Shown: piece after piece, positions 1-64,000 of the stretch
How positions within the stretch are numbered: position 1 is the first letter of the stretch
Layout of the letters: every line of letters starts with the position of its first letter
DNA from: Dehalococcoidia bacterium UBA6627
Lineage (GTDB): Bacteria > Chloroflexota > Dehalococcoidia > UBA2979
Assembly: GCA_002455955.1 (NCBI GenBank)
Contig: DKLZ01000016.1
Coordinates: forward strand, 1,356-65,355
Direction of reading: 5' to 3'
DNA: 64,000 bases
Program-made: the position numbers and the translations under genes
The notes under the pieces: model-generated
Seen by the model: only the letters and a program-made list of their open reading frames with translations
What the model was told of the DNA's origin: nothing
Databases searched by the model: none

Positions 1-100
1 CGCCGGCAGATTGACGAGCGGTCACTTCAGGTCTGTCGTCTTTTAACGGATAGCTATCCATGGGAGTGTCGTCTGTTGAATTGCTGCGTAGGATTGTTGC

Positions 101-655
101 GTGGATACTTTATTGCGAATCGGTGTGCTGACAGTTTCTGATCGAGCCAGTACGGGCGAGTATGAGGATCTGGGTGGTCCAGCAATAGTGGATTGGCTCA
201 GTATTGCGATTGCATCCCCTTGGGAAGCGGTGAACAGGCTCGTCCCTGATGATCAGAAGCAGATCGAGATGTCTCTTCGCGACCTTGTAGACAATGAGCA
301 TTGTCAGCTTGTGTTCACCACCGGTGGAACTGGGCCTGCACCTCGAGACGTAACTCCCGAGGCAACTCTTGCTGTATCCGATCGAATACTTCCTGGATTT
401 GGTGAGTTAATGAGGGCAGTTTCTCATCAGTATGTGCTCACCGCAGCGCTGTCTCGTCAACTAGGTACGATCAGAGGATCGTCCTTGCTGCTTAACCTCC
501 CTGGTAATCCAAAGGCGATAAGTCAAATACTTGAAGGGATTTTTGGCGCCATCCCGGATTGCGTCGCATTGATTGGTGGTCCTGAGATAGCGGTTACTGA
601 AAGTGTTACCGGAGGTACTAGCTCACCTGGTCCACTTCATCAGATAAACGAATGA
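101..655 (+). CDS. mogA: Molybdopterin adenylyltransferase MogA (molybdenum cofactor biosynthesis)
   Basis: 184-aa ORF with GTG start, colinear with E. coli MogA along its length. Motifs: 'LRIGVLTVSDRAS', 'TTGGTGPAPRDVTPEATLAV', 'PGFGELMR', 'LNLPGNPKA'. Confidence 0.85.
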   Translation: MDTLLRIGVLTVSDRASTGEYEDLGGPAIVDWLSIAIASPWEAVNRLVPDDQKQIEMSLRDLVDNEHCQLVFTTGGTGPAPRDVTPEATLAVSDRILPGFGELMRAVSHQYVLTAALSRQLGTIRGSSLLLNLPGNPKAISQILEGIFGAIPDCVALIGGPEIAVTESVTGGTSSPGPLHQINE

Positions 656-662
656 GAGCCTA

Positions 663-1130
663 GTGTTTGCAACACCTGTCGTTCGAGTAATCGACTGTCA
701 TGTTGCACGGCGAACTGAGAATGGCTGGGAGTACTTAGTGTTACTTCGTGCCGTCGATCATCTCGATTCAGGACATTGGCGTGTCGTGACAGGAAAGATA
801 GAGAGTAATGAGACGGCTTGGGGGGCTGCACTTCGGGAGCTGACGGAAGAGACTGGCTTCCGAAATGCTAGCCTTTTTGCGGTTCCATATGTGAATCAGT
901 TTTATGAGTGGCAGCACGATCGGATTAACGCGATCCCTGTTTTTGTGGCTGTTGTTGAACATGGTGCGAAGCCGACATTGAACGAAGAGCACATCGATTC
1001 TCGTTGGATTGATGTCGATCAAGCGGTCTCGATTCTGAGTTGGCCGGGCCAGCGAGAAGGGCTTCGAGCTGCCCATGCAATGCTCTCGGGTTACCATCCC
1101 GAAATCGATACTCTGGAAATAAGGAAGTAA
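663..1130 (+). CDS. Nudix hydrolase (intact Nudix box); possibly a dihydroneopterin-triphosphate pyrophosphatase, judging from its position next to folE2
   Basis: 155-aa ORF. 'GKIESNETAWGAALRELTEETGF' fits Gx5Ex7REUxEExGU exactly. It starts 8 nt after the mogA stop and lies 56 nt upstream of folE2. Confidence 0.8.
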   Translation: MFATPVVRVIDCHVARRTENGWEYLVLLRAVDHLDSGHWRVVTGKIESNETAWGAALRELTEETGFRNASLFAVPYVNQFYEWQHDRINAIPVFVAVVEHGAKPTLNEEHIDSRWIDVDQAVSILSWPGQREGLRAAHAMLSGYHPEIDTLEIRK

Positions 1131-1186
1131 CGTGGCAGCTCGTTGAGGACAAATAACGCAGTCATTTCTCAAGATGCGAGTCTAGG

Positions 1187-2113
1187 TTGTTGTTACCCTT
1201 TATTACAGCGGAGCATACTGCTCAGCTCCCAGACCAAGAGAAAAGAGTGAATGTGGTTATCGAACTAGCCGCAATTCCTGATGTGCAGTCACAGACGGAC
1301 GAGCGGAACTTGTCGATCGATCGAGTCGGAATCCGTGACATCCGGCAGCCGATTCGGATTGTCGATCGGGCTGGAATCGAACAGGCTACCGTCGGCACTT
1401 TCGGAATGTTTGTAAGGCTTGCACCAGAGGTGCGAGGCACTCATATGTCACGGTTCGTCGAGATCCTCGAGGAGCGCACTGATGCCTATTCACTGAGTTC
1501 GTTCCCGGAGCTTGTTCGTGAGGTCGCTTCCCGTCTCGAGTCTGAACATTGTGAAGTCGAGGTTCATTTTCCGTACTTTATGAGGAAAGTGGCACCAGTA
1601 TCAGGCGCGACGAGCACACTCGATTTCGATGTCAAATTTGCGGTTGTTTCAGATAACGACCGCCTGACTCAGCAGCTTCGTGTCCAAGTTCCGGTAACCA
1701 GTCTTTGTCCTTGTTCGAAGACGATCTCCAAGTACGGAGCACATAACCAGAGAAGTCACGTTATAGCGACCATCGAGTTTGACGGAGAGTTCTGGATTGA
1801 AGATCTGGTTGAGCTATTGGAGGACAAAGGATCATGTGAGGTGTATCCAGTCCTAAAGCGCCCTGATGAGAAGCGCGTGACCGAGGTAGCGTACGAGAAT
1901 CCGAAATTCGTAGAGGACATCGCACGTGACGTAGCGGTTGCGTTCAACAAGGATGATCGGATTGGTCAGTTCCACGTGAGTGTTGAGAACTTCGAGTCCA
2001 TTCATAATCACTCTGCCTTTGCGGAGATCACGGGTGATGGTTCGAAGATGGTTGAGGCACCAGCGTTGTCTTCGGATGGAATGGTCAGCAATGGAAAGAG
2101 TGCATCTGACTGA
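1187..2113 (+). CDS. folE2: GTP cyclohydrolase I type 2 (FolE2/MptA family)
   Basis: 308-aa ORF with FolE2 hallmarks: 'PDVQ', 'IDRVGIRDIRQPIRI', 'GTHMSRFVE', 'SLCPCSK', 'GAHNQRS'. Confidence 0.85.
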   Translation: MLLPFITAEHTAQLPDQEKRVNVVIELAAIPDVQSQTDERNLSIDRVGIRDIRQPIRIVDRAGIEQATVGTFGMFVRLAPEVRGTHMSRFVEILEERTDAYSLSSFPELVREVASRLESEHCEVEVHFPYFMRKVAPVSGATSTLDFDVKFAVVSDNDRLTQQLRVQVPVTSLCPCSKTISKYGAHNQRSHVIATIEFDGEFWIEDLVELLEDKGSCEVYPVLKRPDEKRVTEVAYENPKFVEDIARDVAVAFNKDDRIGQFHVSVENFESIHNHSAFAEITGDGSKMVEAPALSSDGMVSNGKSASD

Positions 2114-2213
2114 CGGCACAGCATCATGCGGGTCGTGTAAGTGTTTGCAAACCATTTGAGATCGTGTACATCTTCACGGGGAATACCCGAAACACTACGA
2201 GCGGAGATGTTCA

Positions 2214-3230
2214 ATGAAAGCAGCCGTCTACCGAGGTGCACAGCGTTTCGAGGTTACTGAAGTTCCGACACCAGAGCCTGGCGCTGGTGAAGTGCTAGTT
2301 CAAGTTCGCCAGTCAGCGATCTGTGGAACTGATGTGCACGCTTTTATGTATGACATCGCGCCACCGGGTTCTGTGATCGGCCACGAGATAGCTGGTGTCA
2401 TAGCTGAATTAGGCCCTGGTGTAGATCGGTTCTCGGTGGGAGAGCGTGTGGTCGCTGGTGGTGGTGATCACCCTGACGGTGCACCGAGATCGCCCCGCGC
2501 CAATCCTCGGTATAACTATCGCACTATGGGTTTTCAGGGAGGAGTTACTGGTGGCTACGCTGAGTATCAAATACTCCCCGAATGGCGCCCAACACGAATC
2601 CCTGACAACGTTCCCGATGAGGCCGCTGTACTTACGGAACCGTGTGCTGTTGCAGTTCATGCTGTTCGTCGCTCATCGGTAAAACTTGGTGACACGGTAG
2701 CGGTTCTCGGTGCTGGTCCAATAGGAATGCTTGTGACGCAGGCCGTTCGTGCAGCTGGTGCGACACGTGTTCTTGTTTCGGAACCTGCTCCTGGCCGAGC
2801 TGACGCGGTGATGGAGCTTGGTGCTGATGTGATTGTCAATCCTTTCGAGGAAGATGTAGTTAAACGTCTTGTGGAGTTGAGTGATGGTTTTGGTCCGGCG
2901 GTCGTGTTTGATTGCGCCGGATTCAATGACACCTTGAATCAAGCATTCGAAGCGACCCGACGAGCTGGTCAGGTCATGCTGGTTGCGGTGCCTTGGGAAC
3001 CGTTACCGATCGATCCTGTTGACTGGATGGCACGTGAAGTAGACTTTCGCACGAGTTTCGCCAGTGAACCTGAAGACTGGCGAATATCTCTCCAACTTTT
3101 GTCCTCCGGTCGAATTTCGGCATCGGCCCTGATGTCGGAAGCAAGTGTTATCAGCCTTGAGGAGATCCAGCAGGCATTTGAGGGATTGATGAAGCCTTCA
3201 TCACAACTTCAGATGGTCATCAATTTCTGA
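2214..3230 (+). CDS. Zn-dependent alcohol dehydrogenase, MDR superfamily
   Basis: 338 aa. Catalytic-Zn motifs 'CGTDVH' and 'GHEIAGVI', plus Rossmann 'VLGAGPIGML'. Substrate not inferable. Confidence 0.8.
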   Translation: MKAAVYRGAQRFEVTEVPTPEPGAGEVLVQVRQSAICGTDVHAFMYDIAPPGSVIGHEIAGVIAELGPGVDRFSVGERVVAGGGDHPDGAPRSPRANPRYNYRTMGFQGGVTGGYAEYQILPEWRPTRIPDNVPDEAAVLTEPCAVAVHAVRRSSVKLGDTVAVLGAGPIGMLVTQAVRAAGATRVLVSEPAPGRADAVMELGADVIVNPFEEDVVKRLVELSDGFGPAVVFDCAGFNDTLNQAFEATRRAGQVMLVAVPWEPLPIDPVDWMAREVDFRTSFASEPEDWRISLQLLSSGRISASALMSEASVISLEEIQQAFEGLMKPSSQLQMVINF

Positions 3231-3268
3231 ATTGGTCGAGTCAAGAAAGCTTCTATTTTCACTCGCGG

Positions 3269-4444
3269 TTATTTTACTTCGCTGACTAGCTCGCCGTTCA
3301 AGATGACGATACGCACATGTTGCAAGGATTTGAGATCTTGCGTCGGGTCACCTTCTACGATGAGTAGGTCGGCTCGCTGGCCAGGTTCGATTGTTCCTCG
3401 GTCTGGAAGGTCGAGAAGTTTTGCTGAAAGGCTTGTAGCTAGCTTCATCGTCTCCACTGGACTGAGTTCCGCTAAGTCACTTATTACGATGAGAGCCTGT
3501 GCCAAATTCTCATGAGGAGTATCCGGGATTCCACAATCAGTGCTCATCAGTACATCGCATCTGGCATCGAAGAACGACTTCATTAGTGTTTTACGCATAT
3601 GCCAGCGTGCTTCGTTGCGTTCTTTTGCGAATGCACCGTTGATCGTAGGTGATACGGCGATCCCGCTACGCGCGATTGCAAGTATCACTTCGTCATCTTT
3701 TACAGGACCATCGGGTGTTTGGAATGAACAGTGCTCGATCATGTCAACGTTGGCATCAACCACGGATTTAATGCCCTCGATGCCATGAGCGTGTGCCGTG
3801 ACCTTCAATTCGAGTCGGTGTGCTTCGGCGACGATCGCTCGCAGTTCCTCTACGGAGTATTGTGCAGCGAACACATTTGTTCCTGGTGTCATATTGCCAC
3901 CAGTCGCCATTACCTTGATCCAGTCAACACCGGCTTTTTTTCGTTCCCGAACTGCAAGTTGGACGCCTTCTAAGCCATCAGTTTCACCACCCAAGAACCA
4001 GCAGTGCCCACCTGTCGGGGTAATCGGGGCCCCTGCGACGAGCAGGTTCGGTCCAGATACAAGACGGGCACGAATCGCCTCACGTAATGCGACGGCCAAC
4101 TTCGTGGGAGCTCCAAGATCACGTACTGTGGTAATGCCAGAAACAAGCATTTGGTTTGCGGAGCCGGCCATTCTCAGCAGAAGCGTTTCATATGTTTCTG
4201 AATCGTAGACTTCACGCCAGTCCGTATGAGCGTTGAAGCATAGATGAGCGTGTGCCTCGATTAATCCAGGAATTATCGTGCAGCCACTTACATCCAGAAT
4301 CCGTGATTCTGGTGAGGCGGTCCCAGCGAGAGTGACACCAACATCTGAGATTGCCGTAAAGACGCTTCCTTCTCTAGAGGTGTCTGCGATCCCATCCCAC
4401 AGGCGACCGCCTCGCAGCTCCAAGGGTTGTAATATCGCTTTCAT
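3269..4444 (-). CDS. Metal-dependent amidohydrolase family protein
   Basis: 391 aa. N-terminal HxH metal ligands in 'PGLIEAHAHL'. Later 'VTAHAHG', 'IEHC' and 'STDCG' match the TIM-barrel amidohydrolase ligand order. Confidence 0.75.
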   Translation of the reverse strand: MKAILQPLELRGGRLWDGIADTSREGSVFTAISDVGVTLAGTASPESRILDVSGCTIIPGLIEAHAHLCFNAHTDWREVYDSETYETLLLRMAGSANQMLVSGITTVRDLGAPTKLAVALREAIRARLVSGPNLLVAGAPITPTGGHCWFLGGETDGLEGVQLAVRERKKAGVDWIKVMATGGNMTPGTNVFAAQYSVEELRAIVAEAHRLELKVTAHAHGIEGIKSVVDANVDMIEHCSFQTPDGPVKDDEVILAIARSGIAVSPTINGAFAKERNEARWHMRKTLMKSFFDARCDVLMSTDCGIPDTPHENLAQALIVISDLAELSPVETMKLATSLSAKLLDLPDRGTIEPGQRADLLIVEGDPTQDLKSLQHVRIVILNGELVSEVK

Positions 4445-4619
4445 CGTGGCGTTCCTGCCCTAGATAGTTCTTCTTCGAATGGCTGAGCGGATCTTTCCTA
4501 ATCTATGAACCACCTTATAAATATCTGACGTTCACCCTGTTTTGTTTCGGCATCAATCGCGAAGTCTGTTTCTGTTCCCGAGAATTTCACTGGAGGTCAT
4601 AGTCAAAATGCAATTGGTA

Positions 4620-6008
4620 CTACGAGATCTCTAACTCCGCTTCGAGTCCAACGATCGCTTGGCTTATGCCTTCGACGAGCGAGTCGACTTCTTCTCGGTT
4701 AATCACCAGTGGGGGAGCAAGCTGAATTGATGCACCAGCACGAGAGAGAATGCCTGCTTCGAGCAATAGTCGGGTTACACGTGAACCGAGCTCGTCTTCC
4801 TCAGTAAATTCCTCACCTGTGTCAGGGTTTCGTTTGAGTGTGATGGAGCGCATCAGGCCGATACCGCTCGTCTCGGCAACGATCTGGTGTTTCGACTTCA
4901 GTGCTTCGAGTTGTGTTCCTAGGTATTCACCGGTTGCGGAACTGTTTTCCGGTAACCGTTCACGCTCGAGAATATCGATATTTGCGAGGGCGACTGCGCA
5001 ACTTACCGGGTGAGCTCCCCACGTCGAACCTCCGACAAACGCATGCTTTTTTTCACCAACAAACGCTTCGGCAACCTTATCCGAAACGCCGACTGCCGCT
5101 ATTGGTGCATAACCAGAAGAGATTTGTTTTGCCATCGTTAGCAAGTCAGGTTCGATTCCAAAGTGCTCCGACGCGAACCACCGCCCCGTGCGTCCAAATC
5201 CGTTGATTACCTCGTCATGGATTAGCAGGATTCCGTGCTCCTCAGTCACTTTTCTCAAATGTTCCCAGTAAGCTTTCGATGGCACTCGGTTGCCGTTCGA
5301 GGTTGAGATTGGTTCCGCGATCAGCGCGGCGATTGTTTCAGGTCGTTCGAACTTAATTCGTTCCTCGATGTATTGCGCCCAGAACATGTCATCCAGCCCT
5401 GTTTTCTCGTTTGTTAACGAACCGAAGCCGTTTGTGTTAGGAACCTGTACGACCCCGGGCATTAGAGGTTCAAAAGGAGCACGATTAAGGCCATCTGAGC
5501 CGTTTAACGCCATCGCCCCAAGTGTTGTGCCGTGATAGGAACCAATCCGAGATATCACCTTGTAACGCTTCGTGTCGCCACGATTGTAGTGGTACTGCTT
5601 CGCCATTCGTACAGCTGTTTCGACCGCCTCGGAACCTGAGTTAATGAAGAAAAACTTGTTGACAGTGGAGGGTGTCAAGCTTGCGAGCTTCGCAGCTAAA
5701 TCAACCGCGGGTGGGGTAGCGTATGCGAATGGGTTCGCGAACGAGAGTTTGCTCATCTGCTCAGCAGCAATGTCTGCTAGTATCTGACGTCCGTGTCCGG
5801 CGGCTACCACCCACAAGCCGGACATTGCGTCGATATAACGTCTACCGTGGATGTCATCGAGGTAGATGCCGTCGCCTCGCTCGATCACGAGGAAGCCATC
5901 GTCCTTGATCAGGTCGTTGTACTGAGCAGTATGTAGCCAGAGGTGTTCTAACCCGCGCTCGATAAGGTTTTTAGTCGACGCAGATTCTTTCTTAACTGTA
6001 CTTGCCAT
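4620..6008 (-). CDS. Class-III (omega) PLP-dependent aminotransferase
   Basis: The ORF runs to 6047. ATG at 6008 is preferred because GGAGAG lies 8 nt upstream. Motifs: 'NSGSEAVE', 'LIHDEVINGFGRTG', PLP-Lys region 'LLTMAKQISSGYAP'. Confidence 0.85.
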   Translation of the reverse strand: MASTVKKESASTKNLIERGLEHLWLHTAQYNDLIKDDGFLVIERGDGIYLDDIHGRRYIDAMSGLWVVAAGHGRQILADIAAEQMSKLSFANPFAYATPPAVDLAAKLASLTPSTVNKFFFINSGSEAVETAVRMAKQYHYNRGDTKRYKVISRIGSYHGTTLGAMALNGSDGLNRAPFEPLMPGVVQVPNTNGFGSLTNEKTGLDDMFWAQYIEERIKFERPETIAALIAEPISTSNGNRVPSKAYWEHLRKVTEEHGILLIHDEVINGFGRTGRWFASEHFGIEPDLLTMAKQISSGYAPIAAVGVSDKVAEAFVGEKKHAFVGGSTWGAHPVSCAVALANIDILERERLPENSSATGEYLGTQLEALKSKHQIVAETSGIGLMRSITLKRNPDTGEEFTEEDELGSRVTRLLLEAGILSRAGASIQLAPPLVINREEVDSLVEGISQAIVGLEAELEIS

Positions 6009-6222
6009 CTCGAGGTCTCTCCGTCCGTCTTGTAGTAGCGATGCCACACCGAAGAAATGATGTCCAGAGTCTAAGTTTACGGAGAAAATTTACAGTTTCT
6101 CCCCGAGATATCTCAGGTACGGTCTTTTTCTATAAGAAGTGCTTTGTTATGCCGAAAGTGAAACGCTTCGAATAACCATCCTCAAGCACCTCTTATCCTT
6201 GCAAGATGGATACTACTGGTTA

Positions 6223-7215
6223 CTAAATAGCCTGTTCTGTTCCAACGTATGTTGGCACATTCTCTTCCTCAAATATCTTGTCGATTTCGTCACGAATTTC
6301 GTCCGTCAACCGCCAGTCGGCTGCGGCCACGTTCTCTTGCAACTCACGTTCATTCCGCATTCCAACCAATGCGACCGAAACTGCTGGGTTGTCGAGGACC
6401 CATGCGATTGCTAACTGCGGGAGTGATTTCTCGTATCTAGCCGCTATACCCTTCAGGCGTTCCCCAACGTTAAGTTCTTTCGTGAAGTGCTCGTCAGTAA
6501 ACAGTGGTAGGCCGAACGCTTTCCCACTACTCCGCCAATCCCAATCGACAAATGTTGTTTCCGATGTGAATGCGCCTGATAGTAGACCGAAGCCAAGAGA
6601 GCCGTACGCCATGAAACCGGTGTTCGACTCGAGGCAGTAGGGAAGTACTTCACTTTCCATTCGTCGGTCGAACATGTGGTAGCCGACTTGGTTGGCAGCG
6701 AGACGCCCGACCTCCTCGCACTCCTTCATCATGTCAACCGTGAAGTTTGAAACACCATAATGCCGGATTTTCCCATCGGCTTTCAATTTTTCGAGCGCCA
6801 GCATTGTCTCTTCAAACGGAGTTTCGTGATCAGGCCAATGAATCAGCATGAGGTCGATTACTTCGGTGTTCAGGCGCTTAAGGCATCCCTCGGTGTGTTC
6901 AATGATGTGGTCATGCTTCGAGTTGCGACCGACTACCTTTGGTTCGTCGTCGTATTCAAACCCCACTTTCGTTACAAGAGTGATGTCCTTGCGACGGTTG
7001 CCCAGGGCCTTCGCTAGGAGTTCTTCGGAGTGGTTCGGACCGTAAACTTCCGCAGTGTCGAAAAGAGTGATTCCGGCATCGATTGCTTGGTTCACTGCCT
7101 GAGCAGCTTCGTTGACATCAATCTCACCGTAGGTGGTAGTACTCATTTCCCAGGTTCCAAACCCCACGGTGGAACACACTAGGTCCGTGTCACCAATTTG
7201 CCTTTGTTCCATCAT
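6223..7215 (-). CDS. Aldo/keto reductase
   Basis: The ORF runs to 7245. The AKR-typical N-terminus 'MEQRQIGDTDLVCSTVGFGTW' begins at the ATG pair 7215/7212. Catalytic tetrad context: 'FDTAEVYG', 'TKVG', 'LIHWPD'. Confidence 0.8.
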   Translation of the reverse strand: MMEQRQIGDTDLVCSTVGFGTWEMSTTTYGEIDVNEAAQAVNQAIDAGITLFDTAEVYGPNHSEELLAKALGNRRKDITLVTKVGFEYDDEPKVVGRNSKHDHIIEHTEGCLKRLNTEVIDLMLIHWPDHETPFEETMLALEKLKADGKIRHYGVSNFTVDMMKECEEVGRLAANQVGYHMFDRRMESEVLPYCLESNTGFMAYGSLGFGLLSGAFTSETTFVDWDWRSSGKAFGLPLFTDEHFTKELNVGERLKGIAARYEKSLPQLAIAWVLDNPAVSVALVGMRNERELQENVAAADWRLTDEIRDEIDKIFEEENVPTYVGTEQAI

Positions 7216-7376
7216 TAATCCCTTTCGGCCCGTTACTGAATTCATGCTAACTATAACGTTTTGGATAGGCGTGCGAGCTGCTTCATCAAGCGTGATGAGT
7301 TCTCTCGTATTGAAGGTTGATTTGATAGCCAGCAGACGAGTGGACGGGCCATCAATTTCGTTGATTCATCGGACTC

Positions 7377-8432
7377 CTATGGCTCGATTGTGACCTTCAA
7401 TGCACCGCTACTTTTGTCGCCTGCGAGGGCGATTCCTTGTTCCACCTGGTCTAACGACACTCGATGTGTGATCAGTTGACCGAGAACGTCGCGATGTTCA
7501 TCGAGTAACTGCGTCGCAATTTCGTAGTCATGTTGCATTCCGATGTAACCGTAGAAGATTGTTCCTGCGACACGAAGCTGTCGCGACATAATCAACTGCG
7601 CAGGCATTGGGATGTCTGGGTCGAATACCCCTAGGATCAGTACACGTCCGCCGCGACGAGCGATCTGTCCGGCAAGTGCGGGTGTATGGGCTGTCCCCCC
7701 GACCGTTTCCATTACGAGATCTACTGGATGTGTCTCGGCCCAAGTTCTTAACTGAGCGGGACCATCGTCCTCAGAAGAAAAGATGTGCGTCGCGCCGAGC
7801 ATTCTTGCTGCATCGGCTTGATGTTTATATCGCGCAGTGATTGCAATCTCGGTTGCCCCTGCCCTAGCAGCATAGAAGGCTGACATCAGTCCAATGGGCC
7901 CCGCACCAAGAACGACGATCCGTTCGCCTCGTGTTGGCCGTGCCGCATCTAGTTGAGCAGCAACTCGATGGCCATGGATCGCGACCGCGAGTGGTTCGGC
8001 CAGCGCTGCAACTGCGAAGTCGAGGTCATCTGCGACCTTGAAGAGATTTTCTGCTGGTACGGTCAGCGTTTCGCCGAATCCCCCTGGTACTGCGAGGCCA
8101 TAAAGCTGTCCTTGTATTTGGCATAGTTCGATCCGCCCTCCGCGGCATTCTGGGCAAGTGCCGCAATGTTTGCGCGGTTCGAAGGCGACGTGGTCGTTTA
8201 TCGTTAGATTCTTAACACCTGCTCCAAGCTCAGCAACCTCACCCGCAATCTCGTGACCAAGAACTCGACTCGCTTGCCAATGAGAACGATCACGGTACGC
8301 ATGATGCAAGTCAGAACCACAGATCCCGCAAGCGCGCACGCGAAGCAGTACCTCTCCAGGGCCAGGTGGTTCGTCAGGGTAATCTTTGATCTCGAAATGC
8401 CCGGGTTCGTTTGCCGTCACGGCTCGTCTCAT
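7377..8432 (-). CDS. Zn-dependent alcohol/polyol dehydrogenase, MDR superfamily (threonine/sorbitol dehydrogenase-like)
   Basis: 351 aa. Motifs: 'CGICGSDLH', 'GHEIAGEV', structural-Zn Cys cluster 'CGTCPECRGGRIELC', Rossmann 'VLGAGPIGLM'. Confidence 0.8.
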   Translation of the reverse strand: MRRAVTANEPGHFEIKDYPDEPPGPGEVLLRVRACGICGSDLHHAYRDRSHWQASRVLGHEIAGEVAELGAGVKNLTINDHVAFEPRKHCGTCPECRGGRIELCQIQGQLYGLAVPGGFGETLTVPAENLFKVADDLDFAVAALAEPLAVAIHGHRVAAQLDAARPTRGERIVVLGAGPIGLMSAFYAARAGATEIAITARYKHQADAARMLGATHIFSSEDDGPAQLRTWAETHPVDLVMETVGGTAHTPALAGQIARRGGRVLILGVFDPDIPMPAQLIMSRQLRVAGTIFYGYIGMQHDYEIATQLLDEHRDVLGQLITHRVSLDQVEQGIALAGDKSSGALKVTIEP

Positions 8433-8703
8433 GTCAAACCTCCACTCTGCATAGTCAGACTCAAAACGTTAACTGTTTGCATGCGTTCGTTATCAAATGT
8501 GCGCTGTAGAGCGTGAGGGTAGTGTTGTGAAACTTGTACTTGCTCTCGGATACGGCTGATTTAGTCATGATTTAGATTAGTCCGAGGTCAAGTCTTATTC
8601 AGAAGAAGTGCACCAGAAATGATTGGGAATCAAGCATAATTCAGCTAGTGTCCTCAACACTAAATCCGTATCGTCTCCGCATGCTAGACGTTAAGGAGCG
8701 AAA

Positions 8704-9120
8704 ATGCTCGATCTTTTCGATAGTTACCCAGCGTTACGAGAGATGCAAAAAGTGCCGCTCTTTGCTGATCTCGGGTTCGAGTTCACGGCGGCCGGTGATG
8801 GTTGGTCCGAAGTTACGCTCAACGTTAGGCCACGAACTCACAATCTTTATGGGATTGTTCATGGTGGAGTCTGGTTGATCATTGCCGATTCAGCGATGGG
8901 TGGAGCTCTGGCCACCTTAGTTGGGCAAGAGACGAAAGTGATCACGGGACAATCAGACTTTCGCTGGATTCGTCCACTCCGTGGCGATACGTTGCGAGCG
9001 AGAGGCTCTGTACTTCATCGAGGTCGCACACTTAGTCACTGTCTAGTTGAACTCTACGATCAAACTGAAACGGTGGTTGGCCGAGGTACTGGGACCTACG
9101 TCCTTCTGGATCCTGAGTGA
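8704..9120 (+). CDS. PaaI/hotdog-fold acyl-CoA thioesterase
   Basis: 138 aa, with AAGGAG RBS before the ATG. 'NLYGIVHGGVWLIIADSAMGGA' is the PaaI-type catalytic region. Confidence 0.75.
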   Translation: MLDLFDSYPALREMQKVPLFADLGFEFTAAGDGWSEVTLNVRPRTHNLYGIVHGGVWLIIADSAMGGALATLVGQETKVITGQSDFRWIRPLRGDTLRARGSVLHRGRTLSHCLVELYDQTETVVGRGTGTYVLLDPE

Positions 9121-9223
9121 CGGGTCTGAGTGGCGGTGAGTGTTGAAAGTTCGTCGAGAATGCAGCTTAGCGGTATGGTCGATTCATCGGGGTCACCTGG
9201 CTAATTCTTATCGTTGATCCTGC

Positions 9224-10504
9224 TTGGTGAAGCACGACATGGTGGTGCAAATGAGCTCCCGACAGCAGAGTACCGTGTCACAGCCTGACTTAACTATGGA
9301 TGGTTTAGTACAGCCGTTTGAAGGCATACGTGTAATTGAAATTGGTGGATCTATTGCAGCGGCTGGAGCTAGTAAAATCCTTTCAGATTTCGGTGCCGAT
9401 GTGATCAAGATTGAGCCTCCGGATGGCGGAGAAGCACGCCGGCTGCCACCGTTTCCTGGGGATGTGCCACATTTGGATCGAGGTGGATACCATCTCGCTT
9501 TAGATACGGGAAAACGCTCGATTGTTCTAGAGATCGATATGCCCTCTGGTGTTCAATTACTTCTGGATCTGGCGCGTGGTTCCGATGTCGTGATTATTCA
9601 TCTTCCACCAAAGCAAGCTCGAATGGTGCTAGCAGTCCTTGACCGATTTGGTGATGATGGACCTTCGACCGTGACAATGACGCCACACGGTTTAGAAGGC
9701 CCATACGCTGATCACGAAGAAGACGATATTTCAATCTTTGCGCGTACCAATCGGATGCTACGCCACTCCTACACCGGTGAGGAACCACTGCGTTATGCAC
9801 CGTATGTTCCCACCTTGCAATGGGCTTCGACGGCTACCTCGGCGACTATGGCTGCGATTTGGGGCCGCCGTCACGATGGTATACGTCGCTCTATCGAGGT
9901 TGTAGCGACTGAGGCTCTAAGCGGGAACGTTGATTCCTGGTATATCCCTTGGGCGTTTACTGGTTCAAATCAGGTACGGAGTTTGGGTAATCAAGTCGCT
10001 TACTCGGAAGGATATTTTCCTTGTAGTGACGGGTATCTCTTTCTTTCAGTCACTGTCCCACAATTTCTCAAGAGATTATGCGAGGCGATCGGATTTCCCG
10101 AGCTAGCTGAAGATCCTCGAATTCACGATCCGTTACAACAAGAGGAACATTATGGGGAATTCAGGGATGCCGTGAACACATATCTCTCCGTTCGCACTCG
10201 TTACGAAGCTTTTCATGAGCTGCAGTCGAAAGGAGTACTTTGCGCACCCTTGATCGATGTTTCTGAGGCGATGACAGATCCTCAGGCGGTTGCTCGTCAA
10301 ACGTACGTTGAGGTTGAGCAGAACGCTGGTGTTGGTGTGACCACGATCGCTGGTCCACCATTTCGGATACGTGGTCAATCCGAGAATCCTTGGCAGATAA
10401 AACCCGCGCCTCTGTTTGGTGAACATACAGCTGAATTGTTAACAGAAATTGGCTACAGCTCTGAGGAGCAACTCGCGTTGTTTCGCGCTGGAGTCACGTC
10501 ATGA
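9224..10504 (+). CDS. Family III CoA-transferase (CaiB/BaiF family), copy 1
   Basis: Motifs: 'FEGIRVIEIGGSIAAAGASKILSDFGADVIKIEPP', 'GKRS', C-terminal 'LFGEHT..LL.E.GYS'. The start is uncertain; ATGs at 9251 and 9296 are alternatives. Confidence 0.8.
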   Translation: MVKHDMVVQMSSRQQSTVSQPDLTMDGLVQPFEGIRVIEIGGSIAAAGASKILSDFGADVIKIEPPDGGEARRLPPFPGDVPHLDRGGYHLALDTGKRSIVLEIDMPSGVQLLLDLARGSDVVIIHLPPKQARMVLAVLDRFGDDGPSTVTMTPHGLEGPYADHEEDDISIFARTNRMLRHSYTGEEPLRYAPYVPTLQWASTATSATMAAIWGRRHDGIRRSIEVVATEALSGNVDSWYIPWAFTGSNQVRSLGNQVAYSEGYFPCSDGYLFLSVTVPQFLKRLCEAIGFPELAEDPRIHDPLQQEEHYGEFRDAVNTYLSVRTRYEAFHELQSKGVLCAPLIDVSEAMTDPQAVARQTYVEVEQNAGVGVTTIAGPPFRIRGQSENPWQIKPAPLFGEHTAELLTEIGYSSEEQLALFRAGVTS

Positions 10505-11775
10505 CATCCAAAATGCTTGAAGGAATCCGTGTCATAGACATGACCGAAGTATGGGCTGGTCCGATGGGGAATTCGTTGCTTGCTGACTTGGGTGCGGACG
10601 TCATAAAGATTGAATCATTTCCTCGCCAGTCGTCGATCACGCGTACATCGCGCGGGGTTGCTTTAGATGGTGATGGTCCACCATGGGAGCGTAATTCCCT
10701 TCATCACATGGCGAATCGAAATAAGCGGAATCTTACGTTGAATATTCGAAGCGATGAGGGTGCAGAGGCATTGCGTAAGCTCATTTCGATTGCGGATGTT
10801 CTCGTTGATGGATATTCAGCAGGTACGCTTCAGCGCATTGGTTTTGGCTGGGACGATGTGCACGAATTGAATCCAAATCTCGTGATGCTTTCGATGCCTG
10901 GTTGGGGGGTCACCGGTCCATACCAGGGTTACGTCACACTTGGCTCGGGTCTTGATTCGACGTCGGGTCATGCCATGTTGCGTGGATACCCCGGTCAGCC
11001 TGTGGAGGAAATTCCATCGATTCTTCACACTGACGCTACAGGGGCACTCGGTGTCGTCCAAGCTGTTCTCGCTGGGCTCTTTCAACGTGAGAAGAACGAC
11101 AATGGGATGTTTATCGATATGTCACAGACTGAGGCTTTCGTGTGGCAGATGCCCGGAGCGACTGCGGAATACGACCTGAATGGCCGTGTTCCTCCGCGCT
11201 TAGGGAACGCCGATCCGCACGTGGTTCCCCACGGTTGTTATCGCGCAGGTGGTGGAGAAGCTAGTGAAGCCTCCCCAGAATCGAGTGAGCCTTCTTGGGT
11301 GGTGATCGCGGCACGAAACGATGCGCAATGGCATGGGATCGCTACAGCCTCGGGTAATCCTGAGTGGGCTGATATCGAGCACCCGTGGTCGACGGTAGTT
11401 GGGCGTCTCCGCGCGAGAGCTGATATCGATGCTGGACTTGCTGCTTACGCTGCGACTGGGACGGCTGAAGAAATCAGCGATGCGATCTCTACGGCTGGTG
11501 GGATTGCCGCCCCTGTCAAGCACGCTGTTTCTTTCCTCAGCGATCCGCAATTCGCAGAGCGAGGTTGGTTACAGAGTGTAGAGCATGCCTATATGGGCCT
11601 GCAGTTGATGCCAGGATTCCTTTGGTCGATCTCACCAGACGAAGCCTCGGTGGAGATACCGTGTGGGCTACTTGGCGAACGAAACCACGAGATCCTCGAA
11701 GAGATCGGGTATACGGATAAAGAGATTTCAGAACTCGAGGATTCTGGAGTGATCGGTAATGTCTATCCGACTTAG
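10501..11775 (+). CDS. Family III CoA-transferase (CaiB/BaiF family), copy 2
   Basis: Its ATG overlaps the stop of copy 1 (ATGA at 10501-10504). Motifs: 'LEGIRVIDMTEVWAGPMGNSLLADLGADVIKIE', 'NRNKRNLTLN', 'LLGERNHEILEEIGY'. Confidence 0.8.
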   Translation: MTSKMLEGIRVIDMTEVWAGPMGNSLLADLGADVIKIESFPRQSSITRTSRGVALDGDGPPWERNSLHHMANRNKRNLTLNIRSDEGAEALRKLISIADVLVDGYSAGTLQRIGFGWDDVHELNPNLVMLSMPGWGVTGPYQGYVTLGSGLDSTSGHAMLRGYPGQPVEEIPSILHTDATGALGVVQAVLAGLFQREKNDNGMFIDMSQTEAFVWQMPGATAEYDLNGRVPPRLGNADPHVVPHGCYRAGGGEASEASPESSEPSWVVIAARNDAQWHGIATASGNPEWADIEHPWSTVVGRLRARADIDAGLAAYAATGTAEEISDAISTAGGIAAPVKHAVSFLSDPQFAERGWLQSVEHAYMGLQLMPGFLWSISPDEASVEIPCGLLGERNHEILEEIGYTDKEISELEDSGVIGNVYPT

Positions 11776-11829
11776 TTGTTATCTCGTATCAAAGTTCCAC
11801 TAGAATTGATTATCCTGGGAAGGCGAAAT

Positions 11830-13443
11830 ATGACTGTTAAGCCAATAGATCGGCGCCGACGTAGCCGTTGGATCTTTGCTTATGAAGACGAAGAACCTAC
11901 ACATATTGAGCGTGTCGAGCATGCTGCCAAACTCTCCGCTGAACTTGGCGTAGAGCTAACAGCCCCTCAGATACCCACGCCTGAAGATCTCGAACTTCGT
12001 CCTCCTAGGGTGAAGATACCGTCCGAGCTAGCCTCATTCTGCAGTACAGCGAACTATGAAAGAGCAATACACAGCTATAGTTCATATTGTCTAAATCACG
12101 AAGCAGCGATTCGTGGCGATTATCCTAATCCGGTGGATGTGGTTGCACATCCTCGGACTGACGACGAGCTTGAGCGCGTTCTCACCTGGGCTAGCGACAA
12201 AAATGTAGTAGCCATTCCTTATGGTGCAGGTTCGTCTGTAGTTGATGGGATCAATCCCCCTAGTGAGGCAGACGCAGTTGTTACTATCGATATGGATCAG
12301 TTCGATCAAGTACTTGAAATAGACGATATTTCACGTGCCGCACGGATTCAGGCAGGAGTTTTTGGGCCACATCTCGAAAACCAACTACGTCCGCACGGTT
12401 TCACGCTTCGCCACTTTCCTCAGAGTTTTGCGTTGAGCACACTTGGTGGTTGGATAGCAACCCGCTCTGGCGGCCACTACGCTACGAATCAGACCCATAT
12501 AGATGACTTTGTTGAATCGACACGAATGATTACGCCGAATGGGTGGTGGGAATCACGCCGTTTGCCCGGTAGCGGTGCTGGACCTAGCCCTGACCGCCTG
12601 GTGATTGGCAGCGAGGGGACTCTGGGTATCATCACTGAGGCTTGGATGCGTATTCAAGCGCGCCCGAGTTTTCGTGCTACAGCCGGTATAGCGTTCGATA
12701 CTTGGGAAGCAGGATATGAGGCGACACGCCGCATTGCTCAGGCTAAGCTTTGGCCCGCGAATTTGCGGATTCTCGACCCTCAATTAGCACAGAGCGGAGC
12801 TGGTCTTGATGGAACTACTACTCTATTGATTGTCGGTTTCGAATCAGCGGAACTTTCGCAACGTGAACAGATGTCTGCTGCAGTTGAGATAGCTCGTGAT
12901 TCGGGTGGTCGTATAGCAGACGACGAAATTCTTGTAGATGATGGCGATGGCAATCCGACAGGTCGTGTGGGAGCTGTCGGTGCTTGGCGGGATGCTTTTA
13001 TACCAAAAGGGGGAGGTCTCGCGGCCGGTCTCGGTATGGTTGGGGCTACTATCGAGACGGCCATTACTTGGGAACGCTGGCCAGAGTTTGACTACGAAGT
13101 GCGATCAGCATTTCGCCGAGTTCTTGATGAGGAATGTGGTGGTGGAACCGTTAATTGCCGGTTTACCCATGTTTATACAGATGGACCTGCTCCCTATTAC
13201 ACATACGCAGGTGCCTATAAGGGTGGTGACTCAGACGCTCAAGAGCGCAATATAAAGCGAGCTGTATCTGACGCAGTTGAACGTCTTGGCGGCACAATTA
13301 CGCACCACCATGCTGTCGGAAGGTTGCATCGCCCTCAGTACGATCGTCAGCGCCCAGATTTATTTGCTGAATCACTTCGTGCGGCGAAACAGGCTGTTGA
13401 CCCGAAGGGGATTCTCAACCCTGGTGTACTAATTGATCCGTAA
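11830..13443 (+). CDS. FAD-linked oxidase (GlcD / alkyl-DHAP-synthase-like flavoprotein)
   Basis: The ORF is open from 11776 (TTG). ATG at 11830 has a GGGAAGG RBS. FAD-binding PCMH region: 'VVAIPYGAGSSVVDG', 'RHFPQS', 'STLGGWIATRSGG'. C-terminus: 'ITHHHAVG....DP.GILNPG'. Confidence 0.75.
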   Translation: MTVKPIDRRRRSRWIFAYEDEEPTHIERVEHAAKLSAELGVELTAPQIPTPEDLELRPPRVKIPSELASFCSTANYERAIHSYSSYCLNHEAAIRGDYPNPVDVVAHPRTDDELERVLTWASDKNVVAIPYGAGSSVVDGINPPSEADAVVTIDMDQFDQVLEIDDISRAARIQAGVFGPHLENQLRPHGFTLRHFPQSFALSTLGGWIATRSGGHYATNQTHIDDFVESTRMITPNGWWESRRLPGSGAGPSPDRLVIGSEGTLGIITEAWMRIQARPSFRATAGIAFDTWEAGYEATRRIAQAKLWPANLRILDPQLAQSGAGLDGTTTLLIVGFESAELSQREQMSAAVEIARDSGGRIADDEILVDDGDGNPTGRVGAVGAWRDAFIPKGGGLAAGLGMVGATIETAITWERWPEFDYEVRSAFRRVLDEECGGGTVNCRFTHVYTDGPAPYYTYAGAYKGGDSDAQERNIKRAVSDAVERLGGTITHHHAVGRLHRPQYDRQRPDLFAESLRAAKQAVDPKGILNPGVLIDP

Positions 13444-13627
13444 GCTGACGAAGCACGGTCACTCGGTCATGCGTGCCTGTTCTGGCTTCCTCGACAATGG
13501 CTGGTTTGGCAGGAACACGTGAGGTTTACCTTTTAGATGAAGTTTGTACCAGTAGTATTCGGCAGATGGTATGTAGCATGGTCAGGTGTGCGCGCAACAT
13601 TCAGGCCTCGTCTGTTAGGAGCAGTCA

Positions 13628-14404
13628 GTGAATTACGAAACTATTCTTCTGGACCGCGAGAACCACATAACCACAGTCACCTTAAATCGCCCCGACAAGC
13701 TCAATGCGCTCAATATGCGAATGGCTGAGGAACTGCACGAAGCGTTAGCGATCGAGGATGACGATGATGATACTCGTGTCATCGTCATCACCGGTTCAGG
13801 ACGCGGATTCTGTTCTGGCGCAGACCTTACTCCGAGTAATAGTCCCGGTGAGGCACGTAGTTCCACTGCACCTAGCCTTGCTGACGCCACATTCGAAGCT
13901 CTTCAGATTAAGAAACCGATCATCGCTTCTATCAACGGTGTTGCTGTCGGAGGTGGTTGCACGATGACGCTGTCATGCGATCTTCGTATTGCCTCAGAAG
14001 AGGCACGTTTTCAATTGCCCTTCACGAAACTGAGTATCAGTGCCGAACTTGGTTCTACGTATCTGTTGCCGCGTCTTGTTGGCTTTGGTAAGGCGACTGA
14101 ATTGATCCTCACATCACGCATGATCGATGCACGCGAAGCTCTTTCGATCGGACTCGTAAATCAGGTTGTGCCAGCTGATGAATTGCTTGATGCAACTAAT
14201 GAGATGGCGGCCACTATCGCTGCTTTGCCACCAAAGGCAGTGCGTCTAAATAAGAAGGGTATTCGTCTAGGTATGGGATCAGAACTAGATAGTCAACGGC
14301 GATACGAAGAGCTTGCAGCTGCGACGCTAGGGCAGAGTGATGATGCGAGGGAAGCGCGAGAGGCGTTTAGGGAAAAACGAGATCCAATCTTCACTGGACG
14401 ATAA
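13628..14404 (+). CDS. Enoyl-CoA hydratase/isomerase (crotonase) family
   Basis: 258 aa, GTG start. Motifs: 'VTLNRPDKLNAL', oxyanion-hole 'GSGRGFCSGADL', 'INGVAVGGG'. Confidence 0.85.
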   Translation: MNYETILLDRENHITTVTLNRPDKLNALNMRMAEELHEALAIEDDDDDTRVIVITGSGRGFCSGADLTPSNSPGEARSSTAPSLADATFEALQIKKPIIASINGVAVGGGCTMTLSCDLRIASEEARFQLPFTKLSISAELGSTYLLPRLVGFGKATELILTSRMIDAREALSIGLVNQVVPADELLDATNEMAATIAALPPKAVRLNKKGIRLGMGSELDSQRRYEELAAATLGQSDDAREAREAFREKRDPIFTGR

Positions 14405-14603
14405 TAATCATGGCTAGTGGGAGTTTTTTCGGAAAGTTCCAATGATGGACCTAAGCTATTAGCTCTTTGAGTTGCCTCAGGTTTATCGTCAGGAAATCGT
14501 TATCTCAGCCGGATGTGTCGCGACGTCGTCAGGATTTTACTGAGTCCTGTTGAGCTGGATTGCATTTGAATATAATCGGGATCTGTCTGGATGTGCTGTC
14601 GCG

Positions 14604-15875
14604 TTAAGACCTCCGCTCCCTATCGCTAGTTTGAGTTGGCGGTTGCCAAGGCTTGCGCAGTACTGGCCAGATGAAACCCGCTACCACGAGCATTGCGAGT
14701 GCTTCTAGAATGACGATCGACAGCGCTCCTTGCTCGCCGACTGCGATCACTAGAGGGCTCACTTGTAGCGCTCCAAGCGGGCCAGCTCCTATTGCTAGTG
14801 AAAGTACTCCTAGCACACGACCGCGCATTGCTGGTGCGGTTGCTCGCATCAGGATCGCGGTTTGCATAGTTGCGAACGAAGAGAACCCAAATCCGCCAAT
14901 GAACAGTACTGCGGCAGACAGCGCGTATTCCTCAGATCGTGAGAATCCCAGCGCACAGAGTAGGAATAGGCCGGTTCCGAAGAAGTAGATCCGTGGATAT
15001 GACCTTGTCTTTGTGCGGCTAGCAATCCAGAGTGCGGCGATCACTGCTCCTAGGCCTTCGGTCGCACTGAGCAATCCAACCCCGACTGGGTCGGCTCCTA
15101 GGATGTCTTTGCCGATCACTGGAATCATGCTTTGGTATGAAGGGAATACGGTATTGAGGGCGACCGTCACTATCAGGGTGCCGACTATGATTTTACTTGA
15201 GCGCGCGTAACGAAGCCCACTCGTGAGGGCAGCTAATGGGCCTGCACCATCGGTTACGTGCTTATGTGTGGTGTAGCGTAGCCTGATTGCGACTAATGTT
15301 GCGGCGATGAAAATGGCACTCATCAAAAGGTAAGCGCCATCTGCACCAACGGTTACGAATAGTGCACCACCAACTGCAGGCCCGACCATTCGATTCAATG
15401 AATCAGTGGTCCAGTCGATGCTTACAGCTGGGCCAATCGCCTCTTCGGAGACGGCATCAGCGAGCAAAGCTCGCCGCACGGGAAATTCCAAAGCCCAGAA
15501 TGTTCCGTTCGCAAACACCGCGAGTAGTAGATGCCAGTAAACCACCGTACCGCTTGTAATCAGAAGACTAAGTGAAACTGCGACCGCAGCTAGACCAAGA
15601 AGCGAACAAATCCAAAGGTGCTTTCGATTGAATCTGTCTGCCAATGCTCCTAGAGCGATCCCAAAAAACAGACGTGGTGACTGCCTTGTTACGAGCGCGA
15701 TTGCTACTAGACCGGCCGAATCTGTTAATTCGAACGTGAAAACTCCCAACACCAACATGTCCAGCCAGCGCATCATCGAGGTGAGAATCCCTGCTGCCCA
15801 GATTCGCCGAAAATGTGAATTCCGGAAAAGTGAGCGAAGGTCTGTTTTCTCAGCTGGTGTTGGGATCATCGACAT
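14604..15875 (-). CDS. MFS transporter
   Basis: 423 aa and strongly hydrophobic, with about 12 predicted helices. MFS loop motif 'GALADRFNRK' lies between TM2 and TM3. Substrate unknown. Confidence 0.75.
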   Translation of the reverse strand: MSMIPTPAEKTDLRSLFRNSHFRRIWAAGILTSMMRWLDMLVLGVFTFELTDSAGLVAIALVTRQSPRLFFGIALGALADRFNRKHLWICSLLGLAAVAVSLSLLITSGTVVYWHLLLAVFANGTFWALEFPVRRALLADAVSEEAIGPAVSIDWTTDSLNRMVGPAVGGALFVTVGADGAYLLMSAIFIAATLVAIRLRYTTHKHVTDGAGPLAALTSGLRYARSSKIIVGTLIVTVALNTVFPSYQSMIPVIGKDILGADPVGVGLLSATEGLGAVIAALWIASRTKTRSYPRIYFFGTGLFLLCALGFSRSEEYALSAAVLFIGGFGFSSFATMQTAILMRATAPAMRGRVLGVLSLAIGAGPLGALQVSPLVIAVGEQGALSIVILEALAMLVVAGFIWPVLRKPWQPPTQTSDRERRS

Positions 15876-16130
15876 AGATGGCGGATCTTATAGGGTCTCT
15901 GTCTCCCGGTCAGTGCCGCAAACGTTAAAGAGCGCTGTTTATCACTGAGCGTTCCGGTTTGGTGGCAGGTTATTCGTGACTCAACTCGCTTGCCGACTAT
16001 TGTATGCCTCTAAGATGTTTGTTGATTCTGCTAGAGGACTAGTCACGTCCAATATGGAATCGCACGTTTACTAACCAGAAATATAGCCGATATGCTGAAA
16101 GAGTAAGCTCAAGAATTCAAAGGAGCTCCA

Positions 16131-16691
16131 GTGGAACGCACCCTTTTTGCTCCAGATATTACTTGTGATCATTGCGTTGCAACGATCGGTGAGGCTGTTG
16201 ACTCGATTGAAGGTGCCAGATTCAGATCGGGCAATTCACAAGAGAAATCTTTTGTTATCGAAGCGGTTAGCGATGCTGTAGTAGAACAAGTTTCAATTGC
16301 CACGGCAGCCGTTGGTTACCCGTTAGATGAAAGGCCTTTAGCTCACGACCATGATGATATTGAGATCAAGATGGACTTGATTTCGAGATCGACTAAAGAG
16401 AACCGGTCTCCGGTTTATAAGGTGTCTGTCACTGAAAAGGGTGCTGAGCTGAGTTATTCGTGCCCTTGTGGTTGTCGCATTGGTTACACGTTTGACCGTT
16501 CGGTTGCTGATCAACAGGTGGAGGCTTGTTGCTGCGGTAAGCAGATGTTTGTCGCTCCTATCGACGCCGAAGATCAACTTAGAAGCTGGCTCAACGAAGG
16601 TGAATACCACCTTGATGTTCAAGTCGTTGAGATGCCTTGGGGGCAGCCGATGCAGGTTGCTATTGCGATTCCGGTTGACGAGAAGCAGTGA
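16131..16691 (+). CDS. CopZ-like heavy-metal-associated (HMA) domain fused to an uncharacterised Cys-rich C-terminal domain
   Basis: AAAGGAG RBS and GTG start. N-terminal about 67 aa form an HMA fold with 'DITCDHCV'. A His/Asp linker 'HDHDD' follows. The C-terminal about 95 aa contain 'SCPCGC' and 'ACCCG'. The gene ends 52 nt upstream of copA. Confidence 0.65.
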   Translation: MERTLFAPDITCDHCVATIGEAVDSIEGARFRSGNSQEKSFVIEAVSDAVVEQVSIATAAVGYPLDERPLAHDHDDIEIKMDLISRSTKENRSPVYKVSVTEKGAELSYSCPCGCRIGYTFDRSVADQQVEACCCGKQMFVAPIDAEDQLRSWLNEGEYHLDVQVVEMPWGQPMQVAIAIPVDEKQ

Positions 16692-16743
16692 GTGAGAGGA
16701 TCTGGGCCTCATTTTTTAGCATCGGTATGCAAGTAGGTTCGAA

Positions 16744-19122
16744 ATGAGCAGTGATCCCGGACGCCGAGAGGTCAGCCCAGAACTGTTTACCAATTCCCCT
16801 AGTCATTCACCCTCTGGTTCTCTCCGCTTCAGTGTTCGCGGCATGACTTGTGCTTCGTGTGTTAGGCGTGTCGAGAAGGCACTTGGGTCTGTCGACGGCG
16901 TAAAAGCTGCTCGCGTTAACTTAGCATCTGAGGAAGCAGTAATTGAGCCTGTTGGCATCTCGATCGAAGCTTTGTGCAATGCGGTCGATACAGCTGGTTA
17001 TGACTTAATTGTTTCTGATCGTGAAGATGAAGCAGCGCGTGACCGTATCGATACTCAGCGTGGTTTTGACTATGAACTTCTTCGTCAGAAGACGATTGTT
17101 GCGGGAGTGATTGCGGCTTTCCTAATTGGATTTATGGGACTAAGCCACTTACTAGGCGTATTGCACGACATCCCACTGCGGCTGCGACATCCCGCGTTCT
17201 TTGTGTTAGCTCTCCCAGTTCAGTTCTGGGCAGGATACGAATTTTATAGAGGTGCTTGGCGTGTGGGTCGTCACGGCTCATCCGACATGAACACACTGAT
17301 TGCAGTAGGCACTTCGGCTGCGTTTGGTTATTCAGTAATTGCGACATTCATTCCGCAGATTCCTGAATCGATCGATGGATTGGATGCGAGTGTGTTCTTT
17401 GACACCTCCTGTGCGGTCATTTTTTTCGTGTTGCTTGGTCGCTTACTTGAGATGCGTGCGAAGAAGAAAACTGCGGACGCGGTCCGTGAGCTGATGGTAC
17501 TTCGTCCAAAGAGAGCACGAGTTCTGGAAGATGGTGAAGAATTTGAAATTCCGATTCGTGCGGTTCAAATTGGAGATGTTGTACTAGTCAAACCTGGAGA
17601 GCAGATTCCTGTCGATGGAGATGTTCTAGAAGGGTCTTCTGCTGTTAACGAATCAATGCTTACTGGGGAGGCGATCCCAGTTGTGAGACGGCCGGGCGAC
17701 AATGTCTTTGGTGCAACGACGAACACTAGTGGCATGCTGAAGCTTCTGGTGACTGCGGTCGATACTGATTCTGCATTGGCACGCATCATCCAGCAGGTGG
17801 AAGAAGCTCAGAGTTCGAAAGCGCCGATACAAGCTCTTGCTGATCGTATATCGAATATATTTGTCCCAGTTGTGTTCTCGATCGCTGTGGCGACATTGTT
17901 ACTGTGGTGGTTGCTCGGTCCCGCGCCTGCATTAACTATTGGTCTCCTGAACGCCGTAACGATTTTGATTGTTGCCTGCCCATGTGCCTTAGGCCTAGCT
18001 ACTCCAACTGCGATCATGGTTGGGACTGGCTTGGCTGCGCGTAACGGTATCTTGATTCGTGATGCTGAGGCACTTCAACGCGCTCGTTCTATCGACACTG
18101 TTCTCTTAGATAAGACAGGGACAATCACGGAAGGGAAGCCTAAAGTAATCCGCATACAAATGATCGATAATTCATCGGTTGATATTGATGAGATGATTCG
18201 ACTTGCAGCTTCTGCGGAGCGTGGGTCGGCTCATCCCTATGCTGTTGCGATTCTTCGTGCGGCGAAAGATCGCGAGGTTATCCTCGACTGGCCGCTTACC
18301 CTCGAGACAATAGATGGTTCGGGGTTAGTGGCGCGTATCGGTGAGCGAGAGATTCTGATTGGAACCAAGGAACTGCTCCGATCTCATGGTATCGCTGCGG
18401 ATGAATGTTCTGTCCTCGATGATCTCGCTGCTGTGGCCGGAAAACAGGGAGAAACGCCGATTCGAGTTGCGATTGACGGCGAAGTTTCCGGATTGATCGT
18501 AGTTGCGGATCAGGTCCGTGAGAGTTCAGTATCTGGTATCGATCACCTCCTAGAGCTAGGTATCCGCGTTGTGATGCTAACCGGTGATCAGGAGCAAACT
18601 GCATCTACAATCGCGCAGGAAGTTGGAATTTCGGAGGTTGTTTCGGAGGCATCTTCGAAAGATAAATTGCAACTTGTGCGCCAGCTCCAGGATCAAGGTC
18701 GGACTGTTGCGATGGTTGGTGATGGTATCAACGACGCACCTGCACTTGCAGCGGCAGACGCAGGAATTGCCATAGGAACTGGTACAGACGTTGCGCTCGA
18801 AGTGTCTACGATGACACTAGTTCGACCGGACATCGGTCGGGTGGCAATTGCGATTAAGATCAGTCAGTCAACCATTCGAACCATGTGGCAGAACCTTGGT
18901 TGGGCATTCGCCTACAATGTTGCCTTGATTCCTGTCGCTGCCGGCATCGGTTTTCTTGTTCTCGAGCTATTTTTCGATGGGACGGCGGTCCCGAACGTTC
19001 TCGAACCAATCTTTGGGAAGAAAGGTTTTCTCAACCCGATCGCTGCTGCTGCTGCGATGGCTTTCTCATCAGTTTCGGTGATGAGTAACTCTCTGCGCCT
19101 ACGAGGAGCTTCTGTCGAATGA
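16744..19122 (+). CDS. copA: Copper-translocating P1B-type ATPase
   Basis: 792 aa. N-terminal HMA 'GMTCASCV', 'TGE', TM6 '[10 protein letters not shown]', phosphorylation site 'DKTGTIT', '[10 protein letters not shown]'. Confidence 0.9.
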
Positions 19123-19172
19123 CCTCGAGCCATCGTGGGTTAACTGGAATTTTGATTAAGCAGAGCATTAAG

Positions 19173-20510
19173 TTAATGAGCTCCGATCAAGTGCAAGGCC
19201 ATGATCTCGGCAAGGCAGTTACGCCGTAACTCTTCAAGGTTCTGACTTTCGTCGGGGCCGTGGATGCGGCTCGTTGGTTCGCCGACGCCAGTGAGTAGGA
19301 TAGGTGCCTCAGGGAAAGCGGCCGCAAGGTCCGCGACTAATGGAATCGAGCCGCCGATCCCTATTTCTACCGGCTCTTGGTTCCATGTTTCGAAGTAGGC
19401 TTCACGAAAGGCGTCATATGCGTACCCGGTTGTATTGAGAAGGACTGGTGCAGCGATTCCAGCTCCTGGCTCGACGCTGACGCGTGCTCCCCATGGTGCG
19501 TGTGTCTCAAGATGTTTTGATAGCAGAGCAATCGCAGATGAAGGGTCCTGACCTGGTGGAATTCTTAAGCTCACCTTCGCACGAGCAACTGGGGTCAAAG
19601 CGTTAACCGAATTAGAGATAGCAGGAGCGTCGATTGCCAAAATGGAGATAGCAGCTTGGCGCCACATTCGCGAAGTCAGCGTGCCTTTCCCAACCAGCTC
19701 CACTCCGCTGATGACACCTGCATGTTCACGCAGTTCATCTTCGGTGATGTCGAGAGGTTCGGCGTCACCTTCGACTAGTCCGATCACGGACGATCGTCCT
19801 GATTCGTCATGAAGAGTCGCGAGCAAACGTGACAGCGCGCTTAGCGCATCAGGTACCACCCCACCGAACTGACCGCTGTGTACCGCTGCATTTAAGGTTC
19901 GTACCTCGACGATGCAGTCAACTATTCCACGTAACGACGTGGTTAATGCCGGTTGACCTTGACGCCAGTGCTGCGAATCAGCGATCACAATGACATCCGA
20001 ACGTAATTCCTCATGAAACTCTTCGAGAAAGCGCGAGAAATTTGGTGATCCAATCTCCTCCTCACCTTCGATGAAGATTTTCAGCTTCACAGGAGGTTCA
20101 CCGTCGAATGCTTGTAATGCAGCTAAGTGCATTGCAATCCCAGCCTTATCGTCTGACGCTCCGCGTCCATAGAGTCGTCCCTGACGCTCCGTCGGATCGA
20201 ATGGATTGCTGCTCCAGTCATGTAGATCACCGGGAGGTTGAACATCGTAGTGCGCATACAGGAGTACTGTCGGGGTATCTTCTGGTCCAGGTACTTCAGC
20301 GAATACGGCGGCTGGCGCGTTTTCTAACTCGAGCATGCGTGCCGATGCCCCTGCATCAGTCAGCATGTTCTGGACTAATTCTGCTGCTCTTCGCAATGCT
20401 GGTGAACTGGGCCCTTCTAGACTGATCGAAGGTTCACGTATCAGTCGTTCTAGGTCAGCACGTACTTTTGGGAATATTTTTTCGAGTTTTGTACGTAGTT
20501 CTTCGTGCAC
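19173..20510 (-). CDS. M20 family metallopeptidase (dipeptidase/deacylase-like)
   Basis: 445 aa. Metal-ligand and catalytic motifs in M20 order: 'LLYAHYDVQP', 'GRGASDDKAG', 'IEGEEEIGS', C-terminal 'IHGPDE'. Confidence 0.75.
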   Translation of the reverse strand: MHEELRTKLEKIFPKVRADLERLIREPSISLEGPSSPALRRAAELVQNMLTDAGASARMLELENAPAAVFAEVPGPEDTPTVLLYAHYDVQPPGDLHDWSSNPFDPTERQGRLYGRGASDDKAGIAMHLAALQAFDGEPPVKLKIFIEGEEEIGSPNFSRFLEEFHEELRSDVIVIADSQHWRQGQPALTTSLRGIVDCIVEVRTLNAAVHSGQFGGVVPDALSALSRLLATLHDESGRSSVIGLVEGDAEPLDITEDELREHAGVISGVELVGKGTLTSRMWRQAAISILAIDAPAISNSVNALTPVARAKVSLRIPPGQDPSSAIALLSKHLETHAPWGARVSVEPGAGIAAPVLLNTTGYAYDAFREAYFETWNQEPVEIGIGGSIPLVADLAAAFPEAPILLTGVGEPTSRIHGPDESQNLEELRRNCLAEIMALHLIGAH

Positions 20511-20778
20511 TGATGGCTCCGTCTCTAGGTTCTGGTGTTAATTACAGCCTAATCAGTCCGCTTTGGCGTTAGTGGTGTTGTAGGTGGCAGCCTCGGAGGA
20601 GTTGTTCCGATTCAAGCAATTTAAGCAGATCATGTTGATTAGGTGAGATCCATCAAGGTCGCCATCGACTGACATTCTTTTGCACTCAACGTAATCGTAT
20701 AGTCGCGATTTCGCGTGCTACCTGACAAATTCTCGACGAAAGACTAGCGTCTTAATCGTCTGTTTAATCAGTGAATAG

Positions 20779-21864
20779 CTATTCGGTACCAATTTCCAGC
20801 ACTGATCGAGCGACCTCACCGCTCTTTAATGCGCTGAATGCTTCGTTGATTTCATCGAAAGCCCATCGTTTCGTTACCAGGCCGTCAATGTCTAGTTTTC
20901 CCTGTTGATACAGTTCGAGTATCCGTGGCATATCAGTGTGGAACCGCGCCGAACCATAGAAGCTACCTTTCAAGGTTTTTTCCTGTCTCCAGATCATTCC
21001 AGAGACTTCGATTTTCTCCATTGGTGGCACCATTCCGACAATTACAGCCATGCCGCCGTTCTTTGCCATTTCATACGTCTGTTCAGAGGTTACTTTCAGT
21101 CCAATTGCCTCAAAGCCGTAATCTACGCCCCCTCCGGTCAACTCCTTCACGGCCTCGATTGGGTCATTCTCGCTAGCATTTACTGTGTCTGTGGCACCGA
21201 ATTCTTTCGCTATGTTTAGTTTATGTTCGACCATGTCCACCGCGATGATTTGCCGAGCTCCTGCGAGTCGAGCGGCCTGAATGATGTTCAGCCCTATGCC
21301 ACCAGCTCCCACTACCGCGACTGTAGAACCGGTGTCTACCTTTGCGGTGTTAACGACCGCACCGTAGCCCGTCATCACAGAACATCCGACCAGCGCCGCC
21401 ACATCTAAACTGATGCTGTCGGGTATCTTGAGCAGTCCTGACGCTGGCATTACCGATTGCTTCGCAAAACCACCGATGTTTGCCATTTGTGTCACAGATT
21501 GGTCACCGAGCTTGATTGCCGGGTTATCGCGTTTCCGTGCTGAGGTTCGTGTAGTACATAGGTTTGGGTGGCCAGAGTCGCAGTATTCGCAATGTCCACA
21601 AGGTTGAACAAAACCCATGATTACACGGTCACCTTCAGTGACGTTCGTTACGCCCGGACCTAGCCGCTCAACAATTCCTGCAACTTCGTGTCCGAGTACC
21701 ATTGGGTATTGCCCTGGGTAAGTTCCTTCAATGAAGTGCAAGTCGGAGTGACAAACGCCGGCTGATATGACACGAACTAGCGCTTCTCCGGCGACGGGTT
21801 CATCAATCGTCAGGTCAGTAATTTCGAGAGGAGTCTGGGCCGCGTTAAGGACTGCTGCTTCCAT
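20779..21864 (-). CDS. Zn-dependent alcohol dehydrogenase, MDR superfamily (class III-like)
   Basis: 361 aa. Motifs: 'GVCHSDLH', 'LGHEVAGIV', structural Zn 'CGHCEYCDSGHPNLC', Rossmann 'VVGAGGIGLN'. Confidence 0.8.
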   Translation of the reverse strand: MEAAVLNAAQTPLEITDLTIDEPVAGEALVRVISAGVCHSDLHFIEGTYPGQYPMVLGHEVAGIVERLGPGVTNVTEGDRVIMGFVQPCGHCEYCDSGHPNLCTTRTSARKRDNPAIKLGDQSVTQMANIGGFAKQSVMPASGLLKIPDSISLDVAALVGCSVMTGYGAVVNTAKVDTGSTVAVVGAGGIGLNIIQAARLAGARQIIAVDMVEHKLNIAKEFGATDTVNASENDPIEAVKELTGGGVDYGFEAIGLKVTSEQTYEMAKNGGMAVIVGMVPPMEKIEVSGMIWRQEKTLKGSFYGSARFHTDMPRILELYQQGKLDIDGLVTKRWAFDEINEAFSALKSGEVARSVLEIGTE

Positions 21865-22002
21865 AGGGCATGGTTCCTTTACTAGTCGTTTGAGCTCATG
21901 ACGGTTTTGGTATCCTTGTGAATCAAAGCTGTTATCGTTATGCGATCGGTCACGTATGTTTGATGCTCAAGATAAACTTATAGCGCTTATCCTCTGGAAA
22001 TT

Positions 22003-23031
22003 TCAAGGTCTTGCCCACGACAGACGCTCATCGATATGTCGCCCAGCGCTATACACTATCGTTTCAAAGCCGTGATTTTCCCAGAACGACTCACCCACTT
22101 GGTTCATCGCGGCATAATGCAAGGTCATTGTGCTGTGGCCTGAATCATGTGCCCAATCCAAGGCATGCTTGAGCAGTGCTCTGCCGACACCTTCGCCGCG
22201 CGAATTGGATTCTACAATCGCATGGAAAAGATAGACGGACTGTTCGCGTGTCGCGATCTGCGGACCGAAAGCCATTCCTGAAAAGAGGATTTGCATTCCA
22301 AGTGTTTCTGCTTGTCGGGTCGCGAGAAATATCGCGTGCCTATCTCGGCTAAGTGCGTACTTGCTTAAGCCGCTAGCTGACTCACGTACATCCTTCCAAA
22401 GGAAGGGCCAGAGGACCGGACCCAAGTGATGGAAGCGACTGTTGATTTTTTCCAATCGTTCGACTTCAGCATGGTCTTCCAGCATTGCTTGTCGAATTGT
22501 GATCTCTTGGTGGATTGGATTTGAATCGATGGACGTTGTCTTACGGCCCGCATATTTGGTTAAGGCACCGAACCCAAGTTCGAACCAAAGCTCGCGTTGT
22601 ATTTCATCGGTAGCAGCAAAATCGACACGATGGTCGAAGAATCCTGATGCAGTCCACCGATCGGCTAGGTGTCCGTAGAGTGCTCGATACGAGGGGACGA
22701 TACTGTCGTTGTTCGGACCAGCATGACCATGCAGTGGAATCCCGATGACTCGTGGCGGGAAATATTGAGCCAGCCAGTGATCTGCTGCATGTAGAGATTG
22801 CTGCCCAAACATGAAAGCCACGATTTCGCTGCCAATTTCTGCTACTGCTCCGTCTGTTGCAGGTTGATGAAACAATGATTGGAGGATCTCTAAGCACTGT
22901 TGAGTACTTTCGAAAGCACTTGGTAGGAGTGAGTTACGTGAGCGATCTCGCCTATGGCGGGATGACAAAAGACTCGCGCAGCTTGCGAGGTCGCTTACGG
23001 CCACATCACGGACGGTAAACCTAACTGTCAC
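22003..23031 (-). CDS. GNAT family N-acetyltransferase (apparently two-domain)
   Basis: 342 aa. The C-terminal domain has acetyl-CoA motif A 'SRGEGVGRALLKHAL' and ends 'FWENHGFE'. The N-terminal half is of similar length but degenerate. Confidence 0.6.
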   Translation of the reverse strand: MTVRFTVRDVAVSDLASCASLLSSRHRRDRSRNSLLPSAFESTQQCLEILQSLFHQPATDGAVAEIGSEIVAFMFGQQSLHAADHWLAQYFPPRVIGIPLHGHAGPNNDSIVPSYRALYGHLADRWTASGFFDHRVDFAATDEIQRELWFELGFGALTKYAGRKTTSIDSNPIHQEITIRQAMLEDHAEVERLEKINSRFHHLGPVLWPFLWKDVRESASGLSKYALSRDRHAIFLATRQAETLGMQILFSGMAFGPQIATREQSVYLFHAIVESNSRGEGVGRALLKHALDWAHDSGHSTMTLHYAAMNQVGESFWENHGFETIVYSAGRHIDERLSWARP

Positions 23032-23312
23032 TTTGCTATCGCCTCATCGAGTTTATTTGCTACTGGGAGGTGCTGATGCTACACGTCCAGTCAGCGTCCG
23101 TCGCATGTAATCGCAACGAAAATATTAAACTCATGTGGTAGGAGATTAGTTCGATCCGTCAGTTTATTGACGGTTAGGAGTGTTTTATCTTCAATCCAGA
23201 CCATTCGCAATGCACATGGCAGTTTGTTAGCTATTAGAGATTTGTTCGCACAAGCCGAGCTAGCGAACACCACGGTACTTGTGTGGTCTGACGAAGCTGA
23301 CTGAGCTGTTCG

Positions 23313-24704
23313 TTACGAGAGGTAGTCGCGTAACTGTCGTGACCTTGTCGGGCTTCGAAGCTTTCGTAGTGCCTTGCCTTCGATCTGCCGGATACGTTCT
23401 CGTGTCACGTTAAACTCGCGCCCCACTTCCTCTAGGGTGCGTGCTTTTCCATCCTCAAGGCCGAATCTCAGCTCTAGCACACGTCTCTCGCGTGGGGTCA
23501 GTGAAGAGAGCACGTCCGCGACCTGCTGACGGAATAACTGATATGAAGCCTGATCAAACGGTAACTCTACCGAATCATCCGGTACAAAGTCCGCGAGGTC
23601 TGAGTCCTCGTCCTCACCAACAGGAGTGTCGAGAGAAACAGTCTCTTGTGCAATTTTTCTTAGCTCTTGAACTCTGAGAGCTGGTAAGTCTAGCTCTTTA
23701 CCGATCTCTTCCGGTGTCGCTTCGCGGCCTAGTTCCTGCTGGAGACGACGTGAAATGCGTACCATCTTGTTGATTACTTCTACCATATGGACAGGTATGC
23801 GGATCGTCCGTGCTTGGTCTGCCAGTGCACGTGTGATTCCCTGACGAATCCACCAAGTCGCATACGTCGAAAACTTAAATCCTCGTCGGTAATCGAACTT
23901 TTCTACACCGCGCATCAGGCCGATGTTTCCTTCTTGGATAAGATCCAGAAGGGATAGGCCACGGCCTAAATATTTTTTCGCGACTGCTACTACGAGTCTT
24001 AGATTTGCTTCGGTTAAGTGACGCTTCGAACGCTCGCCATCGAAACGTATTTTTTCGAAGTAAAAACGAAGTGTCGATCCATATTCTGCTTGTAGTTTTT
24101 TCGCTAAATCGTCTGGTGGAGAGAATACCTTCGCTTCAGAACCAACGATCTCAGTCGCCCATCCGATATGTAATGGTTTCATGATGTGGGTAACGGTCGA
24201 TAGTCGGACGAGTGACTCTTTAGCAGTATCTGCATCCCAGCCAGTGTCGCTTTGAAGTTGCTCGTGAGTCTCTTCGTCGAGCACACGGTCAATGATGTCA
24301 CGGAAATTCTCGTCAACGATTCGTTCTGAGGCGGATTGTCGTGGTAAATCGAGGTGACGGCTGACCGAGCGGTATGTTTCTTTTTCCTGACGTAACTGGC
24401 GGAATAGTTCAACCATAACTTCGCCAGGGGATGGATCTTTTCCGGAATCCTCGCGCAACTTGTCTTCTATTGATTCAAGATGCAGCCATTCTTCAATATG
24501 TCGCGCGAGTCGACGCTCATCGGCAGCGGTCAGCAACGCAACTTGACCAATCCGATTCAGGTACTGTCGAACCGGATCGTCTATCCCAGCTTGTTCAGCA
24601 ACTTTGCGTGCCTCAGCAAGCACGGCCTTGTCCCGTGATCGGTTGCTCAGTAGTGTTTCCAGCTCGCTATTATCACCAGTTTCTACGGAAGTTTGCTGAG
24701 TCAT
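23313..24704 (-). CDS. rpoD: Primary RNA polymerase sigma factor (sigma-70 group 1)
   Basis: 463 aa. Motifs: '[11 protein letters not shown]', region 2 '[54 protein letters not shown]', region 4.2 '[20 protein letters not shown]'. Confidence 0.9.
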
Positions 24705-24934
24705 ATACTTTCAATCCCTTATTAGGCTGGTCCTGGTTGCTTGATCCCTATGTTTCGTGTCACTGCAAATCTGTGGTGCGGTCAGCAATTCGGTCCCAAT
24801 CACGCTGTGGAGTTCAGATTCCTGAGCACCAGAAACGTCAGTAGGTTTTCAAGCTGTGCGTGAAGCTGGGCTGAACGCTGTAGGGTGATCCTATCATACT
24901 GGCGGAAGTGGATTATTGACATAATGTACGGTGT

Positions 24935-25396
24935 TTATACTTTTTCTGACAGCATCCACTGGACTAGTGTGTATCCTTTGCCGTCCTCGTCATGATCCTC
25001 AAAAACTGCCTCAACATTCTGACCGATCTCGATTGGAATTTCTGGGTCTTGCCCGACGAGGTTACCGACCATCCTCACATTACCGGCTTGTGGTAGTTCG
25101 ACAAGCACGACCATGTAGGGGAGTGCATTTACTAGCGCTGGATGCACTGGGTGCCAGACCCGCTCCCAGCTGTAGATAGCTCCTGTTGGTTCGACTGGTT
25201 CGTACGCGAGATCCCATGAGTGGCAATGATGACAAATGTGCTCGGGTCCCCACTGCCAGTTTCGGCAATCGTTGCAACGTTGAACCAACAGTTCGTGTCG
25301 ACGTGTTGCATCCCAGAATTCGGCACCAAGGCCATCAACGGATGGCGCTGGGATAGGTAGTCCGTGTGGCAAGGCATTCTGTTGTTCAGTTGTCAT
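24935..25396 (-). CDS. DUF35 Zn-ribbon/OB-fold protein (partner of SCP-x-type thiolases)
   Basis: 153 aa. Zn-ribbon 'CNDCRNWQWGPEHICHHCHS' followed by an OB-fold-length C-terminus. It lies 9 nt downstream of the thiolase-like gene. Confidence 0.75.
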   Translation of the reverse strand: MTTEQQNALPHGLPIPAPSVDGLGAEFWDATRRHELLVQRCNDCRNWQWGPEHICHHCHSWDLAYEPVEPTGAIYSWERVWHPVHPALVNALPYMVVLVELPQAGNVRMVGNLVGQDPEIPIEIGQNVEAVFEDHDEDGKGYTLVQWMLSEKV

Positions 25397-25405
25397 TCTA
25401 GATTC

Positions 25406-26584
25406 CTAAACTGGTTCGGTCGCAAGGATCATTGATGAGACCGGCTGCACCATCGGTCCAGATGTCACCATCGATATCTCTACATCTGAAACTTGATTGG
25501 GTGAGGTCCCGCGGATTTGTCTGACAGCCTCTGTGATCAGTTCCAAACCGTGCATATAGCACTCGGCCAAATTGCCACCGCTTGTGTTGAGCGGAAGGAT
25601 GCCATCAGGTGCTCGGAAATTCTCGATGGTGAAAAAATCGTTGCATTCATCAGGCTCACAAAAGCCGTGTTCTACCATGCTAATCAACACGCAGCCGGTG
25701 AAGTTTTCGTAACTCTGCAGTACATCGACATCTTTTGGACCGATACCTGCCATCTCAAAAAGTTTCGGAGCGACTGTCTTAAAGTTCGAAGTCGCATAAT
25801 CGGGAGCGTTGTGAGCCCATGATCCTTGTCGCAAAAACGAACCTTGTGCTGCTGCAAGGATGTAAGCTGGTTTTTGTTTCAGAGTTCTAGCGCGTTCCAC
25901 TGAAGTCACGATCACTGCTGCTGCACCGTCGTTTTCCATACAGCAGTCGAAGAGATGGAACGGTTCGACAATCCAACGAGAATTATCATAAATCTCGTTT
26001 GTCAGGTCGCGCCCATGCATGACAGCGCGAGGATTGTTTTGCGCATGTGCATAGCTGGTTAGTGAAATCGCGCGCAACGCTTCTTGTTTCACACCGTGGT
26101 CATGCATGAATCGCTGGACGCGCATCGCGAAACGCTGGGCAGGCGACATTAATCCATAAGGTGCGGAGAATGCCATCTCTCCGGTTACATGCGAGGTCTG
26201 TGCACCTTGACCAAAACGACTGAATTGGCCCTGAGCGAGTGAGCGATAGGCCACAACTACTTCTGCGTAGCCAGCAGCAACTGCTGCCGCTGCATTTGCC
26301 ACTGCTCCTGATCCGCCACCGCCGCCGCCGCCCCAGAACATATTGCTGAATCCGTAGTGTGGTATGCCGAGCGCAGTGGCAATGCGTTCAGGGGTGCTCC
26401 GCTCATTCGAATATGAGGCAAAACCATCGATTTCTCGTACATCAATGCCTGCATCTTCGGCTGCGAGCAGCACGGCTTCCAACCCCATCTTGAATTCAGG
26501 ATCAGGAGTCTGGCCATGTTTGTAATAGGTTGTCTCTCCGATCCCGACGATGGCTGTTTTTCCGCGGATTGTTCGTTCACTCAT
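25406..26584 (-). CDS. Thiolase-like protein, SCP-x / lipid-transfer-protein type
   Basis: 392 aa. N-terminus 'GKTAIVGIGETTYYKHG', Gly-rich 'FWGGGGGGGSG', C-terminus 'LNTSGGNLAECYMHG'. The architecture is typical of non-condensing thiolase-like Ltp proteins that pair with DUF35. Confidence 0.75.
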   Translation of the reverse strand: MSERTIRGKTAIVGIGETTYYKHGQTPDPEFKMGLEAVLLAAEDAGIDVREIDGFASYSNERSTPERIATALGIPHYGFSNMFWGGGGGGGSGAVANAAAAVAAGYAEVVVAYRSLAQGQFSRFGQGAQTSHVTGEMAFSAPYGLMSPAQRFAMRVQRFMHDHGVKQEALRAISLTSYAHAQNNPRAVMHGRDLTNEIYDNSRWIVEPFHLFDCCMENDGAAAVIVTSVERARTLKQKPAYILAAAQGSFLRQGSWAHNAPDYATSNFKTVAPKLFEMAGIGPKDVDVLQSYENFTGCVLISMVEHGFCEPDECNDFFTIENFRAPDGILPLNTSGGNLAECYMHGLELITEAVRQIRGTSPNQVSDVEISMVTSGPMVQPVSSMILATEPV

Positions 26585-26607
26585 TGGTTCATTCCTTGAT
26601 GCAATAC

Positions 26608-27306
26608 TTATTTGTTCGGTTGACGCGGTCGCAGGTCTCGAGGCCGTGCTGTCGCTGCGAGCAGTTGATTGACGAGGTCTTCGATAGTTTCGATTGTTGA
26701 TTCAAACACCGTAACTGCCCGTCCGACAGCCTGCATGCTGTGCACATCACTACCACCGATGGGACAGAGTCCGAGACGATTAGCGAGTATTTCGTATGGC
26801 CCACCTTCGCTGTCTGCATGATCACCGTTGATCGTTTCGATCGCATCGAACCAGGCTTTGTAGTGATCGCGTGGTGCATGTTGACCGTGAAACGGACGCA
26901 TCGGATGGGCAAGGGCCATCGCTGCCCCTTCACCTTTGACGATTCGTCGTAAAGATTCAATTTCTAGAAGTTCTGGTCGGAAACGATCGAGTCCATAGAC
27001 GAGTACATGTCCAACATCGGTACCAATTTCCATGCCTGGTAGTAGTCGAATTTCATACTTTTCGCTTAGCCGTATGAGTTCATCTGTTGGCCACGTGGCG
27101 TTGTGTTCAGTGAGGGTGATACCGTCAAGACCTCGTTTGATCACGCTCTCAGCCAATTTCTCTATCCGAACGCCGCTATCTCTCGAGTAGTTGGAGCTAT
27201 GTGTGTGGAGGTCAAAGACACTTCCATTTGGTGGACGTACTGATGCTGTGTCTATGAGGAGTTCGGGGCTGAGTAGCCCTGATTGATTTGAGCGTGAAGA
27301 ATTCAT
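26608..27306 (-). CDS. PHP-domain metal-dependent phosphoesterase
   Basis: 232 aa. 'FDLHTHSSNYSRDS' is the HxH metal site. 'ITLTEHN', 'GMEI', 'LAHP' and 'IGGSDVHS' follow the PHP ligand order. The start overlaps the etfA stop by 4 nt. Confidence 0.7.
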   Translation of the reverse strand: MNSSRSNQSGLLSPELLIDTASVRPPNGSVFDLHTHSSNYSRDSGVRIEKLAESVIKRGLDGITLTEHNATWPTDELIRLSEKYEIRLLPGMEIGTDVGHVLVYGLDRFRPELLEIESLRRIVKGEGAAMALAHPMRPFHGQHAPRDHYKAWFDAIETINGDHADSEGGPYEILANRLGLCPIGGSDVHSMQAVGRAVTVFESTIETIEDLVNQLLAATARPRDLRPRQPNK

Positions 27307-28286
27307 TCAGACGTGCTGACTTCTGGTCGCAGTCGGATAAGTTCTGGTAGTACCTCGAGGCAATCATCGACGATCCCAAAGTGAGCATAGCGAAAGATCG
27401 GTGCGTCTCGATCAGTGTTGATAGCAACGATGACTCTTGCATTTGAGCAACCGGCCATATGTTGACTCGCACCGCTAATCCCGGCAGCAACATAAACGTC
27501 TGGTGTCACGATCGCCCCGGTGAGACCAACCTGTTCAGAGGGAATTGCCCATCCGTCGTCGACGATCGCTCGAGATGCACCAGGCATTCCCCCGAGACTG
27601 AGAGCAAGAGTGCGAATCAGTTCGAAGTTCTCCGATTCTCCTAACCCACGTCCACCAGAAACGACGACTCGGGCATCTTCGATGCGTGAGGTTTCAACGT
27701 CGAGCGCAGGTTCGATTATCACCACACGTTCCTCAATTACTGGTATGTCGATTATGAATTTTCTGGTATCGCGACTTGCAGAGCGTTCTGGTGGTTCCAA
27801 TAACACAGGTGCCATACCGATCACAGCCGGCCCGTTTGCCGTGAATCGATAGACCGCTCGTGCCGCACCGCCGAACACCGCGGCTACTACTTCGATTTCA
27901 CCGCTGTTGGCACGAACCTCAGTCACCCCTGTAACTGAGCTTCCCCCGAGGCGTATCGCTATTCGTGGAGCTAGTTCAAGGGCATCTGGTCCTCTAGGTA
28001 CGATTACAACTCGCGGGTCAGTGGTACGAACTGCTTCTGTTACTGCCGCCGTTAGCGTGTCACCGGGTGCGGAAAGAGCGCTATTAGAGAGCAAGAGCAG
28101 CGATACTGCACCACGTTCTGCTGCCTCGTTCGCCGCGGCATCAATGTGTTCGCCAACGACGGCACACGACAGTTCTTCATCGAGCTCAGCCGCAAGTTTT
28201 GCGGCAACAGCGAACCCTTCCCGCGCAGCTTTTCCAAGCCCTTTCGATGGTGGACGCGTAACCAAGAGCAACACTCCGCTAGCCAT
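27303..28286 (-). CDS. etfA: Electron transfer flavoprotein, alpha subunit
   Basis: 327 aa. C-terminal FAD-binding signature 'PDVYVAAGISGASQHMAGCSNARVIVAINTDRDAPIF'. Overlaps etfB by 8 nt. Confidence 0.9.
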   Translation of the reverse strand: MASGVLLLVTRPPSKGLGKAAREGFAVAAKLAAELDEELSCAVVGEHIDAAANEAAERGAVSLLLLSNSALSAPGDTLTAAVTEAVRTTDPRVVIVPRGPDALELAPRIAIRLGGSSVTGVTEVRANSGEIEVVAAVFGGAARAVYRFTANGPAVIGMAPVLLEPPERSASRDTRKFIIDIPVIEERVVIIEPALDVETSRIEDARVVVSGGRGLGESENFELIRTLALSLGGMPGASRAIVDDGWAIPSEQVGLTGAIVTPDVYVAAGISGASQHMAGCSNARVIVAINTDRDAPIFRYAHFGIVDDCLEVLPELIRLRPEVSTSE

Positions 28287-29091
28287 CTAATACTCCTGCT
28301 TCTGCCAGATGATTCAGAAGTAAGGCCGCTTTTGCTTCCGGTGAGTCACCATCTAAGACGACACATTGTCCTTGTAACTCCGGAACAAACAGTTTGATTA
28401 GTTCCACCCCACCTTCGAATTGTTCGGATAGTAGTTCGCTAACATCCATTACCTGATGTTCCATGCGTCTGGCAGCCATCATCAGTCGGCTACTCGGGTA
28501 CCGTGTTTGCCCGATCTCGTTACTGACGGCCACTACGGTCGATGTCTTTGTTTCGACGATTTCTTCACCGCGAGGTGTTACCCGCGTCACCCGCAGAGCA
28601 TCTCCTTCGATCGATACATTCGATGCCATTGTCACGTATGGCCAATCAAGATGCTCTGCTAGCGCTGCAGGTACGGTTCCCTGGTCGAAGTCGGAACCCT
28701 GCCGCCCACAGATCACGAGATCGATATTTCGTAACTCTCGGACGAGGTTCGCTATTATCATCGCGGTTTGGAAACCGTCCGTACCAGACTCATTGCTGCT
28801 CACCTCGATTGCATGATCAGCTCCCATAGCAACACCTCGGCGGAGCATTGTTTTTGCATCTTTTGCTCCCACAGTCGCGACGGTAATTGAGCAATCGACG
28901 CCAGTGTCGCGGATACGAAGTGCGGCTTCTAACGCCTGTTCGTCGTATGCGTTTACGATGTGAGGAATCGTCCCACCTGTATCGAAGTTACGTCCGCTCT
29001 CATCGACGGAGAGTCGGCCCCAGAGTGCGTAACTGTTTACGCCTTCGGGATCCAGTACTTGCTTGGCGCAGACAAGAATATTCATATTCAA
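28279..29091 (-). CDS. etfB: Electron transfer flavoprotein, beta subunit
   Basis: 270 aa. 'MNILVCAKQVLDPE', 'DLVICGRQGSDFDQGTVPAALAEHLDWPYVT'. Confidence 0.9.
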   Translation of the reverse strand: MNMNILVCAKQVLDPEGVNSYALWGRLSVDESGRNFDTGGTIPHIVNAYDEQALEAALRIRDTGVDCSITVATVGAKDAKTMLRRGVAMGADHAIEVSSNESGTDGFQTAMIIANLVRELRNIDLVICGRQGSDFDQGTVPAALAEHLDWPYVTMASNVSIEGDALRVTRVTPRGEEIVETKTSTVVAVSNEIGQTRYPSSRLMMAARRMEHQVMDVSELLSEQFEGGVELIKLFVPELQGQCVVLDGDSPEAKAALLLNHLAEAGVLDG

Positions 29092-29123
29092 AGCCTTACG
29101 TACTGATTTTGTTGACAGCCCAT

Positions 29124-29417
29124 CTATGCCGTGTCGATGTAAACATCGTCCTCATGGCACCACACCATCTCGTGGGTAAAGCCTTCAGGTTTTTCGGTGA
29201 ATTCTCCGATTTCGAGAAATCGCCAGGGTGGGTTTCCTTGTGTCATGCGGCGGCCTGTGAGTCTACCGGCGAACGATTGTCGGGCGGCGAAGTTTGTGCC
29301 AGGTACGTGACTGCCTCCGTCAGCCTCGGCATACTTTCCCGCAATTGAATCGTCATACGTGAACTCGCGGATGTCATCGTCTTCGAATGCTTGTTTTGAT
29401 TCGCTCATGATCTTCAT
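29124..29417 (-). CDS. Hypothetical small protein (acidic N-terminus), no family recognised
   Basis: 97-aa ORF filling the gap between the SDR and etfB on the same strand. There is no clear RBS, and coding status rests on operon position only. Confidence 0.4.
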   Translation of the reverse strand: MKIMSESKQAFEDDDIREFTYDDSIAGKYAEADGGSHVPGTNFAARQSFAGRLTGRRMTQGNPPWRFLEIGEFTEKPEGFTHEMVWCHEDDVYIDTA

Positions 29418-29467
29418 GCAATACGAAAGTGCTTAGAGGCTCATTATTTCTAAGATATCCGATGTGT

Positions 29468-30253
29468 CTAAACTTTGAATCCACCATCTACACTGATCAC
29501 CTGGCCGGTGATACCTGCAGATTCCGGTGCTGCAAGTAACACTGCCATTGGTCCCAACTCTTCCGGTTCAAGGATGCGATCTAGCAAGTTGTCTTCTGCC
29601 AGAAGAGCCTTGGCACCGCTGACGTCAGTGTCGAAACGTTCTGCACGGCGTTCGATGCCAATGAGCTGGGTGTTGGTCCATCCCGGGCAGAGGCAATTAA
29701 CGGTGATCCCATGAAGGGCAACTTGAGCTGCAAGCGCCCGAGTGTAGCCGATGAGCCCATGTTTCGCAGCAGAGTAGACCAGTGTTCCGCCGCTGCGCTT
29801 CGCGTATCCAGATCCGATGTTGATAATTCTTCCGAAGCTACGATCTCGCATCCCTGGTAGAGCGGCCTTTGTTGTCCAGTAGTGGGTTACTAGATTGAGC
29901 ATCAGATCGTTCACAAACACGTCGTCGTCGTGAGTGTACGGATCATGGTCTTCTGGGCCTCTTTGGCTTGTACCACCTCCGACATTGTTAACGAGGATGT
30001 CAACTTTTCCGAAAGTGGTTGTGGCAGAAGATACGACACTGATCGCTTCGTCTTTCATCAGGGCATTGGCCTCTACTGCTAGGGCAGTACTACCGGTTGC
30101 TTCGATCTCCCCAACTACTTCGTCGAGTTGGCTGCCTGTTCTTGAAGAGATCGTAATGTTGGCACCTTCACGCGCGAGGTCGAGTGCTATCGCGCGACCG
30201 ATTCCACGTCCTCCACCTGTTACGACAGCACTCAGTCCATCTAGACGTTTCAT
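29468..30253 (-). CDS. Short-chain dehydrogenase/reductase (FabG / 3-hydroxyacyl-CoA dehydrogenase-like)
   Basis: 261 aa. 'VTGGGRGIGRAIA', 'NNVG', catalytic 'YSAAKHG', 'PGWTNT'. Confidence 0.85.
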   Translation of the reverse strand: MKRLDGLSAVVTGGGRGIGRAIALDLAREGANITISSRTGSQLDEVVGEIEATGSTALAVEANALMKDEAISVVSSATTTFGKVDILVNNVGGGTSQRGPEDHDPYTHDDDVFVNDLMLNLVTHYWTTKAALPGMRDRSFGRIINIGSGYAKRSGGTLVYSAAKHGLIGYTRALAAQVALHGITVNCLCPGWTNTQLIGIERRAERFDTDVSGAKALLAEDNLLDRILEPEELGPMAVLLAAPESAGITGQVISVDGGFKV

Positions 30254-30286
30254 AGCGTTCCTTCCTTGAATTCTTTTCCGCTGGTG

Positions 30287-31564
30287 CTATACATCATCTA
30301 TACCCAGACGCTTAACCAATGCTGCACGAGCGTCGGCCGTGATTTGTTGTATCTCGATCGGTTCGAAACCAAGCGAGCTCAGGATTTCCTCGTTGTGTTG
30401 TCCCAGTGATGGTGGTGGCGATTTTGTCGGGCCAGTCGTGCCATTAATATGCACCAAGTTTCCGATCAGACGGTGTTTACCAAAGGTTGGAATCTCTTGT
30501 TCGATGATGTAATCGTTTGCCAGTACTTGTGGATCAGATAGCACTTGGTCGTAATCTTGAACTACATCCCAGACGACCTCCGGTCGTCCTTGAAGGAATT
30601 CGGCCCATTCAGCAGTCGTTTTTCCTTTGAACGCTTTTTCCAGATAAGGTCTGATTTCATTCGCTGTTTCACTACGTGCGCGTTCAGAATCCTCGCCAGT
30701 TAATCTAGTTACGGCTCGTTTCGCTGCTGAGTCGAACCGTTCGTCGAGAATGAGTTCGTCCAGTCCCGCAAACATACAGAACGCAGCCCAGGTGGATTCA
30801 TCCTGCATGAACGCGATCATAATCGCGCCATCGGATGTCTCGTATAGACCATAAGTGCCTGCGACACTGGCCATATGACTACCTTCGCGAGTAAGAGGCT
30901 TGGCGGTTAATGACACAGTGTCCAATTCCCACTTCTGTAGGAAGAGTTGAGCGCCAAGCGCTGACACATCGACTCGTTGGCCACCTCCGTGACGCGCCCG
31001 AGCTGCGAGTGCAGTGGTAATACCCAGTGCGAACTGCATTGCCCCAGCGAGGTCGGCGAACGTTGTTCCTGGCATCACTGGCGGACCATCGCTAGGTCCG
31101 TTCACACTGTAGAAGCCCCCTCTGGCGCCAGCCGAACCATCCAGCATTCGTTTGTCTGCATCTGGCCCTTGAGGTCCGTAACCATTGACTAACCCATAGA
31201 TTAGGTTTTCGTTTCGATCTCTAAGCTGGTCATAACCCAGGCCCATCTCAATAAGTGACCGTTCCATGTAATTGCTTACAAAGACATCGGCGTTGTCGAT
31301 AAGTCGACGTACGATTTCCAAAGAGGATTCTGAGCGAAGGTCTAGCCATAGCGACCGTTTGCCACGGTTTGCACTTATAAACTGTGTGCCGAAACCTCCT
31401 TCAGCTAATCTATCCATACTGCTGACTAGGCGATTTGGGTCCCCGAGTGCACCTTCGACTTTGATCACGTCAGCTCCCATGTCGGCAAGGTATTGACTAG
31501 CGATTGGTCCCTGCAGAGCTCGGGCTACCTCGATAACCTTTATACCGTCGAATGGTTCCCTCAT
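30287..31564 (-). CDS. Family III CoA-transferase (CaiB/BaiF family), copy 3
   Basis: 425 aa. 'FDGIKVIEVARALQGPIASQYLADMGADVIKVE', 'NRGKRSLWLD', 'LGQHNEEILSSLGF'. Confidence 0.8.
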   Translation of the reverse strand: MREPFDGIKVIEVARALQGPIASQYLADMGADVIKVEGALGDPNRLVSSMDRLAEGGFGTQFISANRGKRSLWLDLRSESSLEIVRRLIDNADVFVSNYMERSLIEMGLGYDQLRDRNENLIYGLVNGYGPQGPDADKRMLDGSAGARGGFYSVNGPSDGPPVMPGTTFADLAGAMQFALGITTALAARARHGGGQRVDVSALGAQLFLQKWELDTVSLTAKPLTREGSHMASVAGTYGLYETSDGAIMIAFMQDESTWAAFCMFAGLDELILDERFDSAAKRAVTRLTGEDSERARSETANEIRPYLEKAFKGKTTAEWAEFLQGRPEVVWDVVQDYDQVLSDPQVLANDYIIEQEIPTFGKHRLIGNLVHINGTTGPTKSPPPSLGQHNEEILSSLGFEPIEIQQITADARAALVKRLGIDDV

Positions 31565-31790
31565 CGTTGTTGCTTCTTTCTTGTTTTCATCAACTGAGTG
31601 ACGAGTTGGTATCGATGCATGCGTTTAAGATGTTCGCCTTTATGGCAGGCGCGAGGAAAGTGTATCTGTAACCGAGCAGCGTGTGGTCTAGAAGTTGGTT
31701 CGCATAGATTGGATCGATACGAGACATGGCGCGGTCAACGGCATTATGTGATCATCGTGGGCGCGTTATGGCCTCGAGAAGGGCGGCGGA

Positions 31791-33836
31791 ATGAGTGACA
31801 GTACAACCACCGACGGTCGTCAGAACCACGTTATCTATGATGATGAGGGCTCTGCGACGAGAGACCGACCCTGGATCTTTCGAACATATGCTGGTCATAC
31901 GAGTGCTCGCGCATCGAACGAGCTCTACCGTTCTAACCTAGCGGCCGGTCAAGTTGGGCTCTCGATTGCCTTCGATCTTCCCACGCAAACTGGTTATTCC
32001 TCAGACCATCTGCTTGCCCGCCCCGAGGTAGGCAAGGTAGGGGTACCGATCAATAGCTTGGATGATTTCCATGTCTTATTTGATGGGATTCCTATTGAGC
32101 AGATGAATACCTCTATGACAATCAATGCGACAGCAATGTGGATGCTCGCGCTCTATGTGGCCTTGGCCAAAGAACGTGGTGAGGACGTTTCAAAACTTCA
32201 AGGAACAACGCAGAACGACATCGTCAAAGAATATCTAGCGCGTGGGACCTACATCTTCCCGCCTGCTGCGAGTATCCGCCTTATTGCTGAGATGTATGAA
32301 TATTGCCTTGATGAGATTCCACGATGGAATCCATCCAACATTTGTAGTTATCACCTCCAGGAAGCAGGTGCGACGCCCGCTCAAGAGCTCGCTTTCTCAC
32401 TTGCGAATGCGATTGGCATTCTCGATGAAATCCGTGAGCGTGGCATTATCACCGGTGAGCGCTTCGAGGCCGTAGTTGGTCGCATCAGTTTTTTCGTTAA
32501 TTCCGGTATTCGATTTGTTGAAGAGATGTCGAAGATGAGAGCTTTCACAGAACTCTGGGATGAGATTGCTAGTGATCGTTACAACGTCGAAAATCCGCGA
32601 TTTCGGCGCTTTCGCTACGGAGTTCAGGTCAACTCACTTGGCCTCACTGAGCAGCAACCAGAGAACAATGCCTGGCGTATTTTGCTCGAGACGCTTGGAG
32701 TTACGCTGAGCCGTAATGCACGTTGCCGTGCGCTACAGCTCCCTGCTTGGAACGAAGCTCTGAGTCTTCCACGACCTTGGGATCAGCAGTGGATGCTACG
32801 ACTTCAGCAGATACTTGCTTATGAGAGTGATCTACTTGAGTATCCCGATATTTTTGATGGCTCTCCGGTGATTGAATCCAAAGTTAACTCATTGAAGGCT
32901 CAGACTCGCACTGAAATCGAGCGCATTCTCGACGGTGGAGGGATCCGCAGCGCTGTCGAGTCTGGATATATGAAATCGGCGCTTGTTGCCTCGATGGCAG
33001 AGCGTGTTAGCGACGTTAACTCCGGAGAGAAAATTGTTGTCGGTGTCAATCAGTGGACTGATGCCATCGAGTCGCCACTGGTGGGTGATGAGGAAGGTGG
33101 CATCTTCCGAATCGATCCGGATGAAGTTCGCTGGACGACGGATCGTTTGAAGGAAACGAAGCAAAACCGTGACGAACAGGCAGTTGAATCGGCCCTTAAC
33201 GCTCTCAGTGACGCTGCCGAACTTGGAACGAATTTAATGGATGCTTCGATTAACTGTGCGCTAGCGCGTGTTACTACAGGCGAGTGGTCTGACACACTTC
33301 GTCGTGCCTTCGGGGAGTACCGGCCACCGACTGGTATAGCAGACCAGCACTTTAGTCTTTCAGCTGATCAGATGGATAAGTTGCGAGAGCGTTCGAATGA
33401 TTTCACCTCAAGGACCGGCCGTCGCCCCCGGATCGTCGTTGGCAAACCGGGACTTGATGGACATTCGAACGGTGCGGAAGTAATAGCGGTCGCTGCTCGT
33501 GATGCGGGTTTTGAGGTGATCTATTCGGGTATCCGTCTCACCCCAGAGGAGATCGTGCAATCTGCAGTGGATGAGTCAGCGCACCTGATTGGCATATCAA
33601 TTCTGAGTGGTTCTCATCTCGAACTCGCCCAGCAGTTGATGGCAGCGGTCGATACATTCGGAGTGTCAAAAGAGATAGGGGTGGTCTTCGGTGGAATTAT
33701 TCCGCGAGAGGATATACCGACACTCGAGTCGATGGGTATTAAACGAGTGTTCACACCGTCGGACTTCGATTTGGTCGGACTTATCGGAGAGCTTTTGAGC
33801 ATCGTGGAAGAATCCAGTTCTGCTCGGACTCATTAG
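31791..33836 (+). CDS. Fused B12-dependent acyl-CoA mutase (catalytic TIM-barrel plus cobalamin-binding domain); Ecm/MeaA-like by motif
   Basis: 681 aa. 'RPWIFRTYAGHTSARASNELYRSNLAAGQVGLSIAFDLPTQTGYSSDH', 'ICSYHLQEAGATPAQELAF'. The C-terminal B12 domain has the DxHxxG motif in 'KPGLDGHSNGAEVIA'. Substrate not assignable by eye. Confidence 0.8.
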   Translation: MSDSTTTDGRQNHVIYDDEGSATRDRPWIFRTYAGHTSARASNELYRSNLAAGQVGLSIAFDLPTQTGYSSDHLLARPEVGKVGVPINSLDDFHVLFDGIPIEQMNTSMTINATAMWMLALYVALAKERGEDVSKLQGTTQNDIVKEYLARGTYIFPPAASIRLIAEMYEYCLDEIPRWNPSNICSYHLQEAGATPAQELAFSLANAIGILDEIRERGIITGERFEAVVGRISFFVNSGIRFVEEMSKMRAFTELWDEIASDRYNVENPRFRRFRYGVQVNSLGLTEQQPENNAWRILLETLGVTLSRNARCRALQLPAWNEALSLPRPWDQQWMLRLQQILAYESDLLEYPDIFDGSPVIESKVNSLKAQTRTEIERILDGGGIRSAVESGYMKSALVASMAERVSDVNSGEKIVVGVNQWTDAIESPLVGDEEGGIFRIDPDEVRWTTDRLKETKQNRDEQAVESALNALSDAAELGTNLMDASINCALARVTTGEWSDTLRRAFGEYRPPTGIADQHFSLSADQMDKLRERSNDFTSRTGRRPRIVVGKPGLDGHSNGAEVIAVAARDAGFEVIYSGIRLTPEEIVQSAVDESAHLIGISILSGSHLELAQQLMAAVDTFGVSKEIGVVFGGIIPREDIPTLESMGIKRVFTPSDFDLVGLIGELLSIVEESSSARTH

Positions 33837-33879
33837 CGTGTTCTTGCTAATGACAGTTTGAACATAGACGAAGTGGACG

Positions 33880-34722
33880 TTGTCTATGACTACAGATCAT
33901 CAGAACCATTTCGATGCGTTATTCGCTGCTGAACTAGAGCAAAATGCGTACAGGATCGCGGTCGAGGCAGGTCGTACGATTTTGCATGCTTTGCAAGATG
34001 GGATCACTGTTACGTACAAGGATTTACCCAGTGGGAAACGATCACCGATTAACCCGGTCTCCAATGTTGATCACGCGGTAGAAGAGCTGATTCGTGAGCG
34101 AGTTTCAACTAGTTATCCTGATCACGCCTTCCTTGGTGAAGAGACGGTCGATCAGTTTCAGCAGGGTTCGCGGTTCACATGGGCAGTAGACCCGATAGAT
34201 GGAACGCAGAATTTTGTGAACGGTATACCGTTCTATTCTTGTTCGATCGGTATTTTTGAGGGTGCGATACCAGTTGCGGGGGCAATTTGGGGTGTGGCTA
34301 CGCATCTTGGCCGTGCCGGCGTCTACCACGCCCATCGAAGTGGCGCGCTACATTTTGATGGCGAATTGCTCACAAAAACTAGGAAAATCTCTTCTGGCCG
34401 TCTTCGTGGGGTTGCTGCTACACCAATGGGCAGCGAACGGCGTGCTCCTGAATGGGACTATCGGTCACTAGGTTCCACAGCCCTAGAAGGAGCTTTGGTC
34501 GCGGCCGGTGTGCTCGCAGGTGCTCGCAATCCTGACCCGTATGTTTGGGACATCGCTGCAAGTGCCGTTCTTGTAGAAGCTGCTGGGCACGAGGTCTGGA
34601 CAAGATCGAAAAATTCGAACACTTGGAATCGTCTGATTGCGATTGATCCGGCGACCTTCACTAACTGGCGTCAACCTGTTGTTGTGGCAAACGAAACGGC
34701 GTCTGTTGAGTTGAGAAAATAG
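33880..34722 (+). CDS. Inositol monophosphatase family protein (SuhB/HisN-like)
   Basis: 280 aa. 'FLGEET', 'WAVDPIDGTQNF', 'LGSTALE', 'WDIAAS'. ATG at 33886 is an alternative start. Confidence 0.8.
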   Translation: MSMTTDHQNHFDALFAAELEQNAYRIAVEAGRTILHALQDGITVTYKDLPSGKRSPINPVSNVDHAVEELIRERVSTSYPDHAFLGEETVDQFQQGSRFTWAVDPIDGTQNFVNGIPFYSCSIGIFEGAIPVAGAIWGVATHLGRAGVYHAHRSGALHFDGELLTKTRKISSGRLRGVAATPMGSERRAPEWDYRSLGSTALEGALVAAGVLAGARNPDPYVWDIAASAVLVEAAGHEVWTRSKNSNTWNRLIAIDPATFTNWRQPVVVANETASVELRK

Positions 34723-34774
34723 TGTCTGAGGTTTGGGTTTTCTTAAACGAAGACGTATTGAGACAAGAGGTGCG

Positions 34775-35704
34775 CTAACCGAAGCGCCCCGTGATGTAAT
34801 CCTCGGTACGCTTGTTGCTTGGGCTTGTAAACAATTGTTCTGTCTGACCGTATTCGACGAGCCTTCCAACAAGGTCTTCTTGTGCGAGCATGAATGCAGT
34901 GCGGTTCGATACTCTCGCTGCCTGTTGCATATTGTGAGTGACAATCACGATTGTGTAGCTAGTAGCCAGCTCCTGCATTAAATCCTCGATGCGTTGTGTC
35001 GCGATAGGATCAAGTGCCGAGCAAGGCTCGTCCATCAGTATCACTTCTGGTTGAACGGCGATTGCTCTAGCGATACATAGCCGTTGTTGCTGGCCTCCGG
35101 AAAGTGCTAGGCCAGACCCTTTTAAATCGTCTTTGACTTCATCCCAAAGTGCGGCCTGTTCGAGTGACTGACGAACGAGTTCGTCCATGTCGCCCTGATA
35201 GCCGTTGATTCGAGCTCCAAAAGCAACGTTATCGTAGATTGATTTTGCAAATGGATTAGGTCGCTGGAATACCATTCCGATGACTCGTCGGACCTCGACT
35301 GGGTCGACACCGTCGATATAGAGAGGCTCTCCATCAATCTCGATCTGACCTTCTATTCTGACGCCAGAAATAAGTTCGTTCATTCGATTGATGCAGCGTA
35401 GTAATGTGCTCTTGCCGCACCCGGAAGGACCAATTAATGCGGTAATTTGGTTTCGTGCGATATCAAGACTAACGTTTCCGACTGCTTGCTTTGATCCATA
35501 CCAAACGCTGAGATCCTGAATGCGGACGGCTGGATCCTTAATCTCATCGGTCTCTTTAGATGGTCTGTCTGATTTCATACGTGGTCTAAGATTAGGCTCT
35601 CTCGGCGTTGAAGATTCGGTAACTTCACCTTTATTGAAGTGCTGCTGAATCGGTACCTCATTGACCGATAAAGGATCTGGGTAAGTTTGTTGAAGTTGAG
35701 TCAC
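34775..35704 (-). CDS. pstB: Phosphate ABC transporter ATP-binding protein, with an N-terminal extension of about 45 aa
   Basis: Walker A 'GPSGCGKST', signature '[14 protein letters not shown]', Walker B '[12 protein letters not shown]', PstB-typical C-terminus '[10 protein letters not shown]'. GTG start at 35704 has an AGAGGT RBS. An internal ATG at 35578 would give a canonical length. Confidence 0.9.
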
Positions 35705-35714
35705 AATTGTACCT

Positions 35715-36644
35715 CTAGTTTTTGGTCAAATGCCCGAAGCGATGTCTTAAGAACACGGCGATCGTGTTCATCGTGAGTAAGACGAATAGCAGTACGAGAA
35801 TCCCGCTCGCAGCGAGATCTTGGAAATCAGCTTGTGGGCGTGAAGTCCAGCTGTAAATTTGAATTGGCATCGCTGTGAATGAATCGAGAACGCCGGATGG
35901 CGTGAAAGCGACGAAGGTAAAGGCGCCGAGGACGATCAACGGTGCGGTTTCACCAATCGCTCGAGCGATTGCGAGAATTGTTCCAGTCATGATCCCTGGT
36001 AAGGCTTGAGGAAGTACATGGTGTTGGATGGTCTGCCAACGCGTCGCGCCAAGTCCGTAGGACGCCTCTCGGGTCGATGAAGGAACAGCCTTGATAGCTT
36101 CCTGTGCGGCGACGATCACTACGGGAAGTATCAGTAGCGCTAACGTCAGAGAGCCAGCCAGTACTGAACGTCCGAATCCTCCGAAGTCTGGTCCGATTCC
36201 GACCGTTCCTCGGACGAATAGTTGTAGCCCGAGCAACCCGAATACGATTGAGGGGACACTGGCAAGATTCGAAACGTTAATTTGAATAAGTGAAGTCACG
36301 CGATTTTTCGAAGCGTATTCCTCTAGGTAAATTGCTGCTCCGACTCCGAGGGGGAATGCCCAGAGCGCGGTGAAAGTGATGAGCCAGATGCTCCCCCACA
36401 GAGCTGATTTGAAGCCCGCTAATTCTGGTTTACGAGACGGGAAAGAGTTTAGAAAGTCTAATGAGAGAAAACGTACGCCGTCGCGTGCAACTTCAAAGAG
36501 TAGGACTGCAAGGAGGACGACACCGATCGTCGTACCGATCATCGCGAGTGCAACAAAGAGTGTGCCTGTTAAATGTCGAGCACGTAATCGCACTCGGAAC
36601 TGAGATGAAGTGATTCGTTTTGTCGGTTGTTCTGGACTACTCAT
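35715..36644 (-). CDS. pstA: Phosphate ABC transporter permease PstA
   Basis: 309 aa polytopic. '[15 protein letters not shown]' is the EAA loop typical of PstA. Overlaps pstC by 4 nt. Confidence 0.85.
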
Positions 36645-37573
36645 TCGTACCGTTCCCGAAACTTGGAGACGATTCGTGCACTGAGCAGGTTCATAATCAT
36701 TGTCATCGCGAACAACGTCATTGCGATTGCGAAGATTGTGCGGAATTCGATAGTGCCATGAGGAGCTTCACCCTGCGTCACTTGGACAATGTAAGCAGTC
36801 ATTGTCTGAACACTCTCTAGTGGATTGAGTGTTAAGTGTGGAGTTGCTCCAGCGGCTACGGTGACCGCCATCGTTTCACCGACTGCGCGTGAGATAGCAA
36901 GAATGTACGACGCAACGATCCCGCTGAGTGCTGATGGGAAGGTGACTCGGGTAATAACCTCGAACTTGGTGGCACCAACCCCATACGCGGCTTCGCGAAG
37001 GGATTCGGGCACTGCACGGAGAGAATCATCCGAGATCGATGAGACCATCGGTACGGTCATGATTCCAACAACGATCATTGCTGATAATGCATTGAAGATC
37101 CCGACATCTGGAAGCCAGCTGTCACGCAGCAATGGAGTAATAAAGGTAAGTGCGAAGAATCCGTAGACAATAGTTGGTATGCCAGCCAAGACCTCAAGAA
37201 TAGGTTTGATAATGCTGCGTACTTTTGGTGAGGCGTATTCAGCGAGAAAGATTGCACTGAGTGTGCCTACAGGTATCGAAATAAAAGACGCTCCCACTGC
37301 AATCATCAATGTCCCAAGGATCAGTGGAAGCACACCGAAATTTCCGGAAGCTGGCGTCCAGCGCGTACCCGTCAGGAAATCGACCGGGTGGATTTCACGG
37401 AAAAAACTTAAGCCTTCACTGAACAGGATTACGACGATTCCAACAGTGGTGAGTACGGTTACCGCTGCGCATCCGAAGAGTACAGCGGCGATCACTCGCT
37501 CAGTGAATTGCTGACTGCGTCGGTGTCCAAACCGCTGCGGTCTGCCTGGATTGACAACCGCAGTGGTACTCAC
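36641..37573 (-). CDS. pstC: Phosphate ABC transporter permease PstC
   Basis: 310 aa polytopic. 'LREAAYGVGATKFEVI' is the EAA loop. Gene order is pstS-C-A-B. Confidence 0.85.
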   Translation of the reverse strand: MSTTAVVNPGRPQRFGHRRSQQFTERVIAAVLFGCAAVTVLTTVGIVVILFSEGLSFFREIHPVDFLTGTRWTPASGNFGVLPLILGTLMIAVGASFISIPVGTLSAIFLAEYASPKVRSIIKPILEVLAGIPTIVYGFFALTFITPLLRDSWLPDVGIFNALSAMIVVGIMTVPMVSSISDDSLRAVPESLREAAYGVGATKFEVITRVTFPSALSGIVASYILAISRAVGETMAVTVAAGATPHLTLNPLESVQTMTAYIVQVTQGEAPHGTIEFRTIFAIAMTLFAMTMIMNLLSARIVSKFRERYE

Positions 37574-37628
37574 CTTTAGTTCCCAGTACCGGGGGTTGAG
37601 TTCTGTCGAATAGGTACAGGTTTAGCAA

Positions 37629-38543
37629 TCAATGCGAATGCCCCCCGAGTGCGTCCTCGAACGCATGCCGTGCTTCGGCTCGTTGCTCGGACGACGGAGC
37701 TGTGTAACCGGCTTCACTAATCAGATAATCGGTATCGTCGCTTAAGTGGTACCGAATGAAGTCTTGGACATAGTCCTTTTCAATCAACGCTGAGTTTCTA
37801 GCGTAGATGAACAATGGGCGTGCCAACGAGTAGCTGCCATCTGAGACGGTTCCGTCGTTCGGCAGTACGCCGTCTACCGCAAGCAATTTCAGACGATCAG
37901 CATTCTCAGTGTAATAGGCGTATCCGAAGTAGCCGATGGTGGATTTTCCTCCAGAGATACCGATCACGAGAACATTGTCATCGGATGAGGCAGTGTAGTC
38001 CGCACGAGACAATCCTTCGTGACCGTTTATTTCGTCTGTGAAGAAGTCGAATGTTCCAGAGTCAGTGTCAGGTGCGAAAATCTCGATTTCCGAGTCAGGC
38101 CACGCTGCGTTGACTTGATTCCATCGAGTAATCTTTCCTTCTGCTTCTGGCTCGAAAATCATCTTCAGTTGCTCGCGGGTGATTCCATCTGATAAGAAAT
38201 CGTTCGATGAGCTAGTGACGATTGCTAGACCATCAAGACCTACTAGTATTTCGGTGAATGCGATTCCTGCATCGGCACAAAGTTTAGCTTCTTCGGGCTT
38301 GATCGGGCGTGAGGCGTTTGAGATATCTGTGTCACCAGCACAGAATTTCTTCAATCCACCACCTGTTCCGGATACGCCAACCACCACACGTGTGTTTGGA
38401 TTGATTGAACGGTACTCCTCAGCGACTGCTTCGGTGATTGGGAAGACTGTGCTGGATCCATCGATAGTGATGGTTCCGCTACTGGCTGCACTACTACTGG
38501 TTGAAACATTATTGTCGTTTCCACCGCATGAAGTCAGGAACAA
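37629..38543 (-). CDS. pstS: Phosphate-binding protein PstS (lipoprotein); the true start is probably upstream of 38543
   Basis: 'ITIDGSSTVFPIT', 'GVSGTGGG', 'ISNASRPIK', 'GYFGYAY'. The ORF-track start (TTG 38543) gives 'MFLTSCGG', which is the end of a lipobox. The hydrophobic signal sequence is encoded in-frame upstream (see finding). Confidence 0.85.
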   Translation of the reverse strand: MFLTSCGGNDNNVSTSSSAASSGTITIDGSSTVFPITEAVAEEYRSINPNTRVVVGVSGTGGGLKKFCAGDTDISNASRPIKPEEAKLCADAGIAFTEILVGLDGLAIVTSSSNDFLSDGITREQLKMIFEPEAEGKITRWNQVNAAWPDSEIEIFAPDTDSGTFDFFTDEINGHEGLSRADYTASSDDNVLVIGISGGKSTIGYFGYAYYTENADRLKLLAVDGVLPNDGTVSDGSYSLARPLFIYARNSALIEKDYVQDFIRYHLSDDTDYLISEAGYTAPSSEQRAEARHAFEDALGGHSH

Positions 38544-38827
38544 GGCCGCCGCAAGGATGGATGTTGTACCGAGAAGCGTAATTGCTTTTGTATGTCTGTG
38601 ACGCGTGGGGGAGTGTATTGAATCGGGACCGTTGTGTTGAGTTCTTTCACGTCGTGTAATTCGAAAAAAATTGATGATTCTCTCTGACTTTCTATGTTTC
38701 TTGTTCAGTGGTTCAGGTTAGACATGGTTGTTCTGATTTCAAGTGTAATGATTAGCACAACACATGTGTTTCGAGATTAAGGGTCTCGTCTGATTAGGTA
38801 TTTCCTCTTTCAACTTTGTGTCTACAA

Positions 38828-38853
38828 TCACAATTCATGATGAAGGATTGTGA
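38828..38853. promoter_or_regulatory. Inverted repeat TCACAAT-N12-ATTGTGA in the AT-rich pstS/aquaglyceroporin divergent region (candidate operator)
   Basis: Read directly: 38828-38834 TCACAAT and 38847-38853 ATTGTGA. The function is not established. Confidence 0.25.
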
Positions 38854-39032
38854 GATAGAGGCAAGTAGAAAAATCTGATATTTGCAGGCATTGTTTTGCT
38901 TGTGTTTCGGAATTGTCTCAGAGGTGATTGCGGTATCTGAGAATCCTCTTATATGGGAGACCTAGGTGGTAAGTAGTGGGCATCGTTCGGTACGTCCTCG
39001 ACATTATCATTCACGATTCAGGAAGAAATTAG

Positions 39033-39857
39033 ATGCGTGCATATCTGGCTGAGTTAGTTGGTACTTTCATTCTGGTGCTATTTGGCACAGGATCTGTGGC
39101 CGCTGCGGTTTTGACTGGAGCCCAGGTCGGACTATGGCAAGTAGCCGTCGTGTGGGGCTTCGGTGTCTCACTAGCGATCTTTGTCACCCGGAATGTTTCC
39201 GGCGCCCATCTCAATCCAGCGGTGACATTAGCTTTTTCAATCTTGCGCCCTCAGGAATTTCCGCGCCGGCAGTTACTCCCCTACTGGGGCTCTCAGTTGC
39301 TAGGTGCAATTTTGGCTGGTGCTGTGGTGCTCGCGATTTTCAATCCATTCATCGAACGATTCGAATCGGAACACGGCTTGGTTCGCGGCGAGAAGGGTAG
39401 TCAGGCGTCCGCTATGGTCTTCGGGGAATATTTCCCCAACCCAGCGCTTTTTGGGACAGGCTCAGACGCGTTTGAGTTGGTTTCTCCTGCGATGGCTGTG
39501 TCCGTCGAGGCTTTTGGCACTGGCGTACTGGTATTTGTGATATTTGCCCTTGTTGATCCTCGAAATCTAGGAAAACCCGCAAGCTCGATGGCGCCATTTT
39601 TTATCGGTTTCACTGTTGCTGCGCTGATAAGTCTTTTTGCTCCAGTCACTCAGGGTGGCTGGAATCCAGCGCGTGATTTAGGGCCTAGGATCGTCGCATT
39701 CCTCGCAGGTTGGGATTCGGTGGCAATCCCTGGGCCACGCGATGGATTCTGGGTGTATATCGCGGGACCGCTTCTTGGTGGCCTAGTCGGTGGGGGACTC
39801 TATGATTGGCTCATCCGTTCAACGAGGCCTGAAACTGCCTCAGGTATCGATCACTAA
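39033..39857 (+). CDS. MIP-family channel, aquaglyceroporin (GlpF-like)
   Basis: 274 aa. Two NPA boxes: 'SGAHLNPAVTLAF' and 'GGWNPARDLGPR'. 'GLWQVAVVWGFGVSLAI' aligns with the GlpF Trp48 region. Confidence 0.85.
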   Translation: MRAYLAELVGTFILVLFGTGSVAAAVLTGAQVGLWQVAVVWGFGVSLAIFVTRNVSGAHLNPAVTLAFSILRPQEFPRRQLLPYWGSQLLGAILAGAVVLAIFNPFIERFESEHGLVRGEKGSQASAMVFGEYFPNPALFGTGSDAFELVSPAMAVSVEAFGTGVLVFVIFALVDPRNLGKPASSMAPFFIGFTVAALISLFAPVTQGGWNPARDLGPRIVAFLAGWDSVAIPGPRDGFWVYIAGPLLGGLVGGGLYDWLIRSTRPETASGIDH

Positions 39858-39941
39858 GCACTGCGTCGATTCACTTTTCCCAAGGTGATATAGCAACATT
39901 AGTGGAGAGTGACTGAGGTTAGATAGTAAGGTATTGGTCCT

Positions 39942-40637
39942 ATGGTCACCCCAGAACCACAGTCACACGGCGAACTTCGCGAGCGATTCCATCAACAGCT
40001 CGCCGAACTTCAGGAAGCCCAGCTCGGCATCACTACGATGGTGGATCGAGCTATCCAGCAATCGCTTGACTCACTGATCAACCGCGATGAAGCACTCGCA
40101 CACGTTGTGATTGCGGAAGACAACTTAATAGACGAGGCTGCGTACGGACTTCAGAACCAATGTGTTGTCTTGCTCGCGCAGCAAGGACCGCTTGCCGGTG
40201 ATCTTCGTCTCGTCGTGTCAGTGACTGCAATTGCTTCCGAGTTGGAGCGTATGGGCGACCATGCGGAAGGTATTGCCAAAATCGTAGTGATGATGCAAGG
40301 CGAACCCCTCATTAAGCCTCTGGTTGATATTCCTAAGATGGCCGAGAAGGCACGTAAGATGATGAATGATTCGGTACAAGCGTTCATCAACAAGGATGTC
40401 GATAGCGCCTATGCCGTGAGTCGTGCTGACAATGAAGTCGATGATCTTTATTCAACTGTCTACCACGATCTTATTCAGGTGATGGTAGCTAACCCAAGTG
40501 CGATCGAGCCGGCTACTCACTTGTTGTGGGTCGCACACAACCTCGAACGAATTGCTGATCGAGCTACCAACATTGCTGAGAGAGTGGTCTACACCGCTAC
40601 TGGCGAGCTACCTCACATGGATACTTCTAACTACTAG
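39942..40637 (+). CDS. phoU: Phosphate signalling complex protein PhoU
   Basis: 231 aa with two PhoU repeats: 'ASELERMGDHAEGIAK' and 'AHNLERIADRATNIAE'. Confidence 0.9.
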   Translation: MVTPEPQSHGELRERFHQQLAELQEAQLGITTMVDRAIQQSLDSLINRDEALAHVVIAEDNLIDEAAYGLQNQCVVLLAQQGPLAGDLRLVVSVTAIASELERMGDHAEGIAKIVVMMQGEPLIKPLVDIPKMAEKARKMMNDSVQAFINKDVDSAYAVSRADNEVDDLYSTVYHDLIQVMVANPSAIEPATHLLWVAHNLERIADRATNIAERVVYTATGELPHMDTSNY

Positions 40638-40817
40638 ACTTCGTTCCTACTGGAGTGCTTGTGAGGTAACCATCGGTTATCTGTTCGCTACCTAATCTTC
40701 GATGCTTCTTCGCGGTGTAGTATCGTGCTCTTCGACTAGTACAGGTTACGTTTATTGAGCAGTGGTGAAACTTTATCTGGCTTCATCTTGTTCGCAAACC
40801 ACTGAAGGCAGGAGCTC

Positions 40818-41606
40818 TTGATGTGCTTTTCATATCAATCGAAACCACCAATTGTACCGATTGCGGGTGCAGCAATTGACACCGAGGACGTGACGATTAC
40901 AGCAAGCGATGGGAATTCCTTTGCTGCTTTTGTTGCTCGGGCAGAAATGCCGCTCGGACCAGCACTAGTCGTTATGCCCGATGTCCGAGGCTTGTTCCCG
41001 TTCTACGAAGAATTGGCAATGCGTTTTGCTGAATATGGGTACGACTCGATAGCTATGGACTACTTCGGCCGCACCAATGGTGCTGAAAAGCGCGACGCAG
41101 ATTTCGAATGGAAAGAACCGATATTCCAAACCACATTCGATGGTGTCAAAGCGGACGTTGGAGCCTGTGTGAATTATTTGCGATTGGCATCTGATGACGA
41201 GGAACGCAAAGTTTTCACTGTGGGATTTTGTTACGGCGGTAGCTCCTCGTGGGCACAATCAGCGAATAGTCATGGTTTATCAGGTGCTATAGGTTTCTAT
41301 GGGCATCCGACGCGGGAAGGGCCTCCACCGGGTGCACCAGCGACTATCGATCTCATTTCTCAATTCGAGGCTCCAATTCTTGGCTTGATGGCAGGAGCGG
41401 ATCAAAACATTCCGCGGGCTGAGGTTGAGAAGTTTGAAATGGCGTTGGAAGCAGTTGAGCATCCTCATGAGATTTACACCTACGACGGTGCTCCACACTC
41501 ATTCTTTGATCGTGGATTCGAGGAATATGCCGGCGAATCGACGGATGCTTGGAATCGAGTGCTTCGATTTATAGAGCAGCATTCGACGGTGGAAGCAAGC
41601 ATCTAA
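40818..41606 (+). CDS. Dienelactone hydrolase family protein
   Basis: 262 aa alpha/beta hydrolase. Nucleophile context 'TVGFCYGGS', and C-terminal 'YDGAPHSF' as in DLH. Confidence 0.75.
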   Translation: MMCFSYQSKPPIVPIAGAAIDTEDVTITASDGNSFAAFVARAEMPLGPALVVMPDVRGLFPFYEELAMRFAEYGYDSIAMDYFGRTNGAEKRDADFEWKEPIFQTTFDGVKADVGACVNYLRLASDDEERKVFTVGFCYGGSSSWAQSANSHGLSGAIGFYGHPTREGPPPGAPATIDLISQFEAPILGLMAGADQNIPRAEVEKFEMALEAVEHPHEIYTYDGAPHSFFDRGFEEYAGESTDAWNRVLRFIEQHSTVEASI

Positions 41607-41644
41607 TTTCAGGGAACTTTTGTCACTAAGGGATAGGATTTCAG

Positions 41645-42553
41645 ATGCAATTCAGCGTTTGGCCAAATCATCCAGGCGTATGGGAACCGCTACTAAACTT
41701 TGCTGACCATGTGGAACAGAGTGGTTGGGATGGTTTGTGGTTAGCCGATCACTTTATGCCGAACCAAGAAGATAATAGTGGGCCGACCGGAGAAGCTTGG
41801 ACTGCTCTATCAGCGCTGGCTGCCAGAATCCCGCGTATTCGTTTGGGTACCATGGTCACTGGTAATACATATAGGCACCCAGCAGTGCTTGCCAAAATGG
41901 CAGCACAAGTCGATGTGATTAGTGATGGCAGACTAGTGCTTGGGATTGGCTCAGCCTGGCAGCAAAACGAGCACGAAGCTTACGGTATACCGTTTTATAC
42001 AGTTGGTAGCCGTTTGCGGCGGCTCGAGGAGGCTGTACAAGTCATCCGAAGTTTGTTTACCAACGAGCGAACGGATTTCAGTGGCAAGTTCTACCAAATT
42101 ACCGACGCTCCACTAGCACCGAAACCGCTTCAACCTTACGGACCGCCGTTGTTAATCGGTGGTGGTGGTGAGAAAGTGACCATGCGGATAGCTGCTCAGT
42201 ATGCGGATGAATGGAATGTCTGGGGAGATCCCGAGATATTGCGGCACAAGATCAGCGTGTTAGAACGACACTGCGAAGATCTAGGACGCGATCCGGATCT
42301 AATTCGTAAGTCAGCCAATGCCATGATTCACATCACTGATGATCCAGCGGACGCTGAACGGATACGTGAGAAGAATCCGCGTTCGCTTTCCGGATCGGTC
42401 TCGGAGATTCAGGCATTGATACAGGAATACGCAGAAGCTGGTGTTGATGAGTTGGTTGTGCCGATTTTTCGATTGCGAGCCGATCGGAACGCGGATCGTG
42501 CGAAAGAAACAGCGGACCAATTCCAACGAGATATAGCTTCAGCGTTTAAGTAA
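41645..42553 (+). CDS. Luciferase-like monooxygenase (LLM) class oxidoreductase, probably F420-dependent
   Basis: 302 aa. 'GWDGLWLADHF', 'RIRLGTMVTGNTYRHPAVLAKMAAQVDVISDGRLVLGIGSAW', 'PPLLIGGGGEK'. Confidence 0.75.
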   Translation: MQFSVWPNHPGVWEPLLNFADHVEQSGWDGLWLADHFMPNQEDNSGPTGEAWTALSALAARIPRIRLGTMVTGNTYRHPAVLAKMAAQVDVISDGRLVLGIGSAWQQNEHEAYGIPFYTVGSRLRRLEEAVQVIRSLFTNERTDFSGKFYQITDAPLAPKPLQPYGPPLLIGGGGEKVTMRIAAQYADEWNVWGDPEILRHKISVLERHCEDLGRDPDLIRKSANAMIHITDDPADAERIREKNPRSLSGSVSEIQALIQEYAEAGVDELVVPIFRLRADRNADRAKETADQFQRDIASAFK

Positions 42554-42664
42554 GATATACCAGACTCACACTGCTGTGTGGTGACTTGGATGACGAGGAT
42601 CGATGTATTGTTCCGGTTGTGCGGATGTCTAGTCGATTACCTCACCGAGTGATTGTAGGTCGGC

Positions 42665-43126
42665 ATGGCTGAACTAATGGTCTCGAAGATCGAGAACAAT
42701 CGTGAGTTGACTCTCGCCCTTAAGATCAGGCGCCTGGTTTTCATCGACGAGCAGGATGTCCCTGAAGCTGAGGAAATCGATCGTTTCGATGCTGTGCCGG
42801 CTGTCGTTAAAGACTGTATCCATGTGCTGGCATGGCTCGATTCTGAGCCGATTGCTACTGGTCGATTACTGATCGATGAGCCACCCTCTGAACTTGCACA
42901 CATCGGTCGAGTCGCAGTGCTCGCGGAACATCGTGGTACTGGAGTTGGGCGTGCACTCATGACAGCGTTACATGATGAAGCACGAAGTCTCGGTCGCCCC
43001 GGAACCACGCTTGCGGCACAGCTTCATGCTGTACCGTTCTACGAGCGTCTCGGCTATATAGCGCGAGGCGAGGTGTTTCTTGATGCAGGAATTGATCACC
43101 GGTGGATGGATCTTAATTTTCGGTAA
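42665..43126 (+). CDS. GNAT family N-acetyltransferase
   Basis: 153 aa. Motif A 'VAVLAEHRGTGVGRALM', and 'FYERLGY'. Confidence 0.8.
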   Translation: MAELMVSKIENNRELTLALKIRRLVFIDEQDVPEAEEIDRFDAVPAVVKDCIHVLAWLDSEPIATGRLLIDEPPSELAHIGRVAVLAEHRGTGVGRALMTALHDEARSLGRPGTTLAAQLHAVPFYERLGYIARGEVFLDAGIDHRWMDLNFR

Positions 43127-43271
43127 CGCTTGCAAGACTTTAGGTGTCGCTGTGTCTGAACTCCCACCACACCCCGAAGCGACCAACAGGAACGTCAGCA
43201 CAACTTCGCACTTCCTCATGATTGGAGTCTGTCATCCCCTCTGAAAGGGGGTAGGGGCGACACCGGATCAC

Positions 43272-44444
43272 CTACCCGTAGAGACGACGCATTACGCGAT
43301 ATATGTTGTTGCGCTGTACTTCATTAGCGCCTTCGTATATGCGTTGTACTCGATGGTCACGGTAGATTCGTTCGATTGCTGATCCGCGTATGTAGCCGAT
43401 GCCTCCATGCATTTGAAGTGATCGGTCGATTGTCTCTTCGGCAGCTTCCGTCACGAAGGTCTTACAGATTGATGCTTCTGACTCGATGTTCTCTCCAGCG
43501 TCAGACATGAGAGCGGTTCGGTATGTAATCGACTCTGCTGTGTAGAGAGAGATTTGCATATCAGCGAGAGTGTGTTGTGCCACTTGCTGGTCGCCCAGTG
43601 TGCCTCCGAAAAGTTCTCGTTGATGGGCATATTCCCATGCTAATTTCACTGCTTCCTTCGCCATTCCCAGTGATATCGCAGCTATTCCAATGCGTGATTG
43701 ATTCAGTGTGCTAAGAGCATGTTGGAGTCCAGTGTTTTCGTCACCAATCAGTCGGTCACGGTCGATGCGAACGTTGTCATACACAATTTCGGCAGTGTCC
43801 GAAGCACGGATACCCATCTTATCTTCGAGACGGACTATCTCTAAGCCTGGAGTGCCAGCGTCAATTACGAATAACGAGATGCCTCGGCCGCGTTGCGCAG
43901 GATCGGTTTTCGCGAACGTGACAAAATATTCAGCGAGCTGGCCGTTGGAGATAAAGTTCTTCTGTCCATTGATGACGAAGTTATCCCCGTCAGCAAGTGC
44001 AGCAGTGGCCATTGCTGGAACATCACTACCAGCACCAGCTTCGGTGAGGCAGAAAGCGCCCACTCCTTTTCCCTGTGCCATCGGGGTCAGGAAGCGTTTC
44101 TTTTGTTCGTCGCTTCCTGCAACCGCGATCATGCGTGCGGCGAGCCCCGAAGATGCGGCAACGAGTACAGCTGTTGAGGCATGCGCTCGGGCGATCTCTT
44201 CCTGAACGATAGTGAAGCCAATCTCGCCCATCGCTGATCCGCCCCAACGTTCTTCGAACGGAGCCCCGAAATATCCGAGTTGTCCGATTTTGTCGATTAA
44301 GCTGCGGTCGATTGCACCGGCCTCCTCCATCTCATCTACTCGAGGTCGCAGTTCCCGGGTAGCGAAATCTCGAACAGCGAGTCGAAGTGGATCGATATGC
44401 TCAGGGAGTTGTACGACCATTAAGAGCTCCTTAGGTTTCGACAA
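43272..44444 (-). CDS. Acyl-CoA dehydrogenase
   Basis: 390 aa. 'FCLTEAGAGSD', 'NGQKNFISNG', C-terminal catalytic-Glu region 'QRIYEGANEVQR'. Confidence 0.9.
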   Translation of the reverse strand: MSKPKELLMVVQLPEHIDPLRLAVRDFATRELRPRVDEMEEAGAIDRSLIDKIGQLGYFGAPFEERWGGSAMGEIGFTIVQEEIARAHASTAVLVAASSGLAARMIAVAGSDEQKKRFLTPMAQGKGVGAFCLTEAGAGSDVPAMATAALADGDNFVINGQKNFISNGQLAEYFVTFAKTDPAQRGRGISLFVIDAGTPGLEIVRLEDKMGIRASDTAEIVYDNVRIDRDRLIGDENTGLQHALSTLNQSRIGIAAISLGMAKEAVKLAWEYAHQRELFGGTLGDQQVAQHTLADMQISLYTAESITYRTALMSDAGENIESEASICKTFVTEAAEETIDRSLQMHGGIGYIRGSAIERIYRDHRVQRIYEGANEVQRNNIYRVMRRLYG

Positions 44445-44662
44445 GATCAGGGAAAAAGTTATCTGCGAATGTGTTTCATGTCACCCGATTCGATCGATAA
44501 CACTATGTAATGGAGATATAAATCGCGGTCACTTGGTTCACGAGTTGAATAAATATTCCTACGCGATTAGTTGAATGCCACCTACTTTCGCCGTGCGATG
44601 CTTTGCTATCGTAAGGTAGAGATTCGATCGCCCTTTCCGATCGCTGATGATAAAGAGAGACA

Positions 44663-45889
44663 GTGATTATGTTTAACAGGAACAACCAACTTGACGTCCT
44701 TGGAGCTCAAACTGCAGAAGAAGTAGACCACCCAACAGGTCCCGACGTCGGCGAACGCATGCCCGATATCACTCTTCCAGATCAAACTGGCACGCTTGTC
44801 AATATCGAGGAGACTCGTGGAGATCGCCGAGCCTTAGTGGTGTTCCATCGCTCATTAGTTTGGTGACCATTCTGTCGGTCGCAGCTCGTGCAGCTGCAAG
44901 AAAATCTGGATAAGTTCGAACAAGCCGGTATTTCTGTCTTTGCGATCTCTTATGACTCTGTCGAAGCGCAAGCCGATTTTGCAGAAAAGTTCGGAATCAC
45001 TTATTCCCTCCTTTCAGATGTAAATAGCGACGCGATAGAAGCGACGGGGATTCTAAACGTACAGGCTGTACCCGAGAAATCAGTTGGGCCCGGGCTTGCT
45101 GCATCGGAGCAGACGATTTTGAAGGTTACTCCCTTCAACACGGAAAAGGTCGAGGCGAACCTTGGCTCGTCGTTCTACGGTATTCCGTATCCGGGGTCAT
45201 ATCTCATTGGTACAGATGGCCGTGTGATCGAGAAGCTCTTTTATCGGCACTATCGCACCCGGCCATCAGCTGAGACTGTGCTTCGAAGTGGCTTTGGTGT
45301 GGACTTCGAAGTGCATGACAATCCTTCAGCTGAATCTAGCGGAAAGGGCGTGAACATCCGAGCTACGCTGGGGTCTAAATCAATGACGTACATGGAAGCA
45401 TCGCTTCTTTATGTAGAAATCGATCTGGCTGATGGTCTTCATCTCTACGGATCGCCAGTACCCGATGGCTATATAGCGACGACAGTCACTGTCACTGGTC
45501 CGGAATCCGTTGAGGTCGGACCAGCGCGGTACCCGGAAACTCGCCCTTTTGAAGTCACCGGCCTCGATGAATCATTTCAAGTCTTTGATGGCGCACTAGA
45601 AATTGCGGTCCCCGTGTACTACGTGCAAGAAGACTTCGAACATCTTTTGCGTCGGTCACATTTCCTAGCTAGTGACCTAGAGGAGCCTAGTGCTGGGGTT
45701 GTGCGTCAACTCATCGCGCACGCCGAGGCAACACGTCCACCACCGGACACGTCTGTCGAGCTCGACGTGTCAGTTAAATATCAGGCATGTACAACTGATG
45801 CTTGTCTCATTCCTCAGGAGCAAAGTTTTAAAATGGACATCCCGATCGTGCGAGTCCAAGTCAACAATTCCACCAAACCCAAGGATTAG
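44663..45889 (+). CDS. Selenocysteine-containing PRX-like (AhpC/TSA 'WCPxC'-type) redoxin fused to a DsbD-N-like domain; in-frame TGA at 44864-44866 read as Sec
   Basis: ORFs 44663..44866 and 44888..45889 share one frame, separated by a single TGA. The joined sequence is 'RALVVFHRSLVW-U-PFCRSQLVQLQENLDKFEQAGISVFAISYDS'. A hairpin lies 14 nt after the TGA. The C-terminus has 'VSVKYQACTTDACLIPQ'. Confidence 0.7.
44881..44897 (+). promoter_or_regulatory. Candidate bacterial SECIS hairpin (GCAGCU-CGUGC-AGCUGC)
   Basis: Perfect 6-bp stem with a 5-nt loop containing GU. The loop is about 22 nt 3' of the in-frame UGA. Possible lower-stem pairings are CCA(44867-69)/UGG(44907-09) and UUCU(44870-73)/AGAA(44899-902). 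Confidence 0.5.
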
Positions 45890-45906
45890 AGAAGCCTCTA
45901 ATTAAG

Positions 45907-45982
45907 TGGCACCCCCGGAAGGATTCGAACCTCCGACCGGCGGATTAGAAGTCCGCTGCTCTGTCCACTGAGCTACGGGGGC
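45907..45982 (-). tRNA. tRNA-Arg (anticodon UCU), CCA encoded
   Basis: Manual cloverleaf: acceptor GCCCCCG/CGGGGGU, D-arm GCUC-AGUGGACA-GAGC, anticodon arm GCGGA-CUUCUAA-UCCGC, variable loop CGGUC, T-arm GGAGG-UUCGAAU-CCUUC, discriminator G, CCA. Confidence 0.9.
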
Positions 45983-46221
45983 ACGCATTCATGGTAGTCA
46001 GCAATGCTGCTGTGTGGCGTTCTAACGTACCTGAATGTTGAGACTATCTCTCGTAAGTGGAGATTGATCGATATCTTGCTTGGCTTAATCGCTTCTTAAA
46101 TACTCTAAATTTGTTGACGAGATTATCATTTAACCATTGGCTATCTGACATGCTTCGTGTCGCGGACTGCTCGAATCGATCTGAGTATGAATTCTTCAAT
46201 GATTACGAAAAAGAAGCCTAA

Positions 46222-47172
46222 TCAAGACTTCACGGGAGTTTCGGACGCTTCTTCCTTTCTGAACCAGTCAATTGTCAAAGCGACTCCATCTTCAAACGAT
46301 GTCTGCGGTTGCCAATTCCAAACGCGTTTCGCTTTTGTTGGTTCAAGTGATATCCGCTGGATGTCACCCGGTCGTGCTTCAGCGATTAAAATTGGCCGCT
46401 TATAACCAGTAAGGTCGGCGATTGTCTCGAACACGCGTGCTGTTGACACTTCGATACCGGTACTAATGTTGCAAATATCTGGTGGACCTTCAGCCGCGAG
46501 TAATATCGCATCAACAGTGTCGTCGATATATACGTAATCGCGACGTTGGTTACCGTCTCCGAAAAGAGTGACAGGTTCGTCGCGGAGCATCGCGCGTGTC
46601 ACTATCGCTATGACTCCAGCTTCAGCATTTGGATTCTGACCCGGTCCGTAGATATTCGATGGACGTAGGATAGACACTTCGAGGTCAGTTTGTTGCGTGA
46701 CTACTCCCAGGTAGATCTCTGCCGCTGCTTTCGAAGCGCCGTAGACCGACATCGGGGATACATGTGATGCCTCTTTGGCAGGTAATTCCTGAGGTGGCAA
46801 TTCTCCATGAAGTGCTCCTCCCGTGGATATGAAGATCATGCGCCGACTGCCTGCTGCGGCAGCATTAAAGGCCAACTCCAGGGTTGCTAAAGCGTTAGTT
46901 TCGACGTCAGTGCGTGGGTCACGCATTGAGGCAGGAACTGATGCCTGAGCTGCTATGTGAAACACGAGCTCAGGACGGATCTCTTTGATTAATGTGTTAA
47001 CGCGTTCACGATCACGTATGTCGAGTGTGACTTCTCGCACATTTCCATTGAAATCGCCCCTGGGCGAAGCGATATCGAGACCAGTAATCTCGTAGCCTTG
47101 TGTAGTAAGGCGACGGATGATGTGACCGGCAACAAAGCCGGAAGAACCGGTTACAAGTGCTCGAGGCGCCAC
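46222..47172 (-). CDS. NAD-dependent epimerase/dehydratase (extended SDR; UDP-sugar 4-epimerase-like)
   Basis: 316 aa. 'ALVTGSSGFVAGH' and catalytic 'YGASKAAAE'. Confidence 0.8.
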   Translation of the reverse strand: MAPRALVTGSSGFVAGHIIRRLTTQGYEITGLDIASPRGDFNGNVREVTLDIRDRERVNTLIKEIRPELVFHIAAQASVPASMRDPRTDVETNALATLELAFNAAAAGSRRMIFISTGGALHGELPPQELPAKEASHVSPMSVYGASKAAAEIYLGVVTQQTDLEVSILRPSNIYGPGQNPNAEAGVIAIVTRAMLRDEPVTLFGDGNQRRDYVYIDDTVDAILLAAEGPPDICNISTGIEVSTARVFETIADLTGYKRPILIAEARPGDIQRISLEPTKAKRVWNWQPQTSFEDGVALTIDWFRKEEASETPVKS

Positions 47173-47264
47173 GGTTGTTCCTTTCGGATCACAGATGGTC
47201 TTTATTTATTAATCTTGCGATGAGGTGGTCATCTGGTCATTAATGTCTCCGCGTCTTCGAGATA

Positions 47265-47291
47265 GGAAATCGACCCCAGAGGTCGATTTCC
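47265..47291. promoter_or_regulatory. Perfect 11-bp inverted repeat GGAAATCGACC-N5-GGTCGATTTCC in the epimerase/SRAP divergent region
   Basis: Read directly from the sequence. No flanking U-tract on either strand, so it is not a typical intrinsic terminator. It is a candidate operator or 5'-UTR hairpin. Confidence 0.35.
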
Positions 47292-47393
47292 CAAACAATA
47301 TAGTTTGAAAAGTTTTAGTGCTTGCTCCAGATATTAACGATTGATGCGTATTTAGAGCGAAGAGCTCGAGAACGAGACTGTAGACTGCTTCTC

Positions 47394-48101
47394 ATGTGCG
47401 GTCGTTTCACCCTTACCATCGAGAACTTCGAGCTGATTATGTCTTCGCTCGAAGTGAGCACTTCTGATATCGAATCTTCTTGGAAGCCACGCTGGAATAT
47501 TGCGCCAACGCAAGAGCATTTGATTCTCCACTCGATCAGTGGAGGCGAGGATCGTCAGCTCTCCAGGTCAAAGTGGGGATTGATCAGCGATCGGTATCGG
47601 AACCGTAGCACGACAGGTGTACAGATTAATGCGCGCGCAGAGTCACTAGAGGTTCTTTCCACCTATCAGGAAATGTTTCAAAAGGGGCGTTGTCTGATTC
47701 CGGCAGATGGATTCTATGAATGGTCGCGAGGGACAGGTTCGCGGCGACCATTCTGGTTTCATCGTCCGGACTACCGAATGCTGTTGTTTGCGGGCCTTTT
47801 CACCAAGTTGAAAAGCACCAGTCAGTCTCTACCGGCGACTACCTTTGCAATCATAACTACACAGGCGAACGGACCGATCAGCCGGATACACGATCGGATG
47901 CCAGCAATTATCAATGATCACGATGCGGATGATTGGCTCGCTCTCGGACAGTCCGCAGAACGTCTCCGTGATCTGTTGCACCCGGCATCGCCGGATACGC
48001 TTCAAGCACGTGCCGTCTCTCGTCGAGTGAATGCGATCACGACTGAAGGACCGGACTGTCTTGCTGAAGTTGAAGAAGAAACGCAGGGGGCATTGTTCTG
48101 A
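47394..48101 (+). CDS. SOS response-associated peptidase (SRAP/YedK family, abasic-site DNA-protein crosslink)
   Basis: The ORF is open from 47322. The family requires N-terminal Met-Cys, and 'MCGRFTL' begins at ATG 47394. Also 'WNIAPTQ', 'GFYEW' and 'IHDRMPAII'. Confidence 0.85.
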   Translation: MCGRFTLTIENFELIMSSLEVSTSDIESSWKPRWNIAPTQEHLILHSISGGEDRQLSRSKWGLISDRYRNRSTTGVQINARAESLEVLSTYQEMFQKGRCLIPADGFYEWSRGTGSRRPFWFHRPDYRMLLFAGLFTKLKSTSQSLPATTFAIITTQANGPISRIHDRMPAIINDHDADDWLALGQSAERLRDLLHPASPDTLQARAVSRRVNAITTEGPDCLAEVEEETQGALF

Positions 48102-48144
48102 TGGATGCCATCTTTGTGCGCAGTTGAGGTCATGGACTTACGTG

Positions 48145-48645
48145 CTACGACTTACTCACGGACGTTTCTCTCGTGAACACCTTCTTCAGGCCAGGAAAGA
48201 GCTGACGGGTATCGGCAATCTCGAGGCGGTCGATATCACTGCTGGTGGTGACAAAACGCTGCAGCCAGCTTCCAATCGGTTGTGAAGCAATAGTAGCCAG
48301 CATCGCAAATGTAGCAGCGTTGATGAATGTATCACCACGAGACTGCCGTTCAGTGCGATGTTCCGTCCCTAAGACGACAGCGGCGGTTAAGAATCCTGTT
48401 ATCAGGATGTTCGTACCACATAATGGAGAGACGACGAGCTCGCGCTGTCCTTGTTGGATTCGATTTAGAGCCTCGCGTGCACATTCGTCTAGAACTTCTA
48501 GATCCACGTCACCGATTATGAAAAAGCCATTCTCTCCTGCTCGCCCGGCGATCCGCTGTGCTCCATAGCGTTCAAAAAGAACGGTCACGGTAGCGTGCTC
48601 TAACCCATGATTACGGCGGATTGCGTTGATCCAGCCTCTGAGCAT
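48145..48645 (-). CDS. Hypothetical protein (two predicted TM or hydrophobic segments; 'HGLEHAT' motif)
   Basis: 166-aa ORF with a GAGGA RBS. No family recognised by eye. Confidence 0.55.
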   Translation of the reverse strand: MLRGWINAIRRNHGLEHATVTVLFERYGAQRIAGRAGENGFFIIGDVDLEVLDECAREALNRIQQGQRELVVSPLCGTNILITGFLTAAVVLGTEHRTERQSRGDTFINAATFAMLATIASQPIGSWLQRFVTTSSDIDRLEIADTRQLFPGLKKVFTRETSVSKS

Positions 48646-48694
48646 GGAGATCCCGTCCTCGATTATAGATATTCAACGACAAATATAGAGATGC

Positions 48695-50047
48695 TCATGG
48701 TGAACGGCTGGTTCCGGGTGCAGCAACTTCAAATTCGGCGAATACATGAACCTTGATTTCTGTTGAGCCTGATGCATTCGGAGATGCGATCACAACTGTT
48801 CCCGAGGCATTTGTAGCACTCAGTAGCGTCGGATTAATGGTGATCGTGAATTCGCCGTCAGGACAACCTGCTGCGGAGCACGGTGTTCCGTTACCAACCG
48901 CGCTACCGGCTGGTGGATCTACGACTAGGAAGCTGTCAGACGGTATTGCAGACCACGATAGGATGCGAGTTCCTGGATTTGCGACACGAATCGTTGCACT
49001 TTTTTGCGCGGGCGTTCCATTCACATGTATCGTCACGGAGTCGTCGTTTACTCTTAATCGTGGCTCGCCTATCAGTTGGGCAGCTTGGTCGTTCGATGTT
49101 AACGGGATTTGAGTTCGGTGTGCGGGTTGCGGTGTAGGGATATCCATTGCTTGATAAGGAGAAGTAAAGTTTGCCAGTCCGATCGCATTAAAGAACTGAG
49201 GTTGAGTGAAATCCGGAAGAGTTACTGGAACAGGTACCCAGAGGTCATTACCACCTCGTTCAGCCGGATTTGCCATGCAGCCGATGACTAGTTCCTGATA
49301 GGGATAACGTGATCGTGATTGTGTTCCATCGCAGAGATATTTGGCTCGTGGCCAGCTGAGATTTGGATCTAAGGGATGGTTACTCTTCTTGGATCCGAGA
49401 CTCGTGAAACCGTTATAGCTCCAGATTGCGTAGTACCAGTTTTCGAGCAATGTAGGGTCGCCAGCAGTGTCGGTGCCGACGATCGGTCGCGAGCTGGGTG
49501 CGTCATTCCATTTCGCAGCAAGGATACGGGCGCCGCGAGCGATATTGTGTGCGTCGCTTGTGGCTACCGCGATCTGGTTATCGCTGGGATGTCCTGCAGT
49601 ACCCAGCGGAACAGTCATTCCACTAGTTACTTGCATGATTCCATGGCCGCAGTCGAAAGAAACGAGAGCGGGGCCAATAGATTCGAAGCGCGTTGATTTC
49701 GATGCCATCGTTAGAGAGGATTCCACCCAACCGATTGCCCGTAGGACTTCTACCGGAATCGCTGCAATGCCATCGGCTCGATTACTACGTGTTCCAACTT
49801 CTACCGCCGGTAGCCTGAAGAAAGAATCACTCGGAAAAAGGCGATTTTGCGAAGCTGCATCGATCATAAGTAAGTAGCGATTGCGAAGCGCATCTGCCTC
49901 GTAGGCTGTGGGGCGTAGCGGATCGAATGCACATGCTTCTGCAGTTGGAGTTGTGTTACGTATTCCTAAAACTAATGCACCGAGAATGAAGCCGAGCAAC
50001 AACGCTCGGTGGATAGTCCTGGAAGCGTGTCCCGCGGGCCTATGCAC
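48695..50047 (-). CDS. Secreted or membrane-anchored lytic transglycosylase (SLT) domain protein with a C-terminal beta-sandwich region
   Basis: 450 aa. N-terminal hydrophobic segment 'ALLLGFILGALVLGI'. SLT motifs in order: 'AIGWVESSL' (catalytic Glu-Ser), 'GHGIMQV', 'AHNIARGARILAAKW', 'WSYNG'. Confidence 0.65.
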   Translation of the reverse strand: MHRPAGHASRTIHRALLLGFILGALVLGIRNTTPTAEACAFDPLRPTAYEADALRNRYLLMIDAASQNRLFPSDSFFRLPAVEVGTRSNRADGIAAIPVEVLRAIGWVESSLTMASKSTRFESIGPALVSFDCGHGIMQVTSGMTVPLGTAGHPSDNQIAVATSDAHNIARGARILAAKWNDAPSSRPIVGTDTAGDPTLLENWYYAIWSYNGFTSLGSKKSNHPLDPNLSWPRAKYLCDGTQSRSRYPYQELVIGCMANPAERGGNDLWVPVPVTLPDFTQPQFFNAIGLANFTSPYQAMDIPTPQPAHRTQIPLTSNDQAAQLIGEPRLRVNDDSVTIHVNGTPAQKSATIRVANPGTRILSWSAIPSDSFLVVDPPAGSAVGNGTPCSAAGCPDGEFTITINPTLLSATNASGTVVIASPNASGSTEIKVHVFAEFEVAAPGTSRSP

Positions 50048-51173
50048 CGGACCAGCCTAGGAATAATAGGTCGCTGGTCGCGGTAATTTCCACTCGAGTA
50101 GATGCGCCCCCTAAGATCACAAGTGTTTCGTCCCCTGGGTCACGTGAACCGGTTCCACTAAAGTGTCTAACAGCAAGATAAGTGCCGTCGACGCTCCAAC
50201 CGAGAGGGACATCAAACCCAACAGGTGCAGCAGGAAGGATAATTTTTTCAGATGCGGTGATCACAATTGGTGCCGAACCCGATGAACTATTCGTGGAACA
50301 TCCGATTGCTAGAGAACCGTCATATCGCCAGCGGGGAGAGTATTGTTCACCTCGGCTCGTATCTACTGGCGCTGTGATATTGCCTTCGTTAAGCGAGACG
50401 ATCTGTGCTTGGTGAATGATTTGCTCACGCTCAAGCACAGGAGTCACAAATGCGACCGCATTACCATCAGGTGCGACAGTCCAGTCACGAGCAATTTCAT
50501 CCGAGGCGTGGAGCAGTACTTCCAGATTGGAGCTTTCGGTAACACGCAGGAGATCGGTACCTGATGGGGAGATGCGTGTGAACAGAAGATTCCCTTTCTC
50601 ATCAAAGCCTATCGGGAATACTCCGAACTCTGATTGATCGGTATGAAGTACGCGTCGAGTTCTGGTTTCTAAGTCGACACGGATTAGTGATTGAGCTCCA
50701 CTATCCTCGGTTCGTCGGTAGACAAGTATCCCACCATCTTCTCGTAGTATCGGAGCTACTAACAGGTCCGCGTCACGTGCAAGACGTACTTTCGAGGTGG
50801 TTTTGATATCGAGCACCCATAGTTCGGCTGCGCTACTTCTGTCAGGTTGTATGTCAGAAGGGAGGACGGTGAAGGCAGTACGCCCGGCAACCATTTCAGG
50901 TGCTGGATTAATCCCCCATCCATCGGCGTGTGGTACTGACTGGATTAGAGTTAATGACTCTGGATTGGCCGCAGGAGCAATTAAAATTTTGTCGACTGTG
51001 CTACCAAATTCGGCAAATACTAGTAGTGGTTCCTCCATCACGACCGGTCTATAGGGTGACTCGCTGGACTCGCGTAATGCAGCAAACAGAATGGCGATCG
51101 CTGCCAGAGCCAGCAGGGCAGCTGATACGGAAAGAGCGCGACCAAACCGTGGTAGGCGAGGTTGAGAAACCAT
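50040..51173 (-). CDS. Membrane-anchored beta-propeller (PD40/TolB-like repeat) protein
   Basis: 377 aa. N-terminal anchor 'ALSVSAALLALAAIAILFAAL'. Repeated 'xPDGxxxAF'-type blades: 'VAPDGNAVAFVTP', 'WSVDGTYLAVRH', 'WRYDGSLAIG'. Overlaps the SLT gene by 8 nt. Confidence 0.55.
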   Translation of the reverse strand: MVSQPRLPRFGRALSVSAALLALAAIAILFAALRESSESPYRPVVMEEPLLVFAEFGSTVDKILIAPAANPESLTLIQSVPHADGWGINPAPEMVAGRTAFTVLPSDIQPDRSSAAELWVLDIKTTSKVRLARDADLLVAPILREDGGILVYRRTEDSGAQSLIRVDLETRTRRVLHTDQSEFGVFPIGFDEKGNLLFTRISPSGTDLLRVTESSNLEVLLHASDEIARDWTVAPDGNAVAFVTPVLEREQIIHQAQIVSLNEGNITAPVDTSRGEQYSPRWRYDGSLAIGCSTNSSSGSAPIVITASEKIILPAAPVGFDVPLGWSVDGTYLAVRHFSGTGSRDPGDETLVILGGASTRVEITATSDLLFLGWSGA

Positions 51174-51404
51174 GAGATTTTACGGCTATCTACAAATCTC
51201 TAGTTACTGCATACCCCGCCAGAGGCAGCAACCTGTATGAGCCGTTTGGTAGCCTTTTTCCCTTTTGTGAATGGTAGTCGGCACGAATTGTATGCGTTCC
51301 TACACAATTTACGATATGGAGCGTCTCTAGCCACTGTCAACGGAGTTCGAGAATCTACTGTCGATCGATTTCGATTGGCGGTGCCTTATTGCTAGGCTGA
51401 TGTT

Positions 51405-52142
51405 GTGATCATTCGTTATCTTTCGGTTCTTGGGGACGCTCCACAGGTCTTTGTGATCCTAATTGGTGCATTTGCATTTTCCTTGTTCGCCGGGTTGACG
51501 ATCCATGAGTTTTCACACGCCTTTGTAGCCGATTCGCTCGGTGATTCTACTCCACGTCGATTCGGTCGATTGTCGCTTAATCCAAGACGTCATCTCGATC
51601 CGATCGGAACGTCGATGATATTTCTGGTCGGCTTCGGTTGGGCAAAGCCAGTCCCGATCAATCCGATGGCAACGAGAGATCCCAAGCGAACGATGGCATT
51701 GACATCGGTTGCTGGCCCTGCCTCAAACATGGTGATTGCAGGTATCGCTGGATTCCCGATCAATGCAGGATGGGTACCGTTCTATCATCCCTTTGTAAGC
51801 TCGACGCTCGCAACGCATTACGCGGAACTTTGGACTAGTTCACCACAGGATCTTATTGGTTTGTTTCTTGGTACCGTCGTGTTACTGAATGTGATTCTGG
51901 CAGTCTTTAATTTGATTCCAATCGCTCCATTAGACGGGTTTAATCTTGCTGTGGGCTTGCTACCTTCAGAACTTTCGATGCGACTTGCTCGAACCGCGCG
52001 ATGGGGCCCTGGAATTTTGATGTTGCTGATCCTTATGCCGTTTTTTGTAGGTGTTAGCCCATTGTTCTCGGTAATGAGTCCGTTGATTGATCTGCTCTTG
52101 GATGCCTTTGTAGGGAATGCTACAGATCTTAGGTTTGGCTGA
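51405..52142 (+). CDS. Site-2 protease family (M50) zinc metalloprotease
   Basis: 245 aa polytopic. HExxH in a TM helix, 'LTIHEFSHAFVAD'. Second motif 'NLIPIAPLDG'. Confidence 0.8.
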   Translation: MIIRYLSVLGDAPQVFVILIGAFAFSLFAGLTIHEFSHAFVADSLGDSTPRRFGRLSLNPRRHLDPIGTSMIFLVGFGWAKPVPINPMATRDPKRTMALTSVAGPASNMVIAGIAGFPINAGWVPFYHPFVSSTLATHYAELWTSSPQDLIGLFLGTVVLLNVILAVFNLIPIAPLDGFNLAVGLLPSELSMRLARTARWGPGILMLLILMPFFVGVSPLFSVMSPLIDLLLDAFVGNATDLRFG

Positions 52143-52160
52143 CGTGCTCCCGATTTACGA

Positions 52161-52697
52161 ATGCACACACCTGTGCTAATTGGGCACTGTGTGTACCGTG
52201 CTCATCAGTTTCTGGATGGATTTCGAACATCGATTGCATCTCGAGATTTAGAGCGTATCGCTTCTTTATTGTCTGAAAATGAAACGCAAATTTTCTTTTC
52301 GATGCAGCCGCGAGATCGTCGGCACGGTGTCGAAACTATGCGACATGTTGATCGGTTGGCCTCGGAGCACGGAATGGTCGCAACAGATGAATTGTTGATC
52401 GCCGCACTACTGCATGATGCAGGGAAAGGTGTTATTCGAATTGAAGATCGCGTCATCTATGTGCTGCTAAATAATCTAGCGCCTGATTTATTGAATAGAT
52501 TTGCGCAAGCTGAGGGTGTTCGCTGGAGGTCGGCATTATGGCGCCTTTGCCACCATGCGGAACTTGCCGCTTCTCAATTCGAACAAATAGGGCTCTCACG
52601 TCGAGTGATTGAACTAACAGCAGCTCATCATCAAGGGGAAACTACAGATGGGGATTTTGAGTTGGCGTGGTTGATTGAGGCAGATGCAACTTTATAG
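52161..52697 (+). CDS. HD-domain phosphohydrolase
   Basis: 178 aa. 'RRHGVETM' (His) and 'AALLHDAGK' (HD). Confidence 0.7.
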   Translation: MHTPVLIGHCVYRAHQFLDGFRTSIASRDLERIASLLSENETQIFFSMQPRDRRHGVETMRHVDRLASEHGMVATDELLIAALLHDAGKGVIRIEDRVIYVLLNNLAPDLLNRFAQAEGVRWRSALWRLCHHAELAASQFEQIGLSRRVIELTAAHHQGETTDGDFELAWLIEADATL

Positions 52698-52802
52698 CCT
52701 GCTTCGCACTGCACCAAGTAATACTGGGCTCGGTGTACCATCGCTCGAAGACAAGCTGACCGCTGACTGCGCTGAACTTAAGGGAACTTAAGGGGTGTGT
52801 TT

Positions 52803-53834
52803 ATGACTCAGATTGCGATCTTGGGTACAGGCTTGATTGGCGCATCGATCGGACTAGCGTTGAAAGCCAATGACCGTCTGGATGGCATCGACATCATTGG
52901 CTACGACCGAGAGAAGAAAAATCTAAGTCGCGCGAAGAAGATAGGGGCAGTCGATCGCAGTGAGAAAAACATAACTAAGGCTGTGCGCGATGCGAGCATA
53001 ATTGTCTTGGCTGCACCGGTACTCGCCAATCATCGAATGATCGAGGAAGTTGCCTCACATCTGAATCCAGGTGTTGTTGTGACTGATACCGGTTCGACAA
53101 AGGCCGCCACGATCAAAGTTGCACACGAGAACCTGCCAGAGGGAGTTAGCTTCGTTGGTGGGCATCCGATGGCAGGTAAGACCGAAGTTGGTCCAGATAA
53201 TGCAAGCGCCGAATTGTTTCAGGACGCTCGGTGGGTTGTTTCAGCTCCCTCTTGGGCTTCGGAAGTGTCTGTGAAAGCAGTGCTTGGCCTTGCTGAAGCA
53301 GTTGGCGCAGTTCCAGTGATCATGGATGCGGATGAACATGATGCCTATTTGGCAGCAGTGTCCCATTTGCCAATGTTATCCGCTCAGGCGATGTTTAGAC
53401 TCGTTCGGCGGTCTGAAGCATGGCCTGAGCTTGGTCAGTTGGCTGCAGGTGGATTCAAGAGTTCGACACGCTTAGCTGCGACGGATCCCTCTATGGCGTA
53501 CGACATACTTACTACGAATAAGGAACAAACTGTCCACTGGCTCGATCGCTTCATTGACGAGCTGCAGGAAATGCGAGGTCAGCTTCAGGATGCTGACCAA
53601 GAGATTCTTTTTCAGGAAATAGCGCAAGTCGAACTTGACTATAGCGCCTTCCAGATTGGTGCGTTTCGTCGTGAAAGTAAGACCGATTCTGCTATGGACC
53701 GAGCGAAACTCGATTTCAGCTCGTTGCTAATTGGAGAGTTGGCGAGAGAAAAGATTGCTCAAATTACGCGTGATTCCGAAGAGCGTCTTAAAGAGATCGA
53801 AATTGAAGATCGGATGAGACGTAACATCGACTAA
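52803..53834 (+). CDS. tyrA: Prephenate (or arogenate) dehydrogenase
   Basis: The ORF is open from 52797. ATG at 52803 has an AAGGGG RBS. Rossmann 'IAILGTGLIGASIG', 'TDTGSTK', 'FVGGHPMAG'. Confidence 0.85.
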   Translation: MTQIAILGTGLIGASIGLALKANDRLDGIDIIGYDREKKNLSRAKKIGAVDRSEKNITKAVRDASIIVLAAPVLANHRMIEEVASHLNPGVVVTDTGSTKAATIKVAHENLPEGVSFVGGHPMAGKTEVGPDNASAELFQDARWVVSAPSWASEVSVKAVLGLAEAVGAVPVIMDADEHDAYLAAVSHLPMLSAQAMFRLVRRSEAWPELGQLAAGGFKSSTRLAATDPSMAYDILTTNKEQTVHWLDRFIDELQEMRGQLQDADQEILFQEIAQVELDYSAFQIGAFRRESKTDSAMDRAKLDFSSLLIGELAREKIAQITRDSEERLKEIEIEDRMRRNID

Positions 53835-53867
53835 CGATTTTCGAGTGAACGATTCTGGAGGGACACT

Positions 53868-55178
53868 ATGACCAGTGGCACCGTGTCACGCACAGTTAGT
53901 GGTGCGCAGAAACTCCGTGGTGAATTGCGTGTTCCCGGTGACAAATCGATTACTCACCGTGCTTTGATGTTTAATGCCTTGGCTTCCGGGCGCTCGCGAG
54001 TTGATGGCTTTCTCGATGCTGCTGATACACGATCAACAATCGCATGTCTACGCGCACTTGGTGCAGTGATCGAAGAAGAACCCGACGGGTCTGTCACAGT
54101 CGAAGGCCATGGACGGTCCGGTATGAGAGAGCCATCCGATGTACTCGATTGTGGTAATGCCGGTACGACGATGCGATTACTTGCGGGAGTCGTATCCGGC
54201 TTAAAAGGTCTCTATGTCTTGACAGGTGACGGTTCACTACGAAGACGCACGATGGCACGCATTGTGCAGCCGCTGAATGCTTTGGGAGCGAGAGTTAATG
54301 CACGCGCTGCAGGTAAGTTCCCGCCGCTTGTGGTTGAAGGTAGTCAGATCATCGGTGGACAGAAACTTATTACAGACGTGGCCTCTGCTCAGGTTAAATC
54401 AGCATTACTTCTTGCGGGGTTGGCGGCCGATGGACCAACAACTGTTGTTCAACCGGCGCAAACCCGTGATCACACGGAGAGGCTTCTCACAGCGATGGGT
54501 GCTGATATTGAGATTCAGGGGAACGCCCTTACCGTGACACCACCTAATCGCGATCTAGAGGCAGTAGATGTAAGTGTGCCCGGTGACATCAGTACAGCTG
54601 CGGGTTGGATCATCGCGGCGACAGTGCATCCTGATGCTGAGTTGCTTTTGCGAGGTGTCGGTGTAAATGCGACCCGTAGCGGGATCATCGATGTCTTACG
54701 CTCGATGGGTGCCGATATTGAGTTTTCAGGAGAACATATCGTAGGCGGTGAACCGGTCGCAGACCTCTTTGTTCGTTCCGCAGTATTGCATGGGGTAGAA
54801 ATTGGGAGCGAGTTGATTCCTCGCGCGATTGATGAGCTTCCACTCATAGCGCTGGCAGGTGCGTGTGCAGATGGCGAGACTGTAATTTGTGATGCAGAGG
54901 AGTTACGCGTCAAGGAATCGGATCGAATCGCGACCACATCCACCGTACTTCGCGCTTTTGGCGCTGAGCTAGAGGAGCGTCGCGATGGTTTTCGTATTGT
55001 TGGAGGAGCCTCGCTGCGACCTGCTACGGTCGATTCCGCATCTGATCATCGTGTCGCGATGCTAGGTGCGATAGCAGGTCTACTGGTGGATGGAGACACG
55101 ACAGTGACTGGCGCTGATGCGGTGTCTGTGTCGTATCCTGATTTTTGGTCGGACCTTAGTCGGATTAGTGGTGTCTGA
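53868..55178 (+). CDS. aroA: 3-phosphoshikimate 1-carboxyvinyltransferase (EPSP synthase)
   Basis: 436 aa. 'LRVPGDKSITHRALMF', 'LDCGNAGTTMRLLAG', 'LRVKESDRI', 'DHRVAM'. Confidence 0.9.
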   Translation: MTSGTVSRTVSGAQKLRGELRVPGDKSITHRALMFNALASGRSRVDGFLDAADTRSTIACLRALGAVIEEEPDGSVTVEGHGRSGMREPSDVLDCGNAGTTMRLLAGVVSGLKGLYVLTGDGSLRRRTMARIVQPLNALGARVNARAAGKFPPLVVEGSQIIGGQKLITDVASAQVKSALLLAGLAADGPTTVVQPAQTRDHTERLLTAMGADIEIQGNALTVTPPNRDLEAVDVSVPGDISTAAGWIIAATVHPDAELLLRGVGVNATRSGIIDVLRSMGADIEFSGEHIVGGEPVADLFVRSAVLHGVEIGSELIPRAIDELPLIALAGACADGETVICDAEELRVKESDRIATTSTVLRAFGAELEERRDGFRIVGGASLRPATVDSASDHRVAMLGAIAGLLVDGDTTVTGADAVSVSYPDFWSDLSRISGV

Positions 55179-55212
55179 TCACCGAGAATCAGTTCTCCTC
55201 AAGGAATCCAAT

Positions 55213-55488
55213 ATGACTGATCGCACAGAGTTGATACATGTCGGGTTCGACAATAGCCTTGCGTTGAATCGAGTGATTGCGGTTGCTTCCCCTACATCTG
55301 CACCCGCTAAACGGATGGTGCATCGTGCCAAACAGCAAGAGCGTGTAGTTGATCTAACGAGTGGCCGTCGTACCAAGGCAGTAGTGGTTTTAGAGAATGA
55401 CTGGGTGGCATTGATTGCTATCACACCAGAAACCTTTACCGGTCGGATAGCCTCAGGCCGGCACCCGTCTGACCAGCTCTCAACATGA
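55213..55488 (+). CDS. remA: RemA/DUF370 family regulatory protein
   Basis: The ORF is open from 55117, overlapping aroA. ATG at 55213 gives about 91 aa colinear with B. subtilis RemA: 'LIHVGFDNSLALNRVIAVASPTSAPAKRMV', 'GRRTKAVVVLENDWVALIAITPETF'. Overlaps gmk by 4 nt, matching the conserved remA-gmk pairing. Confidence 0.8.
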   Translation: MTDRTELIHVGFDNSLALNRVIAVASPTSAPAKRMVHRAKQQERVVDLTSGRRTKAVVVLENDWVALIAITPETFTGRIASGRHPSDQLST

Positions 55489-56123
55489 ATCAGAACATGG
55501 ATCGAGAAATCCAGACGCTCGTAAATGCGAGTGGCCCACCATTGATTGTCATTCTCTCGGGCCCTTCAGGTGTAGGTAAAGACGCGGTGATCGAGCGAAT
55601 GCTCGAACTTGATTATCCGATATCGATTCCTGCCACAATGATTACTCGGCCCCCACGAGAAGGTGAAATCGATGGGGTTCATCATGTTTTCGTAAGCGTC
55701 AAAGAATTCGGACTTCAGGTTGCTGCAGGTGAACTTCTGGAACATGCGCTTGTTTACGGTAACTGGTATGGCGTGCCACGTTCGCAAGTTCGTTCTGCAA
55801 TAGCAACTGGTAAACACGTTATGATTCGAGTCGATGTACAGGGAGCGGCTTCACTCCGAAACACTCTGCCTGATGCACCGTCTGTGTTTCTCGTGCCTGA
55901 CGATATCGCTAATCTGGAGGCGCACCTCCGTTCGCGAGGGTCCGAGAACGAAGACGAAGTACAACGCCGATTGTTTCAGGTTAAGCAAGAACTCTCTGAA
56001 GCCGAACATTTCGATTATGTCGTGGAGAACATCGAGGGAGATCTTGATGCTACCGTGCGGGCTGTAGCAAGCGTCATTTCTGCAGAAATCGAACGCCCCG
56101 ATCGTGTGGTGATCGAGGTTTAA
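55485..56123 (+). CDS. gmk: Guanylate kinase
   Basis: 212 aa. P-loop 'LSGPSGVGKD', 'TTRPPREGE..G..Y.F', 'YGNWYG'. Confidence 0.9.
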   Translation: MNQNMDREIQTLVNASGPPLIVILSGPSGVGKDAVIERMLELDYPISIPATMITRPPREGEIDGVHHVFVSVKEFGLQVAAGELLEHALVYGNWYGVPRSQVRSAIATGKHVMIRVDVQGAASLRNTLPDAPSVFLVPDDIANLEAHLRSRGSENEDEVQRRLFQVKQELSEAEHFDYVVENIEGDLDATVRAVASVISAEIERPDRVVIEV

Positions 56124-56405
56124 AGATGAAAATATCCCCAGTCAATTCGCACTGCGATGATTATTTTGAGATATCAGATGCGAGTGAGACTCATAACCCG
56201 GGTCGATCGAAGGAAGGTTGTTTATCCAAGTTTATTGATTTCATCTTGGTACCTTCATAACAACCGAGTCAGGAGCAACGAACGATGAGGGCCTTTATGT
56301 TTAACGTATCCGCCATATCGTTAGAAACCAAAAGGGATCCTGTTCTTGATCGATTCGGAAGAAACTTTTCAATCGAGGACAGTTGTGATCTTTACCATAT
56401 GATTC

Positions 56406-57878
56406 TTGAGACACCCTATGTCCATTGAATACGTGCCAACACTAGCAGAAGTGCATCGCCTTAAAGATCAAGGGAATATCATTCCCATATACAGAGAGGT
56501 TCGAGCGGATCTTGAAACTCCAGTTTCGGCTTATCTTAAGGTGGCGCAAGGGCCCTATTCGTTCCTTTTAGAATCTGTTGAGGGTGGTGAACGTCTAGGG
56601 CGTAATTCTTTCATCGGTACTGAGCCTTACCGTGTTATTGCACTTGATCAAGAAGATGGCGACCCACTTGGCGATATCGAAAACGAGCTAGGTCGTCTTG
56701 AAGCAGTCCATGTCCCTGGTCTTCCCCGTTTTAATGGAGGAGCTGTTGGTTATCTCAGTTGGGAAGTTGCCAGGCACTTTGAGGATCTCCCGATTGCTGG
56801 CCCAGACGTTCTTGATCTTCCGCAATCATGGTTGATGTTCACGGAGACATTATTGGTATTCGATCACCTTATGCACTCGATCAAAGTCGTATCGCATGTG
56901 CGGCTTGATGGAGATATCGATTCTGCATACCAAGAAGCTGTCGACAAGATTGATGAATTGGTGACACGTCTTGAAGCGCCATTAGGAGCTCTGCCGTACG
57001 TTCCGTTTGACGGTGTTGCGGGACAACCACTTCGCGAAAATTGGTCTCGAGATGCCTATATTAACGCTGTCGAGAAGACGAAAGAGTACATCGTTCAAGG
57101 CGACATCATTCAGGGAGTTATTTCTCAACGATTTTCTCGAGAAACAGGCGCACATCCATTTGAGGTCTATCGCAGCCTGCGGGCGATCAATCCGTCCCCT
57201 TATATGTACTTTTTAAAGTTTGACGAGACTTACATCGTCGGGTCGTCACCTGAGCTTCTCGTGAATATTGAAGACGGATTAGTCGAGGTTCATCCGATCG
57301 CCGGTACACGCCGCCGTGGAGATAATCTCATCGAGGATGAGCACCTCGCTGCGGAATTAGCACAAGATCCGAAGGAAATTGCGGAGCATGTCATGCTCCT
57401 TGATCTTGGACGAAATGATGTTGGAAGAGTTGCAAAGGCTGGGAGTGTCGAAGTTACCCAGCAGCTTGATATTGAATACTACTCGCACGTAATGCACCTA
57501 GTGAGCCATGTCCAAGGTCAATTACGTGAAGAGATGTCAGCTTATGACGCGCTTCGTGCTGCATTCCCTGCGGGGACCGTTTCCGGTGCGCCCAAGATCC
57601 GAGCGATGGAGATCATCGCTGAGTTAGAACCGGACCAACGCGGTCCGTACGCTGGCTCGGTAGGTTTTTTTGATATGTCAGGCAATGCTGAAACATGCAT
57701 AACTATCCGGACATTGGTGATGAAAGATGGTTGGGCTCACGTGCAGGCGGGTGCTGGGATCGTTTTCGATTCTGATCCGGAGCGAGAGTACGAGGAGTGT
57801 CGGCAGAAGGCTCGTGCGCTGATCGCCGCTCTAGATGATGCTGAGAATAATGAACCGACCGGAAGCCTCGGGTACTGA
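56406..57878 (+). CDS. trpE: Anthranilate synthase component I
   Basis: 490 aa. 'LLESVEGGERLGRNSFIG', 'NPSPYMYF', 'IAGTRRRG', 'GRNDVGRV', 'GAPKIRAMEII'. ATG at 56418 is an alternative start. Confidence 0.9.
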   Translation: MRHPMSIEYVPTLAEVHRLKDQGNIIPIYREVRADLETPVSAYLKVAQGPYSFLLESVEGGERLGRNSFIGTEPYRVIALDQEDGDPLGDIENELGRLEAVHVPGLPRFNGGAVGYLSWEVARHFEDLPIAGPDVLDLPQSWLMFTETLLVFDHLMHSIKVVSHVRLDGDIDSAYQEAVDKIDELVTRLEAPLGALPYVPFDGVAGQPLRENWSRDAYINAVEKTKEYIVQGDIIQGVISQRFSRETGAHPFEVYRSLRAINPSPYMYFLKFDETYIVGSSPELLVNIEDGLVEVHPIAGTRRRGDNLIEDEHLAAELAQDPKEIAEHVMLLDLGRNDVGRVAKAGSVEVTQQLDIEYYSHVMHLVSHVQGQLREEMSAYDALRAAFPAGTVSGAPKIRAMEIIAELEPDQRGPYAGSVGFFDMSGNAETCITIRTLVMKDGWAHVQAGAGIVFDSDPEREYEECRQKARALIAALDDAENNEPTGSLGY

Positions 57879-57890
57879 GGACGATCGACC

Positions 57891-58817
57891 ATGGTAGACC
57901 CCGTGTCGAAGCACTCGGAACTTGTGGAAGAATCGACCCTTAGCTCAGCGGCGGTACTGCGTCGCGATGATGGTCGAGTATTGCTGCTCCAGTATTTGGA
58001 TGATGGCAGTCCATTCGCAGGTCGGTGGTCTCTGCCTATGATGAGCGTTAACGGTAATGAGACTTCGGAAGAGGCTCTGGTGCGCTTGTTACGAGAACAT
58101 GTTTACGTGGATCCCGGAGCATTCGATTTCGAGGAAACCATTTATGTTGAGTCAGACAGTGGGATGCGTTTCGTAGTGAATGCTTTCATCTGTACTAGTT
58201 GGCACGGGAAACCTCGGTTTAGCAGTAGCTATTACGCGGACGCGGTTTGGGCACATCCTGCGAATCCATCAATTACAACAGGTCTATTACCCGAATTCCG
58301 GGATTGGTTAGCGCGTTCACTCGGTGGTTCACTATATCGATATACGGTTGATGATCTCTGCGAACATTTGGATGAAACGCGTGGAGCACTTTTAGCAGCA
58401 TTTGAATCAATTCCTGATCAAGCTCGTGGTGAGAATAGAGGTGACAAACTCTCAGCGGTCGATGTGCTTGCGCATGTCGCTGATGTTGAAGCGTACTGCT
58501 TAGCGGAGATCGATCGACTACTTCGCATACCAGGGCATACTTGGCGAGATTTCAACAATGCTCAGTGGTTTGATTTGTACCGACTGCAGGATTATTCAGA
58601 AGGTTTTCCTGCGTTACGTAAGCGTCTTGATGCCTGCCGTGATCGCACGCGTTCTTGGCTCACCAGTCTCGAAGATGCGCAGCTTGTTCAGTACGGAAAC
58701 CATGCTGAACGAGGTGCAGTTCGGATTGGTGATCGTATCGAGAGCATCGCTCAGCATGAAAGCGGACACACGGGCTACCTACTTGCACTAGCAGAAGAAG
58801 TTTCCAAGCTAGAATAG
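57891..58817 (+). CDS. Two-domain protein: Nudix-fold domain with a degenerate Nudix box, plus a DinB-like four-helix-bundle domain
   Basis: 308 aa. N-terminal 'GRWSLPMMSVNGNETSEEALVRLLREHVYVD' has Nudix spacing off by one and lacks the catalytic EE. The C-terminus has DinB-type His-containing helices: 'DVLAHVADVEAY' and 'IAQHESGHTGYL'. Confidence 0.6.
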   Translation: MVDPVSKHSELVEESTLSSAAVLRRDDGRVLLLQYLDDGSPFAGRWSLPMMSVNGNETSEEALVRLLREHVYVDPGAFDFEETIYVESDSGMRFVVNAFICTSWHGKPRFSSSYYADAVWAHPANPSITTGLLPEFRDWLARSLGGSLYRYTVDDLCEHLDETRGALLAAFESIPDQARGENRGDKLSAVDVLAHVADVEAYCLAEIDRLLRIPGHTWRDFNNAQWFDLYRLQDYSEGFPALRKRLDACRDRTRSWLTSLEDAQLVQYGNHAERGAVRIGDRIESIAQHESGHTGYLLALAEEVSKLE

Positions 58818-58836
58818 CGACATAACGAAAAGACGA

Positions 58837-59430
58837 GTGCCGATGCTTTTGCTTATAGATAATTACGATTCGTTCACATTTAATCTTTATCAATATTTGT
58901 CAGAACTTGGTTCCGACGTAAAAGTTCATCGTAATGATGAGATTTCCGTCGAGGACTGCCTGACAATGAACGCAGACCAGATCGTAATCTCTCCTGGGCC
59001 GTGTACACCGAAAGAGGCAGGGATTTCAGTTGATTTGGTTAGGGCGGCAGCAGGTAAAGTACCTCTGTTAGGTGTATGTCTCGGCCATCAGGCAATTGGT
59101 GAAGCGTTTGGCGCCGAGATTGGTTATGCGGGAGAAATTTTGCACGGCAAAACATCGATGATTGAGCACGATGGCCAAGGTGTCTTCTCAGGCATGGCCA
59201 ATCCTTTTGAAGGGATCCGTTATCACTCTCTCGCGATAGACCCTGATACCGTTCCGGACGAACTTCAGGTGACTGCATGGTCTGAGAGTGGCGTGATTAT
59301 GGGCATACGACACAGGACTCTTCCAGTGGAAGGGATTCAGTTTCACCCAGAGTCGATCATGACGAAGATGGGCCATGAAGCCCTCGCTAACTTTCTTCAT
59401 GTAGACCTGCCGGAAGAACTCCACAGCTAG
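58837..59430 (+). CDS. trpG: Anthranilate synthase component II (glutamine amidotransferase)
   Basis: 197 aa. 'LLIDNYDSFTFNL', nucleophile 'GVCLGHQ', 'IQFHPES'. Confidence 0.9.
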   Translation: MPMLLLIDNYDSFTFNLYQYLSELGSDVKVHRNDEISVEDCLTMNADQIVISPGPCTPKEAGISVDLVRAAAGKVPLLGVCLGHQAIGEAFGAEIGYAGEILHGKTSMIEHDGQGVFSGMANPFEGIRYHSLAIDPDTVPDELQVTAWSESGVIMGIRHRTLPVEGIQFHPESIMTKMGHEALANFLHVDLPEELHS

Positions 59431-59454
59431 GTACTGATAAAGGGCGGACACGTC

Positions 59455-60501
59455 ATGATTAAGGAAGCGATCGCAGCCATTATCGACGATGGCCGTGCTC
59501 TGACCGAAGATGAAGCTCGCTCTGCTATGGAGGACATAATGCGAGCTGGCCTTGGCGAGGAAGAGATTGCGACACCTGCACAATTCGGTTCGTTTGTGAC
59601 TGCGCTAAGGATGAAAGGTGAGACTGTTGACGAGATCGTAGGAATGGCGAAGGCGATGCGATCGCATGCACTTCACGTCGACATTCAATTACGTCCACTT
59701 CTCGATACAGCTGGCACTGGAGGCTCGTCACGGAAGGTATTTAATGCTTCAACAGCAGCTGGGTTCGTTGCTGCAGCAGCCGGAGCGACCGTTGCAAAGC
59801 ATGGCAATCGTGCGATGAGTTCACAGTCGGGCTCGGCTGATTTATTGGAGGCACTTGGTGCGGAGATATCTCTTACACCGGCTCAGGTTTCTCAGTGCGT
59901 CGAAGAGACAGGGATAGGATTTATGTTCGCTCAAGCGTTTCATCCGGCGATGAAGTTCGCTGGGCCGCTCAGACCGCAGGTCGGTGTGCGTACGATTTTC
60001 AACATCCTCGGGCCACTGACAAACCCGGCCGGGGCGAACTGTCACGTTATGGGAGTAGCCAATGTAGAACTGGGGGAGAAATTAGCACAGGCTCTTGCTC
60101 GTCTTGATGTCCGTCAGGCGTTAGTAGTGAGTGGCGCTGATGGGCTCGACGATTTGACAGTTACTGGTCCTTCGAACGTGTTTGATGTGAAAGGGGGACA
60201 GGTCACTCGTAAGACTGTCACTCCATCCGATCTTGGTGTGTCTGTTCATGAATACTCCGATATTACCGGAGGAACACCTGAGGAAAATGCCGAGATATTG
60301 AGGCAAGTCTTTCGTGGAGAAGGACCCAGAGCGGTGCGCGATCTCATTGTTGCCAATGCTAGTGCTGGTTTGTACGTCACTGGCCTTGCCGCTTCGTTTA
60401 AGCACGGTAGCGAACTAGCGAATCAGGTGATCGACAGCGGTGACGCAGCAGCGAAAACGGCCGCTTTCGTTGAAGCGACTCGACGTGTGACGGCGAGCTG
60501 A
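59455..60501 (+). CDS. trpD: Anthranilate phosphoribosyltransferase
   Basis: 348 aa. 'LLDTAGTGG', 'KHGNRA.SS.SGSADLLEALG', 'NILGPLTNPA'. Confidence 0.9.
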   Translation: MIKEAIAAIIDDGRALTEDEARSAMEDIMRAGLGEEEIATPAQFGSFVTALRMKGETVDEIVGMAKAMRSHALHVDIQLRPLLDTAGTGGSSRKVFNASTAAGFVAAAAGATVAKHGNRAMSSQSGSADLLEALGAEISLTPAQVSQCVEETGIGFMFAQAFHPAMKFAGPLRPQVGVRTIFNILGPLTNPAGANCHVMGVANVELGEKLAQALARLDVRQALVVSGADGLDDLTVTGPSNVFDVKGGQVTRKTVTPSDLGVSVHEYSDITGGTPEENAEILRQVFRGEGPRAVRDLIVANASAGLYVTGLAASFKHGSELANQVIDSGDAAAKTAAFVEATRRVTAS

Positions 60502-60507
60502 TTTGTT

Positions 60508-61371
60508 ATGACTGAAACTAGTGCGACGCGTGAGACCGGAACTTTTCTTGATAAAATCGTCGCGGCTCGTCATATCCGACTATCTGAGGATCGTGTAGTA
60601 CGTCCCAGAGCACTCCTTGAAGAGCTATTAGATCGGGCACCACCTGTACGTGACTTTGAAACGCTTTTGCGTCACGGTCGACTAGAAACGCCAACTGATG
60701 CGTGTGTTCGCCTAATTGCGGAGATTAAACGGGCCTCTCCTAGTAAAGGCTTGTTGAATTCTGATCTGGATGCTGTTGAACAAGCTCGACTCTACGCACG
60801 TGCAGGAGCTGCAGCGATATCAGTGCTCACGGAGCCGGACTTTTTCGCTGGTTCCATCCAAGATCTGGAGGCGGTTAGCAGTTCGTTTAGCATTGATGTT
60901 GACCGTCCTGCGCTACTCCGCAAAGAATTCATTTGGGATGAGTATCAGATTATTGAGGCGCGAGCGTTTGGTGCTGATTCCTTACTGTTGATCGTAATGT
61001 TGCTTGAATCGGATGTATTGCGGTCGCTGATTGCGTATACGCGAGAGCTAGGTATGGAGCCATTGATCGAGGTACATGACGAACTAGAGTTAAAAAATGC
61101 TCTTGATGCTGGCGCCCGCGTCGTTGGTGTTAATAACAGAGACTTGACAACGTTTGAAGAGGATCTCGAAACGACAGAGCGACTTTCTTGTCTGATTCCG
61201 GATGAAGTGACTTTAGTTGCAGAGTCGGCGATACGCACGACCGACGATTCGTCTCGAATGATCTCCGCCGGTGCACACGCATTACTTATTGGGGAAGCTC
61301 TTGTGACAGGCGACGATGTCATGAAGCGTGCACATGAGTTCATGGTCTTGTCATCCGAGGTGAATCGATGA
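60508..61371 (+). CDS. trpC: Indole-3-glycerol phosphate synthase
   Basis: 287 aa. 'LIAEIKRASPSKG', 'AAAISVLTEPDFF', 'LRKEFI.DEYQI.EARA.GADS.LLI', 'VGVNNRDL'. Confidence 0.9.
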   Translation: MTETSATRETGTFLDKIVAARHIRLSEDRVVRPRALLEELLDRAPPVRDFETLLRHGRLETPTDACVRLIAEIKRASPSKGLLNSDLDAVEQARLYARAGAAAISVLTEPDFFAGSIQDLEAVSSSFSIDVDRPALLRKEFIWDEYQIIEARAFGADSLLLIVMLLESDVLRSLIAYTRELGMEPLIEVHDELELKNALDAGARVVGVNNRDLTTFEEDLETTERLSCLIPDEVTLVAESAIRTTDDSSRMISAGAHALLIGEALVTGDDVMKRAHEFMVLSSEVNR

Positions 61372-62111
61372 CCTTAGTCAAGATATGTGGGAACCGAACC
61401 CCGGAGGATGTGATTGCTGCTGCTGCTGCTGGAGCAGATTTCGTTGGCATGGTATTTGCAGAGTCAAAACGCCAGATAGATGTGACCGAAGCGCAAGCGA
61501 TGGTGCGAGCGTTGGGAGCTTCGCTCTCAGAGTATGAATTAAGGATTCCTCCACCGGTACAGATGCAGGCGGCTGAGGAAATCGAGCCATGGTTTCAAGG
61601 CGGTTCCTCGCTGATAGAGAGTTACCTTAGAGAAAAGCGGCCGCTAACTGTCGGAGTGTTTGCTAATCAGGAGGTTGATCAGGTCAACGAGCTCGCTGAA
61701 GAGGCAGGGGTAGATCTCGTACAGTTGTCTGGTCACGAAAGTTGGGAAGATTGTCTTCGCATTACTCGCCAGGTGATTCAAGTAGTGCACGTCTCATCAT
61801 TCGACTCACCATCCGATCCATTTTCAAAGATGGAACCTGGCTTTTCTGTTGCTGTTGGACTTGATTCGGTAGCTGGGCCTTACCAAGGAGGTTCGGGGCA
61901 TACGTTCGATTGGGAGATCGCACGTCAGATCGCTGACCGAATTCCTATTATGCTCGCGGGAGGATTAACCCCTGAAAATGTTGGTGAAGCAGTCCACGTA
62001 GTCGAGCCTTGGATTGTCGACGTCTCGAGCGGTACTGAAACTGACGGTCGCAAAGACCACGATCTTGGGAGAGCATTCATCAATGCTGTAGATCAAGCGG
62101 ATGCAGAATAG
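61368..62111 (+). CDS. trpF: Phosphoribosylanthranilate isomerase
   Basis: 247 aa. 'VKICGNRTPEDV', 'GADFVGMVF', 'VQLSGHE', 'LAGGLTPENV'. Overlaps trpC by 4 nt. It carries an insertion of about 35 aa after the first beta-alpha units. Confidence 0.85.
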   Translation: MTLVKICGNRTPEDVIAAAAAGADFVGMVFAESKRQIDVTEAQAMVRALGASLSEYELRIPPPVQMQAAEEIEPWFQGGSSLIESYLREKRPLTVGVFANQEVDQVNELAEEAGVDLVQLSGHESWEDCLRITRQVIQVVHVSSFDSPSDPFSKMEPGFSVAVGLDSVAGPYQGGSGHTFDWEIARQIADRIPIMLAGGLTPENVGEAVHVVEPWIVDVSSGTETDGRKDHDLGRAFINAVDQADAE

Positions 62112-62152
62112 AGAGTGTTTTGTAACCGCAGAAGCACAGGGGCAGTATTAAG

Positions 62153-63430
62153 ATGTCGGAGCAAATAGGAAAAAATGTTCATACTGCTAGAGAAGAAGGT
62201 AGTTCGATCTTGAGTCGTTCTATAGGGGAAGAAATTAACGTTCCGGGCAGCGGTCTACCGGATGCAGGAGGTCACTTCGGCGATTTCGGAGGACAGTATA
62301 TCCCTGAAACTTTGTTACCAGCGGTTACCGAGCTTACAGAGGCTTACCAGGATGCGATGGCTGATGATGACTTCCATGCGCGCCTTGATGATCTGCTTCA
62401 TCATTATGTAGGTCGTCCGACACCGCTTACGTTTGCTGAACGATTATCAGAGTGCATTGATGCGAAAATATATCTAAAACGTGAAGATCTTACGCACACT
62501 GGTGCACACAAAATCAACGCAGCACTTGCACAGGGCTTACTCGCTCTTCGAATGGGTAAGCGTCGCATCATTGCCGAGACAGGGGCCGGTCAGCATGGTG
62601 TCGCTACCGCGACGGTATGTGCATTACTCGGCCTTGATTGTGTCGTTTACATGGGTTCCGATGATGTGAAACGGCAGGCGCTCAATGTTTTCCGAATGAA
62701 ACTTCTCGGTGCCGAGGTGCGTACTGTTCACTCTGGCTCGCGAACGCTAAAGGATGCTACGAACGAGGCAATCCGTGATTGGGTTACAAACGTACGCGAT
62801 ACTTACTACGTCATCGGTAGCGTCGTTGGACCCCATCCTTATCCGATGATGGTTCGTGATTTTCAATCAGTAATTGGCCGCGAGGCACGTATGCAGATTC
62901 TCGACCAGGAAGGCATTCTGCCAACAATCGGTATTGCGTGTGTCGGAGGTGGATCTAACGCCATTGGACTCTTTTACCCTTTTTTAGGAGACCAGATACG
63001 ACTGATTGGTGTAGAGGCGGCAGGAGAAGGTCTATCGGGTCGTCATGCCGCTACCTTGTCTAAGGGGAGCCCTGGAGTTCTGCATGGTGCCAAGTCAATG
63101 TTGCTTCAAGACGAGTGGGGACAGGTCACTGAGGCACACTCAATCTCGGCTGGTCTGGACTATCCTGGCGTCGGACCTGAGCATTCATGGCTGAAACTCA
63201 CTAAGCGAGTTGAATACCATGCTGTCACCGATAAGGAAGCACTAACTGGGCTCGAGTTCCTGTGTCAAAATGAAGGTATTGTCCCGGCACTCGAGTCCTC
63301 ACATGCAATTGCTTATTTACTTAAAATCAAGGATGAATTGTTCTCGGATGATGTTGTGTTGCTGAACTTAAGTGGGCGTGGTGACAAAGATATGAATACT
63401 GTTGCAGATGCCTTGGATGTCACCCTTTAG
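62153..63430 (+). CDS. trpB: Tryptophan synthase beta chain
   Basis: 425 aa. '[15 protein letters not shown]', PLP-Lys '[13 protein letters not shown]', 'ETGAGQHG', 'GGGSNAIG'. Confidence 0.9.
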
Positions 63431-63598
63431 GTCAGTTTGAATTAAAGAAGAGAAAACTATTCTGTCTGAGGGTATACGTTAGTCATGCACCGGGAGTGAT
63501 ACCGACGTTTGGCAACGTATGACGAATGCTCTGTGCCTATAGTCGATTGCTATCGAATCAATGATCGCATAATCGTCTGGCACTGATACGCTCGGTGA

Positions 63599-64000
63599 GT
63601 GTTTGCTGAACCTCCGGTAGCACCGGTAGTGCAATCTTCTGTAAAGGGCTTTGCCCCTATCTGGCGTGGCGTTGACGCGTTAATCGGTGTCGCCATTCTG
63701 GTCGGTGGCTTTGCATCTTTATATGCGATTCTTGGAATCGTCGTGTTAGTAGTGGGAATCAGTGAAGATGCCCTAGATTTCGTAGGGGCGGTAGCTGTAA
63801 TCGCTTTTGAGATCTCGTTTGGGCTTCCAGTTCTCTGGCTTGCTTCACGTCGTCAGATATCTCTCGCTGCGATCGGTTTTCGGCGACCAAGGCAATGGAG
63901 ATTAATCGGTATTACCGTAGTCGGTACGTATGCCATCCTTCTTGTCTATACCAGTGGTATCGAACTCCTTAAGAAACTAGGCATTGATCCTCGAGGATTC
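63599..64000 (+). CDS. Partial (5' end) polytopic membrane protein, possibly a CPBP-family intramembrane protease
   Basis: 134 codons open from GTG 63599, immediately after an in-frame TGA, to the window edge. Three hydrophobic helices. The 'LAAIGFRRP' segment resembles CPBP N-terminal regions, but the catalytic motifs would lie beyond the window. Confidence 0.4.
   Translation, partial: MFAEPPVAPVVQSSVKGFAPIWRGVDALIGVAILVGGFASLYAILGIVVLVVGISEDALDFVGAVAVIAFEISFGLPVLWLASRRQISLAAIGFRRPRQWRLIGITVVGTYAILLVYTSGIELLKKLGIDPRGF

Follow-up and report, generated by a model that had tools for sequence, protein, structure and literature searches.

Two open reading frames (ORFs) were identified at positions 44663..44866 and 44888..45889 on the forward strand of a 64,000-nucleotide stretch of DNA (referred to here as the window, meaning the whole stretch that was analysed); they lie in a common frame and their sole interruption is a TGA at 44864-44866. 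The question raised by this locus is whether that triplet terminates a gene or is read through as selenocysteine (Sec). The first-pass annotation had favoured the latter, and both its description of two same-frame ORFs split only by the TGA and its read-through sequence around the stop (...ALVVFHRSLVW-[TGA]-PFCRSQLVQLQ...) were reproduced on the sequence as written. The two ORFs are one gene. The joined gene had been drawn in a single forward frame, which was retained, from a GTG at 44663 (giving 408 aa), which was not, as the N-termini of orthologues indicate that the ATG at 44669 is the likelier start. The complete selenoprotein gene was therefore placed at 44669..45889 (+), a single frame of 406 codons followed by a TAG stop, with Sec predicted as residue 66 of a 406-aa product. 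The probability that this gene encodes a cytoplasmic, two-centre redox protein of 406 aa, with Sec incorporated at UGA-66 by way of a SECIS-type hairpin, was estimated at roughly 0.9. The in-frame UGA-66 is almost certainly a Sec codon, as judged by comparison of sequences.

TGA is otherwise an ordinary stop codon in this DNA. It ends genes at 653-655 and 19120-19122, as had been noted earlier, and is the stop of 16 of the 51 Pfam-supported ORFs in the 64-kb window; the genome is not TGA-recoded. No other convincing gene with an in-frame TGA was found within the window.

Orthologous loci were read as DNA from 5 metagenome contigs and from the 27 readable loci among 28 GTDB species representatives; two of the metagenome contigs duplicate genome loci, and codon-level analyses were carried out on 29 TGA loci. 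TGA was observed at the Sec codon (44864..44866, +) in 29/29 orthologues, which are 28-76% identical and belong mostly to the Dehalococcoidia/Chloroflexota, and in the readable orthologues, as far out as 28% identity, neither TAA, TAG nor a sense codon was ever seen at this position. Two of the orthologues, L013 and L007, lie in the chromosome-level MAGs OZ252250.1 and OZ244557.1, respectively. In addition, full-length homologues carrying Cys at this position (P0067, P0068, P0071-73, P0078 and P0082) contain the segment VFHRGxAWCPFCRTQ and are colinear with the window protein on both sides of the stop. W-[TGA]-PFCRSQ is thus aligned with WCPFCRTQ, a Sec/Cys pair of the kind by which selenoproteins are recognised. 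The redox motif W65-U66-P67-F68-C69 (44861..44875, +) aligns with the WCPFC of the Cys forms and with the T/S-x-x-C_P of AhpE/BCP, so the UGA does replace the first Cys of the CxxC motif, as previously stated, and corresponds to the Thr/Ser of T/SxxC_P in true peroxiredoxins.

A perfect hairpin had also been reported downstream of the UGA at a distance compatible with a SECIS element, and it is present at 44881..44897 (+), with a 5' arm GCAGCU (44881-86), a loop CGUGC (44887-91) and a 3' arm AGCUGC (44892-97). The hairpin itself begins 14 nt 3' of the UGA, and its GU-containing loop 20 nt 3' of it. The bacterial SECIS (bSECIS) model specifies a loop of 3-9 nt, an upper stem of 4-16 bp, G in one of the first two loop positions, a UGA-loop distance of 16-37 nt and a minimum free energy of at most -7.5 kcal/mol (PMC13188914). 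The window hairpin falls within each of these ranges (a 6-bp stem, a spacing of 20 nt and a 5-nt loop in which a GU begins at the second position), with a folding energy of -7.5 kcal/mol alone, which is exactly the threshold and hence borderline, and -9.0 kcal/mol in context; a 7-bp variant in orthologues reaches -10.1 kcal/mol. With the E. coli fdhF type of bSECIS it shares a stem-loop within the coding region, G then U early in the loop, the 20-nt spacing and an upper stem of 6-7 bp. It differs in being minimal, with its energy at the threshold and, in the alignment of orthologous loci, no conserved lower stem or bulge below the upper stem, and it is best regarded as a putative SelB site. 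By itself the hairpin is weak evidence and within chance, because a hairpin passing the same criteria follows 2.1% of all the window's TGA triplets and because its fold z-score of -0.30 is thermodynamically unremarkable.

What goes beyond chance is the conservation of the hairpin. A GU-containing loop on a 6-bp stem, 20 nt past the UGA, was found in 29/29 TGA orthologues, so that its possible loss among them, which would have spoken against a SECIS function, was not seen, compared with 0/7 relatives with a Cys codon (TGC/TGT) at the site (Fisher P =1.2e-7). The stem pairs in 28/28 aligned loci. Comparison among orthologues revealed one compensatory change, in which a G-C pair became A-U through two synonymous substitutions (CAG to CAA and CTG to TTG) in two related loci (L028 and L032), along with a wobble pair in the stem of another (L025); the covariation score was matched in 53/500 shuffles, this being the sole compensatory pair. 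Support for the stem from covariation is therefore thin, and its signal is mostly one of invariance, which stems in part from the conserved peptide QLV(Q/E)LQ. As neither covariation nor stability rises above chance, the case for the hairpin relies on its contrast with the Cys forms and on suppression of synonymous variation. Normalised codon entropy was 0.33 for the stem codons and 0.65 elsewhere (MWU P =0.002), and the stem codons form the lowest sliding window of synonymous variability in the gene. The Leu at +7 is CTC in 26/29 loci and that at +10 is CTG in 27/29, while the Gln at +11, immediately past the stem, is free to vary (16 CAA, 12 CAG).

The genes and RNA required for Sec decoding were searched for in the vicinity of the locus. 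No tRNA-Sec was found using ARAGORN and Rfam in the window and 30 orthologous loci (the only Rfam match in the window was a tRNA), SelA, SelB and SelD were not found among the 55 window ORFs by Pfam annotation, and tblastn with an approximate E. coli SelD sequence as the query gave no match. The absence of selA, selB, selD and tRNA-Sec from the 64-kb window and from ~600 kb of sequence flanking the orthologues carries no information where the genome is ~3 Mb in size. Because no Sec machinery was seen in the window, decoding as Sec is something that we infer. Lineage-level support for it comes from the Sec pathway and many selenoproteins catalogued for these organisms, Dehalococcoidia MAGs having 46-49 predicted selenoprotein genes each (BSepDB; PMC13326102). 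A paper on Dehalococcoidia (Mukai 2017) was also considered and has no bearing on UGA decoding.

A conserved TGA accompanied by a hairpin points to SECIS-directed recoding, not to the identity of the residue inserted, which could in principle be Cys, supplied by a SelB/SECIS-dependent tRNA-Cys(UCA)-type system, or Trp, through near-cognate read-through. Systems of the former type are rare exceptions, and the lineage is one catalogued with a Sec pathway and many selenoproteins. As for Trp, one pipeline did print this residue at the Sec site of an orthologue (P0098), yet the DNA of that orthologue has TGA; the call arises from an alternative translation table, while TGA is a common stop here, and a CxxC centre with Trp as its nucleophilic residue would have no activity. 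Recoding to a residue other than Sec was accordingly considered improbable.

Less probable again is that the TGA is a true stop, in which case the locus would consist of a split gene, a pseudogene or two separate genes, namely a peptide of 65-67 aa and a 333-aa protein starting at the GTG at 44888. Every gene caller reports the locus in this way, both the window and the orthologues have an in-frame GTG 21 nt past the stop, and the Sec machinery is not visible in the 64-kb window. The 333-aa product would, however, be missing strands one and two of the Prx fold, as well as the two active-site residues in UxxC, and the supposed GTG start is a Val codon in the loop of the hairpin, conserved as part of QLVQLQ. 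Had these been separate genes, homologues might have failed to align upstream of the stop; instead, pairwise identity was 0.61 over the 45 aa upstream of the UGA and 0.62 over the 45 aa downstream (0.42 in the rest of the protein), and such equal conservation, with the same purifying selection acting on both segments in 29 species, argues that these are not two separate genes. Moreover, the stop is always TGA and never TAA or TAG, the Cys forms are single uninterrupted genes, and synonymous sites are frozen exactly over the hairpin, at SECIS distance. A sequencing or assembly error, with TGC or TGT as the true codon, would require a change of only one base, and its likelihood is negligible given that the same TGA recurs in genomes and metagenome contigs, ~30 in all, which different studies assembled independently, together with a hairpin that true TGC/TGT genes lack.

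The first-pass annotation had warned that automated annotation would split or truncate this locus, which is what was observed: nearly all database homologues among the 120 matches listed are N-terminally truncated at 'MQLQ', and one has Trp at the TGA. The window gene and ~100 database relatives are consequently annotated as a truncated 'peroxiredoxin', 'redoxin' or 'hypothetical' protein without the active site, and correct gene models require UGA read-through.

Pfam analysis of the joined product identified only AhpC-TSA, Redoxin and DsbD_N. Residues 27-187 (44747..45229, +) form an AhpC/TSA domain of peroxiredoxin-fold, thioredoxin-like type (PF00578; E 3.4e-23, 82.4 bits compared to a cut-off of 26), with the predicted Sec in its UxxC motif (W-U-P-F-C), and contain a subfamily-specific insertion of ~29 aa (residues 137-165; 45077..45163, +) that is missing from homologues of the 264-aa class and from the Cys forms. 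An AF2 model of a Cys-form homologue matched Bcp/AhpE structures (target TM 0.78-0.85), and the fold and Pfam family are shared with canonical peroxiredoxins (AhpE, BCP/PrxQ) and with TxxU Prx selenoproteins. The canonical PxxxT/SxxC_P signature of these proteins is, in contrast, replaced in the window protein: Sec (Cys in homologues) stands at the T/S position, the second Cys at the C_P position, and the signature Pro is absent (FHRSLVWU). Thioredoxin/ResA-like disulfide exchange would therefore be expected, not classical peroxidase catalysis. The best NCBIfam match was the SelL-related redox protein NF040769, with which the window protein shares the Prx-like fold and the site of the redox motif; scoring 54.7 bits where the cut-off is 120, it is not a member of that family, and no NCBIfam model captures it.

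The C-terminal part of the protein (residues 215-406; 45311..45886, +) was identified as a DsbD_N/ScsB-alpha-like domain of immunoglobulin (Ig) fold by a match of the joined product to PF11412 (34.2 bits compared to a cut-off of 25, E 2.9e-8). By sequence, no significant match was found for this domain in the PDB. An AF2 model of the window's own C-terminal domain (pLDDT 93.7) gave, as its top 8 PDB fold matches by foldseek, the N-domain of ScsB (6c29) and N-domains of DsbD (6dnv, 6dps and 3pfu), with E-values from 2.6e-6 to 3.7e-5. The alignment placed a second subfamily-specific insertion, of 37 aa, within the Ig fold (residues 317-353; 45617..45727, +), and in the AF2 secondary structure it is predicted to form two helices (109-122 and 127-140, counted within the domain). 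A Cys pair, C374 and C379, in the motif YQAC-TTDA-C-LIP (45788..45805, +) represents a putative second redox centre; both residues are invariant in 52 homologues and at least 90% conserved in 57, and Q372 and P382 are likewise invariant or nearly so in these 52-57 homologues. Assignment of the domain to Unknown_3, which has three Cys including a CxxC, was tried and gave no match. On reading of the N-terminal sequence no hydrophobic N-terminus or signal peptide was found, and Pfam analysis of the joined product showed no central transmembrane (DsbD/CcdA) domain.

Kryukov and Gladyshev (2004) reportedly predicted Prx-like thiol:disulfide oxidoreductase selenoproteins (PF00578, UxxC). UxxC redoxin selenoproteins had been described earlier for this locus as known from marine metagenomes, and this was borne out by the 'Prx-like 1' selenoproteins that Zhang and Gladyshev (2008) catalogued from the GOS marine metagenomes (PMC2398784). 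One such GOS read (JCVI_READ_900765, '#Prx-like 1' in Dataset S1; ..FHRSADWUPYCKAQLVELQ..) showed 33% identity to the window protein over 256 aa (BLASTP, E 3e-43). With this family the window protein shares the AhpC/TSA domain, a UxxC that follows a Trp and begins with Sec, and a coding-region hairpin directly after the UGA; the GOS read extends into the second domain. The two proteins differ in that the GOS read has a signal peptide, while the window protein has none and carries the two subfamily-specific insertions. In the subfamily of the window protein, Sec forms greatly outnumber Cys forms, and ~100 of the 120 matches listed are truncated at the Sec site. The catalogued family comprises the Prx-like domain only, and the C-terminal DsbD_N-like domain is undescribed in the catalogue papers. 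[quoted passage not shown] The locus at 44669..45889 leaves knowledge of Sec decoding unchanged; for the marine Dehalococcoidia, whose selenoproteome is large, it is a clean, well-supported addition. The gene content of the window is SAR202-like.

The N-terminal domain of DsbD (nDsbD) and ScsB-alpha reduce partners of thioredoxin fold, including CcmG, DsbC, TlpA/PprX and PrxL. The window domain has in common with them the Ig-like fold, the DsbD_N match and the invariant Cys pair in YQxC...C.xP. It differs in its Cys spacing (C-x4-C), in the presence of Sec in the partner centre, and in that the Ig domain and its presumed partner are fused in one soluble chain; the transmembrane DsbD/CcdA core, the signal peptide and the periplasmic location of the DsbD/ScsB membrane transporters are all absent from the window protein. 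In Caulobacter, ScsB-alpha has a Prx-like protein as its partner, ScsB reducing Prx-like proteins in trans (PMC3322552). Since the equivalent domain in DsbD/ScsB reduces Trx-fold or Prx-like partners in trans, the window protein is probably a two-centre thiol/selenol:disulfide oxidoreductase.

A mechanism can be proposed along these lines. SelB carrying Sec-tRNA(Sec) would bind the hairpin GCAGCU-CGUGC-AGCUGC, 14 nt 3' of UGA-66, so that Sec would be inserted there and termination would not occur. On a scaffold of peroxiredoxin fold, Sec66 and Cys69 would then constitute a W-U-x-x-C centre of thioredoxin/ResA type, in which Sec is expected to be the exposed nucleophile and to form a selenenylsulfide with Cys69. 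Cys374 and Cys379 of the Ig-fold domain most likely exchange reducing equivalents with the UxxC centre, either in cis or between subunits; this inter-domain relay is proposed by analogy, and the direction of electron flow and the substrate are inferred. Such an architecture could show how Ig domains of the DsbD type serve outside the cell envelope.

A broader proposal, put forward tentatively and considered somewhat doubtful, is that the Prx-like domain, with its Sec, and the DsbD_N/ScsB-alpha-like domain together make up a self-contained cytoplasmic relay with two centres, one selenenylsulfide and one disulfide, of a kind not described in selenoprotein catalogues, and that this is a lineage-specific, selenium-dependent redox module of which the Sec form is dominant, and possibly ancestral, in marine Dehalococcoidia. 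The proposal would extend to a neighbouring UxxC selenoprotein, ending in a DsbD_N-like Cys pair, in some species. A second UxxC gene, with an in-frame TGA and a hairpin of its own, was found adjoining the orthologue in three loci (L011, L017 and L033).

Reading of the sequence bore out the claim of the first-pass annotation that ORFs 44663..44866 and 44888..45889 share one frame, the sole break being the TGA at 44864-44866; read-through across this stop gives ...RALVVFHRSLVW-[UGA]-PFCRSQLVQLQENL.... The N-termini of orthologues indicate that the ATG at 44669 is the true start, and the gene (44669..45889, + strand; TAG stop at 45887-45889) is predicted to encode a product of 406 amino acids in which UGA is codon 66 and a cysteine (Cys69) follows three residues on. 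The gene is taken to be monocistronic because a tRNA-Arg(TCT) gene lies 17 nt past its stop on the opposite strand (45907-45982, - strand); its neighbour on the other side is a divergent acyl-CoA dehydrogenase gene (43272-44444, - strand). At the orthologous locus L007 a tRNA-Arg(TCT), listed with a length of 79 nt and its anticodon at position 38, is located approximately 7 kb from the orthologue.

A Pfam search of the joined product, with the stop read as Cys, identified an AhpC-TSA domain spanning the UGA (residues 27-187, E = 3.4e-23) and a DsbD_N domain (E = 2.9e-8). A homologue search over 5.8 billion proteins returned 168 relatives. Among the matches listed, most covered about 80% of the query and started at 'MQLQ', corresponding to a GTG seven codons past the stop, which is the N-terminal truncation that had been predicted for automated annotation, while a minority were full length, with VFHRGxAW-C-PFCRTQ at the site, and were colinear with the window protein across the UGA, as predicted for a selenoprotein. 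DNA was examined for five 'truncated' relatives and for 28 species-representative genome loci (28-76% identity), mostly from Dehalococcoidia/Chloroflexota MAGs, with one each from a Thermomicrobiales, an Acidimicrobiia and a 'Pseudomonadales' MAG. TGA was found at exactly this codon in all readable loci, with an open, conserved frame ahead of it; one locus (L019, CAZHMF010000093.1) was left unscored owing to a run of N over the Sec-codon stretch (~2560-2670). The homologue P0098, to which a public gene call gives Trp at this position (..SAEWWPFCK..), also has TGA, together with the hairpin, in its source DNA (L036, JGI contig Ga0679466_0512305, gene 429-1457); the gene call presumably used an alternative genetic code.

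Mean pairwise identity was 0.61 over the 45 residues preceding the UGA and 0.62 over the 45 following it, compared to 0.42 for the rest. Since both sides are equally conserved across orthologues, a sequencing error at the TGA, a pseudogene and two independent genes were all rejected. TGA is not reassigned in this genome, as had been claimed, and serves as the stop of 16 of the window's 51 ORFs with Pfam support, both genes named in the earlier annotation among them. Two orthologues keep the TGA and hairpin with an altered motif: U-A-F-C (Pro to Ala) at L030 (9995-10054), and U-P-P-C-W with an AGGUG loop, instead of CGUGC or GUN, at L031 (9998-10057), the locus labelled Pseudomonadales and the most distant orthologue (28% identity).

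The perfect hairpin reported 3' of the UGA is present as GCAGCU/CGUGC/AGCUGC (44881-44897, + strand; -7.5 kcal/mol alone, -9.0 in context) and fits the published model of bacterial SECIS elements (PMC13188914) on every count, with a 5-nt loop, G at loop position 2 followed by U, a 6-bp stem and 20 nt from UGA to loop, so that its geometry is SECIS-compatible as proposed. Taken by itself the hairpin is unremarkable (z = -0.30 against shuffles for the 62-nt fold; 2.1% of the 2520 TGA triplets in the window precede a hairpin passing the same criteria), and its conservation is the evidence that counts. All six stem pairs form in 28/28 aligned TGA loci, and GU always lies within the loop among TGA orthologues. 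At L028 and L032 a G-C pair has become A-U through synonymous changes in two codons (CAG to CAA for Gln, CTG to TTG for Leu), and at L025 a C-G pair is replaced by a U-G wobble. In many orthologues Glu replaces Gln in the loop-closing codon, giving a seventh pair and a GUN triloop. Covariation is sparse and not significant by itself, as 53 of 500 shuffles matched the observed score. In a codon alignment of 29 loci, normalised codon entropy was 0.33 for the stem codons (+5 to +10) compared to 0.65 for other conserved degenerate codons (Mann-Whitney P = 0.002), and the lowest six-column window of the entire gene was +1 to +10. Both six-fold-degenerate Leu stem codons are nearly fixed (CTC in 26/29, CTG in 27/29), and the Gln codon right past the stem varies freely (16 CAA, 12 CAG). 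The hairpin is kept in 29/29 TGA loci compared to 0/7 relatives with TGC/TGT (Fisher P = 1.2e-7), in which 2-5 of the 6 pairs form in the same register.

Selenocysteine insertion at the UGA would account for this pattern. No tRNA-Sec was found in the 64-kb window (sole tRNA, tRNA-Arg(TCT)), no SelA, SelB or SelD among its 55 annotated ORFs, and no Sec machinery in flanking sequence (20 kb) at 30 orthologous loci, absences that are uninformative because the genomes are about 3 Mb. Indirect support for Sec decoding comes from BSepDB, which takes in solely species possessing the Sec pathway and places two Dehalococcoidia MAGs among the top ten bacteria by selenoprotein genes (46 and 49; PMC13326102), and from a second AhpC/TSA-type gene with a conserved in-frame TGA that directly follows the orthologue at three Dehalococcoidia/Chloroflexota loci: L011 (10735-12255, TGA 11014), L017 (10770-12233, TGA 10983) and L033 (10824-12224, TGA 10983). 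This second UxxC selenoprotein candidate has an N-domain reading ...LALHVFASW-U-[AV]GCR[KR]HVPGWH..., a hairpin (CGUGCC-CGGGU-GGCACG) about 20 nt past the UGA, a weak TPR signal mid-protein and a C-terminal Cys pair ('YFVCDDATGVCMY') resembling DsbD_N; no counterpart of this gene occurs in the window.

A full-length Cys homologue modelled with AF2 (pLDDT 94, pTM 0.89) has an N-domain which superposes on BCP/PrxQ and AhpE peroxiredoxins (target TM 0.78-0.85). In sequence alignment to these Prx structures the Sec occupies the Thr/Ser of T/S-x-x-C_P and Cys69 the peroxidatic position, so that the centre is a W-C-x-x-C site of thioredoxin/ResA/tryparedoxin type built on a Prx scaffold, with Sec at its N-terminal, nucleophilic position, as originally proposed; a TxxU peroxidase centre was rejected, the Sec aligning with Thr/Ser and not with the peroxidatic Cys. 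The window subfamily has two insertions (residues 137-165 and 317-353, the latter predicted as two helices), and no signal peptide was seen on reading the N-terminus. The window's own C-terminal domain (model pLDDT 93.7) most closely matched the ScsB N-domain (6c29, E = 2.6e-6) and the DsbD N-domains (6dnv, 6dps, 3pfu) in the PDB, and Q372, C374, C379 and P382, within the motif YQAC-x4-C-x2-P, show little or no variation among homologues. In DsbD/ScsB an Ig-fold domain passes electrons to Trx-fold partners, which in the Caulobacter ScsB system include the Prx-like protein PrxL and a TlpA/PprX pathway (PMC3322552). The fusion looks like such a donor-acceptor pair carried on a single soluble chain.

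UxxC proteins with PF00578 already form a recognised family of predicted selenoproteins ('Prx-like thiol:disulfide oxidoreductase'), with 225 'Prx-like 1' sequences in the GOS marine metagenome data (PMC2398784, PMC9312934, PMC13188914). JCVI_READ_900765 (...LFHRSADWUPYCKAQLVELQ...AISYDS...GILNT...YPG...), placed under Prx-like 1 in GOS Dataset S1 (PMC2398784), matches the window protein (E = 3e-43), in agreement with the marine occurrence first suggested, and runs on into the second domain, so the family and even the architecture had been sampled by 2008. A DsbD_N-type domain is not described for Prx-like selenoproteins in the literature compared, and no NCBIfam model reached its cut-off (best, SelL-related, 54.7 bits against 120). 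The reading as a selenoprotein split by gene calling is thus supported, and the gene adds a new member, mis-annotated and with Sec insertion predicted, to a selenoprotein family already described; its interest is modest because both the family and the selenoprotein richness of the lineage are known.

Elsewhere the window carries three family-III CoA-transferase paralogues and three Zn-dependent alcohol dehydrogenases (9224-11775, 30287-31564; also 2214-3230, 7377-8432, 20779-21864), along with enoyl-CoA hydratase, acyl-CoA dehydrogenase, ETF alpha/beta, thiolase-like and methylmalonyl-CoA-mutase genes, a paralogue-rich content which we take to be as expected for SAR202-type Chloroflexota and which is consistent with the taxonomic placement of the closest orthologues. 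Two adjoining large ORFs (450 aa, 48695-50047; 377 aa, 50040-51173; both - strand) had no Pfam match at E <= 1e-5 and lie beside a DUF6391 protein gene (48145-48645, - strand). A tryptophan-biosynthesis cluster (trpE, trpG, trpD, trpC, trpF and a trpB-like PALP enzyme; 56406-63430, + strand) has a DinB_2-domain ORF (57891-58817) between trpE and trpG.
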